A stretch of DNA of 64,000 nucleotides, taken from a virus. Positions within the stretch are counted from its first letter, which is position 1, and the number at the start of each line of letters is the position of its first letter. The translations under genes and the position numbers were made by a program. The DNA lies in IMG/VR virus record IMGVR_UViG_3300037560_000207, positions 96,001-160,000 of that record, one strand, 5' to 3'. Positions 1 through 64,000 of the stretch are shown here, piece by piece. The notes under the pieces are model-generated. The model made no database searches, was not told the DNA's origin, and saw only the letters and a program-made list of their open reading frames with translations.

Positions 1-1
1 C

Positions 2-79
2 TATTCTCCATGCGTTGGTAAACCAACACTTACCGAAAATGGAGAATTTTTTGATATCGAAGTCGTTGATAAGGAGTAA
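2..79 (+). CDS. 3' end of a CDS running in from upstream of the window
   Basis: Open frame 2 (YSPCVGKPTLTENGEFFDIEVVDKE) ending at TAA 77-79, whose last codons form the AAGGAG SD of the next gene. Confidence 0.5.
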   Translation, partial: YSPCVGKPTLTENGEFFDIEVVDKE

Positions 80-83
80 ATCC

Positions 84-275
84 ATGGAAGAACCACTGCC
101 GTGCCCGTTTTGCGGTGAAGATGTTGCACCGAATGAACATAAATTCATTGATGGTCACATTCATTATTATCTCACATGTTGGAATGATGATTGTGAAGTA
201 AACCCCGAAATAAAGAGACCATCGCATAGTAAAGAAGAAATCATTTGTAAATGGAACAAAAGAAAGGAGAATTAA
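84..275 (+). CDS. Lar-family (restriction alleviation-like) Zn-ribbon protein
   Basis: LPCPFCG...C...C...WNKR pattern; AAGGAG SD at 71-76 before ATG 84. Confidence 0.65.
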   Translation: MEEPLPCPFCGEDVAPNEHKFIDGHIHYYLTCWNDDCEVNPEIKRPSHSKEEIICKWNKRKEN

Positions 276-276
276 A

Positions 277-519
277 ATGAATCGCGTCCGTATTTGTGGC
301 GAAATCATTAATCAATATGAACGAGTTATCGTAGTATCAGATGAAGAATTACAACAATTACGCAGTAATCTAAATCATGTAAAAAACAAAGGAGATCAAT
401 CTATTGATGATTTCTTAGGAGAAAGTTATGGAGATCAACCTTTCGATTGGCAATGTATTGAGTGGTCAGCGGAATTAATCAATGACAAGGGCCTAGTAAT
501 CGAGTCTCTAGATACTTAA
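277..519 (+). CDS. hypothetical protein
   Basis: ORF tightly packed between neighbours, AGGAGA SD. Confidence 0.6.
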   Translation: MNRVRICGEIINQYERVIVVSDEELQQLRSNLNHVKNKGDQSIDDFLGESYGDQPFDWQCIEWSAELINDKGLVIESLDT

Positions 520-529
520 GGAGATAACA

Positions 530-943
530 ATGTCAAGATATTGCGTAGTAAAGACGATTTTTATGGACGAAGACGCTCTCGTCGATGCACTCGTAGAGAC
601 TGGTAATTGGACGACAGAACAAATCGAAGTCCATACTGATGCTCAACATCTCAGGGGATATCAAAATGATATAAGACCAGAAATAGCCCATATTATTATA
701 CGCAAAAAAACTGTCGGAACATCATCCAATGATATCGGTTTCATCAGAAAAGAAGATGGTACCTACGAGGCAATTATATCGGCATATGACTCTAGTAAGT
801 ATGGGTCTAAATTCATGGGTAAACTAAAAGGTAACTACGCATTCCATAAACTCCGTCGAGAACAAGAAGGTCGTGGTCGACAAGTTTTTCGCACACGATG
901 TCCAAATGGACGTCAAAGGGTTGAGATTGTTGGATACAGATAA
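530..943 (+). CDS. DUF1257 (Ycf35-like) protein
   Basis: MSRY..VKT...D...LV.AL, HLRGYQNDIR, SNDIGF....DGTYEAIIS.YD motifs; AAGGAG SD. Confidence 0.8.
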   Translation: MSRYCVVKTIFMDEDALVDALVETGNWTTEQIEVHTDAQHLRGYQNDIRPEIAHIIIRKKTVGTSSNDIGFIRKEDGTYEAIISAYDSSKYGSKFMGKLKGNYAFHKLRREQEGRGRQVFRTRCPNGRQRVEIVGYR

Positions 944-954
944 AGGAAAGTGTA

Positions 955-1158
955 ATGGCCAATACAATAGCAAAAGCTTATGGAAATGATTCGACAAGGA
1001 CAAAAGAAACCCATAGATTAGGGGGCCAATCAGCTACCGGAGAAGCAAATACCTGGAGAACATTTTCCAGAACACATGTAAATAAAGACGGTAGCGGATA
1101 CTTTCAACTAGAAAGAGATGGAAAAATCATCCACTCCCATGGGTGGGGGCCTGAATGA
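955..1158 (+). CDS. hypothetical protein
   Basis: ORF with AAGGA SD, in operon context. Confidence 0.6.
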   Translation: MANTIAKAYGNDSTRTKETHRLGGQSATGEANTWRTFSRTHVNKDGSGYFQLERDGKIIHSHGWGPE

Positions 1159-1171
1159 GTAGATAAAAATT

Positions 1172-1597
1172 ATGTCAATTACGTTGTCAAGTTTCTTTAA
1201 ACATAGCCCGAATGGTAGTCTATCATTTATTGATGAAACTGGAGCCCCAATACGTGCAATATTCTGTTTCACAGGAAAAGCACCGATGTCTCGTAGTAAA
1301 ATGGAAGCACTTGCCATAAAAGCTGGTGCATCGATAACAAAATCAATAACTAATAAAACAACTATATTAGTAGCAGCTAATCAATGTAATCAATCTACCA
1401 AAATTAAAAAAGCCATCTCGATGGGAATTAATCTTATAAGTCCAAAAGAATTCTTTCAAATGTGTGAGCATACAATGAAACTTAGAACAATAGTAACAAA
1501 TGCTGTAGAAAAGGCTAAGTCACAACAGACATATACTAAATCAAAAACAAAACCAATTAAAAAGAAACATTCGTTTACTCGACGAATAGAATTGTAA
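1172..1597 (+). CDS. stand-alone BRCT-domain protein
   Basis: FCFTGK..MSR..MEALA..AGA.ITKSIT.KT.ILV...STK.KKA...GI.LIS..EF, as in the NAD-ligase C-terminal BRCT. Confidence 0.8.
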   Translation: MSITLSSFFKHSPNGSLSFIDETGAPIRAIFCFTGKAPMSRSKMEALAIKAGASITKSITNKTTILVAANQCNQSTKIKKAISMGINLISPKEFFQMCEHTMKLRTIVTNAVEKAKSQQTYTKSKTKPIKKKHSFTRRIEL

Positions 1598-1608
1598 AGG
1601 AAATATAT

Positions 1609-1791
1609 ATGGTAAAAGAAGTTGAATTGCCAAACGACAAAAATATAAAAAATATATGTGACGACCTGATGAGGGACATCGCCAGGCTTCCATTAAAGGA
1701 CAATCCTGAACTTCAAAAGAAGGTTCGGGAGGCGTGGGAAGGAAAATATAAAAGAAGGGATAAAGATGCAAAAATTGCAATTAGAAATTAG
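1609..1791 (+). CDS. hypothetical protein
   Basis: ORF with AAGGA SD. Confidence 0.55.
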   Translation: MVKEVELPNDKNIKNICDDLMRDIARLPLKDNPELQKKVREAWEGKYKRRDKDAKIAIRN

Positions 1792-2035
1792 ACGAATAAG
1801 TATCCTAACAGGCAGAGGAACAGATCAAATAAGCTTTTGTGTTCCAAACGATCAAGCATTGGATAAAGTGTTGGGCAATACAGAAGCCCGTCAGCTTTTT
1901 CCAGAACTCAGTTTTGATTTAAAAATCACTAAAGGTAAAGGTAAAGACTTACTAGCAGCACTCGGACTAACAGCCGACGAAATTATATCACTCGAACCCG
2001 TAAAATATGAATTTGGAAAACACAGATATGATTAA
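1766..2035 (+). CDS. hypothetical protein
   Basis: ORF overlapping both neighbours. Confidence 0.55.
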   Translation: MQKLQLEIRRISILTGRGTDQISFCVPNDQALDKVLGNTEARQLFPELSFDLKITKGKGKDLLAALGLTADEIISLEPVKYEFGKHRYD

Positions 2036-3530
2036 AACACTTGATAATAAAATAATCAACGATTTTTCAAAATTAAAACGAACTTACCGTGTATTAAAAA
2101 TATGCGATTCCTGTAGTACAGAAAGTAAACCACAATGGAGACACGCAAAAGCTTCCAGGGAAAAATGGAACAAAGATTTATGCGGTCCATGTACACGAAG
2201 TAAAAATCATGAAAGAATTAAAACTAGATATGGCCGTAAAATAAAAGCCGGAATACCAGGCAATTATGTGTTTCTATGGGATGAAAGACGTAAGAAATAT
2301 GTTGGAGAACATCAACTTATCTGGGAAGAAAGAACTGGCTTCAAAGTAGCAGGTACTGATATTAAAATCCACCATATTAATGGCCAAAAAGATAACAACT
2401 TGCCAGAAAATTTATGCGCTGTTTTCGGACATGCTGACCACAGAAAATTACATGCAAGATTAGAAAAAATAGCTTTTGAACTCGTTAAAAGAGGTGTCAT
2501 CTATTTCAACCATGACACTTGCGAATATTTTATCAATCCATCAGTAAAGATGTCTACTGCTCCAATATCTCTTGGATTCGAAGATATAGCTATTCTTCAA
2601 AAAAAGGCAATAGTCCGGTCACGAACCGACGTAAATATCACATCCGAAATAATGAGGAATATTGTATTAAATATTCCACTAATTGCTGCCAATATGAGTA
2701 CAGTAACTAATGTTGAATTTTGTATTTTACTTGAAAAATTAGGTGGCATGGGGGTATTACATAGAGCTTCTTCTAATGATTTATTAGAACAATGGACCAG
2801 CCAAATAGCACAATACAACAAGCTAGTAGCTGTTTCAATAGGTATTGGTGCTTCACAATTAGACCTAGCTAAAAAATTAATTCGTGCCAATGCCAACATT
2901 ATCTTTATAGATGTTGCCCACGGATATTGTGATCCTGTAATTGATTTAGGTCGTAAAATCAAAAAATTCGCACCAGATGTACATATTGTGGTTGGAAATA
3001 CCATACATCCTGGCTTATTTGCAGAAAGTGCAGATTTTGCATCAGCAGTCAAAGTTGGAATTGCTCAGGGATTTGCTTGTGAAACTAAAAATACAGCAGG
3101 AGTAACAGAAAAACAATTTTCAGCTATTCAAAAATGTATTATGGCATCCAAAATTTATGGGCTCCCAATGATCAGTGACGGGGGGATCAGAGAACCAGCC
3201 GATTTTGTAAAAGCAATTGCTGCTGGAGCGTCAAGTGTCATGGCAGGTAAAATCTTTGCCTCATGTCCAGAAAGTGCTGCCCAATTAAGTGAAAATGGGG
3301 AAAAAATATATGCAGGAATGGCAAGCCGATTTGTACAAGAACAATGGCATGGCCACGTAAAAAATGACACCCCAGAAGGTGGAATAAGATATCTCCCATT
3401 AGGAGAATCTGCGGAAAATTTACTTAAAAGGTATGCTGGATCATTAAGGTCTGGCATATCTTATGCTGGTTGTTCTAATATTCAGAATTTTCAAGACAAT
3501 GTAGATTTTGTAATAATTGGAAAAGTTTAG
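2007..3530 (+). CDS. HNH endonuclease domain fused to IMP dehydrogenase/GMP reductase family TIM barrel
   Basis: N-terminus CxxC...HHINGQKDNNLPENL..H..LH (HNH_3-like). C-terminus PLIAANM, GGMGVLHR, IDVAHG, KVGIAQGFACETK (catalytic Cys loop), ISDGGI, GMAS, LRSGISYAG. Alternative start at 2028. Confidence 0.85.
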   Translation: MNLENTDMIKTLDNKIINDFSKLKRTYRVLKICDSCSTESKPQWRHAKASREKWNKDLCGPCTRSKNHERIKTRYGRKIKAGIPGNYVFLWDERRKKYVGEHQLIWEERTGFKVAGTDIKIHHINGQKDNNLPENLCAVFGHADHRKLHARLEKIAFELVKRGVIYFNHDTCEYFINPSVKMSTAPISLGFEDIAILQKKAIVRSRTDVNITSEIMRNIVLNIPLIAANMSTVTNVEFCILLEKLGGMGVLHRASSNDLLEQWTSQIAQYNKLVAVSIGIGASQLDLAKKLIRANANIIFIDVAHGYCDPVIDLGRKIKKFAPDVHIVVGNTIHPGLFAESADFASAVKVGIAQGFACETKNTAGVTEKQFSAIQKCIMASKIYGLPMISDGGIREPADFVKAIAAGASSVMAGKIFASCPESAAQLSENGEKIYAGMASRFVQEQWHGHVKNDTPEGGIRYLPLGESAENLLKRYAGSLRSGISYAGCSNIQNFQDNVDFVIIGKV

Positions 3531-3537
3531 GCACAAA

Positions 3538-3789
3538 ATGAAAATCATATTAGAAATCGATGAAGTAGGAGATGTACACGGATTATACACAGATAAAGTC
3601 AACTTGTTTTCTATCGGGAGGATTGAGAACGTCAAAAAAGCGTCTAACGTAGAATTTAATGAACAGTCCCAAACTTGGATGGTGCTTTCTTTAGATAGCA
3701 AAGTCTTATATCAAAATCAAAACAGAGAAGTAGCAATACAAAAAGAGATCGAACTTTTTTCTCCAGGAGGAAAATTCTATGACAGGTAA
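3538..3789 (+). CDS. hypothetical protein resembling the small ORF found in DUF2997/DUF1257 clusters
   Basis: I.E.G.V..LY.D...L..IG.....ASNVE......W...... pattern, recognised by eye. Confidence 0.6.
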   Translation: MKIILEIDEVGDVHGLYTDKVNLFSIGRIENVKKASNVEFNEQSQTWMVLSLDSKVLYQNQNREVAIQKEIELFSPGGKFYDR

Positions 3790-4009
3790 ATGCCCAAAAT
3801 GTGGCTATAAACAATATAAGAAAAGAGATGATCCCAGATGTCCTAGATGTAAATTATCACATGGTCCACACGGATGGTATTACTGTCAATCCTGTATGGA
3901 CAAAGGCGCACCCATGGTTCTTGGTCGTCGTGTCGATTATTACCGTAAAAAATATGGTAAAAATTGGTGGAGAGTATTGGTTAAAAAACAGAGGAGTAAA
4001 GTCGTATGA
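3779..4009 (+). CDS. Cys-rich Zn-finger hypothetical protein
   Basis: CPKC, CPRC and CQSC motifs. Confidence 0.55.
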   Translation: MTGKCPKCGYKQYKKRDDPRCPRCKLSHGPHGWYYCQSCMDKGAPMVLGRRVDYYRKKYGKNWWRVLVKKQRSKVV

Positions 4010-4182
4010 GAAAAGTACATTATCAAGTCGTATTAGACGTATTCACCAGTGAGGATGATAACGTTAGTAGTGGAACCGAAATACTGGGAGAGGCTGATTT
4101 TTGGCCAAATATATGGAATAGTGATGATGTTGATATATTGGATGTGATGACAAAAAGTGTCAGAATCACTGACTCACGCTAA
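4006..4182 (+). CDS. small hypothetical protein (58 aa, below the ORF-track cutoff)
   Basis: ATGA overlap at 4006, GAGGAG SD, MRKVHYQVVLDVF...TDSR*; fills the gap exactly. Confidence 0.55.
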   Translation: MRKVHYQVVLDVFTSEDDNVSSGTEILGEADFWPNIWNSDDVDILDVMTKSVRITDSR

Positions 4183-4196
4183 GGAGATTTATAGTC

Positions 4197-4391
4197 ATGG
4201 CTACCAAAAAAGAGTATATAGAAGCTGCGGTTGAACGAATTAGGGATTGGTGTAAGTCAACCGATTGTAAAATCCCAGATATTGCCTATATGTCAATCCA
4301 TCAAGAACTTAGAACAATGTTTGAAGCAGGTATACTTTTTGTTGAAAATAAAGAGCAACATACATTCGAACCGTTCGATCTATTTCCTTAA
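4197..4391 (+). CDS. hypothetical protein
   Basis: AAGGAG SD. Confidence 0.6.
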   Translation: MATKKEYIEAAVERIRDWCKSTDCKIPDIAYMSIHQELRTMFEAGILFVENKEQHTFEPFDLFP

Positions 4392-4401
4392 GAAAGAAAA
4401 G

Positions 4402-4674
4402 ATGAATATTGTCAAAAAAATCGCTGATTTATGTAAAAAATCCAAAACCACAAAGAAAACCCCGCAATTTGCTTTTTGTGAATCAATATATGCTAGTAGT
4501 ATAAGTCCGTGGCATATCAGAGAATTAACATATCGGGGACTTAAACTAAGTGGCGGAGCCGATACAAAATCTCTCTGTGATCGAGAAATGAGTTGGGATT
4601 TGGATGTAGAAATTACACCGCATCATTTAACCCATTGTTGTAATAAATGCGCACAAAAATTTAAGGAGATTTAA
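4402..4674 (+). CDS. hypothetical protein
   Basis: ATG 4402 after the previous stop; CYS/HIS-containing C-terminus. Confidence 0.55.
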   Translation: MNIVKKIADLCKKSKTTKKTPQFAFCESIYASSISPWHIRELTYRGLKLSGGADTKSLCDREMSWDLDVEITPHHLTHCCNKCAQKFKEI

Positions 4675-5031
4675 ATGCCACTATACAAATGCGAAGTAAC
4701 TTTTGATATTGTCGTAGACGCAAGAGATAAAAAAGATGCTGTCAAATTAGCTGATGATAATATCCACGAAGAAATTAATAATACAGGAGAACAACCTATA
4801 AAAATAACAATAAAACAAATTACAAATATCCGTGATCTACCACATAATTGGCTAGAAGCAACTCCATGGAATAAACAAGAACATAGTCACACATGTTCAG
4901 ATATACTAGCATCAAAACAATTTAAACTACTCATATGTTGTAAATGCAAAAGTAAAATAGATTTAGTATCCGTCGCTAATCAAGTAGTATGTAAAAAATG
5001 TGCAATCAAAGAAATTAGAGGTAAAAAATGA
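4675..5031 (+). CDS. hypothetical protein with C-terminal CxxC pairs
   Basis: AAGGAG SD; CCKC..CKKC. Confidence 0.6.
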   Translation: MPLYKCEVTFDIVVDARDKKDAVKLADDNIHEEINNTGEQPIKITIKQITNIRDLPHNWLEATPWNKQEHSHTCSDILASKQFKLLICCKCKSKIDLVSVANQVVCKKCAIKEIRGKK

Positions 5032-5252
5032 TAAAAAGAGATAAAATTTACATCATAAACATCAACGACCTTAGTGAGGTAAAATCTTTTTCAATTAAAG
5101 AAAATACCGCCGAAATGATAGCAGACTATTTTCTTGATAAAAAAATTGATTTACATCTCATTTGTCGTCCAGGTTATCGTTCTATTACTTTAAAATCATG
5201 GCTTCATACAAATATGATAAAAGAAATCCAAGAATGGTTAGAGGAGGAATAG
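5028..5252 (+). CDS. hypothetical protein
   Basis: ATGA overlap, GAGG SD. Confidence 0.55.
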   Translation: MIKRDKIYIININDLSEVKSFSIKENTAEMIADYFLDKKIDLHLICRPGYRSITLKSWLHTNMIKEIQEWLEEE

Positions 5253-5254
5253 TC

Positions 5255-5458
5255 ATGCGTGGACAAAAGAAAATTGTAGTCGAGATTGATGAAGAAGGAA
5301 ATTGTTCCATAGATGGGCAAGGGTTCCAAGGCCCAGAATGTAGTCATTTTATAGGTGAAGTAGAAGAAGCTCTTGGGCAAAAAGTTTCTCAAAAAAACAA
5401 GCCGGAGTTTCGACAGCGTCGTGTAGTTAGTAAAAGAAATCTTCAGAGGAGTAGATAA
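5255..5458 (+). CDS. DUF2997 family protein
   Basis: K.IVVEID.EG...I.GQGFQGP.C......E.ALG......KPEF; GAGGAGG SD. Confidence 0.8.
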   Translation: MRGQKKIVVEIDEEGNCSIDGQGFQGPECSHFIGEVEEALGQKVSQKNKPEFRQRRVVSKRNLQRSR

Positions 5459-5682
5459 TGAAACGAGCAAAAACTAAAGCGTCAGGGTATATCGTATTAT
5501 GGAAAGGGAACCTATTAACAAAATCAGGACATAAAGGGATTGAAGAAATGGTTGTTGTATGTGAGTCAGATGCTGTAGGTATGCATCCCACAAAACGTGC
5601 AGCCAATAACGCAATTGAACATGATAGGGATGGTACACCTTGGCACAGGGATGATTATACCGTTGTTCCCCTGACCCAATAA
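5458..5682 (+). CDS. hypothetical protein
   Basis: TAATG coupling, AGGAG SD. Confidence 0.55.
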   Translation: MKRAKTKASGYIVLWKGNLLTKSGHKGIEEMVVVCESDAVGMHPTKRAANNAIEHDRDGTPWHRDDYTVVPLTQ

Positions 5683-5696
5683 CCAAAGGAACAAAT

Positions 5697-5912
5697 GTGA
5701 AAAAGAAAAGATCACGAATAGGTAATATTAGAATTAGTGGTAGCAAAGATCGTATATGGGGATGGCGTATTGATGTAACAAGTCCACTAACCACTATTAA
5801 ACCAGAGCAAGGTGTTTACTCTAGTAAAGCATCTGCTCTTCGAGCAGCTAGATATGCAGCAAAATGCTTTGGGATCACAGATGTAATTATTACTTACCAT
5901 GTGGGGATATAA
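5697..5912 (+). CDS. hypothetical protein
   Basis: GTG start with AAGGA SD. Confidence 0.55.
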   Translation: MKKKRSRIGNIRISGSKDRIWGWRIDVTSPLTTIKPEQGVYSSKASALRAARYAAKCFGITDVIITYHVGI

Positions 5913-5915
5913 ATA

Positions 5916-6137
5916 ATGGCGTGTAATGGTATACAACAATGCGGATTTTGTCATAGGTATATGTGGTGCTCAAACTTAGATTTAATATCAGCTTATAAGG
6001 AATTAGTAACAGCCCTTGAAGGATTATGTGAAGCAAGGCGCAATAAGGGGGATGGTGGTAACCCAGAAGGTAACATACATCCATGGTTGGAATTGGTATC
6101 ATCTACTAAAAGAAAAATAAATGAACTTAAAAGATAG
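5916..6137 (+). CDS. hypothetical protein
   Basis: ORF in operon; CGFC..C motif. Confidence 0.5.
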   Translation: MACNGIQQCGFCHRYMWCSNLDLISAYKELVTALEGLCEARRNKGDGGNPEGNIHPWLELVSSTKRKINELKR

Positions 6138-6152
6138 CTATGGAGATATGGA

Positions 6153-6344
6153 ATGGCTAATCTATTAAATAAGTCAGCGACAAAAAAATTCATCTTGGCT
6201 AAGTTCAAAAGCCTCCGTCCCGGTATGCCAATAACAAGAATATCAATAGAGGCACTCGAAAGATTGGAAGCAGATTTACGAGCAAAGATTATCTTTGAAG
6301 TAAGAAGGCACCCATCTATTGGAAAAACTTTTCGCATTGATTAA
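6153..6344 (+). CDS. putative histone-fold protein (bacterial/phage histone-like)
   Basis: 63-aa basic protein; L.KS..KK.I / R.S.EAL..L long helix / GKT.. matches the alpha1-L1-alpha2-L2 histone-fold layout. Confidence 0.5.
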   Translation: MANLLNKSATKKFILAKFKSLRPGMPITRISIEALERLEADLRAKIIFEVRRHPSIGKTFRID

Positions 6345-6960
6345 TTTAACAAATAAAATATTTGGAAGATTAAGAATAATTTGCCGTACATCAAATAATA
6401 AATGGGGCTCACCAAGATGGTTATGTAAATGTAGTTGTGGTAATGAAACAATTACTGAGGGTTCTAGTTTAAAAAACGGAAGCACTAAAAGTTGTGGATG
6501 TTTGAAAAAAGAAGGCAATAATTATAAACATGGCAACAATACAACAAATAAAAGAACACAAATTTATAGAGCTTGGGCTGCCATGTTAAATAGATGTAAC
6601 AACACTAAATATGAAAGATATCATCAATGGGGTAAAAGAGGAATAAAAGTTTGTAATAGGTGGTATAAATTCGAAAATTTTCTAGAAGATATGGGCAATC
6701 CTCCTACAAAATATCATTCTCTTGATAGAATTAATAATGATGGTAATTACTGTAAATCAAACTGTCGTTGGGCGACCCCAAAAGAACAGGGTCGCAATAA
6801 AAGAAACAATAGACTTATATCATTCAACGACAAAACACAATGTCTATCTGCATGGGCAGAAGAATACAAAATAAAATCGAGCATAATAGCGGATAGACTA
6901 AAACATAATTGGCCTATTAAAAAAGCTTTAATAACTCCTCCTAAAAAATGGAAAATTTAA
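6319..6960 (+). CDS. free-standing HNH-like homing endonuclease, family A copy 1
   Basis: FGRL..WLC.C.CG..SCGC..HG..RG.KVC.RW..FENFL.DMG..SLDRINNDGNY...NCRWAT; probable TTG start at 6337. Confidence 0.8.
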   Translation: MEKLFALINLTNKIFGRLRIICRTSNNKWGSPRWLCKCSCGNETITEGSSLKNGSTKSCGCLKKEGNNYKHGNNTTNKRTQIYRAWAAMLNRCNNTKYERYHQWGKRGIKVCNRWYKFENFLEDMGNPPTKYHSLDRINNDGNYCKSNCRWATPKEQGRNKRNNRLISFNDKTQCLSAWAEEYKIKSSIIADRLKHNWPIKKALITPPKKWKI

Positions 6961-7313
6961 TGACTATTCCAGAAGCATCGATAAAGGCAGCCAAGTATTC
7001 CAATGTCAAACGAGCCAAAGTATCAGCTATTGCATTCTCACATTCAGGAGAAATAATAGCAACAGCACACAATAGGCGTATTCTTGGACAAGTTGGTATA
7101 TTTACACAACACGCTGAAACAAACCTAATACACAAATTAAACAAATTAAAGGCATTCAATCGTTTTAAAGACATTACGATTCTTGTGCTTAGAATCAGTT
7201 CATACGGAATAACAATGGCAAAACCATGCTCCAAGTGTCAAAACCTATTAAGACAATATCCAGTTAATGTATCATATTCTGGGTGGGATGGGCAAATTTA
7301 TTCTGGATTGTAG
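6948..7313 (+). CDS. cytidine/deoxycytidylate deaminase-superfamily protein
   Basis: HAE and KPCSKC Zn-binding motifs. Confidence 0.8.
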   Translation: MENLMTIPEASIKAAKYSNVKRAKVSAIAFSHSGEIIATAHNRRILGQVGIFTQHAETNLIHKLNKLKAFNRFKDITILVLRISSYGITMAKPCSKCQNLLRQYPVNVSYSGWDGQIYSGL

Positions 7314-7324
7314 AACTTTGAACG

Positions 7325-7891
7325 TTGGCGGTAAGCAATAAGAAGAGTAAGAAAGGTAGTCACAGGAAAAAAGTAATGGCAAAAAAGCCCCAGCCGAGAG
7401 ATAAAAAGCCGGCAAAGCGAAGGGCAATAAGAACGGTCTCGGTTGACAAGTTCGGCAAGGATCACTGGGCTCTGCTCGGCTACATTGAGACTTGTTGCGT
7501 AGAACCAAGGGAAAACAAAGTCAATCACGACAATATGAGAACAAACCCGAACCGCAATCTGGAGCTTGGATTCCACAAGAGCCGACTCGGTACCGAAATG
7601 AAATGGAAGGACGAATACAGCACCCGCCTTAGAACTTTCCCTTGGAAGAGTACGAGCAAAACAGAGAAGGCGAAACACCGGGTGGCGGGGCATGACGACT
7701 GGGATTGTCTGAAAGACCTAGAGCGGGCAGGGCTCGCCCGTCTGATCTCCTATGTCAACGGCTTCGTCCAGATAACCGATGCCGGGCTTGCGATAGCTGC
7801 CGAGATGAGGGCTCACAAGGCTAAAGGCGGATATTTCTCGAACTTCACGCCGAAAATGATCCCCAACCCAGCAAACTGCGACGGCGAATGA
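7325..7891 (+). CDS. hypothetical protein in a GC-rich patch
   Basis: KDHW.L..YIE...HDDWDCL.DL..AGL; sampled lines are 50-67% GC versus about 35% in flanks. Confidence 0.7.
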   Translation: MAVSNKKSKKGSHRKKVMAKKPQPRDKKPAKRRAIRTVSVDKFGKDHWALLGYIETCCVEPRENKVNHDNMRTNPNRNLELGFHKSRLGTEMKWKDEYSTRLRTFPWKSTSKTEKAKHRVAGHDDWDCLKDLERAGLARLISYVNGFVQITDAGLAIAAEMRAHKAKGGYFSNFTPKMIPNPANCDGE

Positions 7892-7961
7892 ATTCTAAAA
7901 CCAACATCAATTTCAAGTACGAAGCCTGCGGAATGGATAAATCCATTCTGGGTTGTAGGAC

Positions 7962-8192
7962 TTGGCGCGTTGGCGAGTTAAACAAAAATTAACCGCTAAT
8001 TTACTGTGTGTGTATTTTGAACGGAGTTATGTAGTGGAGGAAAAATTAACAAATAAAAAATGGATTCATAAAATTGTCGTAAATGGATTACGTGAAACCA
8101 TACGTATTCATGGCCCAATAGGTAAAAAACTTATTGGTAGTGCCGCAAAAAGAATTATCGGTATGTTATCTACCAAGGAGAGAAAAGGATGA
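7962..8192 (+). CDS. hypothetical protein (start uncertain)
   Basis: TTG-start ORF ending in an ATGA overlap with the next gene. Confidence 0.4.
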   Translation: MARWRVKQKLTANLLCVYFERSYVVEEKLTNKKWIHKIVVNGLRETIRIHGPIGKKLIGSAAKRIIGMLSTKERKG

Positions 8193-8406
8193 AAGTATAC
8201 GTTGTAACACAAAAGAAGATGGTGGATGTAATCGAGTTCGTGGTGTGTTTGCCACTAAAATTAAAGCAGATGAATATGTAGGACCACAAGATACAAGAGA
8301 AACTATCAAATGTGACGGTTGCGGTCAACAAAAATCAAACCCAGCATATGATGAACTTGAAGCCTGGAAACAAGAATTATCTATAAAAGAGTGGTACGTT
8401 CAATAA
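8189..8406 (+). pseudogene. small phage protein with apparent frameshift
   Basis: MKVYVVTQ (ATG 8189, AAGGA SD) continues as EDGGCNRVRGVFATKIKADEY in another frame; break at the A4 run 8211-8214. Confidence 0.5.
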
Positions 8407-8582
8407 TGAAGAAACTAAAACACACTGTAACTGCTTGTGAACATTGTGGTAAACGAAGACGTAAAAAAGGAGATGATTCGGAATATTGTCCAGCGATGGG
8501 TGGACTAGTTCTTTTAGCCAGGGTGGGAACATATATATCTGGTGGTCATTCATGGATTAGAACAACAAAGAGAATACGATAA
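8406..8582 (+). CDS. hypothetical Zn-binding protein
   Basis: TAATG coupling; CEHC..C. Confidence 0.5.
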   Translation: MKKLKHTVTACEHCGKRRRKKGDDSEYCPAMGGLVLLARVGTYISGGHSWIRTTKRIR

Positions 8583-8583
8583 A

Positions 8584-8811
8584 ATGAAAAAGCAAAAAAC
8601 AGTTAAAGCTTGGGTTTATCTTGATAAACTAAATCCAATCCGTTGGAAATGGTTTTGTTTTCCGTTTCTTAATGTAAAAATGGAAGGGTCAACAAAAACA
8701 CCTATGGGCGCTAAATATGCGGCAAAAAGAACTATTGAACGAATTAATTGTAAAGCTGAAATTAAAATTTTATGGCCTAAATTCTCTCTGGAGAAATCAC
8801 AATGCAATTAA
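8584..8811 (+). CDS. hypothetical protein
   Basis: ORF in operon. Confidence 0.5.
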   Translation: MKKQKTVKAWVYLDKLNPIRWKWFCFPFLNVKMEGSTKTPMGAKYAAKRTIERINCKAEIKILWPKFSLEKSQCN

Positions 8812-9365
8812 TACACTATCCTAATCCTATTTTACTTCAACCATGTAAAACTATTTATGGATCAACAAGAGATCAAACAGGAGATCAGACCCCAAAAAAT
8901 AGATCACAACTTGCCACCGCTATGTGGAAAATTATGGATGACCATAATGGTATAGGCTTAGCTGCACCACAAGTTGGTTTGAATATCCGTATGTTTGTAT
9001 GGAAGAAAAATGGTTGTAATCTAGCTATTTGGAACCCGGTATTCACATGGCTTAGTGGCGAAGCCAATTCTATAGAAGGATGTCTATCATTGCCTGGAAT
9101 ACAAGTAACAATAAAAAGAGCTACTCAAGCAACCCTAAGTGGAACCGATTATAGAGGATGGTCCACAAAAAATAAACCAATATACGCCCGAGGTATTGGA
9201 GAAGGAATTACAATTGTATCAGATTTAGATTCCCTCGAAGAAACTCGAATCTGGCAACATGAAATTGATCATCTAAATGGTCAATTAATCATAGACAATA
9301 TGAGTCGTGAAGATACAATTACTAACAGAGACGCTTTGAGAACGCTGTTAAAAAATGCTATATAA
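8802..9365 (+). CDS. def: peptide deformylase
   Basis: All three PDF motifs present: GIGLAAPQVG, EGCLSLPG, QHEIDHLNG. Confidence 0.95.
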   Translation: MQLIHYPNPILLQPCKTIYGSTRDQTGDQTPKNRSQLATAMWKIMDDHNGIGLAAPQVGLNIRMFVWKKNGCNLAIWNPVFTWLSGEANSIEGCLSLPGIQVTIKRATQATLSGTDYRGWSTKNKPIYARGIGEGITIVSDLDSLEETRIWQHEIDHLNGQLIIDNMSREDTITNRDALRTLLKNAI

Positions 9366-10116
9366 CACAGAAAATATAGAATCTATCCGGGTAGCTAATC
9401 AAGCAGTCAAAGAAGCACTTGATGGCGTTGAAAGTCTCATAGCCCCAGGTATAACAACTATGAGAATCAATGTAACGATCGAAAAAATCCTTCGACGTAT
9501 TGGCGCAGAATTCCTTTTCGTTGGGCAACGTATATTAAATACATTAACACCATTCCCAACCGCCGCTTGTGTCAGTGTTAACGAAGAAGTTGTACATGGC
9601 GTCCCAAATGATTACTCATTAATAGAAGGAGATATCGTTAGTATAGATTGTGGAACAAAGATTGCTGGATGGTGTGGTGACTCCGCAAGAACATGGGCTG
9701 TCGGTCATATTAATAAACCTTCACAAAAATTAATCAAGGCAACACGCAAAGCGCTCGATATCGCTATAGCCAAAATACGTCCAGGCTTACCATGGAATCA
9801 AATAGCGATGTTAATTCAAGCTCAAGCCAAACAATCTGGCTTTGATATTGTGCGAGATTTCTGTGGACACGGTATCGGACGTAAGCTACATGAATTACCA
9901 AGCGTCCCAAACCATACTAATAATTTCATGCTAGACTTTATTTTAGAACCAGGACTTGTAATAGCGATCGAACCAATATTTACCACTGGAACGTACCATG
10001 TCATACAAAAGACACCCGGAGAATGGCCTGTCGTAACGAGGGATGGAAAACGATCAGCCCATTTTGAACACACAATAGCTGTAACAAGCAATGGCGTAGA
10101 TGTGCTTTCTGGTTAG
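9355..10116 (+). CDS. map: methionine aminopeptidase type I
   Basis: SVNEEVVHGVP, SIDCG, GDSART, GHGIG..LHE.P, AIEP, SAHFEHT; all five metal ligands present. Confidence 0.95.
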   Translation: MLYNTENIESIRVANQAVKEALDGVESLIAPGITTMRINVTIEKILRRIGAEFLFVGQRILNTLTPFPTAACVSVNEEVVHGVPNDYSLIEGDIVSIDCGTKIAGWCGDSARTWAVGHINKPSQKLIKATRKALDIAIAKIRPGLPWNQIAMLIQAQAKQSGFDIVRDFCGHGIGRKLHELPSVPNHTNNFMLDFILEPGLVIAIEPIFTTGTYHVIQKTPGEWPVVTRDGKRSAHFEHTIAVTSNGVDVLSG

Positions 10117-10481
10117 GTTTCATTATGATGTTCGGAATGGACACGTTTCAAAAATGACACAAAGAAAAAATTACTACATTAAAAAACAAAGATAGAATGT
10201 CAGAAAAAACAAAAAAAAGATTTTTCAAAATTTTCTTGGAGCGCTTTTGACGTTTTTGCACTCTCTATACTAATAGTTTCTGATCTTTTTCAAACCGATA
10301 CATCAACGAGACAGAATACCAAATTAGAGTAATGGTTAAAATGTATTGTAATTATCGATATGTATCACTATCGCAACATCCTATAAATTTCTTTGTCTTG
10401 CTTAGACCAATAGTTTATTCACTATTAGAAGGATGGTAATCAATCCAAAAAACAAAAATCCAATATGCGCGGAGATCAAAA

Positions 10482-10721
10482 ATGGAATGTTTAGTCTGCC
10501 ACCAAAAAATAAAGTCTGGGGAACAAATATTTTTTGGAAGTCAAATGAGATGTTGTGGCTTCGGAGAATACGATTGTAGCTATTCGGGGGCCTTAGACGA
10601 ATTGGTGGGTGCGTTACACCTCTCTTGCCTTAAGAGTCCAATAGCGGTTATTCCTGAGCCTGCTGAGGAATCGGAATTGGTGGTTCAGAGGTCAAATGCA
10701 TTGGGTATGTTTGATTTATAA
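10482..10721 (+). CDS. hypothetical Zn-binding protein
   Basis: GGAG SD; CLVC...H..C. Confidence 0.6.
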   Translation: MECLVCHQKIKSGEQIFFGSQMRCCGFGEYDCSYSGALDELVGALHLSCLKSPIAVIPEPAEESELVVQRSNALGMFDL

Positions 10722-10751
10722 TTTTAAAGCTATACTTGATTGGTAGAATTT

Positions 10752-11405
10752 ATGTCGAAATTTATTGATTTGACGAGACAAAAGTTTGGGAGACTTGAAG
10801 TATTAAAACGGGTTGAAAACAATAAACAGAATAAGCCTCAATGGTTATGTCAATGTAATTGTGGAAATAAATCAATCGTTTCTGGTGGTAATCTTAAAAA
10901 TGGTAGTGTAAGAAGTTGTGGATGTTTACAAAAAGAAAAAGTTATAATCAATAATATTAATAAAACAATACACAGCCATTGTCGAAATAGAAAATCAACT
11001 GGATTTTATAATTCGTGGCATCAAATAATTCAAAGGTGTACTAATCCTAATAACGAAGCTTATCATAATTACGGTGGTCGAGGGATTATTGTTTGTAAAC
11101 GATGGTTAAAATTTGAGAATTTTCTTAAAGATATGATAAAAAGATGGAAACCTGGATTACAAATTGAACGGAGAAATAATAATAAAGGATATTATAAAAA
11201 GAATTGCAAATGGGCTACCAGGAAACAGCAAGCTAGAAATAGACGAGACAATCTTTATGTTTCTTATAATGGAGAAAATAGACTTTTTGTAGAATTATAC
11301 GAAGAACATAACATGCCTCGTAAAATTGTGCATAATAGATTTTATAATTATGGATGGACCATAAGAAGAGCTTTAACAACACCGGTAAAAAAGCGGAGTA
11401 AATAA
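10752..11405 (+). CDS. free-standing HNH-like homing endonuclease, family A copy 2
   Basis: DLTRQKFGRL..WLCQCNCG..SCGC..YGGRGI.VC.RW..QIERRNNNKGY...NCKWAT. Confidence 0.8.
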   Translation: MSKFIDLTRQKFGRLEVLKRVENNKQNKPQWLCQCNCGNKSIVSGGNLKNGSVRSCGCLQKEKVIINNINKTIHSHCRNRKSTGFYNSWHQIIQRCTNPNNEAYHNYGGRGIIVCKRWLKFENFLKDMIKRWKPGLQIERRNNNKGYYKKNCKWATRKQQARNRRDNLYVSYNGENRLFVELYEEHNMPRKIVHNRFYNYGWTIRRALTTPVKKRSK

Positions 11406-12860
11406 ATGGTTGAAATTGGCATAAAAGACAAGGTCGCAGCCATATTTCATGAGCGAGGAACTATCGTTGATAAGAGTATGTCTAAATGGAATGATCAATG
11501 GAAAAAATTGCCCTCTTTTGTAATCGATTATTTAATCGCAGAAATGGTTAGTCCTACGGACCCAGTTCCTGGACTGGAACGCATCAGTCGGTTGTTGAAC
11601 GACCATTTTATGGAGTCAGATCAAAAGGAATTAATTAAAAGTAAAATTAGGGAACAAGGAAAATACAGTCTTATTGGTCGTATACGCTGTAGATATGATG
11701 AAGGTAAGGACGAGTATTGGGTTGATATATCTTGTTTGGGTAATCAATATATCAGAATTGACCCATATATTATCGCCGAATATGGAGAAATTCTATTGAC
11801 TACAGGTTGCTGGGGAACATTTACTATTATATATGATACATCTTATGTTATGCGCAAGAAATTGTATCCTTTTCTCATTATTGAATTTCGACCGATCCAA
11901 ATTACCGGAATAAATCTCGATACCTGGATTAAACGTCGAGCACAATTCAATGACGACGAATGGCTTAATCTGATGGTAACTAGCATTGGTTTTGATCCAA
12001 ATTGTCTTGCTCAAGAAGAAAAATTGTTATTGATGATTAGGCTTGTGCCATTAATCGAAGCTAATGTTAATTTTATTGAATTAGGCCCCCCGGAAACAGG
12101 CAAGACTTACACCTATCAATCTCTCAGCTCCCATGGATTCGTAATTTCTGGAGGCCAGACTACTGTAGCATCGTTATTCTATGACAAATTACGGCGACAA
12201 CTTGGTCTAGTCGGATATAAAGATGTGGTTCTTTTCGATGAATTTGCTGGTGGACGTACTGGTAATAAATGGTCAGGTCAAGGTGCCTTAATAGATACGT
12301 TGAAGGACTTCATGAATTCTGGTCGCTTTGGTCGTGGGACAGCAGAATTCGCTTCAGACTGTTCAATTATGTTTGCGGGTAATATCGACTGTGATAGACA
12401 AAAAAAGACGGTGTCTGCTCGGTATCGCAATTTGTTTGCCCCACTGCCTCAAGTTATTTGTCAAGATAGAGCATTTCTGGATCGTATTCATGGATTTATT
12501 CCAGGATGGAAAATTCCTCAGATACGAGAATCCCAGTTTGCTAAAAGTCACGGATTTATGGCCGATTATTTAAGTGAGATTATGCATCGCATGAGGGATC
12601 GGAATTATGCACCGGTGATTCTAAACAATGTAGATTTTGGGTCAATGGCTCAGCGTAATCAACGATCGCTTGTTCGAATCGGCTCTGGTTTATTGAAATT
12701 GATGTTTCCTCACAAAACATCAGAAACAATTACATTTGAGGAATTGAAAACGGTACTTGATGTTGCGGTTGATTTAAGGGAGAGAGTAATTCAACAATTG
12801 GCGGTAATTCTACCAACAGAATTTAGTGGTGTTAAATTATCTTATAATATAAAGGAATAA
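11406..12860 (+). CDS. brxL: BrxL-like (TIGR02688-type) AAA+ protein lacking the Lon protease domain
   Basis: ELGPPETGKT Walker A, VLFDEF Walker B, LKDFM.SG.F.RG, AFLDRIHGFIPGW; ends at 484 aa without a Lon domain. Confidence 0.8.
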   Translation: MVEIGIKDKVAAIFHERGTIVDKSMSKWNDQWKKLPSFVIDYLIAEMVSPTDPVPGLERISRLLNDHFMESDQKELIKSKIREQGKYSLIGRIRCRYDEGKDEYWVDISCLGNQYIRIDPYIIAEYGEILLTTGCWGTFTIIYDTSYVMRKKLYPFLIIEFRPIQITGINLDTWIKRRAQFNDDEWLNLMVTSIGFDPNCLAQEEKLLLMIRLVPLIEANVNFIELGPPETGKTYTYQSLSSHGFVISGGQTTVASLFYDKLRRQLGLVGYKDVVLFDEFAGGRTGNKWSGQGALIDTLKDFMNSGRFGRGTAEFASDCSIMFAGNIDCDRQKKTVSARYRNLFAPLPQVICQDRAFLDRIHGFIPGWKIPQIRESQFAKSHGFMADYLSEIMHRMRDRNYAPVILNNVDFGSMAQRNQRSLVRIGSGLLKLMFPHKTSETITFEELKTVLDVAVDLRERVIQQLAVILPTEFSGVKLSYNIKE

Positions 12861-12866
12861 ATGTAA

Positions 12867-13121
12867 ATGGGAAATAAATATCCAGAATGTGAAAAAATGG
12901 CAGCAATCGCAGATAAGTCACAAATTATTAATGACTTCATAGAATGGTTTATGAATAAAAAAGATATTTTTGTTTGCAAATTCGACGAAGGAAGTAATGG
13001 ATATTATGTATGGGGTTATAGTATGGAAAAAATATTAGCAGAGTTTTTTGATATAGACTTATATAAAATTGAAAAGGAAAGGCGTCAGATGCTTGATGAA
13101 ATAAGGGGGAAAAATGAGTAG
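12867..13121 (+). CDS. hypothetical protein
   Basis: ORF in operon (YPECEKM....KSQ.I.DF.EW). Confidence 0.6.
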   Translation: MGNKYPECEKMAAIADKSQIINDFIEWFMNKKDIFVCKFDEGSNGYYVWGYSMEKILAEFFDIDLYKIEKERRQMLDEIRGKNE

Positions 13122-13431
13122 TAAAGATACATTTATAAATAATGTAGCTCAAACAATTGAATTTAGGAAACAAATTCCTGCATCAATATTGAAGGGATCA
13201 ATTTTTAGGCATTATGGTGAATCTCCTGATCCAGCAGGATTATGTGATGGTGGCGATTATATACAAGAAATACAAATACGAGTTGAGAATAAAAATGGAG
13301 ATATCTTTTTGTCCATCAGTCCAATGGAGGGAGGCGAATGGTGGTCAGGTACAATTAGTTGGGGAGAATTTTTCAATCTTTTGATGGAAATGATAAAGAG
13401 TAGTGATAAATTCAAGTATTATAAACGGTAA
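13114..13431 (+). CDS. hypothetical protein
   Basis: Overlapping start, GGGGG SD. Confidence 0.55.
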   Translation: MSSKDTFINNVAQTIEFRKQIPASILKGSIFRHYGESPDPAGLCDGGDYIQEIQIRVENKNGDIFLSISPMEGGEWWSGTISWGEFFNLLMEMIKSSDKFKYYKR

Positions 13432-13450
13432 TTTTATTGGAGAATGAAAA

Positions 13451-13699
13451 ATGGAACGAACGGTTAAATGTCCTATTTGCGGTAAGCCTTATGTGACCTA
13501 TTCACATTATGTAGGAGATCAATCGGCATGTCTAGACTGTAGGCAAGAAGCTGGTTCTGTAGGTAATGGAAAAACCATCAGATGCCCAATTTGTGGAAAA
13601 TCATATGAGTTTTTCTCACATTATGCTAGAGATCAATCAGCTTGCCCAGAATGTCGTGGAAAAGCAAGGGGTAAGTTAAAATGGAAATATATAAGTTAA
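13451..13699 (+). CDS. protein with two tandem Zn-ribbon repeats
   Basis: CPICGK.Y...SHY..DQSAC..CR occurs twice. Confidence 0.7.
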   Translation: MERTVKCPICGKPYVTYSHYVGDQSACLDCRQEAGSVGNGKTIRCPICGKSYEFFSHYARDQSACPECRGKARGKLKWKYIS

Positions 13700-13719
13700 T
13701 CAAACAAGAGGGAAATTAA

Positions 13720-14091
13720 ATGAGTCTAGCGTCGTGGAAAAGAGAATTTTATAGAACACCGGCAAATAAAGTATCAAAAAAATATGCACTTCAACATTCA
13801 TTAAAGAAATGGGTTGGACTTTTGCCTAAGAATAGAGTAAAACATAATGTTAAACTTAAAAATGATATTCTATACGATAAAGAAAATAGTGGTTTTGTTT
13901 ATATGTTAAGTATTGATTCATCCTCATGTTCATTGTGTGAATGTCGTGGTGGTTATTGTTATGAATGTCCATTGCGATCATGCCATGCTGCATATTTTTC
14001 AATGTATAGGAGTAATCGAGTAATGCCGATGATAAGTCTTATTAAAAGAGCTATGAAAAGGAATAGAATCATAAACCAAACTAAAGGGTGA
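13720..14091 (+). CDS. hypothetical Cys-rich protein
   Basis: GAGGG SD; CSLC...CYECPL..C. Confidence 0.6.
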   Translation: MSLASWKREFYRTPANKVSKKYALQHSLKKWVGLLPKNRVKHNVKLKNDILYDKENSGFVYMLSIDSSSCSLCECRGGYCYECPLRSCHAAYFSMYRSNRVMPMISLIKRAMKRNRIINQTKG

Positions 14092-14095
14092 ATAT

Positions 14096-14734
14096 ATGCC
14101 TAGTAAAATAAACTTAATTGGTAAACAATTTGGAAGACTTCTAGTTGTAAAAAAAGCTGGTATTGCTAAAACCAATCAAGTTCTTTGGTTATGTTTGTGT
14201 AATTGCGGGAAAACAACAACCGTTTATGGTGGAAACCTTTCAACCGGCCATACAAAAAGCTGTGGGTGTCTTGATATAGAGAAAAAAATACAAAGAGCAA
14301 CTAAACATGGCTATGAAGGGTCTAGAATTTATATAACATGGAATTCTATGATTCAACGATGCACTAATCCAAAAAGAAAAAATTATCCAAATTATGGTGG
14401 TCGTGGAATTAGAGTCTGTGAAAGATGGTTAAAATTTGAAAATTTTCTTGCAGATATGGGAGAACAACCATTAAATCGTCAGATAGATAGAATAAACAAT
14501 AACGAAGGATACTATCTAGAGAATTGTCGCTGGGCCACAAGAATACAACAAGCTAGGAATAAACAAAATAGTTGTATGGAAACTTATAAGGGAAAAACCC
14601 AATGTATGTCTGCGTGGGCAGAAGAATATAATATTTCATATCATGTTTTACGCGATAGAATAGGTAAATTAGGTTGGTCAATAGGAAAAGCTTTAATCAC
14701 CCCAATAAGAAAACTTAAAAGGAAAAGGAAATGA
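14096..14734 (+). CDS. free-standing HNH-like homing endonuclease, family A copy 3
   Basis: Same family motifs (QIDRINNNEGY..NCRWAT); stop overlaps the thyX ATG. Confidence 0.8.
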   Translation: MPSKINLIGKQFGRLLVVKKAGIAKTNQVLWLCLCNCGKTTTVYGGNLSTGHTKSCGCLDIEKKIQRATKHGYEGSRIYITWNSMIQRCTNPKRKNYPNYGGRGIRVCERWLKFENFLADMGEQPLNRQIDRINNNEGYYLENCRWATRIQQARNKQNSCMETYKGKTQCMSAWAEEYNISYHVLRDRIGKLGWSIGKALITPIRKLKRKRK

Positions 14735-15558
14735 GTGGATTTGTAACAGAACCAGAAGTTGTTCTCGTAGGAAAACCAGTAATTGAAATCGATGGAGTCA
14801 TGAAATTTCTCAATGACCATGGATATATCTGGCCGGAATTGACGGATAAGATTGAGTCAATGATTTCACTCGGGGATGATGATAGTGAATGGCTTGTAGA
14901 GATGGCTGGAAGGATGTGCTATCAATCATGGGCAAAACAAGGCGAAGCATCAAAGGGCAGGACTCACGAAGAGCATGTTAAACATCTAATAGAAGTAGGT
15001 CACGGTGCGGCAATAGAACACGCTAACTTTAATTTTATTATCTGGAATGTATCTCGTAGTCTGACCCACGAATTGGTTCGTCATCGGATTGCATCATATT
15101 CTCAGTTAAGCCAACGTTATGTGAATTCGTCTAACGTAGTTTTCGTCGTTCCTCCAGCTATTCAGGAATTAGCAAAAATTGATCCCGAGGCTTATCAGAC
15201 ATGGATGGATCATTGTGAGCAGTCTCTTCAACTTTACGAAGAACTTACCACCAAATTATCGGACCTGTATGAGGATATTGAAAGTAAATTGGAAAGGCGC
15301 AAAAAAGCTCGTCAGGCAGCAAGGTCTATACTTCCAAATGCTACAGAAACTAAAATATTTTTGACTATGAATTCTAGAGCCCTTCGTCATCTTATCGAAC
15401 TTCGAGCAAGTTCAGCCGCAGATGTTGAGATAAGAAAATTAGCTGTTAAGGTGTGTCGTATCTTACAAGATAAAGCTCCACTGTTTGCTCATGGGCTTGG
15501 TATCGTCAAGCTTCCAGATGGAACGGAAAGTGTTGATTCAATTTATCGCCGTGTGTAA
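14731..15558 (+). CDS. thyX: FAD-dependent thymidylate synthase
   Basis: GH.A.IEH, SRSLTHELVRHR.ASYSQLSQRYV signature, ARSILPNAT.T. Confidence 0.95.
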   Translation: MSGFVTEPEVVLVGKPVIEIDGVMKFLNDHGYIWPELTDKIESMISLGDDDSEWLVEMAGRMCYQSWAKQGEASKGRTHEEHVKHLIEVGHGAAIEHANFNFIIWNVSRSLTHELVRHRIASYSQLSQRYVNSSNVVFVVPPAIQELAKIDPEAYQTWMDHCEQSLQLYEELTTKLSDLYEDIESKLERRKKARQAARSILPNATETKIFLTMNSRALRHLIELRASSAADVEIRKLAVKVCRILQDKAPLFAHGLGIVKLPDGTESVDSIYRRV

Positions 15559-15573
15559 AAAAAAGAAAACTTA

Positions 15574-15603
15574 GGAAACAGAAATTAAGGTTGGACGTAT
15601 AAT
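15574..15603 (+). promoter_or_regulatory. class-1 (ECF-like) promoter
   Basis: GGAAAC-N16-CGTATAAT upstream of the xer-clpP-sigma operon. Confidence 0.65.
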
Positions 15604-15619
15604 AAATGGAAGGGTTATT

Positions 15620-16537
15620 ATGCCAATATCAGTTATAGATGAGTTTGAGATATATCTTCGTACCGAATGCGGTCTATCTCCCAATACAATTTTCGCATAC
15701 CTTAATGATGTTAAAGAATTTTTAGATTATGTTGGAAAAGAAACATTCACCGCCCAATTAGTAGAAGACTTTATAAATTATCTAGGGTCAGAAAGACGGC
15801 TTGAAGGACAACTTAAAGATATAAGTATTCGACGACATTATATGGCAATTAGATGTTTTTGTCATTATTTTATTAGTTTGAATCGTCTCGATCCAAAGAT
15901 TTTAGGTATGCTTAACTCGGTTCGTGTAGAAAGGAAAACCCATGATGTCTTGGAACCTCAAGATGTGGATGCTCTCATATCAATTATTAAAAGTCGTACA
16001 CCCCTATCTAGAACCACTAACATTCGCCGGGATGTCGCTATTGTATTAATATTATATTCTAGCGGTCTTCGAGTATCAGAATTATGTGGTCTAAACATGG
16101 GAGATATCAGTCTGGCTGAAAAGGAAATACGAGTAAAGGGTAAAGGTAATTGTGACAGAGTAGTACCTACCACATCAAAATGTATTGAAGCAATTAAGTC
16201 ATATCTTTGTTTAGATCGTCTAGCTCAATTAAATCCAGAATCTAATACTAATGCTATATTTATCAAATCTAACGGAAAACGGATTACACGTCGAGCCATT
16301 ACTGATATGCTCACATCATTATCTTGTCGAGCAGGTATAAAACATACCAATGCTCATATGTTGCGAAGAAGTTGTGCTACACTACTCATGAGACGTGGCA
16401 TGGATTTAGAATTAGTACAAGCTTTGCTGGGTCATCAAAATTTATCAACAACACAAGCCTATTTAACTGTCGGTCATGATTGGCTTATGAAGATTCATAG
16501 AGAATGTCATCCTTTTGGAGAAAAGAATGAAGATTAG
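15620..16537 (+). CDS. XerC/XerD-family tyrosine recombinase
   Basis: RD.AI..LYSSGLRVSEL, KGKG..RVVP, HMLR, LLGH..LSTTQ.Y. Confidence 0.9.
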   Translation: MPISVIDEFEIYLRTECGLSPNTIFAYLNDVKEFLDYVGKETFTAQLVEDFINYLGSERRLEGQLKDISIRRHYMAIRCFCHYFISLNRLDPKILGMLNSVRVERKTHDVLEPQDVDALISIIKSRTPLSRTTNIRRDVAIVLILYSSGLRVSELCGLNMGDISLAEKEIRVKGKGNCDRVVPTTSKCIEAIKSYLCLDRLAQLNPESNTNAIFIKSNGKRITRRAITDMLTSLSCRAGIKHTNAHMLRRSCATLLMRRGMDLELVQALLGHQNLSTTQAYLTVGHDWLMKIHRECHPFGEKNED

Positions 16538-17168
16538 TAAGAAAAAGCAACAAGACTCTACAGACCCTCAAGTAAAACCCGAATCTTGTGTTTCCATTCC
16601 AACAGATGACATAATCGAAAATTTTCTTTTACGAACACGTCGTTTATTATTAGTTGGTGAGATTAATGAAGTGTCATCAACTTATGTTTGTAATTATTTG
16701 CAGGGATTCTCATTAATAAATGAGCCAGTATATATGTATATAAATAGTCATGGGGGATGCTTAGCTTCAGGATATGCTATTGTAGATCAAATGTTAGCAT
16801 GTGGCTGTCCTGTTTACACCATTGTTCGTGGACAAGCACATTCGATGGGTGCAATAATTGCTGCGTTTGGTACAAAGGGACATAGATATGCTACTCCAAA
16901 TTCATCTATTATGCTGCATTCAATTACTATTCAAAATCCACCAAGCTCTATTGAACATCACATAGAAGCGATAACTTACATACAAAATGATTATCGAAAG
17001 AAAATAACCGATATGGCCAAAAGATTAAAATTAAATACTAAACAATTGATGGAACTAATGAATGAAACTAAATGGATGTCACCCAAACAAGCAACAGAAA
17101 TTGGTTTAATTGATAAGATTTGGACACCACGTATGGAACAAACGGTTAATAAAGGTCTCTCAAAATGA
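16527..17168 (+). CDS. clpP: ClpP protease proteolytic subunit
   Basis: YINSHGG..ASG.AI.D, AHSMG (Ser), PNS.IMLH (His), WMSP..A..IGLID. Confidence 0.9.
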   Translation: MKISKKKQQDSTDPQVKPESCVSIPTDDIIENFLLRTRRLLLVGEINEVSSTYVCNYLQGFSLINEPVYMYINSHGGCLASGYAIVDQMLACGCPVYTIVRGQAHSMGAIIAAFGTKGHRYATPNSSIMLHSITIQNPPSSIEHHIEAITYIQNDYRKKITDMAKRLKLNTKQLMELMNETKWMSPKQATEIGLIDKIWTPRMEQTVNKGLSK

Positions 17169-17677
17169 TGAAACGGAAACGTCGTGTTACTCAAGCATAT
17201 TTTAAACTTGCTTATCATCAATATACACCCTTGATACAACAACTCGCATTTCGAATGGGTATCAATAAAACACAGGTGGAAGAATTAAAGGTCCAAGCCG
17301 CAGAAGAACTGCTTAAATGTATGATTTGCTATAATCCTAGTAATTTATTCATAACATTTTTCTATGGTAGATTAATTGATATTTTTAGACACATGAAGGA
17401 CACAGAAAAAAGAGCTAGACGAATACAAACTATGTCACTGGATTCTATGACAAACGTGGCTGGACCTGATTACGATATGGATTCCCATATGATGGTAGAA
17501 GAAGTTTTGGAATATCTTGACAAAGATGAACGAAGTGTTATTACAGAACTTTTCTTTAACGGAAAAACGATGAGAGAAATATCTAACGAACGTGAAGTTG
17601 TTACCTCAACTGTTTATCGTATAAAGATTAGGGCAATAAATAAAATAAGACAGAAATGTCAAATGGGGTGGGAATAA
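17165..17677 (+). CDS. sigma-70 family (ECF-like) RNA polymerase sigma factor
   Basis: Region-2-like KY.P...F.TF.Y and region-4 HTH L...ER.VI...F....TMREI......TV.....RA..KIR. Confidence 0.75.
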   Translation: MMKRKRRVTQAYFKLAYHQYTPLIQQLAFRMGINKTQVEELKVQAAEELLKCMICYNPSNLFITFFYGRLIDIFRHMKDTEKRARRIQTMSLDSMTNVAGPDYDMDSHMMVEEVLEYLDKDERSVITELFFNGKTMREISNEREVVTSTVYRIKIRAINKIRQKCQMGWE

Positions 17678-17680
17678 ATT

Positions 17681-18010
17681 ATGGCAAACGAAAGGGGTCG
17701 TAACAAAAAGAAAAGAGAACAAAAGAAAATTAAACGACTAGAGCGTTTACTTAGCCTCAATTTATGTGCTTGTGGCGGTGGGCATCAGCTACAATGTCGT
17801 GGGGCGTGTAAAGAAGCTCACACTAATTCTAAGACCAAAGAAGTTGAATGTAAAGAAATGTATCAAATTGATCGTTCGGCGGTAAAATTGGGTGGTCCTC
17901 GCCGACCAAAGCGTACCTGGAAATATGGCCGTCAAAAAGATGGCGACGAAAAAAGAGAAGCTAAAGATAGGCGGAGAGAGAAACGGGAAAGAGATCAATT
18001 ACAACGGTAG
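17681..18010 (+). CDS. highly basic hypothetical protein
   Basis: K/R-rich ORF following the sigma gene. Confidence 0.55.
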   Translation: MANERGRNKKKREQKKIKRLERLLSLNLCACGGGHQLQCRGACKEAHTNSKTKEVECKEMYQIDRSAVKLGGPRRPKRTWKYGRQKDGDEKREAKDRRREKRERDQLQR

Positions 18011-18014
18011 TCTA

Positions 18015-18024
18015 GGTGTATAAG
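18015..18024 (+). promoter_or_regulatory. class-2 promoter motif GGTGTATAAG
   Basis: Intergenic; matches the motif upstream of three minus-strand genes. Confidence 0.5.
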
Positions 18025-18070
18025 TTCTTAACGAGTTTTGTTAATTTCAAGAAAGTAGGAGGATGAAAAA

Positions 18071-18520
18071 ATGAAGAGATGGTGTATTCTTTGGGTATTA
18101 TTGGCAGCGACAGCATTACCTGTAACGGGTTGCTCCTTGTTAAGTGGTGGCGATAATTGGAATAATAATATTCCACAATTAAAAGCTGATATTTTTATGT
18201 TCTCGAAGTTGGCTACGAGAATTGCTTTATTCGAAGCAGATATGTCAACAGGGGATGTAAAAGTTGTTGAAGATTATTTAGTGGCAATACGAGACCTATT
18301 GGTTGTACCTGGTCAGCCGGACTTTACAGGTGCTAGGGCATTAGTAAGTATCAAGCTTCCCCCAAAGTATCAAATTTACGGTTTAACTATTATAGATGTG
18401 CTGGAAAGATACTTACAGACAGTTAATCTTAATATTACCGGAAATCAGGAGGCAGTAATTAGTCTCGTCTCTTCCGGTATTGATGGTGCGATTGAAGCCG
18501 TTCAAGAATTTGCTGATTGA
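18071..18520 (+). CDS. putative lipoprotein
   Basis: MKR + hydrophobic core + VTGC lipobox; AGGAGG SD. Confidence 0.7.
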   Translation: MKRWCILWVLLAATALPVTGCSLLSGGDNWNNNIPQLKADIFMFSKLATRIALFEADMSTGDVKVVEDYLVAIRDLLVVPGQPDFTGARALVSIKLPPKYQIYGLTIIDVLERYLQTVNLNITGNQEAVISLVSSGIDGAIEAVQEFAD

Positions 18521-18590
18521 ATAATGCGAAAATATATTAATAAACAAATCGATAAGCTTACGGTTAAGCCGGATTAGGTCGCTGGATTCT

Positions 18591-19472
18591 ATGGGGTATA
18601 GACAGAATACTAAATTTTCGCTCTGGGGTATTATCTATTATATCCTAATTTTTATGTTTGCATATCAAGCAAGCAGTAGTGGTGAAAATCCATCACGAGA
18701 AATCATACCAATGGATAATTATGTTGATCCAACATATTGTCCAGAAACAGTAATAACAGAGTCGATAGATGAAATCGAACTTCGCCAAAAGGAAATGCTA
18801 GACACGGTAGTTCTCATTCAAACTAGTCGGGGAAATGGTTCTGCCACAATTATTTATCGTTTCGAAACTGATATAGAAGGAATATTTGAATATTTTGTCA
18901 TAACTAATGAACATTTAACTCGCTTACGATTTGTTACATATTTACAAGACGTGAGTTCTCTTACTGGAAGAATTAAGACCCAGACTGTTGACATGGGTTG
19001 CGAGATCATTACTTTTGATCATACCAATAAGGATTGGAATCAATACAGTGCTAATGTAATAGCAGAAGATGTTCAGTACGATTTAGCTATTTTATCATTT
19101 CTATCTAACCAAGAATTAGCTGTGGCTCAAATAGCTGATGAAGATATGTTGGAACAAGTTCGTGTTTTTGACGAAATAGTCTCAATTGGTTGCCAACTAG
19201 GTGGAGTACCAATACCTACGACTGGCATTATATTTCAAATAATAATAGGAGATAATGGCGAAAAAAGATGGATAATTTATGGTAATACGGCACAAATCAG
19301 TCCAGGATCAAGCGGTGGGGCTTTATATAAAAAGTACGGTGACCACTACTACCTGATCGGGATACCCTTCAGTGTGTTGGTTTACCATGATCAATTGATC
19401 TCCCATTTGGCCTACGCCATTTCCATTGCGACCGCGAGGGATTTTATTAACCAAAATTTGGCGGTTGAATAA
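18591..19472 (+). CDS. trypsin-like (S1/HtrA-type) serine protease with N-terminal anchor
   Basis: GSATII, ITNEH (His), DLAIL (Asp), ISPGSSGGAL (Ser). Confidence 0.85.
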   Translation: MGYRQNTKFSLWGIIYYILIFMFAYQASSSGENPSREIIPMDNYVDPTYCPETVITESIDEIELRQKEMLDTVVLIQTSRGNGSATIIYRFETDIEGIFEYFVITNEHLTRLRFVTYLQDVSSLTGRIKTQTVDMGCEIITFDHTNKDWNQYSANVIAEDVQYDLAILSFLSNQELAVAQIADEDMLEQVRVFDEIVSIGCQLGGVPIPTTGIIFQIIIGDNGEKRWIIYGNTAQISPGSSGGALYKKYGDHYYLIGIPFSVLVYHDQLISHLAYAISIATARDFINQNLAVE

Positions 19473-19473
19473 A

Positions 19474-20128
19474 ATGCGAAAATTAATTGATTTAATTGGA
19501 CAGAAATTTGGACAGTTATTTGTTATTAGAAGGGTAGATAATGACAAGCACGGAAACCATCAATGGTTATGTCAATGTGAATGTAAAAATGAAGTAATTG
19601 TTCGTGGCAGTAATTTCAAAAACGGGAAGACCAAAAGTTGTGGTTGTCTGCGAAAAAAAAATTACTCAAAATACGGGTAGTAGAAATATAAAACATGGCC
19701 GTAGTCAAAATGATAAAACTTATAAATCATGGCAAGGTATAAAAGATAGATGTACCAATCAAAATCATAAACGATATAAAGATTACGGTGGTCGAGGGAT
19801 TATTGTTTGTAAAGACTGGTTAAATTTTTCTAACTTTTTAAGAGATAATGGCGAATGTCCCTCTGGGTGTACGATTGAACGGATAAGAAATTTGGAAGGA
19901 TATTATCCTGGGAATTGTTATTGGGCTACTTGGGAAGAACAAGCAAGAAATAGACGAAGTAATCATTTAGAAACATTTAATGGGAAAACTCAATGTTTAG
20001 CGGGTTGGTCAGAAGAAACAGGAATTCCTAATCATATTATTTGTCAAAGATTAAGACATGGTTGGCCACCAGAGAGAGCTTTAACCGAACCGGTAAGAAA
20101 ATATAGGAAAATAAAAGTTGGAATTTAA
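19474..20128 (+). pseudogene. HNH-like family A copy 4, frameshifted
   Basis: N-half (MRKLIDLIGQKFGQL..SCGC) and C-half (KHG..YGGRGI..NCYWAT) lie in different frames; break at the A9 run 19653-19661. Confidence 0.75.
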
Positions 20129-20783
20129 AGTGGACAAAATCATTCAAGGTATGCAAACAGCTAATAAACCAAGCGATTACTGGCTATCTTCGGATATTCA
20201 TTTTCCAGAACTAGAAGATAGTAAATCGGTTATACACCGAAATAATCAATCTGTTTGGGTCCATACTATGCAAGTTATTGATTTATTAATACTAAAAAAT
20301 CCTGTTACTTTATTAGCAAGTCTTTTCCACGACCTTGGTAAGTGTTATGTCGAAAATACTGGTAATCCATCAATGCCTAGATTTCCTTGTCATGCTATCG
20401 AATCAGCAAATATTGCAAAGATGAAGTTAACAGAATGGCAAGCTTCATCATATCTTATCGATAGAGTTAATAGGATTATTTTAACCCATATGTATGATAT
20501 AGTTCGGCCAATCCGAGAAAAAACAATACGTAGATTTATTGTTAATATCGGATTGGACAATATAGAGAATTGGTTTGCGCTTCGGCGCGCCGATTCAGCA
20601 TCCTATTCTAACCATGGTCAATACAAGCGATATATAATCGATCCATTTTATAAATCTGTACGACATTATCTAGACAGATTACCTTCCAAAGATAATTCAT
20701 TACAATCTCCATCAGAATCAAATGTTGCTATTGTGGGAAAAGATCATGAGATTAATGATATATCTTTGTTGATGGAAGGCTAA
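20118..20783 (+). CDS. HD-domain phosphohydrolase (CCA-adding enzyme/poly(A) polymerase C-terminal-like)
   Basis: VWVHT..V, LFHDLGK, F..H...SA, HM; no nucleotidyltransferase domain. Confidence 0.75.
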   Translation: MEFKVDKIIQGMQTANKPSDYWLSSDIHFPELEDSKSVIHRNNQSVWVHTMQVIDLLILKNPVTLLASLFHDLGKCYVENTGNPSMPRFPCHAIESANIAKMKLTEWQASSYLIDRVNRIILTHMYDIVRPIREKTIRRFIVNIGLDNIENWFALRRADSASYSNHGQYKRYIIDPFYKSVRHYLDRLPSKDNSLQSPSESNVAIVGKDHEINDISLLMEG

Positions 20784-20788
20784 TAAAT

Positions 20789-21424
20789 ATGGGAGCACAT
20801 CTAATTGATTTAGTAGGAAAAAAATTTGGACGACTTATAGTTTTAGAACGGATTGATGATATTAATGGTAAACCGACAAGATGGTTGTGTAGATGTAATT
20901 GCAATAAAAAAATAACGGTTTTAGGTTATAATCTTAAAAATGGTAATACAAAAAGTTGTGGATGCTTAAAAATAAGACATGGTCATCGCACTATTACAAT
21001 AACATCTCCTACTTATCAATCGTGGCGTGATATGATTCAGCGATGTACAAATCTAAAATATAAACAATATCATTATTATGGTGGTCGTGGAATTACTGTT
21101 TGTAAGAAATGGAGAAATTCTTTTGAAATCTTTTTAGAAGATATGGGGGAGACACCTAAAGGATGTCAGATTGATAGAATTAACAATGATGGTAATTATT
21201 GCAAAGAAAATTGTCGTTGGATCACTCCTAAAAAACAAGCGAGAAATAGACGGAATAATCTTTACAAAACATATAAAGGGAAAACTCAACTTGTAATTGA
21301 ATGGGCAGAAGAATATAATATTCCATATGGAGTTTTGTCAATAAGATTATATAAACTTGGTTGGTCTATGGAAAAAGCATTAATTACTTCGGTCAAACAA
21401 TATAAAAAAGGAGAATTATTATGA
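20789..21424 (+). CDS. free-standing HNH-like homing endonuclease, family A copy 5
   Basis: Family motifs (QIDRINNDGNY..NCRW); stop overlaps the nrdJ ATG. Confidence 0.8.
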   Translation: MGAHLIDLVGKKFGRLIVLERIDDINGKPTRWLCRCNCNKKITVLGYNLKNGNTKSCGCLKIRHGHRTITITSPTYQSWRDMIQRCTNLKYKQYHYYGGRGITVCKKWRNSFEIFLEDMGETPKGCQIDRINNDGNYCKENCRWITPKKQARNRRNNLYKTYKGKTQLVIEWAEEYNIPYGVLSIRLYKLGWSMEKALITSVKQYKKGELL

Positions 21425-24348
21425 CAATGCCTTTATACGAACCAACCAGTTTTGCTTTACAAATATTCAAAGATAGATATGCAATTCATCAGGAAGAATC
21501 ATTTGCACAAGCATGTGAACGAGTTTCTAGGGTAATTGCTGATGCCGAAACAGGTACTAAAAGAGATGAATATTTTCAACGATTTTTGGATATTTTAGTA
21601 ACCAATCGATTTTCTCCAGGTGGTAGAATTTGGCGTGGAGCAGGTCGTCCACGAGGACAATTACTTAATTGTTTTTGTATTCCAGCAGAGGATAGTAGAG
21701 AAGGGTGGGGAGATGTACTTAGATCAGTTACTATTATATCCGGTACTGGAGGTGGGGTCGGAATCAATTTTTCTAAAATCCGTCCAAGAGGTACTTCTAT
21801 CCGTGGTACGGGAGGTGAGGCTACCGGCGCGGTTAGTCTTATGCGAGCAGTCAACGCTGTCTGTAATGAATTACGTGAAGGTGGTGGAAGGCGATCAGCT
21901 TTGATGTTCTGTTTAAAATATGATCATCCAGATTTAATAGAATTCTTGGAAGCCAAATTGGATGATAAAGAACTTAATAACGCTAATATCTCTGTCCTTA
22001 TTGATAATGATTTCTTAAAATTATTGGATGAGGATGGAGAAATTATTTTTAAATGGCAAGGAGAAAAACGTGGAAGAATTGCAATTAAAAGGGTTTGGGA
22101 TAAGATTATTCAAAATGCATGGAGAAATGGTGATCCAGGATTTTTGAACATTGGTTTAATGAATGAACAGAATACTATATCATATACAAAAGACGGCGAG
22201 ATATCATCAACAAATCCGTGTTTTACAAAAGAAATGAGACTTCATACAAGTCGTGGTATATTATCTTTACAAGAATTATTTGAGTCTGGTTGTTTTAATC
22301 GAGTAGTAACTGACAATAGATGTATAAATACAATATTGGATGGGGTAAAGATTCGTAATGCAAGCTCTGTCAAATTAACAGGATATCAACAACAAATTTA
22401 CAGAGTTATTACTTCTCATGGGAGTATAATAAGATGCACGAAATATCATGAGTTTATAACTCCAAGGGGTCGTAGACCATTATTTGCACTTAATCCTGGT
22501 GATTGGATAAATACACAACAAAAAGAAGGTTGTTGGGGAAATATTGGCGATTATGATGATGGATTAATTATTGGGTCTTTCGTCGGTGACGGTACCTTAT
22601 CATATGGAACAACCGATTTACCAAGTATGTGTCTTGATTATTGGAACGAAGAAGACTTATGTAATCATATGTTAAGATTAGTTAATAAAAAAGTAGCAAT
22701 TTATGAAAATAATAATGATTGTAGGAAATATGGTCCTTTATCTATTATAAAATGCCTCAAATATGCAAAATTACGGATTTCCTCGGCTAGATTAACGAAA
22801 TATTTTGAGCAGAAATTTCAAATACATGTTGAAACCCTTAAAACCAAATTACCAGAAGCTGTCTGGAAGGGATCAAGAGATATGGTTAGAGGATATCTAG
22901 CTGGTATATTTCAGGCTGATGGTTCTGTTCAGTTAAAGGATCGTGGGACAAAGGGTTCTCTTTGTGTTCGTTTATCTCAAAGTAATGAACAATTACTCAG
23001 AGAAATTCAAATATTATTGAGCAATTTTGGGATTATGTCATCTATACACAAAAGACGAAATGCTGATTATAGAAATTTACCAGATGGACAAGGTGGATTA
23101 AAACCATATTGGTGTAAAACTCAATATGAATTAATAATAAATAGACCAAATGCAGTTGTTTTTGAAAATTTAATAGGTTTTTCTGGTAACAAACAAAAAC
23201 AATTATCTGATGCTTTGGACAAGAGGGGCAGAGAATGTCAAAAGAAGGAAAGATTTATTGTACAAATTAAATCTATTAATCAAGACGGGATAGAAAATGT
23301 CTATTGTTTGAACGAACCAGAAACTCATTCATTGATAGTCAATGGATTGGTTGTAGGAAATTGTGGAGAAATCCCGCTTGAGGATTATGGATGTTGTTGT
23401 TTAGGTGCAATTAATTTATATACTCATGTTTCAAACGGTGAAATTGATTGGGATTTGCTCGAAGAAACGGTTTCTATAGGTGTTAGATTTTTGGATAATG
23501 TATTAGATCAAAACAATTATCCACTTCCTATTATCCAAGAAACGTCTCAAAAACACCGTCGTATTGGTTTAGGAGTCATGGGACTTCATGATATGCTACT
23601 TGAGCTTGATCTTAAATACTCCAGTAAAGAAGCTAGAGATTTTGTTAACAAGGTGATGAATTGCATAAAGAAACAAGCTTATCATTCTAGTATAAGAATT
23701 GCGATAGAAAAAGGGTCGTTCCACGCTTTTGATGTAAATCAGCATACTAAGACTGGTTTTGTTAAAAAGTGTTTGACACGAAATCATCATCGTCTAATTA
23801 AAGAACATGGTCTTCGTAATTGTGCCATACTTTGTATCGCCCCGACTGGGACTACATCTATTGTAGCTGGTTGTTCATCTGGTATTGAGCCATTGTTTCA
23901 ACCTGTCTACGAAAGACGTTTTAATAAACATAAAGATATGCATGATGATGAAAAAAGAGATAAAGCTACAGAAATAATAGTTCATCCATTATTAAAGAAA
24001 TTTTTAGAAGATCGTCGATCTACAAAACATTTTCAGGGTGCTCATGATATCTCACCAGAAGATCATTTAGCTATGCAAGCGGTTTGTCAAAGACACATAG
24101 ACAATTCTATTTCAAAGACAGTTAATTGCCCTGTTGATTATCCTGTAGAAGAATTATCTGAAATAATAAAAAAATATATCAGTGAACTCAAAGGGATTAC
24201 TATTTACAGAGATACTAGTAAAGGAAAATCACCACTTGTTCCGCTTCCCTTATCAGAAGCAAAAAAGTATTTGGATCAAATGAAAGAGGAAGCTGCTGTG
24301 GATGATTGTCCAAGTGGTGTATGTGATATTTCGAAAGGTGGTAATTAA
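21421..24348 (+). CDS. nrdJ: class II (B12-dependent) ribonucleotide reductase with intein
   Basis: FSPGGRI, LLNCF, GGGVG.NFS.IRP.G, N(A)NISV, NP/CGE.PL, CLGAINL, R.IGLGVMG, IAPTGT, SSGIEP. Confidence 0.92.
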   Translation: MTMPLYEPTSFALQIFKDRYAIHQEESFAQACERVSRVIADAETGTKRDEYFQRFLDILVTNRFSPGGRIWRGAGRPRGQLLNCFCIPAEDSREGWGDVLRSVTIISGTGGGVGINFSKIRPRGTSIRGTGGEATGAVSLMRAVNAVCNELREGGGRRSALMFCLKYDHPDLIEFLEAKLDDKELNNANISVLIDNDFLKLLDEDGEIIFKWQGEKRGRIAIKRVWDKIIQNAWRNGDPGFLNIGLMNEQNTISYTKDGEISSTNPCFTKEMRLHTSRGILSLQELFESGCFNRVVTDNRCINTILDGVKIRNASSVKLTGYQQQIYRVITSHGSIIRCTKYHEFITPRGRRPLFALNPGDWINTQQKEGCWGNIGDYDDGLIIGSFVGDGTLSYGTTDLPSMCLDYWNEEDLCNHMLRLVNKKVAIYENNNDCRKYGPLSIIKCLKYAKLRISSARLTKYFEQKFQIHVETLKTKLPEAVWKGSRDMVRGYLAGIFQADGSVQLKDRGTKGSLCVRLSQSNEQLLREIQILLSNFGIMSSIHKRRNADYRNLPDGQGGLKPYWCKTQYELIINRPNAVVFENLIGFSGNKQKQLSDALDKRGRECQKKERFIVQIKSINQDGIENVYCLNEPETHSLIVNGLVVGNCGEIPLEDYGCCCLGAINLYTHVSNGEIDWDLLEETVSIGVRFLDNVLDQNNYPLPIIQETSQKHRRIGLGVMGLHDMLLELDLKYSSKEARDFVNKVMNCIKKQAYHSSIRIAIEKGSFHAFDVNQHTKTGFVKKCLTRNHHRLIKEHGLRNCAILCIAPTGTTSIVAGCSSGIEPLFQPVYERRFNKHKDMHDDEKRDKATEIIVHPLLKKFLEDRRSTKHFQGAHDISPEDHLAMQAVCQRHIDNSISKTVNCPVDYPVEELSEIIKKYISELKGITIYRDTSKGKSPLVPLPLSEAKKYLDQMKEEAAVDDCPSGVCDISKGGN
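22219..23361 (+). mobile_element. intein with LAGLIDADG endonuclease in nrdJ (381 aa)
   Basis: NP|CFTKEMR...VYCL.EPETHSLIVNGLVVGN|CGE; DOD motifs GSFVGDG and LAGIFQADG. Confidence 0.9.
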
Positions 24349-25541
24349 TGGCAAAAGAAAAATCGCAATTAGATGAGCAAATGCAAGAAGTCATTAGAAT
24401 GATTAGAGTACATAATCGAAACGGAGGCACCGGCGTACTTAGGGAAGAAGTGGCAGAAGGATTAGATGTAACTGTCTGGAAGGCAAGAAAACTTATTACT
24501 CAAGCTGAAACTATTTTAGCAGGTGCGCCAAAAGTCGGAATTGATCCAAGTGACCCACTTTTCCGATCAGAAGTCGCTAGACATATAAAGCAAGCAACTA
24601 CAGCGGTAAAAGTTGCGGAAAAAATGCATTCAACAGAAGAAGATGTATTTGCTGTTATTGATGATATGGAAGAGCGCGGGTATATCATTAATCGCAGAGG
24701 TCATACTATCCAACTTGATAAAATATCTTTTAAGGAAAGTAATACGATATGTTTTCCTCATCATTTTTATGATAAACCAATGCAATTCGGTATTGTATCC
24801 GATATGCATATGTGTAATAAACATTCACGTTTAGATGTTCTAGAAATGGCATATGATGAATTTGCCAGACGTAAAATTAAAACAGTTTTATGTCCAGGAA
24901 ATTATACTGATGGTGAATTCAAATTTAATAAACATGAACTTTTAGCTCATGGAATTGCGGATCAAGCCTTATATTGTATTGATCATTGGCCACAAAGGAA
25001 AGGAATTGTAACATATTATATTGATGGTTGTTGTCACGAAGGCTGGTGGCAAATGAGAGAAGGAATTGAGTTTGGTCGTTACCTTATGCTTGAAGCTCAA
25101 AGTCATGGAAGAAATGATCTTCAATATCTTGGGCATTTAGAAGCAGATATTTTATTAAAAGCATCCACCGGTGATTGTACTCTTAAATTAATGCATCCTG
25201 GTGGGGGCAGCCCCTATGCAATTTCTTACCCGTCTCAGAAAATAGTAGAGAGTTTGCAAGGGGGAATGAAGCCGGCAATTTTACTTTGCGGACATCACCA
25301 TAAAATGGATTATTGTTATCCTCGCAATACCCATGTATTACAATGTGCAACTACTTGCGATCAAACTTCTTTTATGCGGAAAAATAAATTAGAAGCCCAT
25401 CTCGGGTTTTTGATTTGCACTTTTCAACAAGATATCAATGGTGGAATTACACGCTTTGTTCCTGAATGGTTTCCATTTTTTGATAAAAAATATTATGAAA
25501 CGCGGGATGATATTCAAGAACAAATGGTAATTAATGACTGA
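24348..25541 (+). CDS. HTH-fused calcineurin-like metallophosphoesterase
   Basis: FGIVSDMH, GN..DG, HPGGG, GHHH; N-terminal HTH-like segments. Confidence 0.8.
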   Translation: MAKEKSQLDEQMQEVIRMIRVHNRNGGTGVLREEVAEGLDVTVWKARKLITQAETILAGAPKVGIDPSDPLFRSEVARHIKQATTAVKVAEKMHSTEEDVFAVIDDMEERGYIINRRGHTIQLDKISFKESNTICFPHHFYDKPMQFGIVSDMHMCNKHSRLDVLEMAYDEFARRKIKTVLCPGNYTDGEFKFNKHELLAHGIADQALYCIDHWPQRKGIVTYYIDGCCHEGWWQMREGIEFGRYLMLEAQSHGRNDLQYLGHLEADILLKASTGDCTLKLMHPGGGSPYAISYPSQKIVESLQGGMKPAILLCGHHHKMDYCYPRNTHVLQCATTCDQTSFMRKNKLEAHLGFLICTFQQDINGGITRFVPEWFPFFDKKYYETRDDIQEQMVIND

Positions 25542-25932
25542 AAGGATTAAAATGATTGGTAAATCTGTTTGTGTAGATTTGGATGGAGTATTATTATATT
25601 ATAATAATTGGAAAGGAATGGACGGTCGGCTTGGTAAGCCCAGACCTGGTGCCAAACAATTCCTAACAAAAATAAGAAAATTTGCCAGAGTTATAATTTT
25701 TACTGCTAGATTAGCAGAAGAACATCAATCTCTTGGTGATAGAACTTTTTATCGAATTAAATCATGGTTAGAATATAATGACCTTCCCTATGATGAAATT
25801 TATATAGGTCGAGGCAAACCAATTGCTGAAGCTTTTGTGGATGATAGGGCTATATCTATTCCTAAGAATCCAGTAGAATCAGATTTTGATGAAGCTTTGA
25901 TTAAAGTGAAACGATTTGTTGAAAATGTTTAG
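25534..25932 (+). CDS. HAD-superfamily phosphatase
   Basis: VDLDGVL, FTAR, KP.A..FVDDRA. Confidence 0.8.
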   Translation: MTERIKMIGKSVCVDLDGVLLYYNNWKGMDGRLGKPRPGAKQFLTKIRKFARVIIFTARLAEEHQSLGDRTFYRIKSWLEYNDLPYDEIYIGRGKPIAEAFVDDRAISIPKNPVESDFDEALIKVKRFVENV

Positions 25933-25943
25933 GGGAATATAAA

Positions 25944-26399
25944 ATGTTAACTCTTATGTGCGGACTCCCTGGGTCTGGTAAATCTACTTATTTAAAAAAT
26001 AGAATCTTACCTAGAGAAACAATAATTTTATGTTCCGATGACTTTCGATTAGTTCTCACCGGAAGATCATTTCATGAACCAGCGGAAGATTCTGTATGGT
26101 CACATGTAAAAATTGCAGCTAGAGTTTTATTAAAACAGAATTATCATGTAATTATTGATTGCACAAATTTAACTGTAGAAAGAAGGAAAAATTGGATAAA
26201 CCTTGCTGATGAAATCGGGGTTCATACATGTTGTTTGTGGCAGAATGTTCCCATATCGATTGCTATAGAAAGAAATAAAAATCGTTCAGAAGAAAAGGTA
26301 GTCCCTTCTGAAGCGATGAAACGAATGATAGATAATTTTGTTCCACCAATGAAAGAAGAAGGTTTCCTTTATATTAGAGAAAGAAAAATAAATGAGTAA
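25944..26399 (+). CDS. P-loop kinase (AAA_33/polynucleotide kinase-like)
   Basis: GLPGSGKST, SDD.R, VIIDCTN....RR, RN..R...VP. Confidence 0.85.
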   Translation: MLTLMCGLPGSGKSTYLKNRILPRETIILCSDDFRLVLTGRSFHEPAEDSVWSHVKIAARVLLKQNYHVIIDCTNLTVERRKNWINLADEIGVHTCCLWQNVPISIAIERNKNRSEEKVVPSEAMKRMIDNFVPPMKEEGFLYIRERKINE

Positions 26400-27345
26400 A
26401 ATTATTCAATCACATGCCTGGAGTGAATCAAGGGTCAAGACTCTCCGCGAATGTATGTGGAAATATCATCTTCAATATAATGTCGCTTGGGAAGGTTGGT
26501 TAGGTAGTGCTCCTCAAGAAAAGAGGAGGGCATATATGTTGAAGAACATGACTAATCTTCCTATGTGGATAGGCAATATTGTTCATAATATAATTGAAGA
26601 AATAATTACTGTTGGTCGCAATACTGGAGAATGGGCAACTTTAGAAGAGTCTCAGCACAATGCTATTCAAGCATTAAGAAAAGGTTGGAAACAATCTGTC
26701 GATAAAAGATGGCAGATTAGCCCTAAACAAAATATCAATCTTGCGGAACATTTTTATCAAGAAGAGATTGAACCAGATCGTTTAGCATCTTATAAACAAA
26801 AGGTTCTTAAATCACTCAAAGCATTCTATGAAATGCCTCTATTTAAGGTTTTACAGAATCTCAAAAAAGATGCATGGCTTACTCTTGAAGATTTTCAGAA
26901 GTTCCAATTAAATACAGGAGAAGAAGTTGCACTCAAAATCGACGTAGGATTTCGGTATAATAATAAAGTTTATCTTCTGGATTGGAAAACAGGTCAAGTA
27001 AGCGATAGCGTAATCGATCAACTAATAACATATAGTATGTATGCCCTGAAACAAGGATGGATAAAAAAGCCTGATGAAATAATCATCATACCAGTATATT
27101 TAGCGGCATATGCAGAGCTTGGGGAACAAGCAACACCACATCTTGAAGTTACAATGCACCATATAAATCGGCAAGCTGGAATTATAAAAAATGAATATCC
27201 GTTGTTAATTCAAGCTTTTCAACACAAAGATGATCCTTCATACTTTGAACATACCGATAACGAAAATGCTTGTAAAAGATGTTTCTTCAGAAATATGTGT
27301 AAAGGTGCAAAGACGGAAATAGAAAAAGGGGAAACACCATTTTAG
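26392..27345 (+). CDS. PD-(D/E)XK nuclease, RecB/Cas4-like
   Basis: WS.SR......C..KY, KID, LLDWKTG, C-terminal C..C.F...C. Confidence 0.8.
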   Translation: MSKIIQSHAWSESRVKTLRECMWKYHLQYNVAWEGWLGSAPQEKRRAYMLKNMTNLPMWIGNIVHNIIEEIITVGRNTGEWATLEESQHNAIQALRKGWKQSVDKRWQISPKQNINLAEHFYQEEIEPDRLASYKQKVLKSLKAFYEMPLFKVLQNLKKDAWLTLEDFQKFQLNTGEEVALKIDVGFRYNNKVYLLDWKTGQVSDSVIDQLITYSMYALKQGWIKKPDEIIIIPVYLAAYAELGEQATPHLEVTMHHINRQAGIIKNEYPLLIQAFQHKDDPSYFEHTDNENACKRCFFRNMCKGAKTEIEKGETPF

Positions 27346-27353
27346 AAGCAACT

Positions 27354-27776
27354 TTGTATTTCGATGGAGGAATACGTAAAGGCTTAATGGCTTATGGTTG
27401 GTTATTGGTAGATTTAGAAGATGAAACAGAAGTAATTGCATCTGGCAATAGAACTTGTGGAACAGGAACTTCTAATATAGCAGAATATAGAGCCCTTATT
27501 GCTGGACTCAGAGGAAGTATAAAAGCTGGAATTGATATCATTCATATTATTGGAGATAGTCAATTGATTATCAAACAAGTAACCAGAGTATTTAAGGTAA
27601 AAAAACCAGAACTCAAAAAGCATCGAGATCGTGTACTTGAATTACTACAGCAATTTGAAATTTTTTCAATCAAATGGGTTCCAAGGCGAGAAAATAAACG
27701 AGCCGATGCTCTTGTTAATGAAGTATTTGAAAGGAAGAATAAAAAATGTTCCGAGCAGCAAAAGCAGCAATCGTAA
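27354..27776 (+). CDS. rnhA: ribonuclease HI
   Basis: YFDGG, TSNIAEY.AL..GL, GDSQLII.QV, WVPR.EN..AD.L; start may lie upstream (ATT 27339). Confidence 0.9.
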   Translation: MYFDGGIRKGLMAYGWLLVDLEDETEVIASGNRTCGTGTSNIAEYRALIAGLRGSIKAGIDIIHIIGDSQLIIKQVTRVFKVKKPELKKHRDRVLELLQQFEIFSIKWVPRRENKRADALVNEVFERKNKKCSEQQKQQS

Positions 27777-28288
27777 CCATATTCTTTTGTGTCGTGCTAC
27801 AAGGTTGTGTAGCACCTGGAGCAATTAAAGCTGAGATTCAAGGCGTTCGCAATGATATGGGTCAACTTGAAAAAATAGTGGATCAAAAAGCTGATAATTC
27901 CGTAGTTGCTGAAAAGATAGATGAAGTTAATAATAATATCGAACAGGTTGCCCAGATTGCCGAAGAATTATCTCTCTGGCGTACAAACGTGAAAGCGAAA
28001 ACAATTAATTACGGGGGTGGAGGATGGATTGTACTTGGCACTGGTATTATAGTTTTAATTTTTGTGGGAGCTGGTTTTTTGTTCATTAGAGCGTTTATTA
28101 AACGTGGTAATTCTCTAAGTCTTTTAACTTGTGCCATTCAAAAAGTTGGAAAATATTCACCAGCATCCGTAACTAATATAAAAGCACAATTAAAGAAAGA
28201 AATACAAGAGGGACAATTTAAAGAAAAAGACAGGCAAAATTTGGGAAAATTTGCTAAAAAAATTGGAACTTTTACGGAACAAAAATAA
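27746..28288 (+). CDS. putative lipoprotein/membrane protein
   Basis: LQGC lipobox, coiled coil and a second hydrophobic segment. Confidence 0.65.
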   Translation: MFRAAKAAIVTIFFCVVLQGCVAPGAIKAEIQGVRNDMGQLEKIVDQKADNSVVAEKIDEVNNNIEQVAQIAEELSLWRTNVKAKTINYGGGGWIVLGTGIIVLIFVGAGFLFIRAFIKRGNSLSLLTCAIQKVGKYSPASVTNIKAQLKKEIQEGQFKEKDRQNLGKFAKKIGTFTEQK

Positions 28289-28304
28289 GCTTTGAAGGTA
28301 TAAT
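28276..28304 (+). promoter_or_regulatory. class-1 (ECF-like) promoter
   Basis: GGAAC-N16-GGTATAAT. Confidence 0.6.
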
Positions 28305-28383
28305 AGGTAGGAGATACAGTTATGTTTGAAAAACTATTGTGTATCTATCTAGAAAGAGACAAATAGCTTTCAAGGAGATTTAA

Positions 28384-28689
28384 ATGCCCCATTATGATTA
28401 CCTGTGCAAAGCTTGTGGTTACGAATTCGAAGCATTCCATGCAATGTCAGCGGAATCATTTATAGATTGTCCAAAATGCCATGAACCAAAACTTATTAAG
28501 TTAATTGGCATGGGATTAACACCTATTATTCGTAATACCAAAACTCCGTGTCATGGGGGTAGACAACTTGGAGATCGGTTAGGTAGGGGTAAAAATAAAA
28601 GTGAAAAACCATTTTGGAGAAATGGTTTAATTGATAAAAAAATACTGAAAAATCCAGATAAATATATCAAAAAAGGAAGGGTAGATTGA
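28384..28689 (+). CDS. FmdB-family zinc-ribbon protein
   Basis: MP.YDY.C..CG.EFE....MS......CPKC; AAGGAG SD. Confidence 0.85.
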   Translation: MPHYDYLCKACGYEFEAFHAMSAESFIDCPKCHEPKLIKLIGMGLTPIIRNTKTPCHGGRQLGDRLGRGKNKSEKPFWRNGLIDKKILKNPDKYIKKGRVD

Positions 28690-29027
28690 TGGATAAAACA
28701 GAATTACGAGTGAATCGAATAGACAGCGATGACAAATCGCTCAAAGGTTTACAAAACAATGGTCTTGTGAATTTTGAGTGTGCTGATTGTGGTAAACTTT
28801 TATTAGTATTACAATTAGTAGCTACGGTCGTAAAAGAATTTAACAAATCTGAAGTTCTAACACGAGTAGCGGTCAAATGTGGTTTATGCGGGGGTCGCTC
28901 CTACGTACAACAAATCCCAGGACAATTTTTTCCAGGGGCACCTAATGATCAAATGGTATTTGATATTTCAGATGATGATATTAATACTCCAGAAGTCGAT
29001 GTTCTATTCAAGGCGTGGAGCAAATGA
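28686..29027 (+). CDS. hypothetical Zn-binding protein
   Basis: CADC and CGLC. Confidence 0.6.
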   Translation: MMDKTELRVNRIDSDDKSLKGLQNNGLVNFECADCGKLLLVLQLVATVVKEFNKSEVLTRVAVKCGLCGGRSYVQQIPGQFFPGAPNDQMVFDISDDDINTPEVDVLFKAWSK

Positions 29028-29335
29028 AAATAATTGTTGTTGATATAAATGGAACACCCCATGAAATATCCGAGGGAAAAAAATCGAGCTTTGATATTTT
29101 AGCAAAATGGTCTGGTAATAGATATCTTGTTCTTACCTCCAATGATGGTGATTTATTTAATCCTTTGGTCATGAATGGTGGTATACGTAAACGAGATAGG
29201 GAACGTGGTGGAATGTTTTGGAAATTAAGAACATGTAGTCAAGAGTGTTATCAACAATATACCATTTTTCTGCGAAGCAGACATCAAACACCATATCTCT
29301 TGGCGCAAAGGAGATTTCGAAATGACTTTCGATAA
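29015..29335 (+). CDS. hypothetical protein
   Basis: Coupled ORF. Confidence 0.6.
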   Translation: MEQMKIIVVDINGTPHEISEGKKSSFDILAKWSGNRYLVLTSNDGDLFNPLVMNGGIRKRDRERGGMFWKLRTCSQECYQQYTIFLRSRHQTPYLLAQRRFRNDFR

Positions 29336-29699
29336 ATTCAAAAAAGATTTTATTACTTTTTTAGAAAACTCAACCGTTAATTTGGGACGCAAGACAGCAA
29401 AAACACGGAATGAGTTTATTAAAACTGCAATAGCGAAGTTTGATGCTTTTGCATCTAGTCGTATTAAACCGAGAGAGGTTTTTGTGGTTGATGAAAAGAA
29501 AAAAGAAGAAAAGGTAAGTAACCCAATGGATGATCGTGTTGTTCGTATTAAACCGAAGGATCGTAATAAAGCATTGGATGTCGGCAAAGGTGTTCATGCT
29601 ATGAGTGGTAGCGAATCAATGCGAGCAGATGAACAATTAGATCGTAGTCCTTTTGGGGCTAAAACGGCAAAGAAAGTAGGGGAGCAAAAAGATGAGTGA
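29322..29699 (+). CDS. hypothetical protein
   Basis: AAGGAG SD. Confidence 0.6.
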   Translation: MTFDKFKKDFITFLENSTVNLGRKTAKTRNEFIKTAIAKFDAFASSRIKPREVFVVDEKKKEEKVSNPMDDRVVRIKPKDRNKALDVGKGVHAMSGSESMRADEQLDRSPFGAKTAKKVGEQKDE

Positions 29700-30117
29700 A
29701 ACTGTGAATGATTTAACTTTAGCATTTAATGTTACAGATAAGACACCACCAGTACGGTTTTTGGCAGCATTATCCGATGGTAGAACCGTTATTCACGATA
29801 TTCAATCTGGCAAAAGACATACTTGGGCTCGATTGGCCGAATGGTTAAAGAGTAATCCTGATGTTTCAATTACTGGTCTACGGCTTCAAGGACCAAAGGG
29901 CATTGATATTAAAACGCCTGCGAATCAAAAGGGGTATTTTTTCGGTCAAAAGCAACATGCCATTTGGGGTGGTCCACAACATAATTATATTGGAATCGGA
30001 TATTATGATGGACAAAAAATTAATGTGATTTGGCATAAGCAACCGCTATTTGATCATTCATTCACCGAAGAAAGAACAGTAGCGAACGCAGGTTTCTTTT
30101 TGATTCAAAATACTTAA
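29692..30117 (+). CDS. hypothetical protein
   Basis: GGGGAG SD. Confidence 0.65.
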   Translation: MSETVNDLTLAFNVTDKTPPVRFLAALSDGRTVIHDIQSGKRHTWARLAEWLKSNPDVSITGLRLQGPKGIDIKTPANQKGYFFGQKQHAIWGGPQHNYIGIGYYDGQKINVIWHKQPLFDHSFTEERTVANAGFFLIQNT

Positions 30118-30596
30118 TGGCAAAACATCAATTACAAAGTGAAACATATCCATATGCATCTCCAACTACTCCGGGGCTATATGTTACATTTCGTGCTTAT
30201 ATTATAGAACTCATTTGCTTGAATATAAACCCAAAGCTTGGTCCTCGTTTTTGGGCAGACCCGAAGAAATGGGGACCAAAATTTCGGCAAGAAGTGAAAG
30301 GTGTATATAACGTAGCACAACAACTGGACATAACCGATACTTTAATACAAACAGCTTTAGTCCAAATTATTAAAAATCATAATATCAAATCACTAACCTA
30401 TAAAACTGTTGCACAAAGAGTAGTTAGAAGTGTTAAAAAAAGAAAAGCTGATTTAGAAGAACAGCGAATTAGATTCGGTAGAAAACAACTTCCACAAGCA
30501 ATCGATGTGAAGAAAAATTCCACTTTTGTTGATGCAGAAGAGAAAAGCGCATTGGGAAAAATAAGGGAAGTAGAAAATGGCCAAAAGAAAGTCTAA
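30117..30596 (+). CDS. hypothetical protein
   Basis: TAATG coupling. Confidence 0.65.
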   Translation: MAKHQLQSETYPYASPTTPGLYVTFRAYIIELICLNINPKLGPRFWADPKKWGPKFRQEVKGVYNVAQQLDITDTLIQTALVQIIKNHNIKSLTYKTVAQRVVRSVKKRKADLEEQRIRFGRKQLPQAIDVKKNSTFVDAEEKSALGKIREVENGQKKV

Positions 30597-31632
30597 AATA
30601 GAAAATGAATCCTTTGAAAAATTCCTTGTTCGAATATATGGTGAAGGAATTATTGCTACCGCCGACAAAGCTCTTGCTCCACGAGAGAGAAACATTCTAA
30701 ACACACCATTATCTTTAGATATTGCATTGGGGGGAGGAATTCCTTTTGGCACAATATGCCTTATTACAGGCAAAGCCAAGACTGGGAAGACGACCGTTTG
30801 TCTTGAATTACTCAAAAATGCCCAACTATTAGATTGTCCAACCTTTTACATTAACATTGAGAAAAGATGTACTCATGCTTTATTGACTACTATTCAGGGA
30901 TTAGATTGCACTAAGCTTCAAGTCATTCCTAATCAAATTGATAAGCCACTTACAGCAGAAGATTATCTTAATATCATAGAACGTATTGCTAAAACTCAAA
31001 AGAGGGCTGTTGTTGTAATAGATAGCATAGCTGCATTATCTACTATAACAGAGCAAGAAAATCAGATTGGATCAAATAAGGATATGGCTGGTCCAGCCAA
31101 ACTTCTAGCAGCATTTTTCCGACGTGCGCAACAGATTGTAGATTCTCAAGATGTAATCTTAATCTTCATTTCGCAGATGATGACTAGCCGGGAACCGCGT
31201 GGACCAAAATATATCGAAAAGGGTGGAGTAGCGATACAATATGCTTGTTCAGTCTGGCTGAAATGCACTTGGATTCAACAGTGGGACCGAAATCCTGAAA
31301 CGAATGCACCAGATGGTCACGACATGCACATAACTATCCAATCCTCTGCACTAGGAAGGCCATTCCTTCCCTGTGTTTTACCTCTTCGATATGGTATCGG
31401 AATTGATACAGTAAGAGATGTTGTAACTATAGCAGAAAATTTAGGACTAATTGAAAAAGCTGGCGCATGGTATAGTATCCCGATGTTTACCAATGAAAAT
31501 AATCCACCAAAATTTCAAGGGCTTACTAGATTATCTAATTTTCTCAGAGAAAATCCTGATAAACTAAAACAATTAGAAGTTGAAATAAGGAACATTGTGT
31601 TACCCCAGGAGACAAAAAATGTTGAGAACTAG
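30577..31632 (+). CDS. recA: RecA/UvsX-like recombinase
   Basis: LDIALGGGIP.G, G...TGKTT, VVIDSIAAL, FISQM, GG.A..Y, G.I.K.GAWY. Confidence 0.9.
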   Translation: MAKRKSKIENESFEKFLVRIYGEGIIATADKALAPRERNILNTPLSLDIALGGGIPFGTICLITGKAKTGKTTVCLELLKNAQLLDCPTFYINIEKRCTHALLTTIQGLDCTKLQVIPNQIDKPLTAEDYLNIIERIAKTQKRAVVVIDSIAALSTITEQENQIGSNKDMAGPAKLLAAFFRRAQQIVDSQDVILIFISQMMTSREPRGPKYIEKGGVAIQYACSVWLKCTWIQQWDRNPETNAPDGHDMHITIQSSALGRPFLPCVLPLRYGIGIDTVRDVVTIAENLGLIEKAGAWYSIPMFTNENNPPKFQGLTRLSNFLRENPDKLKQLEVEIRNIVLPQETKNVEN

Positions 31633-32140
31633 AATATGTTGGGATGACTATTTTATGATACAAGCTCTTTGGGTTAAAGTACGCAGCCCGGATGGTAGTA
31701 CACAATGTGGTTGTGTCATAGTAGATAAACGCGGTCGTTTAATTGGTCAAGGATATAATGGATATCCAAGAAACATAGATGATAATAAAATGCCTCAAAC
31801 ACGACCGGAAAAATATCCACCCATATTACATTCTGAGGAAAATGCAATATTGAATTCTACTGGAGATTTAGAAGGTGCTACTATATATGTTACAGGACCA
31901 CCATGTATTCATTGTTGGGCTCATATTATTCAAAAGGGAATAAAACGAGTTGTATACGGACCAGTTACGACATCACCAAGCGGATTATATGCAAATGCAC
32001 AATTGGATAGTCAAAATCGAGTTGTTAAAGATATGTTGGAAAATCAAGATATAGAAGTTGTTAAATGGACACCTAATAATTATGGATTAATACAAGAAGA
32101 ACTTCAAGAAATACAAGACTGGGTTATAAAAGCAACATAA
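31619..32140 (+). CDS. dCMP deaminase
   Basis: WDDYFM..A, RS.D..TQ.GCVIV, GYNG.P, HSEENAI, PC..C. Confidence 0.9.
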   Translation: MLRTRICWDDYFMIQALWVKVRSPDGSTQCGCVIVDKRGRLIGQGYNGYPRNIDDNKMPQTRPEKYPPILHSEENAILNSTGDLEGATIYVTGPPCIHCWAHIIQKGIKRVVYGPVTTSPSGLYANAQLDSQNRVVKDMLENQDIEVVKWTPNNYGLIQEELQEIQDWVIKAT

Positions 32141-32141
32141 T

Positions 32142-32501
32142 ATGGAAGTAAAATTACTCAAAGGTGGGACAGCAAAATTGCGTCTTAATAATAAACGGCT
32201 TCGAACGAAAGGGGGATCGAAGTCTCAATTTCAATATGAAATAGGACAACAATTAACTGAAAAGTATCCCCATGATGTAATTTTTGAAGAAGTGATAATA
32301 CCAGGTGATAATTTTATTCTTGACTTTTTTATTCCATCGCTCGATCTTGTGATTGAAGTCCATGGTAAACAACATATTGAACATATAAAACATTTCCATA
32401 AGACTATAAAAGAATTTCATAAACAACAGGATACTGATCAAAGAAAACGGGATTGGTGCGAGTTAAATGGGTTTCGTTTGGTAGAGCTTTATGATGAGTG
32501 A
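32142..32501 (+). CDS. Vsr/DUF559-like endonuclease
   Basis: LDFFIP.L.L.IEVHG.QH...D..K..WC..NG..L. Confidence 0.7.
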   Translation: MEVKLLKGGTAKLRLNNKRLRTKGGSKSQFQYEIGQQLTEKYPHDVIFEEVIIPGDNFILDFFIPSLDLVIEVHGKQHIEHIKHFHKTIKEFHKQQDTDQRKRDWCELNGFRLVELYDE

Positions 32502-32910
32502 TTTAACCAATGAAACAATAATATATAAGGATCAACTTGATCAATGGGTTAAGTCTCTTGGATTGCCACAATTTCAACCATCTAATACCGAGCTTGAAAC
32601 AATACTTGAATATACACGAGAATCGCTTAGAGAAAAATCATCAGTAGATTTGTCAGAAAGTGCTATCATATTAGCGCAATATGGATTGTTTTTACAACAA
32701 AAAAGCAATGAATGCTGCACCTTCCTGAAATGGTCGGATCAAGTTATTAATCGCCTATTGGGTGATGACCGCCATAAATTAACTCAGTGGGTAAGACAGG
32801 CAGAATTGAGAAAAGAACGCATATCATATCTTGCCCGCAGAATCGAATTAATTGGACAAAGTATCAGTGGCTTGGTAAGAGCACGATATAATGAAGGGAA
32901 TAATCGATGA
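32491..32910 (+). CDS. alpha-helical hypothetical protein (possibly UvsY-like)
   Basis: 139-aa helical protein near recA; the function is a guess. Confidence 0.55.
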   Translation: MMSDLTNETIIYKDQLDQWVKSLGLPQFQPSNTELETILEYTRESLREKSSVDLSESAIILAQYGLFLQQKSNECCTFLKWSDQVINRLLGDDRHKLTQWVRQAELRKERISYLARRIELIGQSISGLVRARYNEGNNR

Positions 32911-33503
32911 GCCCGTTAGAATTTATCGAAAAGGGTATTCGTGAAGGTAACTGGAAAACAGTTTGTGAAGGATATAAACGCCTTACTGGGAAAGCTTTAT
33001 CTATTCCTATGTTATCAGTAAATGATAGTGTTAAAAATGCACTGCGCAAAATCTCAGAAATAGCATCCGTTGCCACAGATCAATTAACTGGCACTGTTCA
33101 ATCTATACCCATTAAGACAAGTCAGTATGAAACTGAAACTAAAACAATATCAAAGAAAAAAAGTGGCCGACCAAAAGGAAAAGGGAAAAAAACAACAAAG
33201 AAGAAATCAACCGAAGAAGATTCTTCTCTTGTCTTAGATGAGAAGAAAAAGACAATTGTTCAAAGGGAAATTGGAGGAACACAATTAATTACTAATGAAC
33301 CTGATCCAAAAGAAGTTGAACAGAATATAGTTAAGGCGAAGAAAGCCAATCAAAATAAAATTAAACTCGATCGAAAAACTACTACAACCCATGATGTGAA
33401 ATGCAATGAATGTGAAAATACATTTAAATCAGATCGGCCAAAAGGTGAAATAGGACAAAAATGTAATAAATGTTTAATAGAAAAGAAAAGTAGATTTGTT
33501 TAA
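32907..33503 (+). CDS. hypothetical protein with C-terminal Zn ribbon
   Basis: K-rich linker with GRPKG; CNEC..CNKC. Confidence 0.65.
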   Translation: MSPLEFIEKGIREGNWKTVCEGYKRLTGKALSIPMLSVNDSVKNALRKISEIASVATDQLTGTVQSIPIKTSQYETETKTISKKKSGRPKGKGKKTTKKKSTEEDSSLVLDEKKKTIVQREIGGTQLITNEPDPKEVEQNIVKAKKANQNKIKLDRKTTTTHDVKCNECENTFKSDRPKGEIGQKCNKCLIEKKSRFV

Positions 33504-34945
33504 TGAGTAATAAGTCAAACGCAATACTTCAAGATTCAGGCATGGAACGAGCAGTTCTAGCAGGAATTACTACACATGGTGCCAATTGCTTTTTCGAAGT
33601 AGAAGATATTATTGGTATCCAAGATTTCTATTGGATGTACAATCAAGAACTCTTCAAAATTCTTGCTTATCTAGTTCATCAAAAAGATACCAAAACCTTT
33701 GATATTCCAAGCATTCAGGCAGTAGCCAAAATTCTAGGATACGGTGATTTTGCAAATGGTGGTAAACATTTAGAATATCTCGAAGCCATTATCGATGAAG
33801 TGGGTTTATCTAGAGAAAATATTAAAACATTGGTTGTAACAATATATAAACTTTCACTAGCACGACGTGGATATTTAGTAGCAGCCACGATTCAAAAGAG
33901 TCTCAAAAAAATCACAGGTGCAGAAGATGTAGATAATATCATCGGTCAAATCGAAGAACCCGTATTCGAATTTACTGGCCAAATTATGACCCAAGGCGCT
34001 GGTGTAGTATCTCTTGGAAAGAAATTCAAGAGTACAATGAAAGTTTTATCAGAAACGCCGCAAGATATAGTTGGATTACCCACAGGTTTCCCCGCTTGGG
34101 ATAATGCGATAGGCGGTGGATTCAGACCCGCAACGGTTAATGTTATTGGTGCTAGAGCAAAACAAGCGAAGAGCTTTTTCTGTATAAATGTAGCTCGTAA
34201 TATGGCTGAAAATGGAATTCCTGTTTTATATCTTGATACTGAACTTACAAGTGAAACACAATTACATCGTCTTGCTTCTCTTATCTCTGGTGTTGAATTA
34301 AATCATGTTGAAACTGGTCAATTTATAAATAATCCACATGAATCAGAGGCAATTTGGGATTGTCAAGAACATATGGAAAATCTATCTATCGATCATTTTT
34401 CTGTTGCTGGTCTTTCACCACAGGCTATTATGTCAATTTGTCGTAGATGGTTATCTAAAACGGTTGGATTCACTGATAGTGGTACAGCGAAACCTTGTTT
34501 GATTATTTATGATTACATCAAATTAATGAATGATACTGCTTTTAAGCATAGTTTACAAGAATATCAATTACTTGGTTTTCTAATTACTGCTTTGCACAAT
34601 TTTGCTGTTAAATTTAAATTATCCATCTTGGCGACAGTTCAACTTAATAGGGACGGCGTTGAAAAAGAAGGAGCAGAAGTTATTTCTGGCTCTGATAGGA
34701 TTGTATGGTTGTGTAGTAATTTTACAATTCTAAAACAGAAGATTCAAACTGAATTGAATGAAGATTGTCCCACAAATGGTACAAAGAAATTAGTAGTAAC
34801 CGATACTAGATATGGTCCAGGTATGGAAAGTGGTGAATATATTAATGTGATTGATCATTTGGAAGTTGGCAAGTTATCAGAAGGGAAACCCTTCTCAATG
34901 GTGGCACAATCTATTTTGAAAAATCAGACTAATGCAGTGGTTTAA
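33503..34945 (+). CDS. dnaB: DnaB-like replicative helicase
   Basis: ERAVL, GLPTGF..WD..IGG.FR, Walker A GARAKQAKS, YLDTE, IIYDYIKL, VQLNR, GSDRI. Confidence 0.9.
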   Translation: MSNKSNAILQDSGMERAVLAGITTHGANCFFEVEDIIGIQDFYWMYNQELFKILAYLVHQKDTKTFDIPSIQAVAKILGYGDFANGGKHLEYLEAIIDEVGLSRENIKTLVVTIYKLSLARRGYLVAATIQKSLKKITGAEDVDNIIGQIEEPVFEFTGQIMTQGAGVVSLGKKFKSTMKVLSETPQDIVGLPTGFPAWDNAIGGGFRPATVNVIGARAKQAKSFFCINVARNMAENGIPVLYLDTELTSETQLHRLASLISGVELNHVETGQFINNPHESEAIWDCQEHMENLSIDHFSVAGLSPQAIMSICRRWLSKTVGFTDSGTAKPCLIIYDYIKLMNDTAFKHSLQEYQLLGFLITALHNFAVKFKLSILATVQLNRDGVEKEGAEVISGSDRIVWLCSNFTILKQKIQTELNEDCPTNGTKKLVVTDTRYGPGMESGEYINVIDHLEVGKLSEGKPFSMVAQSILKNQTNAVV

Positions 34946-34948
34946 ATA

Positions 34949-35590
34949 ATGCTTAATTTAATTGGACAAAAATTTGGAAGATTAATTGTTATTCAAAGAA
35001 TGAATAATGATAAACATAAAAAGACACAGTGGTTATGTAAATGTAATTGTGGCAAAGAAACAATAATAATTGGTTCCCATTTAAAAAGTGAAAATACTAG
35101 AGGTTGTGGGTGTCTTAAAAAAGAAATGATAACACAACGTTCAACAATACATGGTCATGCAAAAAGCAATAAAAAATCGTATATTTATAAAACATGGATT
35201 CATATGATTCAACGATGTACTAATCCTAACGATAAGAAATATCCAATATATGGAAATCGAGGAATTACTATTTGTAAACGATGGATGAAATTCTTAAATT
35301 TTCTTAAAGATATGAGTGAACCCCCAACAAATAAACACTCGATTGATAGGATTAATAATAATGGTAATTATTGCAAATCTAATTGTAGATGGGCAACAAG
35401 AAAAGAACAAGCTAGAAATACAAGGAAAAATCGTTTAATTTCATTTAATGGTAAAATTCAATGTATGTCTGCTTGGGCAGAAGAACTATATATAGATAAA
35501 AGTACCCTTTGGTCACGACTCAATAGTGGTTGGTCAATAGAAAAAGCATTAACAACACCAATAAAAAAATGCAAAAAGGAATTATTATGA
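34949..35590 (+). CDS. free-standing HNH-like homing endonuclease, family A copy 6
   Basis: Family motifs (SIDRINNNGNY..NCRWAT); lies between dnaB and dnaG, stop overlaps the dnaG ATG. Confidence 0.8.
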   Translation: MLNLIGQKFGRLIVIQRMNNDKHKKTQWLCKCNCGKETIIIGSHLKSENTRGCGCLKKEMITQRSTIHGHAKSNKKSYIYKTWIHMIQRCTNPNDKKYPIYGNRGITICKRWMKFLNFLKDMSEPPTNKHSIDRINNNGNYCKSNCRWATRKEQARNTRKNRLISFNGKIQCMSAWAEELYIDKSTLWSRLNSGWSIEKALTTPIKKCKKELL

Positions 35591-36747
35591 GGCAATTTGG
35601 AACCAATGAAATCTCTTTTATTCAAGCTCGTGCTTGTGAACGTATTACAGAAATACTTGATGCGATAGGATGTGATTATATAGAACGCCATGATTATCTT
35701 CAAAGTGCCTGTCCAGTCCATGAAGGGGATAATCAAAGAGCGATGTTTTGGGCTATTAGGTCTAACCATTGGCAATGCAAAACAAGAGGATGCCATTGTG
35801 ATGTTATTAGCGGACCATCATCTAGTGTTTTTGGTCTTGTACGTGGAACCATGACTCATAAGACAGGTAAAAAATGGAGTTTTCCGCAAACTGTTAATTT
35901 TGTAGCTCAAATATTGGGATTAGAGAAGTGCCATATGGATGGAACTACTGTTCAAGATATGGAAATAGCTAAAATCATCAGACAACACAAGAAAAAACAA
36001 TCTGTTACTCAAGGGCGAGGCACATTATTAGCAACAATGATTCCACACTTAAAATCAGATCAGGTTTATTACCCAAATCGAGGTATTTCACCTGAGATTA
36101 TTGCCAGATATCACATATCATTTTGTAATATCAAAGGTAAACCAATGTATAAACGAGCATTCTTTCCGGTTCTTGATGTAACTGGACGATATATAGTGGG
36201 ATGGTCTGGAAGAAGTATTTACGATAAATGTCCCAAATGCAAAATGCATCACCATCCAAAACGATTGTCATGTCCTGATCCTGAATATCGTGGTATATAT
36301 AGTAAATGGAAACATTCTGAAAATTTTCATGTGGAATTGTGTCTTTATAATCTTTGGTATGCTAAGCCCTTTATCAATAGAACTGGCACAGCAATTTTGT
36401 GTGAAGGGCCTGGAGATATATGGAATTTAGAAACAGCGGGTATTCGAAATAGCGTAGCCGTATTGGGTTCAAGTATATCTCGTCAACAACGATTAATGTT
36501 ACAAAATGCCGGGGCCTTGACAGTTGTACTTATCTTTGATAACGACGAAGCAGGGAGGAAAATAACCGAAAGACTAGAAAAGGATTTGATACATTATTTC
36601 AGAATATTCTGTATTACGCCCGATACCGCAAAAGATGTTGGTGATATGCTTACTAATGATATTGTTACAAAAATTGGTCCCATCTTACAACAAGCATCTA
36701 GAGCAGAAATGCTTTCAGATGATTATGGAACAAAAAAGGAAACCTAA
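35587..36747 (+). CDS. dnaG: DnaG-type DNA primase
   Basis: CPVH.GDN..C..C Zn finger, FP.....G..VG..GR, CEGPGD, FDNDEAG, KD.GD (TOPRIM). Confidence 0.88.
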   Translation: MRQFGTNEISFIQARACERITEILDAIGCDYIERHDYLQSACPVHEGDNQRAMFWAIRSNHWQCKTRGCHCDVISGPSSSVFGLVRGTMTHKTGKKWSFPQTVNFVAQILGLEKCHMDGTTVQDMEIAKIIRQHKKKQSVTQGRGTLLATMIPHLKSDQVYYPNRGISPEIIARYHISFCNIKGKPMYKRAFFPVLDVTGRYIVGWSGRSIYDKCPKCKMHHHPKRLSCPDPEYRGIYSKWKHSENFHVELCLYNLWYAKPFINRTGTAILCEGPGDIWNLETAGIRNSVAVLGSSISRQQRLMLQNAGALTVVLIFDNDEAGRKITERLEKDLIHYFRIFCITPDTAKDVGDMLTNDIVTKIGPILQQASRAEMLSDDYGTKKET

Positions 36748-37181
36748 TGGATAAAAAAGATACAAATCCTAAAGATAGAATAGCGACTACTAGATTGGAT
36801 TTAAGTTTGTTTCCAGCAACAGCCAAAGCATATGGTGCTTTAGCAATGACTGAAGGTGATTTGAAATACGGTGGTTATAATTATAGAACTATTGGAGTTA
36901 AAGCTTCGATTTACTATGCAGCAGCAAATCGTCATTTAGATAAATGGTTTAATGGTGAATGGACTGATCAAAAAACTGGAGTTCCTCATTTAGCAAATGC
37001 TTTAGCATGTATTGGTGTACTTATTGATGCAATAGAGTGTGGAAAACTAAATGATGATCGTCCACCAAAATGTAATGTGGCTGTTTTGTTAGATAATATG
37101 GAACATAAAGTAGCTCATCTTCAGAAATTATTTACTGACGGACCAAATCGTCATACAGAAATAATTAAGGCACAGAAATAA
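36747..37181 (+). CDS. dATP/dGTP diphosphohydrolase-domain protein (DUF5664-like)
   Basis: A..EG..KYG.YN.R..GV..S.YY.A..RHL..W..GE..D..TG.PHLA.A.AC...L.D. Confidence 0.75.
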   Translation: MDKKDTNPKDRIATTRLDLSLFPATAKAYGALAMTEGDLKYGGYNYRTIGVKASIYYAAANRHLDKWFNGEWTDQKTGVPHLANALACIGVLIDAIECGKLNDDRPPKCNVAVLLDNMEHKVAHLQKLFTDGPNRHTEIIKAQK

Positions 37182-37197
37182 TTAGGAAATAAAGGTT

Positions 37198-38136
37198 ATG
37201 CGAATAGTTAAATCTAGTGCAAGCTCAATTAATCTGTATCGCCATTGTCCTTTCAGTTATTATTTACAATATATTTTAGGTATGGAATCGAAAGCTGGCA
37301 AAGCTGCACTTCAGGGAAATATTGTTCACAAAGTTTTACAATTTATGGCCAGACGAAAGAAAAGAGGAAAAAGGGATATTGACCCGATGCAGCTTTTGGA
37401 TTGGGCTTGGGATAAACTTACTATAAAATCTCCAGAAATAGAAATCCGTAAAGTAACGACCAGGATAGATAAAGAAACTGATGACTTCAAAGAAGCTGCT
37501 GATTTTAAGAAATGTCGTGTTGCACTTGAAACTGTATTAGCTGATGTTTTTTATAACCCATACAATCTCAAAGTACTAGATACAGAAGAATGGTTTGCCT
37601 TGGAAATGCCAGGAAATGAATGGAAAAGTTTAAATCAAGATGGAAAAATGCATCAATTCGCTATACGCGGTTATATTGATCTTGTACATGAAATTGATGA
37701 AGAAACTATAGAAATTGTTGATTGGAAAACTGGGAAAAGAACGAGCTTTTATACACAAAAACCAATCGATGAAGAAGTATTGATGAGAGAAATCCAACCA
37801 CGACTTTATCATTTAGCAGCATATTTTCTATATCCAAAATATAAGAATATCTTGATTACTTTCTACTATACGAATGATTCTGGCCCAATCACCATAGCCC
37901 TATCTCAAGATGACTTGATAATAACTATTACAGCTCTCCATCGTTTTTTTACCACAGTTAAGAAAGATACATTGATACGCAGAAATAGAAGTTGGCAATG
38001 TAAAATGTGCTCATTTGAACGTAGCGGTATGTGTCATCGAGTTTGGTCTGATCTTTGTACGATGGGAAGTGAATATATTGAAAATCGTTATGCCCAGCTT
38101 GATTATAAAGATCAATTGGCGATAGGGAAACCATGA
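37198..38136 (+). CDS. PD-(D/E)XK nuclease, RecB/Cas4-like
   Basis: S.S.I..Y..CP..Y, GNIVH, GYIDL, IVDWKTG, Q..LY, C..C.F....C. Confidence 0.82.
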   Translation: MRIVKSSASSINLYRHCPFSYYLQYILGMESKAGKAALQGNIVHKVLQFMARRKKRGKRDIDPMQLLDWAWDKLTIKSPEIEIRKVTTRIDKETDDFKEAADFKKCRVALETVLADVFYNPYNLKVLDTEEWFALEMPGNEWKSLNQDGKMHQFAIRGYIDLVHEIDEETIEIVDWKTGKRTSFYTQKPIDEEVLMREIQPRLYHLAAYFLYPKYKNILITFYYTNDSGPITIALSQDDLIITITALHRFFTTVKKDTLIRRNRSWQCKMCSFERSGMCHRVWSDLCTMGSEYIENRYAQLDYKDQLAIGKP

Positions 38137-38441
38137 AATTAACCTATGGACAACGAAAAGCTCTGAAATTTCTTCGAGATGATGAAGAATATGGAGATAT
38201 GGTCCATGAACCGGGAAGTGGTTGGTGGTTAGGAACTCATAAAATAAATGGTAAATTAGCATTAAGTTTAATACGATTATGTCTAGTAACCAGAGAACAA
38301 TGGAGTAATTCCAGTAAATATGAACGATGGGGAATCAACGGAACTGGTCTTAGAGCTTTGGATGGTAAACCTCCTTACACCAAGGCAGATGGTACATATG
38401 TGGACAATTTACACGAAGTTGGAGACATATATAATGAGTAA
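38133..38441 (+). CDS. hypothetical protein
   Basis: ATGA coupling. Confidence 0.5.
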   Translation: MKLTYGQRKALKFLRDDEEYGDMVHEPGSGWWLGTHKINGKLALSLIRLCLVTREQWSNSSKYERWGINGTGLRALDGKPPYTKADGTYVDNLHEVGDIYNE

Positions 38442-40791
38442 GAAAACTTATATTCCTCTTCACGTACATTCGTACTACTCATTATTGGACGGACTTTGTT
38501 CTCCAAAAGATATCATTGATCGGTGTGTAGAACTAGAATTGCCAGCTTGCGCCGTCACGGACCATGGTACCATAGCATCGATGAAAGTATTTTATGATGC
38601 TGCTAAGAAAAAGAAGATTAAGCCTATCATCGGATGTGAATTATACATTTGTGAACAAGACCCTACTATAAAAAACAATACAAATAACAAACGACATCAT
38701 TTAATTGTTTTAGCAAAGAATGATCAAGGTATTAAAGATTTAATGTCATTGGTATCGGAGACCAATAAACCTGAATATTTTTATCGTAAACCACGAATTC
38801 ATTTGGAAGGTATTGCTCCATTTGCTAAGCAAGGTAATCTAATCTTTTTAACAGCATGTATCGCTGGACAATTACCAATGTCATTATTCACTGATTTTAA
38901 AGCAGCTATCATGGCAGGAAGAAATTATAATATTGCTGGGGCAAAAGAATATCTAAAACCTAATTGGAAAGAAGTTGGTAAGGAGATTATCTATAAACAT
39001 TTAGCTATTTTTGGAGAAGGTAACTTTTTTCTTGAACTTCAAGATGAAGGTATGGGAATTCAGGCTGTTGTGGTAGAATGCCTAAGAGAACTCAGCATAG
39101 AAACTGGAGTACCAACAGTAGCTACAATTGATGCTCATTATTGTCGAAAAGAAGATGCTGAAGATCAGAGACTTCTTCTGTTTGCTCAGCTTCACACAAC
39201 AAAAGAGGCTCAAGACTATAAAATAGCTAGTGGTTTAGATGTTATGGATTTCTTCATCTCAGACAACTATTATATCCCTTCTAATGAAGAAATGCGACAG
39301 AAATTTACTGAGAATGAGCTTAAAACCACCCTTGACATAGCAGATCAAATTGAATATTCGTCATTGGGACATTCACCTTATTTGCCTATCTTTACTAATG
39401 ATGAAGCAAAAAAGCTCGGACTTGATTCAAATGATTATCTGAGATATCTTTGTATAGAAGGTGCTAAAAAGAAATTGACACATCTTGATCCAGCGCAAAA
39501 GAAATTATATTGGAAGAGATTACAAAGAGAACTTATCGTAATTCAAGAAGCAGGATTAGCTGATTATTTTTTGATTGTTTGGGATGTATGTCGATTTGTG
39601 GATGAAAAGAATGGACCAAGGGGTAAGGGAAGAGGTTCTGGCGCTGGTTCACTGGTAAATTACCTTACTGGAATTACCGGCATTGATCCTATCGAATATG
39701 GATTATACTTTGAAAGATTTTATAATTCAGGCCGTAATATTCTACCCCATTTTGATGTCGGGCAAATGGATTTTATGGCATGGATGTCAGATAATTTTGA
39801 ATTACTTCATACCCGCGATATAGATAATGAACGCAAGTTTGTGTCCAGACATTTAGCCGGACGGATAAAGCAGAATAAGGGGGGATGTTATGAATTTACA
39901 TTCACAGATATAATGCGAGAAGAAGTTGAATGGATTGATGAAAATAATTCTCGTATGTGGATGTACTTATATGATATGATTCAAGAAAAGCCAGCAGCTA
40001 ATCCTTCAAATTCTCATCTTGCATATGGTCTTGGTATGACATTGGCAGGTCCAGATGAATTAGATATAAATCGTAAAGTTAAAACACATAAGGGTCATAT
40101 TAGTCTTCCCGATATTGATACAGATATAGGAGTGGTTTTTCGTAATGAAGTAATTACTTACCTCAAAAAACGATGGGGAGATGAATATGTAGCTCAAATG
40201 ATCACATTTGGTAGACTTCAAGGTAAAGCGGCTCTTAAAGAAGTATTTCGTGCTCAACCAGATACCGTAAGACATTTAATGAGAGTCAAGGCTGTCAAAG
40301 AAGGAAAAGATGCGGATGATATTCACATGACTCCACATGATCTGTGTAATGATATTACACAATATATTCCAGATGAAGCATCAATTGCTGATGAATTGAG
40401 GCAAGCGCGATTAGAACAAGGAGATGACTATGGAATTCTACAATGGGCGATTCATCATACAGAACAAGTGCGAGATGCATATGAGTGGTATAAGCCATTA
40501 TTTGATCAAGCCATGAGAATCGAAGGAACTAAAAAATCTCAATCGAAACATGCTGCTGGTGTGGTAATTGCTGATAGACCAATCGAGGAATTAGTACCAT
40601 TGGTTTATGATGCAAAGAATAAAGATCGTGTTGTTGGTTTAGAAATGTATAATGCTGAAGATATGGGTGCTGTAAAATTTGATTTTCTTGGTGTAGTAGC
40701 GCTGGATAAATTATGGATGGCTCAGGATTTGATTAATAATTGTAATAACGAGGAAGTGTTAAAAGAGGGATTAGTAGAGGTAATAGAATGA
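38434..40791 (+). CDS. dnaE: DNA polymerase III alpha subunit, N-terminal half (PHP + palm/thumb)
   Basis: LHVHSYYSLLDG, TDHG, DAHY, GRGSGAGSLV, FERF, PDIDTD, HAAGVVI, VKFDFLG; ends shortly after KFDFLG. Confidence 0.92.
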   Translation: MSKKTYIPLHVHSYYSLLDGLCSPKDIIDRCVELELPACAVTDHGTIASMKVFYDAAKKKKIKPIIGCELYICEQDPTIKNNTNNKRHHLIVLAKNDQGIKDLMSLVSETNKPEYFYRKPRIHLEGIAPFAKQGNLIFLTACIAGQLPMSLFTDFKAAIMAGRNYNIAGAKEYLKPNWKEVGKEIIYKHLAIFGEGNFFLELQDEGMGIQAVVVECLRELSIETGVPTVATIDAHYCRKEDAEDQRLLLFAQLHTTKEAQDYKIASGLDVMDFFISDNYYIPSNEEMRQKFTENELKTTLDIADQIEYSSLGHSPYLPIFTNDEAKKLGLDSNDYLRYLCIEGAKKKLTHLDPAQKKLYWKRLQRELIVIQEAGLADYFLIVWDVCRFVDEKNGPRGKGRGSGAGSLVNYLTGITGIDPIEYGLYFERFYNSGRNILPHFDVGQMDFMAWMSDNFELLHTRDIDNERKFVSRHLAGRIKQNKGGCYEFTFTDIMREEVEWIDENNSRMWMYLYDMIQEKPAANPSNSHLAYGLGMTLAGPDELDINRKVKTHKGHISLPDIDTDIGVVFRNEVITYLKKRWGDEYVAQMITFGRLQGKAALKEVFRAQPDTVRHLMRVKAVKEGKDADDIHMTPHDLCNDITQYIPDEASIADELRQARLEQGDDYGILQWAIHHTEQVRDAYEWYKPLFDQAMRIEGTKKSQSKHAAGVVIADRPIEELVPLVYDAKNKDRVVGLEMYNAEDMGAVKFDFLGVVALDKLWMAQDLINNCNNEEVLKEGLVEVIE

Positions 40792-41363
40792 ATCGTATTT
40801 TTCTAGATGTTGGTTCCCATCATGGACAAACAATAGAATTCATGTTACAACCACGATTCAAGATAGATTGCATTTTCGGATTTGATCCATCACCATTGTG
40901 CCATGATATTCTGGAACGAAAATTCAGAGCTAATCCGAAAGTTACTATAGTTAAAGCTGGACTGTGGTCTAAGACATGTGAAATGGACCTACATAACGAA
41001 GGTAGTCAAGGGGGTAGTGTCTACGAAGACTATCAGACAACATGTAATCCAGAACCTCGTATCACCCACTGCAAATTCATTAAGGCTTCGGACTGGTTTA
41101 TTGAGTATGTGTCTTCAGATGATGAAGTATTTTTGAAAATTAATGCAGAAGGAAGTGAATGTGAGATCGTTTTAGATTTATTAGATTCTGGTGAATATAA
41201 TAAAGTTAAAGCACTGCTGATAGATTTCGATATCCGTAAGAGTCCATCTCAGAAACACAAAGAAGATGAATTAAGAGAACGAATGAAGGCGATGGGTATC
41301 AATAATCTTCATATCTATATGGGTGATAATCGACATATTATTCTATTCTCTGTTGTGCGATAA
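40788..41363 (+). CDS. FkbM-family methyltransferase
   Basis: FLDVGSHHG, FDP, LKINAEGSE. Confidence 0.85.
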   Translation: MNRIFLDVGSHHGQTIEFMLQPRFKIDCIFGFDPSPLCHDILERKFRANPKVTIVKAGLWSKTCEMDLHNEGSQGGSVYEDYQTTCNPEPRITHCKFIKASDWFIEYVSSDDEVFLKINAEGSECEIVLDLLDSGEYNKVKALLIDFDIRKSPSQKHKEDELRERMKAMGINNLHIYMGDNRHIILFSVVR

Positions 41364-41372
41364 AGGAAAATA

Positions 41373-42122
41373 ATGACAAAACCTAAGATATGGATTTACT
41401 GGGATCATCCATTGGGACAAACAGAAACACCGGCTTACATACAATTATGTTGGGAGACTATCAAAAAGTATTGTGGCACAGACTTTGATATTCATTTAGT
41501 AACTACTGAAAATGTGAGACAATTTTTGCCTAATATATCTGAGAGTTTTTTCCACATTGCACAGATCAATAATAAATCAAATTTTTTACGATATACATTA
41601 TTGAAAGAACATGGCGGCATCTGGCTAGATAGTGACTTGATTTTGTTTCAAAGCCTAAAACCAATGCTTGACTTATTAGAAGATGACATTGATCTGGTGG
41701 CAACTGCTTCTCCAACACTTAAGTACGGAGAACCTGAATGTGGATTTTTACTATCAACAAAAGGTGGAACAGTAATAACCAAAGCTGTTTCTATCATTGA
41801 GTATGCTTTGAGCCTTCAAAAACCAGGACATATTTTTAAATGGGGATCATTGGGGCCAAGAACGATTCGCCAAGCCGTAAAAGGTCGTAGATATCATCAT
41901 CTCGATTATCGTTTATTAATGCCTATTCCATCATGGGAAGCTTATCGATTCGGTGGCAAAGAATCAATGGGAAAATGCTGTATTGAAGGATCATATGGTT
42001 GTATGCTTTTCCATGAAATGTTTAAACAATATAACCATCCAATTCTACGAATGAATCGTCAACAATTACTTGAATCACCAATCCTCTTAGGGAAGATGTT
42101 CAGAAAGGCAGTTACAAGCTGA
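41373..42122 (+). CDS. DXD glycosyltransferase (capsular polysaccharide synthesis/GT32-like)
   Basis: IWIYW...P.YI.LC, SNFLRY.LL..HGGIWLDSD, WG.LGP. Confidence 0.85.
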   Translation: MTKPKIWIYWDHPLGQTETPAYIQLCWETIKKYCGTDFDIHLVTTENVRQFLPNISESFFHIAQINNKSNFLRYTLLKEHGGIWLDSDLILFQSLKPMLDLLEDDIDLVATASPTLKYGEPECGFLLSTKGGTVITKAVSIIEYALSLQKPGHIFKWGSLGPRTIRQAVKGRRYHHLDYRLLMPIPSWEAYRFGGKESMGKCCIEGSYGCMLFHEMFKQYNHPILRMNRQQLLESPILLGKMFRKAVTS

Positions 42123-43072
42123 TGAAGATTAGAGCGACAATAGTACATATATCTACTCCGCTGAGAATGCGACCAATTGTTGCAACACTAATAAGGCATG
42201 GGCATGTATTCACTGACCAAAAGATTCCAGATGCCGATTTGTGGCTGGTTGATTGTATGCATCCTCACAAGATAGATGATGCCACTATTGAAGAATTGAT
42301 TCAATTTCGTGGACAAATCATGCTTGTATCTCTCGGTGATTGGAGTTCATTCAACACGCAAATGGAGGGTAAAGGTCTTCCTGATGAAGTAATCGATAAA
42401 GTGGTAGCATTTGCAAAAATTCAATGGACTCTTGAGATTACCGATTATGATCCTCGCATTATAGGCAAACAGATTATAATGCAACCATTTTTAATTAGTG
42501 GTCTCCCAGAACCGATGACCAGCAAAAAGCCTATAGCATCATTCTATGGATTACCAACTGGTGATCTAGAAACAGAAAAAAATCTACGCATTAGGGCTTG
42601 TCGAATACTGAAAAATAAATCATGGTTCCAAGGTGGTATTGTAGGACAGGAACCTGGTGCGCAACGAAACATATCAGGGGTTGAAATTGGACATAGACCT
42701 CGCCCATTCTATCTTAATTCTATTAACCAATCACTTGTGTCATTATGTATGCCTGGAAACAGTATCTTGACTTATCGTCATTTCGAAAGTATGGGGATGA
42801 AATCATGCGTTGTTTCCTGTTGTCTAAATCAATTCAGATGGTTAAATCGCATGGTTCCAGGACAGCACTATTTGGATATTTTACCAGATTTATCTAATCT
42901 GCTAGATGTTTGTGAACAGGCTATTTCTGACAAAAAGACCACGTTGCAAATCGCACAGAAGGGATATGATTTGTATCAAGCGTACTATCGTCTATTACCA
43001 GACGGTAGTATGACAGATGCAATGTGGGCTGACATTACACAACAGTGGAAACAAATGGGGATACAGATATAA
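42122..43072 (+). CDS. glycosyltransferase-like protein (GT-B C-terminal domain)
   Basis: SLCMPG...YRHFE.M, PG.HY....PDLS.L, IAQ.G. Confidence 0.55.
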   Translation: MKIRATIVHISTPLRMRPIVATLIRHGHVFTDQKIPDADLWLVDCMHPHKIDDATIEELIQFRGQIMLVSLGDWSSFNTQMEGKGLPDEVIDKVVAFAKIQWTLEITDYDPRIIGKQIIMQPFLISGLPEPMTSKKPIASFYGLPTGDLETEKNLRIRACRILKNKSWFQGGIVGQEPGAQRNISGVEIGHRPRPFYLNSINQSLVSLCMPGNSILTYRHFESMGMKSCVVSCCLNQFRWLNRMVPGQHYLDILPDLSNLLDVCEQAISDKKTTLQIAQKGYDLYQAYYRLLPDGSMTDAMWADITQQWKQMGIQI

Positions 43073-43904
43073 TGTATGATGAAAGTAAAATGTGCTTTAT
43101 GACAGTAGCCAATGAATTATACCAGGAATATATACCGTGGTTTCTATATTTTTTAGATATGGCATATCCCAAAGCACACAAACTCATACTATTAGATGGC
43201 ATAATTACAGATGATGTAAAACAGGTATTATCATCAATATCTGGTAATTTTAAAATTAAAGAGCAGGCATTTCCCGAATATACAAAAACTGATGCTAAAA
43301 CCATTAAGTGTTTAAGATGGCTAGTATATGAGCCTGAGTTTAATCAATACGATTGCCTATCAATTGGCGACATTGATATGGCAATTTGAAAGAATCCCCA
43401 TCTTATATGCAACAACATTTGACACATTGTGATTTACTCAATATACCTTACAGTAATTGCATTCGCGCAGATTCTAAACCTAAACGAATGTGCGGAATAC
43501 ATATTGTTAAACCACGGGAATGGTTTAAGGCAATGAGACCAATTATTGATAAATATCGTCCAATGCTCAAAGCCGGTGAAATAAAATTATCATCAATAGG
43601 ATTCAACGAAATATTATTATTGCGTATGATAATAGAATCAAATCTTGGTGAACCACCACCCAACTTATCTCCAACTTATTGGTCTTCTATGGTTACATCA
43701 CATCATCATGGAATTCATCTTCAATTGGCTCAACACTCAATTGATAAATTTAAAAAATCCAAAGGATATACCAAACGAAAATCAGAATTTCTTGCTGCTT
43801 GTCGAACTGACTTATTCAATGAATTACGAATACAATCACCTAAAATTGGTTCAGTGCTAAATTCGATCGCTAAATCTTACGACCCTAAAGGAGCTATCAA
43901 ATGA
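43072..43904 (+). pseudogene. GT-A-like glycosyltransferase split by a 1-nt frameshift
   Basis: IGDIDMAI* at 43389 continues as LKESPSYMQQH..PYSN..R...R.CG.H in the -1 frame; ATT-TGA versus ATT-TTG. Confidence 0.6.
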
Positions 43905-44614
43905 ATGGAATATTTTATGTTGCTTTTGGTAAACAATATGACTATCAATGCACTCATTCAGTTATTTTGGTAAGAAAGTATAGTGATATTCCAGTTAGGG
44001 TAATAACCGACCTTGCTGTTGACCAAAGGTGTAAAAAATGGGATAATGTATCGAACGTATCTTTTGAAAAAGTGAATGCTGAACGAAATAAAAATAGATA
44101 TTACAAAATTCGACCAGATTTATTCTCGCCGTTTGATATCACACTGTTCTGCGATACTGACACCGCTGTTCAGTCAGCAGAATTTTTAGATGGATTTGCC
44201 ATAGCACAAAATCATGATGTAATGTTTTCTGTCTATCAACGAATTGGGAAGGGTGGGCATGGTCTGCCTATGGTGTGGTTATATGGGAAGTTTATGAAAC
44301 CAGAAAACTATCCGGCAACTATCTATAAGGAAGGCGTTTTCTTTTTCCGTAAAACCGAGAATACTAGAAAATTGTTTGAGGCATGGGAGAATTACTGGAG
44401 ATTACTTGGTTGTGGGCGAGATATGCCGGCATTGTTTCCTGCGACAACAAAAGCAACAAATTTGAATCTTGGCATTTTACCCCCAGGTTGGGACAATAGA
44501 GATGGACATATTATAGTTCATGCGTTTGGTAACTATAAAACGAAAGGTCTGCCGATCATTACCAAATATAAACCTGATGACAAGAACCAAAATAAATGGA
44601 GGGATATAAAATGA
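43901..44614 (+). CDS. GT-A (GT8-like) glycosyltransferase
   Basis: YVAFG, SPFD.TLFCDTD (DxD), GVFFF..T, DM.AL. Confidence 0.7.
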   Translation: MNGIFYVAFGKQYDYQCTHSVILVRKYSDIPVRVITDLAVDQRCKKWDNVSNVSFEKVNAERNKNRYYKIRPDLFSPFDITLFCDTDTAVQSAEFLDGFAIAQNHDVMFSVYQRIGKGGHGLPMVWLYGKFMKPENYPATIYKEGVFFFRKTENTRKLFEAWENYWRLLGCGRDMPALFPATTKATNLNLGILPPGWDNRDGHIIVHAFGNYKTKGLPIITKYKPDDKNQNKWRDIK

Positions 44615-45240
44615 ATCAACTTCATCTCAGTAGGTGTAACCGTTATTTGTTTTTTGCAGAGAATGTTCTTCCGAAGAAACCAATCTTTATTGATGTTGGA
44701 TCAAGAACTGGTATTCATGCCATTGCTCTTCTAGAAAAATTCAAAAGTTTAATTATTGTTTATGAGGCATGTGCGAAAAACTATCATACTTTGTGTCAAG
44801 CTGTATCTGGATCAACAATTGTTACTCATCAATCAGCCGTGACCGGAAAAGATGGTGAAATTGATTTCTTTAGATTTGCTAGTGCATCTTCCAACAGTAT
44901 TTATCCAAGACATCAGAAAGAAGTAGGCATGAAATTACAACAGCAGACTAAAGTTAAATCGGTTAGTATAGAATCTATATTGACAGCAAACGATCTTTCT
45001 CACATAGATATTCTATTTTGTAATTGTGAAGGTGCAGAACTTGGAATAATAAACGAAATTTTGAGCAAACCCCATTTACGAAATCGATTGGGGCAACTTT
45101 GTATTTCTTTTCACGGTGAAAGAATTTATCCACAAGCACAAACAGTTAATGCTATTGAAAAAATGTCTGTATATTTTTTGGTAATTACAGAGAACAACGA
45201 TTATCCATGTCATCTATTCGTCAATAAAAATCTTGTGTAA
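44611..45240 (+). CDS. FkbM-family methyltransferase
   Basis: FIDVGSRTG, YEA, ILF.NCEGAE. Confidence 0.8.
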   Translation: MNQLHLSRCNRYLFFAENVLPKKPIFIDVGSRTGIHAIALLEKFKSLIIVYEACAKNYHTLCQAVSGSTIVTHQSAVTGKDGEIDFFRFASASSNSIYPRHQKEVGMKLQQQTKVKSVSIESILTANDLSHIDILFCNCEGAELGIINEILSKPHLRNRLGQLCISFHGERIYPQAQTVNAIEKMSVYFLVITENNDYPCHLFVNKNLV

Positions 45241-45270
45241 GTAATAGATTATTCTAAAAAGGAATGGAAA

Positions 45271-45867
45271 ATGGTTAAGTCTCGTTATATTGTACGAAAT
45301 GATCCGACAGTAAATTCTGTTGGACGGCATAGTCTTCCTATAAAATCAAGATGGAGTCGTCCATATGAATATAAATTTGCCATGATATGGGCAAAGCCTG
45401 GACTTCGGATGGTAGATGCCGCATCTGGTGGTGGAACACATCCATTCTGCCATTACTTAGCAGATATTGCACCAGGATTAGTTATTGCCGTAGATCAAAC
45501 TATATGGTCTGTTGAAGAAAATTCAGGTCTTGTATATCATCAAACTTCAATGACGAATATACCACTAGATCAAAACTCGGTGGATATAGTGTTTAGTATT
45601 TCGGTTATAGAACATTGTACGAACGAAGTAATCAAGAATTTCTTTGCCGAAACTACAAGAATTCTGAAAACTGGAGGGCTGTTCATTATTACACAAAATA
45701 CGGGTTCTGTATATCCAGGCAGAACACCATCATGGTCAGCACAAGAACTTAGCAAAGCTGGATTCTTTTATGAACAACTTACAAAAAGTAATAATATACC
45801 AGATGATGCAATTACAAAATATCAGCCGCCAAGATGGTGTTATCGTTGGGCATGTAAAAAACTCTAG
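45271..45867 (+). CDS. class I SAM-dependent methyltransferase
   Basis: VDAASGGG, AVD, SVDIVFSISVIEH, RILK.GG.FI. Confidence 0.85.
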   Translation: MVKSRYIVRNDPTVNSVGRHSLPIKSRWSRPYEYKFAMIWAKPGLRMVDAASGGGTHPFCHYLADIAPGLVIAVDQTIWSVEENSGLVYHQTSMTNIPLDQNSVDIVFSISVIEHCTNEVIKNFFAETTRILKTGGLFIITQNTGSVYPGRTPSWSAQELSKAGFFYEQLTKSNNIPDDAITKYQPPRWCYRWACKKL

Positions 45868-45898
45868 TAAAACAATATGATTGATTTGGAGGTATAAT
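45868..45898 (+). promoter_or_regulatory. class-1-like promoter for the dnaE C-half
   Basis: TAAAAC-N17-GGTATAAT; ATG lies 7 nt after the -10 element. Confidence 0.5.
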
Positions 45899-45904
45899 AG
45901 GATA

Positions 45905-48496
45905 ATGATCGAGTTCGTGAATTGTGAATGTAAAGTCGAAAAGGGTGAATTCAATATCAACAATATCCCTCTTAATTGTCCTGCTGTATGGCGACTTATC
46001 GGGGGTGGTCATACAGTTGGAATTTTTCAACTTGAGACAAAATTAGGTCAAGATTGGGCTGCAAAGGTACGACCTGATAGTATTGAGGAATTAGCTGCCT
46101 TAGTGAGTCTTCTTCGACCCGGACCATTAGAATGTCTCAGTGGTGATACACATATTACAAAAGGAAGATTTTTTGATAAAAGGGTAAATAAATATAAATT
46201 TTCCTATGTAATCATGAAAGATTTATATGAAAAATTTTTATTTTGGGAAAAATCAAAACATAAAGGAAAAGCACAAAAAGGATTATCAATATTATCGGTA
46301 AATGAAGATACTAGGAAAATATTCAAAAATACCATTAAAAAAGTGATAAAAACCGGTACGCAAAAGGTTTATAAATTAAAACTAAAACTTACATTGTCAC
46401 GATATAATTATAATAGAAAACGATTTTATACAATAAAAGCCACAGACGGACATAGATTTTTAACACAAAACGGCTGGAAAGAACTCTGGGAATTATGTTC
46501 CGGTGATTACATAGCTGTTATCAACCAAAATTTTGGACGCATTGATAGAAAAGATAGAATGGCAATTGAGGGATTAAAGATTTTTAGAGATATTTGTTTA
46601 TTCAATTATCAATATAAATGCCTTTTCTGTAATTGGAATTTGGGAACATTAGATGTAAATCATATAAATGGAAATAGATATACTGACAATAGCCCAGATA
46701 ATCTATGTTTTTTATGCCCAAATCACCATAGAATGTATACAGAAGGAATGATAACACAGGATGACATATTACAAAAATTACCTGATGTAACGTTGCCCAA
46801 CAAAAATGACATAAGATGGGTTTTATATGAAGGGAAAGAAGATTGTGGTGAAGAAGAAACATATGATATTGCTGTCGATGGTCCATTCCAGAATTATATA
46901 GCGTCAAGTGTTATCGTACATAATTCAGGTATGTCACAAGATTATGCTGATATTAAATTTGGTCGCAAAAAACATTCCTATTTACATTCATCTTTAAAGT
47001 CAATTTTAGAATCAACTTATGGCTGTATGGTATTTCAAGAACAAGCGCTGCGCATTGCTACTGATGTGGCTGGATTTAATCCTATAGAGGCAGATACACT
47101 TCGAGCCGCAATCGGAAAGAAAAAGGCTGAACTTATGGCCAAATTAAAACCAAAATTTATTAAAGGATGTCAAAATCATAGTAAAATTGGTAGAGGTATA
47201 GCTGAAGAAATTTTTGGCTGGATTGAAAAATGTCAGCGCTACTCGTTTAATAAAAGTCACGCTTTAAGTTATGGGATGATTGCTTATCAAACCGCTTGGC
47301 TAAAATGTCATTTTCCACATGAATTTTTCACTAGTTATCTGACCTACTCTCAATATAAAGGTGACCCAAAAGAAGAAATTTATAAATTGGTACAGGATGC
47401 CAGATTATTTGGTGTTGATATTTTTCCCCCAGATATTCGGCGTGGTAATATTCACTTTCAAATGATTGAAGAACCTCAAAAAGGCGTAGCATTCGGTCTG
47501 GCGCATGTTAGGGGTGTCGGGGCTTCAGCAATCCAAAAGATCGTCTCAGCAGTCACGGAAACGTCAGAAATAAGCTCTCTGGAGACTTGGGGTAACTTTC
47601 TTTCAGCGGTTCCCGATTTTCATAGAGATGTAGGTATTGCTTTAATTAAATCCGGTGCTTGTGATTGTTATAATATGCAACGTAGTGAAATGGTGCGCGA
47701 ACTTGAAGTAGTATTAGGAACTACTGTCCATGATGAGACCGGAAAAAGAGTTGAAGCTAAAGGGTTGACAAATAAAGAGAAGCTTTACTTTTTCGAACAA
47801 CTCCGAAAGGACGAAATGACCACTAGAGACATTTTGTTACAAATGGCCCAACCTCCAGGAAACAAAACAAAGACTATAAGCCAAATGAATAAACAAGAAT
47901 TGGTAATAGCAGCCGTCGAATATCTTGATCAAGTTGCCGTTGCTTTTGATGGGGTGGTATATACTCCTGATGATTTAAAAAGCCAGACCAAAAAAGAAAT
48001 TGAGGAATTGATGCTACAAAATGGTTATAAGAATGTAGTAATCAAACCCCCATGTTCAAGTGATACCAGACGCAAAAAAGTAGCATCCAAAGCGGAAATG
48101 TTAGAAAATCCATTAGAAGATACTAATAGAGTAAGTTCTGTGGCAGAAAAGCATTTCTTAGGTATTGCTTTATCGTGTTCCCCGGCTGATGATGCAGATG
48201 ATAGTTTTGCAACCCATACTTGTTTAGAAATTGCCAAAGCATCAAACAATGAAGCTATTGCTGTTTGCGCAATTATTGATAATGTTAAATATACAAAAAC
48301 CAAGCGTGGACGTAATCCAGGTCAATCAATGTGCTTTTTAACGATGTCGGATTCTACTTACTCAATTGACGCTGTAGTATTTCCTGATGCATTTGAACGA
48401 TTAAAGGCATTTTGCAAAAATGATTTAATTTGTTTGATATATGGGGATAAGAAAAAAGGCAGTTTTATAATACGTGATATTCAAAAGTTAATTTAA
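45905..48496 (+). CDS. dnaE: DNA polymerase III alpha subunit, C-terminal half (fingers, HhH, OB) with intein
   Basis: G.T.GIFQLE, RPGP, YG.MVFQEQ, AD.LR.AIGKKK, FNKSHA..Y, AWLK.HFP, PDI, M.FL..SD.T..ID.VVFP. Confidence 0.92.
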   Translation: MIEFVNCECKVEKGEFNINNIPLNCPAVWRLIGGGHTVGIFQLETKLGQDWAAKVRPDSIEELAALVSLLRPGPLECLSGDTHITKGRFFDKRVNKYKFSYVIMKDLYEKFLFWEKSKHKGKAQKGLSILSVNEDTRKIFKNTIKKVIKTGTQKVYKLKLKLTLSRYNYNRKRFYTIKATDGHRFLTQNGWKELWELCSGDYIAVINQNFGRIDRKDRMAIEGLKIFRDICLFNYQYKCLFCNWNLGTLDVNHINGNRYTDNSPDNLCFLCPNHHRMYTEGMITQDDILQKLPDVTLPNKNDIRWVLYEGKEDCGEEETYDIAVDGPFQNYIASSVIVHNSGMSQDYADIKFGRKKHSYLHSSLKSILESTYGCMVFQEQALRIATDVAGFNPIEADTLRAAIGKKKAELMAKLKPKFIKGCQNHSKIGRGIAEEIFGWIEKCQRYSFNKSHALSYGMIAYQTAWLKCHFPHEFFTSYLTYSQYKGDPKEEIYKLVQDARLFGVDIFPPDIRRGNIHFQMIEEPQKGVAFGLAHVRGVGASAIQKIVSAVTETSEISSLETWGNFLSAVPDFHRDVGIALIKSGACDCYNMQRSEMVRELEVVLGTTVHDETGKRVEAKGLTNKEKLYFFEQLRKDEMTTRDILLQMAQPPGNKTKTISQMNKQELVIAAVEYLDQVAVAFDGVVYTPDDLKSQTKKEIEELMLQNGYKNVVIKPPCSSDTRRKKVASKAEMLENPLEDTNRVSSVAEKHFLGIALSCSPADDADDSFATHTCLEIAKASNNEAIAVCAIIDNVKYTKTKRGRNPGQSMCFLTMSDSTYSIDAVVFPDAFERLKAFCKNDLICLIYGDKKKGSFIIRDIQKLI
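46133..46924 (+). mobile_element. intein with HNH endonuclease in the dnaE C-half (264 aa)
   Basis: RPGPLE|CLSGDT...TYDIAV....NYIA..VIVHN|SGM; internal CLFC..DVNHING....N...NL..LCPNHH. Confidence 0.9.
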
Positions 48497-48497
48497 A

Positions 48498-49133
48498 ATG
48501 CCAAAATTAATTGATTTGATTGGGAAAAAATTTGGAAGACTCGTTGTCTTGGAACGGGTTGAAAATAGCAAAAATAAACAAACTAGATGGTTATGCCAAT
48601 GCAATTGTAAGGATGAAAATGAGATAATTGTTCAAGGTGGTAATCTCAAAAATAGTAATACCCAAAGTTGTGGATGTCTATCGAAAAATAATGCTTTGAA
48701 ACATGGCCATCGTAATGATGAAATTTATACGATATGGTCAGCAATGATTCAACGTTGTACTAATCCTAATAATAAAGATTACAAAAATTATGGCGGACGA
48801 GGAATTACGGTTTACGAACGATGGATGGAACCCGAAAATTTTATTAAAGATATGATAAAGAAAAGGGAGCCTGGGCTTACACTCGAACGAATAGATAATA
48901 AACTAGGATATTCTAAAGATAATTGTGAATGGACCATCTATGAAAAACAAAATAGAAATAAACGAAATAATCGTTACGAAACATATAAAGGAAAACGATG
49001 GCTTTTTATAGAATTATGTAAAGAATATAATGCGCCTTATCACATTGTCTATAATAGGTATTATAGACTCGACTGGACTTTAGAAGAAGCCCTTATGATA
49101 CCAGTAAAAAAATATAAAAAAAAAGAAAAATAA
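48498..49133 (+). CDS. free-standing HNH-like homing endonuclease, family A copy 7
   Basis: Family motifs (TLERIDNKLGY..NCEW); directly follows the dnaE C-half. Confidence 0.8.
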   Translation: MPKLIDLIGKKFGRLVVLERVENSKNKQTRWLCQCNCKDENEIIVQGGNLKNSNTQSCGCLSKNNALKHGHRNDEIYTIWSAMIQRCTNPNNKDYKNYGGRGITVYERWMEPENFIKDMIKKREPGLTLERIDNKLGYSKDNCEWTIYEKQNRNKRNNRYETYKGKRWLFIELCKEYNAPYHIVYNRYYRLDWTLEEALMIPVKKYKKKEK

Positions 49134-49145
49134 TCGACATTTAGC

Positions 49146-49174
49146 GGAACAAATATATAGGTTGGGCGTACAAT
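49146..49174 (+). promoter_or_regulatory. class-1 (ECF-like) promoter
   Basis: GGAAC-N16-CGTACAAT. Confidence 0.65.
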
Positions 49175-49188
49175 AAGATAACCACATT

Positions 49189-49608
49189 ATGTGGCTCTCA
49201 AAAAGGAACAGTAAAATGATTGATATAATTACGAAAAAACAAGTATGTGTAGAACATAATAATATAAATCTTTCTGTACAGCAAGTTAGTGTTGTTTGTT
49301 CCTTATTAGATAAAAATAATATATCATATCATTTAGAGGATGATGCCATTTCAATAGATAGGGGACCAGAAATGACTAACATTACTATCCATAATAATAA
49401 AGATTCGATTTTTGTTCAAAAACTTTTGAATGAACAAAAAGAAGACAAAAATAAATTACCACAAATAATAATACAAGGCAAACAAATTGGTTTTGGTCGT
49501 AGGGCAATAATTGATAGAGCTATTGATATAATATTAACTGATTCTAAAGATATTGATTGGCAAAAACATGATTTATCAATTCAGATTATTATTAAGATGG
49601 AGAAATAA
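49189..49608 (+). CDS. hypothetical protein
   Basis: ORF downstream of the promoter. Confidence 0.55.
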   Translation: MWLSKRNSKMIDIITKKQVCVEHNNINLSVQQVSVVCSLLDKNNISYHLEDDAISIDRGPEMTNITIHNNKDSIFVQKLLNEQKEDKNKLPQIIIQGKQIGFGRRAIIDRAIDIILTDSKDIDWQKHDLSIQIIIKMEK

Positions 49609-49950
49609 ATGGATAGTATATTTTGTAATGCAAAACCAGGTGATATAGTATATGATATTCCACAACCACCAATGTTACGGATACCAGAAAAGTTTTTTTT
49701 GAAACTTAATTCTAAAAGACAAGTGATAGCAATCAATGCAGCAGATAAGGAAATTGATTTTAATCCTGAAAAATTCTGCGAAACCCTAGAAAGGGCTAGA
49801 ATCACTGCCGAACAACTATGGTGGAAATGGTTGTCGCAGAATAACAAAATAGCCTTTCTCGCTATTCAATGTCACCAATCTGGAAAATATCCAGAATTAA
49901 AACCTATGCAACAAACAGAACAATCTGAAGTAGTAAAATGTAAAGAATAA
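49609..49950 (+). CDS. hypothetical protein
   Basis: GGAG SD. Confidence 0.55.
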   Translation: MDSIFCNAKPGDIVYDIPQPPMLRIPEKFFLKLNSKRQVIAINAADKEIDFNPEKFCETLERARITAEQLWWKWLSQNNKIAFLAIQCHQSGKYPELKPMQQTEQSEVVKCKE

Positions 49951-49982
49951 TAAAAGTTTTTGAATTTGAAAGGCGAACAAAA

Positions 49983-50402
49983 ATGGCAGAATTAAGTGTA
50001 TTTGGTGTTGGCGTAGCAACAGCAGACCCTGAATTGAGGTATGTTGGACAGAACAAAACAGCATTATGTACTGTCAACCTAGCTTTCAATCGGAGTTTCC
50101 GTGACAAGGAACAAAATTGGCAGACAGAAGCTTGTTTTTTAAGGGCTCAGGTCTGGGGTAATCGGGCCGAGAAAATGGCCGAACTCGTCAAAAAGGGTCA
50201 GCCAATTTATGTTAGTGGTTATATGAAACAGGATTCGTGGGAAAATGACGATGGCCAGAAAAGAGTCTCGTATTCATTAAGTGTCCGAGACTTCCAACTG
50301 TGCGCCAAAAATGGAAAGAATAAGGATGAGGCGAAGAAAACAAATAAGGCTGAAACATCAGAACCCCCTCCGATGGAAAATGATGAATCGATACCATTCT
50401 GA
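49983..50402 (+). CDS. ssb: single-stranded DNA-binding protein
   Basis: DPELRY, LAFNR, VWG.RAE....KG..IYV.G...Q.SW; acidic tail ending DESIPF. Confidence 0.92.
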   Translation: MAELSVFGVGVATADPELRYVGQNKTALCTVNLAFNRSFRDKEQNWQTEACFLRAQVWGNRAEKMAELVKKGQPIYVSGYMKQDSWENDDGQKRVSYSLSVRDFQLCAKNGKNKDEAKKTNKAETSEPPPMENDESIPF

Positions 50403-50827
50403 TGAAACAGTGCTTTAAATGTAATATAAAGAAAAGCATAGAAGAGTTCTATAAACATTCAGGAATGATAGATGGACATCTTGGTAAATGTAAACAATGC
50501 TGTCGTGTCGAAAATATAACTAACAGAAAGAAAAAAGTCGCTTATTATGCTAACTATGAGAAACATCGTTTCCATGATCCGAAAAGAAAAAAACAGGTTA
50601 TGGAAGCCAGTTATCGTATGCGAATCAATCATCCAAATAAATACAAAGCAAGATATACTACAAGCAATGCTTTAAGAGATGGAAAATTAATTAAAGGACC
50701 ATGTGAAGTTTGTAAAACAAAAATAAAAGTACAAAGCCATCACGATGATTATGATAAACCAATGGAAGTACGATGGCTATGTTTTCAGCATCATAGAGAA
50801 TTACATGGACAGAAAGTATATTTGTAA
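50402..50827 (+). CDS. Zn-finger/HNH-like endonuclease
   Basis: CFKC...K...EFY..DG....CK.C and PCEVC...HHDDY.KP.EV.WLC..HH. Confidence 0.7.
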   Translation: MKQCFKCNIKKSIEEFYKHSGMIDGHLGKCKQCCRVENITNRKKKVAYYANYEKHRFHDPKRKKQVMEASYRMRINHPNKYKARYTTSNALRDGKLIKGPCEVCKTKIKVQSHHDDYDKPMEVRWLCFQHHRELHGQKVYL

Positions 50828-51421
50828 ATGAACTATGGACAGTCGCTAGATAGATTTATCACCTATTTAGCACGGAATATTGCGACTGTTTATCCTAGTA
50901 ATTGCGCTGGTGAAGAAGACTATATCCAAGTAGGGCATTTAAAATTAGCTGAGATTCACAGGGATGAACAGGAAAAACATATTAATCATCTTGGGGCATA
51001 TGCCATTATCGCAATAGCTCGTGCTATGAGGTATGCTGCTATAGAAGCAATGTATGCCGTATCTGCTTCACACAGAATTAAAAAACAAGTCCATAGAATT
51101 GAAATGCTTTTAATTACTGGCAAGACAGAACAAGAAATATGTCAAGAATTAGAAATTACTAAAAATAAATTAGCAAGTTTACGATCATTAATTAATACCG
51201 AATCCTGGCATAGACTATTTGAAGAACCAACACAAAGTCTAGGGTCATTTTTTGTACCTGATGATATTTTATCGTCTGACTATTTGACGGAAGAAGATAA
51301 GATTTTTATACAAGCACAATTAGAAGATACTATTGGAGATTTGGGATTGAGTCGAAAACAACAATGGTTGCGGACAAAGAGTCTTCGTCCAAAATTGATA
51401 CGGAGTGGTTATGGAATCTAA
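50828..51421 (+). CDS. sigma-70-like factor (region 2/3, FliA/SigB-like)
   Basis: EDYIQ.G...L, .AYA...I...M, T..EI..EL.I HTH. Confidence 0.6.
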   Translation: MNYGQSLDRFITYLARNIATVYPSNCAGEEDYIQVGHLKLAEIHRDEQEKHINHLGAYAIIAIARAMRYAAIEAMYAVSASHRIKKQVHRIEMLLITGKTEQEICQELEITKNKLASLRSLINTESWHRLFEEPTQSLGSFFVPDDILSSDYLTEEDKIFIQAQLEDTIGDLGLSRKQQWLRTKSLRPKLIRSGYGI

Positions 51422-53120
51422 TAGTAAACGTCGTATTTTATTTACAGGAGAGGCTTCTTTTTTAGCTACTGGGTTTAGTACTTATATAAATGAAGTAATG
51501 AAAAGACTACATGCAACTGGCGAGTTCGAACTTGCGGAACAAGGATCATACGCTCATGATGATGATCTACGTTGTCAACAAGTACCATGGAAATTCTACC
51601 CAGTTGCTCCTGCTCGTAGTAATCAACAAGCTATGCAAAAATACGCTTCTAGACCAACAAATCAATTTGGTGAAGATAAATTTACTGATGTATGTTTAGA
51701 TTTCAAACCAGATATTGTTATATCTATAACAGATTGGTGGATGTCTGAGTATGTTGAAAGATCACCATTGAGACCTAATTTTTCCTGGGTTCAAATGCCA
51801 ACAATTGACGGTGAACCACAAAAGCCAGTCTGGTTAGATACATATAAGCGATCAGATGGAATTTTAACATATTCAGATTATGGTATGAATTTACTCAAAA
51901 AGACCGGTAGACGTGGTACAAAACTTATTACAAAAGCATCCCCTGGTGTTGATCTTGAAACATTTAAGCCGCCAGATGACAAAAGAGCACATAAGACAAG
52001 ATTAGGAATTGACCCAAATTCTTTGATTGTTGGTATGACTGCTAGAAACCAAAAACGAAAATTGTACTATGACTTAATAGAAGCATTTTCGATGTGGCTT
52101 CATCAATCTAAAACTAAGGGACATTTAGAATTAGCAAAAAAGACATTTCTTTATCTTCATACTAGTTATCCAGACGTAGGATATGATATCGGTAAAGCAA
52201 TCCGAGATTTTAAAGTTAGTAACAAAGTTATTATGACATATCTATGTAATAATTGTCAAACTGCTTATCCATCATTTTTTGCTGGTGAATTAACAATTTG
52301 TCGTAAATGTGGTAAACTTGCAGCCCATCCACCAAATGCTAATCATTCATGTCCGCGCAATGTATTAGCAGATATTATGAAAACATTCGATCTTTATGTT
52401 CAATATTCCATATGTGAGGGTTCAGGTATGCCTCCAGTTGAAGCAATGTGCTGCGGGGTTCCAGTAATGGCTGTAGATTATTCTGCTATGCATGATTATT
52501 TTGATTGCCCGACAGCCATTCCGATTAGAGTACAACGTTTTTTCTGGGAAGCGATCATAGAGACGGAACAAAAACGAGCGCTTCCAGACAATATGGATTT
52601 TGTTAATAAATTAGATAGATTTTTGAAACAAAACGAATCTAAACGAATTGAAAAATCACAACAGACCAGAAATTATGCCGAAGAATTAATTGAAACTTAT
52701 GGTCAAGACCAAAAGATGCCAAGATATAGCTGGGATAGAACAGCAGCTATCTGGGGACAAGTTCTTCGTGAAACTAAAATCAAAGATCAACAAACAACTT
52801 GGCTTTGTCCAACTTCTCGTGTACATAATCCTATCTTGACTCCACCCAGCAATGATATGAATAATAGTGAATTTGTTAACTGGGTAATTGGTAAAATATG
52901 GAATCGACCGGATATGCTTCGTACACATTTTGCAGGTGAATGGCTCAAGTCACTGAATAGTGGTTCTAAAACAGTTGGTGATAAGCGAATACCGTTTGGT
53001 CGTAAAGAATTTGTGGATCATTTTATGGGAATGATACAGCAATCAAATGTGATAGAAGAGAAAAGGTTGGCGATTTTGAATCGTAAAACTTCAGACGCAG
53101 TAAAAGTGACGGTGATATAA
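51411..53120 (+). CDS. GT4 glycosyltransferase with Zn-ribbon insertion
   Basis: ILF.GE, PDIV...D.W, VG..ARNQ.RK, FDLYV..S..EG.G.P.VEAM.CG.P; CNNC..CRKC insert. Confidence 0.85.
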   Translation: MESNSKRRILFTGEASFLATGFSTYINEVMKRLHATGEFELAEQGSYAHDDDLRCQQVPWKFYPVAPARSNQQAMQKYASRPTNQFGEDKFTDVCLDFKPDIVISITDWWMSEYVERSPLRPNFSWVQMPTIDGEPQKPVWLDTYKRSDGILTYSDYGMNLLKKTGRRGTKLITKASPGVDLETFKPPDDKRAHKTRLGIDPNSLIVGMTARNQKRKLYYDLIEAFSMWLHQSKTKGHLELAKKTFLYLHTSYPDVGYDIGKAIRDFKVSNKVIMTYLCNNCQTAYPSFFAGELTICRKCGKLAAHPPNANHSCPRNVLADIMKTFDLYVQYSICEGSGMPPVEAMCCGVPVMAVDYSAMHDYFDCPTAIPIRVQRFFWEAIIETEQKRALPDNMDFVNKLDRFLKQNESKRIEKSQQTRNYAEELIETYGQDQKMPRYSWDRTAAIWGQVLRETKIKDQQTTWLCPTSRVHNPILTPPSNDMNNSEFVNWVIGKIWNRPDMLRTHFAGEWLKSLNSGSKTVGDKRIPFGRKEFVDHFMGMIQQSNVIEEKRLAILNRKTSDAVKVTVI

Positions 53121-54301
53121 TGAAAATCGTATATATTGCTCCATACTATGATGGAACCGGGTATAGTAATCAAGCAGTACACAATATGCTTGCAATGAAA
53201 GCTGGCGGTATTGATGTTGTTGCCCGTGCAGTAAAATTATCTCAATCTAAAAATAATGAATTAGCAGCAAAAGTAAAACATCTTGAAGATAAAAATACTG
53301 ATAATGTTGATATAGTAATCCAACATGTTTTGCCGAATTTATTTGAATATAAAGATGGTGTTAAAAATATTGGCATGTTTTGCTGGGAGACAACCCACTT
53401 TCGACGATCAAATTGGTCTCATTGTTGCAATCTTATGGATGAAATATGGGTGCCGTCTATACAAAATGCTCAGGCTGTCAAAGATAGTAATGTAATAGTA
53501 CCAGTCAAAATATTCCCGTGCGCCTGCGATATTACTCGTTTTAATAATCCACCAGTTCCGTTAAATATACCAATCTTAAAAAATAAATGTGTGTTCTATA
53601 CAATAAGCGAGATGATTCGTCGTAAAAATATAGTTGCAATATTACGAGCATTTTATAGTACCTTTAGTTTGCGTGACGATGTAGTATTAGTAATTAAAAC
53701 AAGTATTCCTGGCAAATCCTCGGACGAGGCAACAGATATACTTAGAACGACTATCGAAGATATCAAAAAATCATTACATACATATGTTAGACATCCGTAT
53801 TATCCACCAGTTGTATGTATTACAGATTTTTTGCCAGACAATAAATTAGATCAATTGCATGTCGCTTGTGATGTTTTTGTTTCTGCAAGTCATGGAGAAG
53901 CTTGGGGAATACCAGCACACGACGCAATGGGGTTTGGTAATCCAGTCATATTAAGTAATTGGGGTGCTTATCCAGAATTGACGTATGAACAAGCACATCT
54001 ATATTGGAAACCAGCACACCATAAATTTGAATGGCCCGGAGAACAAAAATGTGGATGGCTCATAAAGGGACAATTAACACCTTGCTTCGGAGCTGTTGAA
54101 AGTTTTCCAGATTTATATACAGGCCAAGAGCGCTGGTTTGATCCAGATATTTGTCATTTTATTTTTAATATGAAAGAAGCGTATAAAGAATGGCAAAATG
54201 GACAATTACATATCAGAGGAGAAGCTGCTAAACAACGCGCTGCCGAATTTTCATATGAAAAGGTCGGTCAAATAGCTAAGGAACTATTAAAGGAAAAATA
54301 A
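53120..54301 (+). CDS. GT4 glycosyltransferase
   Basis: TGYS, RKN...LRAF, DVFVS.SHGEAWG.P..DAM..G.PVI. Confidence 0.85.
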   Translation: MKIVYIAPYYDGTGYSNQAVHNMLAMKAGGIDVVARAVKLSQSKNNELAAKVKHLEDKNTDNVDIVIQHVLPNLFEYKDGVKNIGMFCWETTHFRRSNWSHCCNLMDEIWVPSIQNAQAVKDSNVIVPVKIFPCACDITRFNNPPVPLNIPILKNKCVFYTISEMIRRKNIVAILRAFYSTFSLRDDVVLVIKTSIPGKSSDEATDILRTTIEDIKKSLHTYVRHPYYPPVVCITDFLPDNKLDQLHVACDVFVSASHGEAWGIPAHDAMGFGNPVILSNWGAYPELTYEQAHLYWKPAHHKFEWPGEQKCGWLIKGQLTPCFGAVESFPDLYTGQERWFDPDICHFIFNMKEAYKEWQNGQLHIRGEAAKQRAAEFSYEKVGQIAKELLKEK

Positions 54302-55321
54302 ATGGCTGCACCACTTTCTGGAATATTAAGAAGTATTAATAGAGACAAAAATCGTCCTCTAAATATTCTTTTTAGTTTAAACCATGAAGCATATCAAGCA
54401 ACATTGGCTAAAACGGGACATAATTTCTATATGGTAAATCACCCTCGATTCCATCAATGGGATAAAACAGAACGAGAAATGCCATCGAATATCATCCCGT
54501 TAGGAAATGGAGAAATACCACATCAATTAAAAACTGATATAGCATTTGATTTAGTACTTTCCCAAAATCGAATAGATCATTACCCTATTATGGTACAATT
54601 GGCTAAACAACTTAATTGCCCATTATTGCAAATGGAACATACTTTAAATTGGCCAGACTGGGATGATAAAACAATAGAACGGATAGGACATCTCCCATGT
54701 GATCATGATATTTTTGCTACTGAATTTTCAGTTGAAGCATGGTTTCGTGATCTCAATGATCCAAATATTACAGTTATTAGACATGGTATGGATACTGACT
54801 TTTGGAATGACTGGGTTGGTGGTGATGGGAAAATAATGACTGCGGTATGGAATTATCCTCAACGAAATAAAATTTGTGGTTTTGATTTATACAAAGAAGT
54901 AACGAAAGGTCTTCCTACTAATGCATGGGGAGATAGTCCAGGCTTTTCAAAGATGGCCAAAGATACTGATCATCTTAGAGAACTTTATCGTCATGCTTCA
55001 GTCTTTTTAAATACAACCCTATGGTCTACAACGCCATTTGGATTATTAGAAGCTATGTCTGTTGGGTGCCCAATTGTGACAACAGCAACCACTGCAATGC
55101 CCGAATTTATTAAGGATGGCGTAAATGGATTCATAACCAATGATCCCAAAATAATGCGTGAACGACTTGAGGAATTGATTGCTGATCCAGAATTAGGTAA
55201 AAAAATAGGTGATGCTGGTAGAGAAACAGTGTTAAAACAATTTGGACAACAACGATTTTTAGATGAATGGAATAAAGCATTTTGGAAAGTTGCAGAATGT
55301 CCTCCTGGTAAATGGCAATAG
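54302..55321 (+). CDS. GT4 glycosyltransferase
   Basis: I.HG.D..F, VFLNTT..S..PF.LLEAM..GCPIV.T, I.DG.NG, IG..GR. Confidence 0.85.
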   Translation: MAAPLSGILRSINRDKNRPLNILFSLNHEAYQATLAKTGHNFYMVNHPRFHQWDKTEREMPSNIIPLGNGEIPHQLKTDIAFDLVLSQNRIDHYPIMVQLAKQLNCPLLQMEHTLNWPDWDDKTIERIGHLPCDHDIFATEFSVEAWFRDLNDPNITVIRHGMDTDFWNDWVGGDGKIMTAVWNYPQRNKICGFDLYKEVTKGLPTNAWGDSPGFSKMAKDTDHLRELYRHASVFLNTTLWSTTPFGLLEAMSVGCPIVTTATTAMPEFIKDGVNGFITNDPKIMRERLEELIADPELGKKIGDAGRETVLKQFGQQRFLDEWNKAFWKVAECPPGKWQ

Positions 55322-55329
55322 GGAAAAAT

Positions 55330-55536
55330 ATGAAAAACAAAAAAGAAGAAGAATTATTTTGGACAGGGCCTGGGTATCGAGGTGAATATCAATGTCCTCA
55401 TGGCGTGGGACATGGTAATCATATTCATGGTTGTGATGGATGTTGTGAACGGGATGATTTTCCCTTGAATGCTGTCAATATCAAAACTACGCGCAAACAT
55501 GAAAAGAAATTAGATAGGAAAAAAAATGAAAATTAA
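55330..55536 (+). CDS. hypothetical Cys/His-rich protein
   Basis: CPHGVGH...HGCDGCC. Confidence 0.55.
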   Translation: MKNKKEEELFWTGPGYRGEYQCPHGVGHGNHIHGCDGCCERDDFPLNAVNIKTTRKHEKKLDRKKNEN

Positions 55537-55996
55537 CCTTGGATGTGGCAATGATGTTCGATCTGGATATATCAATATTGATCGTTTACCATCAAATCAA
55601 GTACCTCCAGATATATATAGACAGGGAGATATCAGTTCTTTGGATTGGCTAACAGAAGATAATACAGTCAATGAAATCATAGCATTGGATTGTCTCGAAT
55701 ATTTACCAACTAATGTTATCAAACAAGCTTTAATTAACTGGGCACAAAAATTATCTGTGGGTGGTATATTAAAGATTTTAGTACCAGATTGCCATGCAAT
55801 AGCTAAATCGTTTGCACAGGGACAATTCAGTCTTAAGGAATATTCACAAATGATTTTGGGTACCCAAGAAGGAAATGATAATCGATTAGCAGTTATTGAT
55901 GCTGCAACACTACTTAGTATTCTTCAGGAAATTGGATTAACTATCTCTCTTAAGAGATACGAAGGTGTAGCAATTTATGTTGAGGCAATAAAATGA
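55526..55996 (+). CDS. SAM-dependent methyltransferase domain protein
   Basis: KINLGCG....GYINID, LEY, L..GG.L.I.VPD. Confidence 0.8.
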   Translation: MKINLGCGNDVRSGYINIDRLPSNQVPPDIYRQGDISSLDWLTEDNTVNEIIALDCLEYLPTNVIKQALINWAQKLSVGGILKILVPDCHAIAKSFAQGQFSLKEYSQMILGTQEGNDNRLAVIDAATLLSILQEIGLTISLKRYEGVAIYVEAIK

Positions 55997-56757
55997 TAAC
56001 TACTGGTTGTGAAGGTTGTTGTTTTTTAAAGCAAGATGATCAAGGCAAGGGATGTGTTTTGCATCAATTATGTGCCCTTAAAGATGGACAAATATTTGCC
56101 CCTGGATATTGTCGATTTTGCCGTAGCCATAAATGGGCCGCAAAACAAAAAACAACCGATTTATCCGAATTATATCGAAAAGTATTAAATGAACGTGCTC
56201 TTAAATTTGATATGTTAGTATTTTTTAATGAAGCTGTCAATCGAATTGAAGATTTGGAACATACGCTAAATTCTGATTGGTATATCGGATATGCCAAGAA
56301 AATTATTATCATGGATGTTACAGGATTCGGTGATCGACAAAATTTAGCTTTACAATATCTTAAAAGTCGAGAACATCCAGTTTCTACAGTAGTTGATAGT
56401 AGTGTTATTCATGAATCACTTGAACAGCGTGAGATAACAATAAAAAGACTTTCAAAAAAAGTAACAGCACCATTCTTTTTATCTATTCCCGCTGGTAATA
56501 CACTTAAAAATTTCGATTTATTTGCTAAAATGATTCAACATGTACCAAGTAGAGTAATCCATTGGTCATTTCCTTTTAATATAGGTATGACAACAATTAT
56601 GCCAAATCAATTATACTATGGATTGTTTATCACTGCACCCTATAGAGCACTTATGAAATCTCCAGAAGTCGAATCATTTACTCAACAATTAAGAAAAGAA
56701 GAAATAGAAACCGTAATGGGACTTTCATGGTTCTGCGAAAAATGTTGGATAACGTAA
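55993..56757 (+). CDS. hypothetical protein with N-terminal Cys cluster
   Basis: ATGA coupling; CEGCCF..C..C..C.FC. Confidence 0.65.
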   Translation: MITTGCEGCCFLKQDDQGKGCVLHQLCALKDGQIFAPGYCRFCRSHKWAAKQKTTDLSELYRKVLNERALKFDMLVFFNEAVNRIEDLEHTLNSDWYIGYAKKIIIMDVTGFGDRQNLALQYLKSREHPVSTVVDSSVIHESLEQREITIKRLSKKVTAPFFLSIPAGNTLKNFDLFAKMIQHVPSRVIHWSFPFNIGMTTIMPNQLYYGLFITAPYRALMKSPEVESFTQQLRKEEIETVMGLSWFCEKCWIT

Positions 56758-56846
56758 TGGGTAAATTTATTGATTTAACTAGACAACGATTCGGGAGACT
56801 TATAGAAAAAGCCTTACAATATCAGTCGGAAAGAAAAAAATGCTAG
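56757..56846 (+). pseudogene. internally deleted remnant of HNH-like family A (copy 8)
   Basis: MGKFIDLTRQRFGRL (family N-terminus) joined directly to IEKAL... (family C-terminus) in 90 bp. Confidence 0.75.
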
Positions 56847-57607
56847 ATAATGAAAAAGTAAATATTATTATTGCAACTCATAATGATTCGACAACAATTC
56901 AAAAAACACTTGAATCAGTTACAAAAGGAATTCGACCTGCTGATCAGGTTACGGTTGGTGATAACAATTCTACTGATGGTACATATGATGTCCTTTGTAA
57001 ACTTCTCGATGCAAAGCAGGTAACTATTGACAATAAAACAGGTTTACCTCCACAATTTAAAGGGAAATTCAACGAAATACCTGTTACAATTTTCCGAAAG
57101 AAATCATCTACAATAGGACATACATTGAATATTGCTATGCAAATGGAATGGAAAAATATTACCTTATTTGGCTTTGTTGATAAAGGAAGTTGGTATGCTG
57201 GGGATAAAATTGCACAGGCTATTAGAGTTTTTCAACAATATCCTGCTGTTGCGTGTGTAGTAAGTGATTTCGATAATCATCATTCGGATGGACGTGTGGA
57301 GAGAGTTTTCCGTTGTTCTTTTGATATGCAAAGATTACTTACTGATTACCAATATGATAGAAACTTTCTAGTCAGAACACAAATATTTCCTAAATTAAAA
57401 TGCGGTTTTAGTGAACAAATGCCGATCAGAGATGATTATGATCTTTTATTAAAAATATCCGAAATTGGATTAATATATCACATACCAGCACCGCTTCATA
57501 ATAATATTATTGTTGAAATTGATGAAACCGTTAAACAATTAATAACACAAAATGAAACAATAACAAAACAATTAACTGCTCAACGTCGGAATAAACCAAA
57601 TGGGTAG
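56840..57607 (+). CDS. GT2 glycosyltransferase
   Basis: III.T.N...TI..TLES, V.D..STDGT, DYDL.L.I. Confidence 0.8.
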   Translation: MLDNEKVNIIIATHNDSTTIQKTLESVTKGIRPADQVTVGDNNSTDGTYDVLCKLLDAKQVTIDNKTGLPPQFKGKFNEIPVTIFRKKSSTIGHTLNIAMQMEWKNITLFGFVDKGSWYAGDKIAQAIRVFQQYPAVACVVSDFDNHHSDGRVERVFRCSFDMQRLLTDYQYDRNFLVRTQIFPKLKCGFSEQMPIRDDYDLLLKISEIGLIYHIPAPLHNNIIVEIDETVKQLITQNETITKQLTAQRRNKPNG

Positions 57608-58178
57608 AAATAAAAAAAGTACTAGACATATAGAAGCTACTAAGCGAAAGGTTAATGCAGAGGCAGAAATGGCGAAACTAGGTCTCACTCTTAAAGATGA
57701 TATAGCACTTATTGGATTTGTTTTCAATCACCTTGCCATTTCTCATCTAACATATTTAGGACTTTCTTCGATTAATAAACTGTGTAAAACATATGCTGCC
57801 ATAGATATTTGCATATTCACTCAACATATTATCCAACCGTGCATACAACTTTTATGTCCAGTTTTTAGTATATCTGATTTGTCTAGGTGGCATCATCATC
57901 CATTAATAGCAACCAGCATCGGAACAACAATTGAGGCATTAGCCAGTAATGCTTCCATAGTTTATCATTATGCTTTTGATCCAGAATTTATTGATAAATC
58001 ACACCGAGAATCGTCCGATTTACGACCTGCATTTTGTGATCCACGAGTACGAGTCATTGTGAGACATGAATCTCATAAAGAATTGATTGAAGCGGAATTT
58101 GGCATCAGGGTATGTGATGAAATTATACCAGATTGTGATGCTGAAATGTTAGCAAAATTGGTATTAATGGAGAAATAA
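57600..58178 (+). CDS. hypothetical protein
   Basis: Coupled to the GT2 gene. Confidence 0.6.
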   Translation: MGRNKKSTRHIEATKRKVNAEAEMAKLGLTLKDDIALIGFVFNHLAISHLTYLGLSSINKLCKTYAAIDICIFTQHIIQPCIQLLCPVFSISDLSRWHHHPLIATSIGTTIEALASNASIVYHYAFDPEFIDKSHRESSDLRPAFCDPRVRVIVRHESHKELIEAEFGIRVCDEIIPDCDAEMLAKLVLMEK

Positions 58179-58181
58179 AAA

Positions 58182-59123
58182 ATGACAGAAGCAAAACCAC
58201 CAACCAGATTAGGCAAACAAGAACTTTATGATGCACTATCTGCTCTAGGTTATACTGAAGAACAATTATCAGATGATCAAGGTAAGAAACTCAAACGACC
58301 TATATTACTCGAAAAACTTCATGCTCATCAGCAGGGAGAGGAGGGGTTGGCTGTTCTTTCTGATGTAGAAGAAAATGATGATGATGTTGGTGTTGAAGTA
58401 AAGCCAGACATAAAAGAGAGTCAGAATAATGATTATGATGATGATGATGCTGAAGCTAAATATCCAGACGATTCTGATCCTGAAGAACTTGAAATTCCAA
58501 ATCAGAATGACCCTAAATGGACCCAATATGTTCTGGGACAATTCATGGAAGATGAAGTTGATGGTGTTAATCCAAGAGTTGAAGGGTTACGTCGCGTAGC
58601 AAATGAATTAGTAGGGGAACTTGTAGAGGAAGGTTGTGATTTAGTTAGTGCCCCTTCTCAAGAGAATAATTTTCGTGCATGTGTAAAAGCGTGGGGAATA
58701 TTTTTAACCGCCAACGGACATACCAAAAGATTCGAAGCCTTGGCAGATGCACATGCTGATAATTGTCACGAAGATTATGCTACTTATCTTGTAGCGATGG
58801 CAGATACACGCGCGAAAGGAAGAGTTTTCCGTAATGCGTTATATTTACGACGTGTTGTTTCTGCGGAGGAAGTCAGTAAAACAATGGCCATGACTGCTGA
58901 TATTCAAAAGGGTGGAGCAATACACACTTCGCAGATCAGTATGATTCGTTTAATCTCAGATAGACACAATTTTAATATTACGGAAGTCTTAGATGGCTTA
59001 GGTATTAAATATGAACTCAATGATTCTACAGGAGATGTTAATCTAAAATTATTATCATACGAAGACGCTTTAGCTGTATCTATTAAGATGAGAGAAATGA
59101 AAGAAGAACAGGAAAAGAAATAA
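58182..59123 (+). CDS. hypothetical protein, possibly Rad52-like ssDNA annealing protein
   Basis: Acidic N-terminus; PRVEGLRRV and A.A...N...Y..AMA.TRA.GR..R.AL motif. Confidence 0.45.
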   Translation: MTEAKPPTRLGKQELYDALSALGYTEEQLSDDQGKKLKRPILLEKLHAHQQGEEGLAVLSDVEENDDDVGVEVKPDIKESQNNDYDDDDAEAKYPDDSDPEELEIPNQNDPKWTQYVLGQFMEDEVDGVNPRVEGLRRVANELVGELVEEGCDLVSAPSQENNFRACVKAWGIFLTANGHTKRFEALADAHADNCHEDYATYLVAMADTRAKGRVFRNALYLRRVVSAEEVSKTMAMTADIQKGGAIHTSQISMIRLISDRHNFNITEVLDGLGIKYELNDSTGDVNLKLLSYEDALAVSIKMREMKEEQEKK

Positions 59124-59344
59124 TGTCAGAATTATACGAATTTCTTAAATCTCTTGATACAGAACCTATGGATATAGATACATTTTCTGAATGTGCTCAG
59201 AAAGATTTAGATCGTTTTGTCAAAAATATAAAGCATCTTAAAACTCTTAAAAATAAAAGTATATCATTATTCCGATGGTATATAATGTTTGGATATTGGA
59301 ATGAAAGTTTGAATTTTCTCCAGGAGGAAAATAATGGCAAATGA
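59123..59344 (+). CDS. hypothetical protein
   Basis: TAATG coupling. Confidence 0.5.
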   Translation: MSELYEFLKSLDTEPMDIDTFSECAQKDLDRFVKNIKHLKTLKNKSISLFRWYIMFGYWNESLNFLQEENNGK

Positions 59345-59819
59345 ATTTAGTAAAGCTTTAGTATTTTATAAAGCAAAAAAAGATGGGAATGGGGCAGCAA
59401 GCCAATGGTCTCTAAGTTCAGAGAAAAACTCAATATTTTTAGAAATGACAAATCAAAAAGGCAAAGATGAAAATAACAATGCTAGATTTGACTGGGAAAA
59501 TAAAATCAGATTCAAACTCGATGAAACTGATATTGGTGAAATTTTAGCTGTTCTAATGAATCTTCAGAATGGAATCGGCCCGTTTGACACAGACAAAAAG
59601 AAGCATAAGGGACTCTTTCATTCGAACCCAAAAGGAAATGCTATTCTATATTTTGGAAGAGATGCAACAATGGAGGAACATGGGAGATTTCATGTATATT
59701 TAAGCGTTAAAAGAGGGGACGACCAAACTGTAGTACGACACACCATTAGTAAAGGAGAAGCATGTATTTTGAGCACTCTTCTTCGTCGGGCTATTGAGGT
59801 GATGTATCGGTGGGGTTAA
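59334..59819 (+). CDS. putative Whirly-like ssDNA-binding protein
   Basis: FYKAK..., FDWENKI.FKL.ETDIGEI resembles the Whirly YDW.RKQ.FSLS.TEIG motif; AGGAGG SD. Confidence 0.45.
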   Translation: MANEFSKALVFYKAKKDGNGAASQWSLSSEKNSIFLEMTNQKGKDENNNARFDWENKIRFKLDETDIGEILAVLMNLQNGIGPFDTDKKKHKGLFHSNPKGNAILYFGRDATMEEHGRFHVYLSVKRGDDQTVVRHTISKGEACILSTLLRRAIEVMYRWG

Positions 59820-60172
59820 TTAAGATTTGATCTTTTTTTAAAGTCTTCTTCCATACGTTCCATAATTGCCTTAAGCACTTGAACATCAGTAGATAAATCG
59901 CTAACAGTAGTTGTAAGTTCTCTTATACTTTCTTGCAAATGGGTTATTTGGACTGTTATTATATCTACATAACGATCCATCTCTTTTTGTATTGATACTT
60001 CATGTTGTATATCATCAGCTTTCATAACTGCAATTGCAGCAGTATGTATATCTAAAGCACCTTTAATACGTTGCTGTTCAGCACCCATAGAAAAAGCTGT
60101 ACCGGCAATTCCACCGGTTGCTCCTAAAATTAAACCAATTACGCAATAAAATGTGCTTTGTTTTTTTGTCAT
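59816..60172 (-). CDS. membrane-anchored coiled-coil hypothetical protein
   Basis: N-terminal TM segment followed by heptads; shares TTAA stops with the convergent gene. Confidence 0.65.
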   Translation of the reverse strand: MTKKQSTFYCVIGLILGATGGIAGTAFSMGAEQQRIKGALDIHTAAIAVMKADDIQHEVSIQKEMDRYVDIITVQITHLQESIRELTTTVSDLSTDVQVLKAIMERMEEDFKKRSNLN

Positions 60173-60173
60173 T

Positions 60174-60491
60174 CTATTTTCCTAATTCCACACATTCTAG
60201 CAAATCTCTTTGCCAATTATCTCGGGTAATAATCAAAAATTTCAACCCATGTTGTTGGTAAAATTCCTTTTTTCTCTCTAATTTCGTATCCGCACGAACT
60301 TCCATCAAGCCGTCATATTCAACCCATAGCTCATATTCGGGTAGATAGAAATCTGATACACTGCGACTCGGTTTCGGCAGATGTTTATGTGATTCATATT
60401 CAATATCGTTAGCCAGAAGCCAATCAGCTACTTTTGCTTCAGATCGGGAATCATAAATTTCGCCATCTAATCCTATTGTTTTTTGCCACAT
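60174..60491 (-). CDS. PD-(D/E)XK-like nuclease
   Basis: DS..E..VA.WL...I.YE, DFYLP....WVEY.G; AGGTGA SD. Confidence 0.65.
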   Translation of the reverse strand: MWQKTIGLDGEIYDSRSEAKVADWLLANDIEYESHKHLPKPSRSVSDFYLPEYELWVEYDGLMEVRADTKLERKKEFYQQHGLKFLIITRDNWQRDLLECVELGK

Positions 60492-61207
60492 AGATCACCT
60501 AAAAGTAAAGCAACAAAATGATTGACATAACTATCTTCATGACCTATTGTTTTATGATGACATTTATTACACAATGTGATTCCATTATTAACATCAAAAA
60601 CTTTATCAGGATATTTAGCTTTCATATAAATATGATGAGCGGCTATTGGACATTTTGTTTTATCGCATAATCTACAAGTATTCTTATCTCGTCGAAATAC
60701 TGATTTTTGCCAATAGAGATATTCTGGTGTTTTATATAATTGTTGATTTTCTGGTGTTATAAAACCCTTCCACTGTTTAATAGAGATGCCTTGGAGCATA
60801 GCACTTCTATTTTTCTGAAATTCGCCGGTTTTACACATTTCTCTAACTTTAGCATGAGCTTTCGACACCGTTCCGTGTTGTTTTTCTCGTTGGATTGCCG
60901 CTTGTGAATAGCTTTTAGTTTTTCCTCCATTTGCCAGAATCTTAGCTCTGATAGTCATGGCCGCTACTCCATATTTGTCAGCTAATGAAAATAAAGTATG
61001 ACCAGATTCGTATTCTTTTATTACTTGATCCATATTGTCTATGGTCTTAAGTCCAACGGCAGGTCTTGATTGAAAACTCTTTTTAATTCCACAACTTTTA
61101 CATCTCGGCCTTAATCTTTTCTGCCTAGAATATCTTATCATTCCACATTCTATACAGATGTTAATTATGCGGCCATCATTAGTACGTAATATTGGTTTTC
61201 TTTTCAT
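60473..61207 (-). CDS. HNH endonuclease with N-terminal Zn finger/HTH
   Basis: W...VF.RD..TC..C, AHHI, D..NGITLC..CH. Confidence 0.8.
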   Translation of the reverse strand: MKRKPILRTNDGRIINICIECGMIRYSRQKRLRPRCKSCGIKKSFQSRPAVGLKTIDNMDQVIKEYESGHTLFSLADKYGVAAMTIRAKILANGGKTKSYSQAAIQREKQHGTVSKAHAKVREMCKTGEFQKNRSAMLQGISIKQWKGFITPENQQLYKTPEYLYWQKSVFRRDKNTCRLCDKTKCPIAAHHIYMKAKYPDKVFDVNNGITLCNKCHHKTIGHEDSYVNHFVALLLGDLCGKKQ

Positions 61208-61217
61208 TTACTACCTT

Positions 61218-61246
61218 ATTATACGTCAAACTCTTCTATCTGTTCG
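61218..61246 (-). promoter_or_regulatory. class-1 (ECF-like) promoter
   Basis: CGAAC-N16-CGTATAAT on the minus strand upstream of ATG 61207. Confidence 0.6.
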
Positions 61247-61336
61247 ACAAAAACTTTTTTAATTTCCCAAAAATAAAGGGGGCTATGATCGTCGGTCAAT
61301 CAACACCCCCTCGTTTAATCAATAGTGAGATTTCGT

Positions 61337-61978
61337 TTACAAGTATTCCAACTGCACATAGAGTCCGAAGCTCTCTTTGCTACCAATACTCAATGGAGTT
61401 GCCGAAATACAAGTATACCAGTCGTGTCGTGTATCTTCAGTTGATGTACCAGATGGACTTAGACCACCACTACCTGCACTATACAGTAACGCCACTACAA
61501 CACCGGAACCAGATGGTGCGACCCATCCAGGATGACTTGCTGGTGCCAATGCAGTACCGCTAGAACTAACGCCAGAACCACCATTACATACTTGAAGTAC
61601 TTGAGTTGTAACACCTGTAGCACCATTCGTAATAACTAAACGATCGAAAATACGAAGTTCACAATTCTGAGTTTTAACGGCTGGAGTAAACGTAAAACGA
61701 ATATTCAATGTTCCAGAGTTGATTACTACTGCTGATGGTACAACTACTGCTTCACCATCAATGATTACACCAGATGTCCCAGTATCATATTTACAGTTTG
61801 TAGCTTGTGGACCCGCTGGAGCACTACCATCACTCGCACTGATGTAGGTACTATCTTGATACTCCCCGACTTGAACCGAAGTTCCAAAAGATGCACCGAA
61901 AAAGCCTAATCCTGATGCATTAAGATCAACCCATACACCCGCTCCCTGCCCCGCGTAAAAATCAATTGCTGCTGCCAT
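61337..61978 (-). CDS. probable virion structural protein (paralog of 62902-63537)
   Basis: G/S/T/A-rich beta-type sequence; shared SGLGFFG, NIRFT and RHDWY...TP...G.K.FG...LEYL. Confidence 0.6.
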   Translation of the reverse strand: MAAAIDFYAGQGAGVWVDLNASGLGFFGASFGTSVQVGEYQDSTYISASDGSAPAGPQATNCKYDTGTSGVIIDGEAVVVPSAVVINSGTLNIRFTFTPAVKTQNCELRIFDRLVITNGATGVTTQVLQVCNGGSGVSSSGTALAPASHPGWVAPSGSGVVVALLYSAGSGGLSPSGTSTEDTRHDWYTCISATPLSIGSKESFGLYVQLEYL

Positions 61979-62025
61979 ATCTCTCACCCCCTTTCATTTT
62001 TTTAAAAACTGACTTTGTCTATTAT

Positions 62026-62035
62026 ATTATACACC
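62026..62035 (-). promoter_or_regulatory. class-2 promoter motif GGTGTATAAT
   Basis: Upstream of the structural paralog. Confidence 0.55.
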
Positions 62036-62821
62036 ATTTCCCTTATTTTTGTGGGCGCAAATACCACCCAACAAATATTTACTCATATTACAATTATGAC
62101 AGAGTATCTGTAAATCATCTGGAAAATTGTTATTTATTATCCATTGATTAAAATTAGCACCTCTTTTTTTGAGTTTTTTACGATGTTTATTGCCACCTCC
62201 ATTTATATGATCAATAGCTAAGAACGATCTTTCTTGCTCACTACAACAAGCACATTTGCCGCCATAGTATTGAATTATTTTATCTCTTAATAATGTTTGT
62301 TTTTCATTATAGAGTTGACGATAATCGGATGAAACATACCATTTCATATTTTTGTATATACAGATAATACATTTAGTTTTATTTTTGGATAATAATCCTT
62401 TTCCGCATACTCCACATAATCCATTAGCGATTTTTTGTTTACGCGATAATATGTCTCTATCTCCATATCTCTTAGAACATTTATTACAATAATTTTTAGA
62501 TGTTAAATTAGATCGCCCACAAGCCATACAAAGTCCGAATTTTTTTCTATCTATTGATGGTATCCATATATCATCCCTTTTATGATTAGGAGCACTTTTC
62601 TCTAAACATTTATTACAAATCTTACGATTATTACAAAATTCTTGACCACAAAGAGGACATAACCCCTTATTTCTTCGTCTGGCGATTACAGCTTGTTGAT
62701 TTTTATTAGCCTTTTGCAAATGATATAAACATAATGTTTTATTAAATTGTGTGGCTTTACCGCATAATGTACAAAGATTTTTATTTTTTCTCTCTCGGTA
62801 TAATTCTTTACTTACAGACAT
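62027..62821 (-). CDS. HNH-like endonuclease with four tandem Cys4 Zn fingers
   Basis: 4x (N/G)LC..CG..C..(C/H); YGGKC.CC.E....L.IDHI.GGG..H, LQ.LC.NCN..K. Confidence 0.75.
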   Translation of the reverse strand: MSVSKELYRERKNKNLCTLCGKATQFNKTLCLYHLQKANKNQQAVIARRRNKGLCPLCGQEFCNNRKICNKCLEKSAPNHKRDDIWIPSIDRKKFGLCMACGRSNLTSKNYCNKCSKRYGDRDILSRKQKIANGLCGVCGKGLLSKNKTKCIICIYKNMKWYVSSDYRQLYNEKQTLLRDKIIQYYGGKCACCSEQERSFLAIDHINGGGNKHRKKLKKRGANFNQWIINNNFPDDLQILCHNCNMSKYLLGGICAHKNKGNGV

Positions 62822-62872
62822 TAAAATCTCCTTTTGGCAATAAACCCTTTAGAATAATGTTTCTTCTAATAA

Positions 62873-62882
62873 TTTATACACC
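62873..62882 (-). promoter_or_regulatory. class-2 promoter motif GGTGTATAAA
   Basis: Intergenic, upstream of ATG 62821. Confidence 0.5.
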
Positions 62883-62901
62883 AAAAGGAAAAATATTATC
62901 C

Positions 62902-63537
62902 CTATAAATATTCGAGTTCGTAGGTCATCCCAAAGCTCTTATCACCAAGCTGGGTTGGAGTACAGGTCAAAGCAACATACCAATCGTGTCGAGCACTAAG
63001 TTCTTCAAAGCCACCTTCTCTTGCACCATTCAATCCCGGAGAATTCACCACAGCAATGTAATTAGAACCAGATGCACTTACGTCTGACCAAGATGCATCA
63101 CTATAAGCACTTTCAACTGTTTGTAAACGACTTCTATGGCGTATTTCAGCAACATAGAATGTTAAATTTTCAGCAGGTTTGTTTTTATTGGCTAAAGAAC
63201 CGGTAAAACTTCCATCAAAAACCCACAATTTAGCAAATTGACAGTATATAGCAGAACCATGAGTAAATCGAATATTAATTGTGGCCAATTCATTTGGCAA
63301 ATTTTTTAAAGCAATACCAGAACTTTCTTGTCCATGAATAACCCCAGATGCTCCATTATATTTATTATTATTACATTCGAAACTTTGAATAGTACCACTT
63401 GCATTTGTCACAAATGTATGACCATTATAACTGCCAATAGATATAGCAGCACCAAAACCATCATCCCCAAAAAAGCCCAAACCAGAGCTTGTAGGAACAA
63501 GGGTATCTTCACCAGCATATAGTTCTAACATTGCCAT
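62902..63537 (-). CDS. probable virion structural protein (paralog of 61337-61978)
   Basis: Shares the motifs listed for its paralog; AAGGAG SD. Confidence 0.6.
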   Translation of the reverse strand: MAMLELYAGEDTLVPTSSGLGFFGDDGFGAAISIGSYNGHTFVTNASGTIQSFECNNNKYNGASGVIHGQESSGIALKNLPNELATINIRFTHGSAIYCQFAKLWVFDGSFTGSLANKNKPAENLTFYVAEIRHRSRLQTVESAYSDASWSDVSASGSNYIAVVNSPGLNGAREGGFEELSARHDWYVALTCTPTQLGDKSFGMTYELEYL

Positions 63538-63563
63538 CGATTTTTCTCCTTTCGTTTCTTTAT

Positions 63564-63573
63564 ATTATACACA
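63564..63573 (-). promoter_or_regulatory. class-2 promoter motif TGTGTATAAT
   Basis: Upstream of the structural paralog. Confidence 0.55.
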
Positions 63574-63577
63574 TATA

Positions 63578-64000
63578 TTATGGTAGTGACCAAATATAAC
63601 GCCTTAATTCCTCTAATCTTTGTGTCGGTGGATTTTTAATTTCAAAATGATGAGAAATTGGTTCGATACGATCATCTGATATGGAAACGGTTATATCCGC
63701 TTCAAGATCATCAACAAAAACTTTATTATCTGATAATTGCAAAGCATCTCTTTGATTTAAATTTTGTACAATAAATCTAGCTCTAACACAATTACAACCT
63801 GGTTTTAAATCCAAAACAGAATTTAATTGAAATGTTGTTTTTTCTTCCCAATTTGGGGGTTGTCCATAATAACCATAAAAACTTACATCTCCTCCATAAT
63901 CTATAAATGGTCCATCTCTCCAATACCAAAATCCTGTTTTTTCATTAAATAGATTAACTCTTTCCGTTGTTCTTTTACTGAATGGTGCAGTTGGATTTCC
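63578..64000 (-). CDS. 3' end of a CDS running in from beyond the window
   Basis: Frame is open from 64000 (GNPTAPFSKRTT...) to the stop at 63578-63580. Confidence 0.6.
   Translation of the reverse strand, partial: GNPTAPFSKRTTERVNLFNEKTGFWYWRDGPFIDYGGDVSFYGYYGQPPNWEEKTTFQLNSVLDLKPGCNCVRARFIVQNLNQRDALQLSDNKVFVDDLEADITVSISDDRIEPISHHFEIKNPPTQRLEELRRYIWSLP

Follow-up and report, generated by a model that had tools for sequence, protein, structure and literature searches.

In cyanobacteria, DnaE is encoded by two genes located far apart, DnaE-N and DnaE-C, whose products are joined by intein trans-splicing, and the break immediately precedes the FNKSH motif in the fingers. In environmental phage-like DNA, DnaE and other replication genes were reported to be fractured into two adjacent genes around a free-standing endonuclease gene; the three DnaE loci among them are joined by split inteins, and intein-less fractured genes were discussed in the same study (Dassa et al., 2009, PMC2677866). 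In phage Aeh1, NrdA is split by the homing endonuclease gene mobE, and the two products, NrdA-a and NrdA-b, reassemble through tails without splicing (Friedrich et al., 2007; Crona et al., 2011, PMC3045599). The family-B polymerase gp43 of T4-related phages is cited in PMC2677866 as a split enzyme of two chains without splicing, and a split polymerase was reported for chimalliviruses (PMC13648687). T4-like jumbo phages encode a minimal split Pol III alpha consisting of two stand-alone proteins (Iyer et al., 2021, PMC7824862). Intein-joined split replicative polymerases and phage genes disrupted by homing endonucleases are both already known. No description was found in the literature of a complete DnaE working as two unspliced chains across a phage clade that is both large and deep.

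The window analyzed here comprises 64,000 nucleotides (positions 96,001 to 160,000 of IMG/VR record IMGVR_UViG_3300037560_000207) of an uncultured phage, whose 181-kb genome is complete (terminal repeats). The first-pass annotation had described the replicative DnaE of this phage as two separate genes. This was confirmed by the open reading frames, by the Pfam domains and by the location of both halves on the plus strand, separated by a gap of 5.1 kb. The following features were assigned to the polymerase locus:

38434-40791, plus strand: DnaE-N, 785 aa, containing PHP, palm, thumb and the first fingers helix, with all three catalytic Asp residues
40741-40788, plus strand: acidic C-terminal tail of DnaE-N (16 residues) that follows the last helix of the polymerase
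45905-48496, plus strand: DnaE-C, 863 aa including an intein, containing fingers, (HhH)2 clamp-binding domain and OB fold
45905-45979, plus strand: N-terminal head of DnaE-C, with three invariant cysteines (residues 7, 9 and 25)
46133-46924, plus strand: cis-splicing intein, 264 aa, bearing an HNH homing endonuclease and located downstream of the finger motif RPGPLE
48498-49133, plus strand: free-standing HNH homing endonuclease directly after DnaE-C (phrog_374, E 2.6e-65)

The open reading frame 38320/38434-40791 contains the PHP (Pfam, E 8e-38) and DNA_pol3_alpha (palm; E 2e-64) domains, and its palm region can be aligned to the alpha subunits of E. coli and Thermus. Among 26 relatives, the PHP metal ligands His10, His12, Asp19, His44, Glu69, His89, Cys142, Asp233 and His235 are invariant or nearly so; the catalytic residues Asp560, Asp562 and Asp750 and the motifs PDIDTD and KFDFLG are invariant. 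The open reading frame 45881/45905-48496 contains DNA_pol3_finger (E 5e-42), HHH_6 (E 4e-11) and an OB fold, the last of which was matched below the curated cut-off (E 4e-5). The start of DnaE-C (MIEF...) is kept among its relatives, in which the finger motifs are invariant. The AF2 model of DnaE-N reached a mean pLDDT of 87.9. For the C-half, the intein-less relative P0127 was modeled (pLDDT 88.5), and this model matches Pol III alpha structures over about 620 columns (E 1e-22).

The N-half had been said to end just past KFDFLG, the motif with the third catalytic Asp, and the C-half to begin just ahead of GIFQLE. Both positions were found to be correct, with 32 residues following the former motif and 34 residues preceding the latter. 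The N-half can be aligned to E. coli alpha through residue 574 (Thermus 637) and the C-half from residue 583 (Thermus 639). These alignment ends indicate a clean break in a surface loop, with zero polymerase residues lost. Instead of the single polypeptide of a DnaE-type Pol III alpha, two genes with a conserved stop and a conserved start are present. In both halves pN is 0.12-0.18 against a saturated pS of 0.7-0.9, which corresponds to a dN/dS below 0.1 and thus to purifying selection. PolA, PolB and a second DnaE were not found in the complete genome, and the split DnaE is the only DNA polymerase of the phage. Purifying selection on a sole polymerase suggests that the two halves reassemble into an active enzyme.

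The locus shares with cyanobacteria the production of a replicative DnaE from two genes. In contrast to the cyanobacterial proteins, the phage halves are broken about 180 residues earlier and are intein-less at the break, and the cis intein of the phage occupies a third site. The phage family-B and family-A enzymes are also replicative polymerases of two unspliced chains, but they belong to unrelated polymerase families and have different break points. As in the jumbo phages, a C-family catalytic module is present as two phage proteins. The jumbo-phage version, however, is devoid of PHP and other domains; its genes lie far from each other, the split falls within the nucleotidyltransferase core, and it occurs beside a family-B replicase, whereas the DnaE described here is complete and is the sole polymerase.

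The statement of the first-pass annotation that neither junction carries a split intein was corroborated, as Pfam Hint/intein matches at both broken ends amounted to zero, even at E<=10. Of the features of an N-intein, the first residue of the N-tail is not conserved and the TxxH block is absent. On the C-intein side, only 5 to 12 residues precede the first cysteine of the head, His-Asn is absent and an Asn is found only in the near clade. In 120 relatives the N-tail is 0-22 aa in length, variable in sequence and missing in some, and it contains no intein block. Residues 773-785 of DnaE-N have a pLDDT below 50 (AF2) and are predicted to be disordered. Since the tail is variable, sometimes absent and predicted to be disordered, it is not an obvious docking element. 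The interface would therefore have to use ordinary palm-fingers contacts, and perhaps the Cys-rich head as well.

This head is conserved to a high degree. Its three cysteines are invariant in 58 of 58 aligned C-halves and present in every split lineage, whereas in fused relatives they are replaced by Asp or absent. In the model of the relative P0127, the cysteine head has a pLDDT above 90. A zinc site formed by a cysteine of the N-tail together with the C-head was considered and rejected, since the tail cysteine is not conserved. The literature on the zinc site of PolC gave no lead.

For the analysis of the distribution of the split, relatives of each half were searched with a length range that admitted full-length proteins. 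The finger and HHH domains are missing from all of the 120 best N-half relatives (50-83% identity), as are the PHP and palm domains from all of the 120 best C-half relatives (47-77% identity). Among the distinct loci from IMG/VR and other sources, 40 were split, with the gap measured or lower-bounded, and 6 were fused; locus L081 (25% identity; stop present, C-half not seen) was left unclassified. Fused relatives were found only at 34% identity or less, while the split is retained in IMG/VR loci down to approximately 35%. The tree places 56 split rows on one side of a branch with an SH-aLRT of 100% and the fused rows on the other; the split has a single origin and marks one clade. A megablast of the region against GenBank phages gave no match. 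With tblastn of both halves, the best GenBank phage match was below 40% identity, and in the records hit by both (for example MT835750 and MT836517) the matches are adjacent, which indicates that the split clade has no cultured relative. Among public runs, one DNA run, probably the source sample, carries the region; no RNA run was listed.

The gap between the halves had been described as seven glyco-genes. The number of seven genes on the same strand proved to be correct, but there are eight open reading frames, one glycosyltransferase being frameshifted, and methyltransferases and a gene without a family are included. In total, the gap contains three glycosyltransferases (one of them the frameshifted gene), three methyltransferases and one protein without a detectable family:

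40788-41363, plus strand: cargo 1, FkbM-family methyltransferase (NCBIfam fkbM_fam, E 7.5e-12, above cut-off; phrog_8156)
41373-42122, plus strand: cargo 2, DXD glycosyltransferase (Pfam Caps_synth / Gly_transf_sug, E 1e-13 and 3e-8)
42122-43072, plus strand: cargo 3, probable GT-B-like glycosyltransferase, weakly matched (Pfam Glyco_trans_1_2, E 0.15)
43045-43904, plus strand: cargo 4/5, one GT-A (GT8-like) nucleotide-sugar transferase gene in two open reading frames, with a 1-nt deletion near 43389
43901-44614, plus strand: cargo 6, conserved protein without a Pfam, PHROG or NCBIfam match
44596-45240, plus strand: cargo 7, FkbM-family methyltransferase (NCBIfam fkbM_fam, E 3.8e-15; Pfam Methyltransf_21)
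45271-45867, plus strand: cargo 8, class I SAM methyltransferase (Pfam Methyltransf_11, E 1.6e-11)

The start of cargo 1 overlaps the stop of DnaE-N in the sequence ATGA at 40788-40791, as noted previously. Cargo 2 is retained beside DnaE-C in most near relatives. The Atlas neighbours of cargo 3 belong partly to PF13524, and the homologous region of locus L012 matches Glyco_trans_1_2 with an E of 3e-14. The two open reading frames of cargo 4/5 (43045-43389 and 43386-43904) align with a single one of 275-284 aa in L002, L005 and L006; the gene carries an Atlas name and a TM of 0.6 to GT8 families. Cargo 6 is 78-80% identical in L002 and L014, with a dN/dS of about 0.07. A homing endonuclease was not found in the gap of this phage.

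The promoter that had been proposed for the C-half was not recovered. Promoter-like sites numbered 42 compared to 49 expected by chance, and none was listed on the plus strand just upstream of 45905. The scan for promoters and terminators did not exceed the shuffled expectation, and no convincing terminator was detected in the gap. Both halves are located on one strand, with overlapping or closely packed open reading frames between them. Co-transcription, and likewise the target of the glycosylation genes, are inferred. Three more GT1 genes are found outside the split, at 51405-55321, and the cargo genes most likely belong to the wider glycan-decoration set of the genome and not to replication.

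The first-pass annotation had also called for a comparison of the cargo among relatives. The split was found to be universal in the deep clade, and the cargo differs by lineage, with gap lengths between 1 and more than 10 kb. In some lineages the gap is about 1 kb long and contains a small open reading frame and an RNase_T/DnaQ-type exonuclease; in others, a gap of the same size contains Macro and UDG genes. Further lineages carry ClpP, or an HNH homing endonuclease abutting the stop of DnaE-N, or sugar-pathway genes over 5 to more than 10 kb, in clusters of very different content; the clusters longer than 10 kb comprise sugar-nucleotide genes, sulfotransferases and methyltransferases. Within the sub-clade of this phage (at least 61% identity), a glycosyltransferase core lies beside DnaE-C in nearly every locus, so that the cargo is not random at short range, a point against the reading preferred below. 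The proposal of a new system that physically links glycosylation to replication was not supported: the split is clade-wide and its cargo lineage-specific, which largely agrees with the outcome that the first-pass annotation had named as refuting the proposal, and more glycosyltransferases lie outside the split. With a layout kept across the clade and a changing cargo, the tie between glycosylation and replication looks incidental.

Taken as a whole, the locus is quite probably an old, fixed and intein-less gene in pieces, whose halves assemble non-covalently around a gap that serves as a cargo slot, with the glycosylation genes present incidentally. A functional place of the cassette in the polymerase operon, by which it would act on new DNA (coupling base glycosylation or methylation to replication) or its position would time its expression, is improbable. 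The translational coupling of the cassette to DnaE-N, the gap without a terminator, and the location of a core of cargo 2 and cargo 4/5 directly upstream of DnaE-C throughout the near clade are all consistent with such a role, as are the nucleotide-pool genes in or near the gap of relatives (PRA-PH, Nuc_deoxyrib_tr, DNMK and a MazZ-like gene). However, deeper lineages have gaps without sugar genes, and the families found are typical of glycan decoration rather than of known DNA glycosylation (FkbM, Caps_synth and GT8-like here; DegT, epimerase, sulfotransferase and TylF in relatives). The genome encodes ThyX but not the ThyA-type pyrimidine hydroxymethylase that known DNA-glycosylating phages need. 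The three GT1 genes outside the split and the frameshift in one cassette glycosyltransferase of this phage also argue against this role. A Z-genome, an idea taken from the MazZ-like gene, was dropped, as PurZ was not found in the genome.

The remaining explanations concern the way in which the halves are joined, or whether they are genuine. That a split intein left its relics at the broken ends, either splicing atypically or kept as a non-splicing docking clasp, is very unlikely. In the near clade the C-half opens with a short hydrophobic strand ending in Asn-Cys, which faintly resembles the last intein block plus the +1 nucleophile; some N-tails start with Cys, and inteins and homing endonucleases are abundant in the genome. 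The size of the N-tail (0-22 aa) and of the segment before the first cysteine (5-12 aa) is, however, far below that of any Hint module, and no Pfam Hint match was obtained at E<=10 at the broken ends. The N-tail Cys is not conserved, the tail is missing in many relatives, and the Asn before the first cysteine is changed to Asp, Ala, Ser, Pro or Lys in deeper split lineages. A connection made in the nucleic acid, whether through a large intron, translational bypass or programmed removal of the cassette, is extremely improbable; nothing speaks for it beyond the collinear arrangement of the halves on one strand. No Rfam family was matched by cmscan at E<=1 in the range 36000-50000, and hence no intron RNA core (group I or group II). 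Repeats flanking the cassette were limited to short imperfect chance matches without an att-like pair, and neither a contig joint nor a joined form of the polymerase was found among the contigs of the source run. Conserved protein-coding genes under purifying selection make up the gap, whose length ranges from 1 to more than 10 kb, and the stop of the N-half and the Met start of the C-half are conserved. Removal of the gap at the RNA level, which had been proposed as an option, is not supported either, given the same Rfam result, ordinary conserved genes in the gap and a stop and start of their own for both halves. It is also scarcely credible that the split is a misassembly or a decaying gene (a pseudogene in a phage using the host replicase). 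The frameshift in one cassette gene speaks for some local decay, but in a second assembly of the source run, 40173-49000 is covered without any difference or joint. Dozens of contigs obtained independently from different samples have the identical arrangement; the same split in more than 40 independent metagenome contigs argues against misassembly. Strong purifying selection acts on both halves, and their catalytic residues are invariant. Two non-covalently associated chains are thus the best remaining explanation of the polymerase.

For the preferred reading, the following mechanism is proposed. A full-length DnaE-type Pol III alpha would have been cut in a surface loop approximately 20 residues past the third catalytic Asp, giving a first chain with PHP, palm and thumb and a second chain with fingers, clamp-binding HhH and OB fold. 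The two chains would associate non-covalently to rebuild one active site, requiring neither intein nor intron nor DNA rearrangement. Both genes would stay within one co-oriented, tightly packed operon, and the slot created by the break would come to receive accessory and selfish genes, varying between lineages.

This arrangement is most similar to that of NrdA in phage Aeh1, since in both cases a large phage encodes an essential replication-related enzyme by two collinear genes in one operon (presumed here), without intein or intron. New tails are found at the broken ends in both systems, function is restored by protein-protein assembly in Aeh1 and presumably here, and homing endonuclease genes lie in or flank the gap, which in the present clade applies to relatives and to the position directly downstream of DnaE-C. 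In contrast to Aeh1, another enzyme is affected, the split is ancient and clade-wide down to about 35% identity, and the gap has grown to hold unrelated cargo over 1 to more than 10 kb. Furthermore, the N-tail appears to be dispensable, whereas the new N-terminus is distinguished by its invariant Cys triad. The loci of Dassa et al. (2009, PMC2677866) resemble this one in having DnaE in two adjacent genes of uncultured phage-like DNA, with a free-standing endonuclease between the halves there, whereas here neither end carries a Hint module and the cargo consists mostly of genes other than endonucleases.

A more specific possibility, which we regard as rather doubtful, is that a new inter-subunit clasp stabilized the break. 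The Cys triad of DnaE-C and the clade-specific Cys340 and Cys386 of DnaE-N could bind a metal or otherwise lock the chains, and the gap could be a selected "cargo bay" under the control of the replication operon. If this were true, the clade would represent a natural model of an essential polymerase surviving fission. If the halves assemble as proposed, the clade would reveal where, between palm and fingers, C-family polymerases naturally permit a split, would offer a test case for the tolerance of an essential enzyme to fission over long times, and would exemplify a fission scar turned into a gene-gain hot spot. For annotation, half-length "DNA polymerase III alpha" genes of this clade should not be labeled as truncated or as pseudogenes. 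The glycosylation genes merit study within the glycan-decoration set of the phage rather than as replication factors.

The first-pass annotation had overlooked the full cis intein inside DnaE-C, which is located at a site other than the break. It was identified by Pfam (Intein_splicing, E 1.5e-14) and a phrog HNH match, and it contains Cys1, a TxxH block, an HNH domain and a terminal HN followed by Ser+1. Its boundaries are exact by BLASTP comparison to the intein-less P0124, in which RPGPLE joins the downstream extein directly. Inteins at the same site occur sporadically among the relatives. Homologues of the free-standing endonuclease at 48498-49133 directly follow DnaE-N, within the gap, in the loci L008, L038, L017 and L012.

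The virus record is complete (181,360 bp, with terminal repeats) and the window is a part of it. The replication module was found on the + strand, spanning 30 to 56 kb of the window, with the following genes:

start 30577, + strand, RecA
start 33503, + strand, DnaB
start 35530, + strand, Toprim primase
36747-37181, + strand, MazZ-like dATP/dGTP diphosphohydrolase N-terminal domain protein
start 37198, + strand, PD-(D/E)XK nuclease
38434-40791, + strand, DnaE-N, with PHP and DNA_pol3_alpha domains (Pfam)
between DnaE-N and DnaE-C, + strand, eight ORFs
45905-48496, + strand, DnaE-C, with finger, HHH_6 and OB domains (Pfam)
48498-49133, + strand, free-standing HNH homing endonuclease (phrog_374, E 3e-65), beginning 2 nt past the DnaE-C stop
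start 49983, + strand, SSB
51405-55321, + strand, three GT1 glycosyltransferases

No PolA, PolB or second DnaE could be identified in the genome, and neither a DnaQ-type exonuclease nor a beta clamp was found there. Proofreading is probably performed by the intact PHP site and processivity is probably conferred by host factors. The genome lacks PurZ, yet encodes the MazZ-like protein, whose position is taken by a dNMP kinase in relatives.

The alignment of DnaE-N to solved structures ends at residue 574 of the E. coli alpha subunit (Thermus 637) and that of DnaE-C begins at residue 583 (Thermus 639). Since the alignments stop and resume at these residues, the cut lies in a loop and no polymerase residues are lost. 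This loop is located right behind the first helix following the third catalytic Asp. Additional residues are an acidic tail of 16 residues at the end of DnaE-N and about 12 residues of DnaE-C ahead of the first shared strand. The DnaE-N stop overlaps the start codon of the next gene (ATGA), as described in the first-pass annotation. The start Met of DnaE-C is common to the relatives and lies 37 nt past the preceding stop, with GGAGG upstream. The promoter previously assigned to DnaE-C could not be confirmed, as the promoter scan gave lower counts than shuffled sequence and no site before this gene.

An assembly artefact was ruled out, since the probable source run, when assembled a second time, has one 15-kb contig over 40173-49000 that shows neither a difference nor a joint there, and the split architecture was seen again in many contigs from other samples. 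With regard to splicing, no Hint or intein family was matched in Pfam at either broken end, even at E<=10, which agrees with the earlier reading that the junction lacks a split intein. That reading overlooked an intein within DnaE-C (46133-46924), in which Cys1, a TxxH block, the terminal His-Asn and Ser+1 can be read alongside an HNH domain. This intein is inserted behind the RPGPLE motif and is precisely missing in relatives such as P0124; as an ordinary mobile element in its own right, it leaves the two DnaE genes unjoined. A second intein of the window, of the LAGLIDADG type, is located at about 22264-23361 in the ribonucleotide reductase large subunit (21421-24348). The split region gave no Rfam match at E<=1, and no flanking repeats were found around the gap.

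Judged by their conservation, both halves can be regarded as working genes. Little or no variation was seen at the three catalytic Asp and nine PHP ligands of 26 N-halves, and none in the finger motifs of 58 C-halves. A comparison of the window with the related locus L002 gave saturated synonymous divergence (pS 0.70-0.75) against a pN of 0.12-0.18. The initial observation of a split DnaE stands with corrections, and we infer a polymerase of two unspliced chains, which is the best-supported mechanism and quite likely correct. Immediately before the catalytic PDIDTD, DnaE-N contains a clade-specific insertion of ~105 residues (about 435-555; 39736-40098), which is preceded by a degenerate PDIDTD copy, mostly helical in the model and missing from the shorter N-halves of deep split lineages.

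The N-tails of 120 relatives range between 0 and 22 residues and are mostly acidic; their first residue is not conserved and several relatives have no tail. In the AF2 model, the last 13 residues of the window DnaE-N have a pLDDT < 50. Unlike the N-tail, the DnaE-C head is conserved (pLDDT > 90 in the model of P0127, an intein-less relative), with Cys7, Cys9 and Cys25 invariant in 58/58 sequences. The CxC...C pattern is kept in deep split lineages, and fused relatives have an Asp at the third Cys position and lack the first two. Cys340 and Cys386 of DnaE-N were likewise found in split forms only. Because of this specificity, the five cysteines might form a putative metal-binding or inter-subunit clasp, a rather doubtful reading on which the main explanation does not rest.

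Fission by a homing endonuclease without an intein has been described for Aeh1 nrdA, where tails that arose at the insertion are required for assembly (PMC3045599), and intein-less phage gene fission by homing endonucleases is also cited for gp43 (in PMC2677866). The latter paper reports three DnaE loci that are fractured, all of them with split inteins, whereas the window DnaE has no Hint module at either end. Surveys of C-family polymerases list split DnaE only as intein-split or frameshifted (PMC3919608; PMC12926913), and a survey of viral replication contains no split C-family enzyme (PMC4889955). The split Pol III alpha of T4-like jumbo phages (Iyer et al.; PMC7824862) is a different, minimal form. 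No literature description of this split-DnaE phage clade was found.

Relatives of both halves were searched with full-length protein sizes admitted. The best 120 DnaE-N relatives (50-83% identity) contain PHP and palm only (120/120), and the best 120 DnaE-C relatives (47-77% identity) fingers and HHH only (120/120). A profile scan of IMG/VR resulted in 78 loci. Both ends were mapped by tblastn in IMG/VR and other loci, and the distinct loci were classified by their gap.

Gap classes, counted as distinct loci
0.9-1.1 kb: 18
2-4 kb: 3
5-10 kb: 11
more than 9.5 kb: 8
fused: 6
undeterminable: 17

In all six fused loci the tail identity is <=34%. When the N-half region was placed in a maximum-likelihood tree, 56 split rows and the fused rows fell on opposite sides of a branch (SH-aLRT 100%), the very divergent locus L081 grouping with the fused rows; given this separation, the data are consistent with a single origin of the split. 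No close relatives were found among GenBank phages, and in GenBank records matched by both halves the matches are adjacent, i.e., unsplit. In GTDB genomes, the N-half matched only L087 (54% identity to the split N-half), on a 2.8-kb contig of a Phycisphaerales MAG (Planctomycetota), and L088 (36%), in an Eubacteriales MAG; the former is a weak hint to the host. Two IMG/VR contigs (221 kb and 206 kb) each carry two different split-DnaE loci (L050/L055 and L051/L054), which suggests a duplicated replication module or chimeric/concatenated assemblies.

Three methyltransferases lie in the window gap (40791-45905), two of the FkbM family and one of class I, together with a DXD glycosyltransferase, a protein whose GT-B-like assignment is weak, one gene without assigned family and a GT8-like GT-A glycosyltransferase (43045-43904). 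The latter is one ORF in relatives but is interrupted in the window by a 1-nt deletion near 43389. As both assemblies have the same letters, this is either a real frameshift or a read-level error that they share. In the near clade (N-half identity about 61% or more), a DXD + GT-A core adjoins DnaE-C and 0-7 kb of other genes were gained on the DnaE-N side. The gap of locus L012 contains a GT2, a radical-SAM/methyltransferase, a PfkB sugar kinase and further methyltransferases, and those of L007 and L008 (>10 kb) contain cupin, kinase-like, TylF, sulfotransferase, DegT aminotransferase, epimerase and PRA-PH genes. At 54-59% N-half identity the gap (about 1 kb) holds nothing but a Macro-domain gene and a UDG gene; at 35-45% it contains a small ORF plus an RNase_T/DnaQ exonuclease, to which ClpP and others are sometimes added.

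These differences between lineages indicate that the gap has been a hot spot of insertion for a long time. Near the window it is most often occupied by sugar genes, yet these are not tied to it. The system linking glycosylation to replication that the first-pass annotation had proposed is unsupported by this changing cargo. Furthermore, the genome encodes the thymidylate synthase ThyX (14731-15558) and no ThyA-type hydroxymethylase or ThyA-family enzyme was found in it, which speaks against DNA glycosylation by any of the known routes in this phage.

The HNH family of 48498-49133 adjoins the DnaE-N stop in four related loci (L008, L038, L017 and L012), and its homologues are found at various positions around DnaE in relatives, the first gap position among them. 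In deep split lineages (L049-L069; e.g., L050, 11911-12832), the gap holds a conserved protein of 82-97 aa and a DnaQ-type exonuclease, resulting in the operon order polymerase-half, proofreader, polymerase-half.
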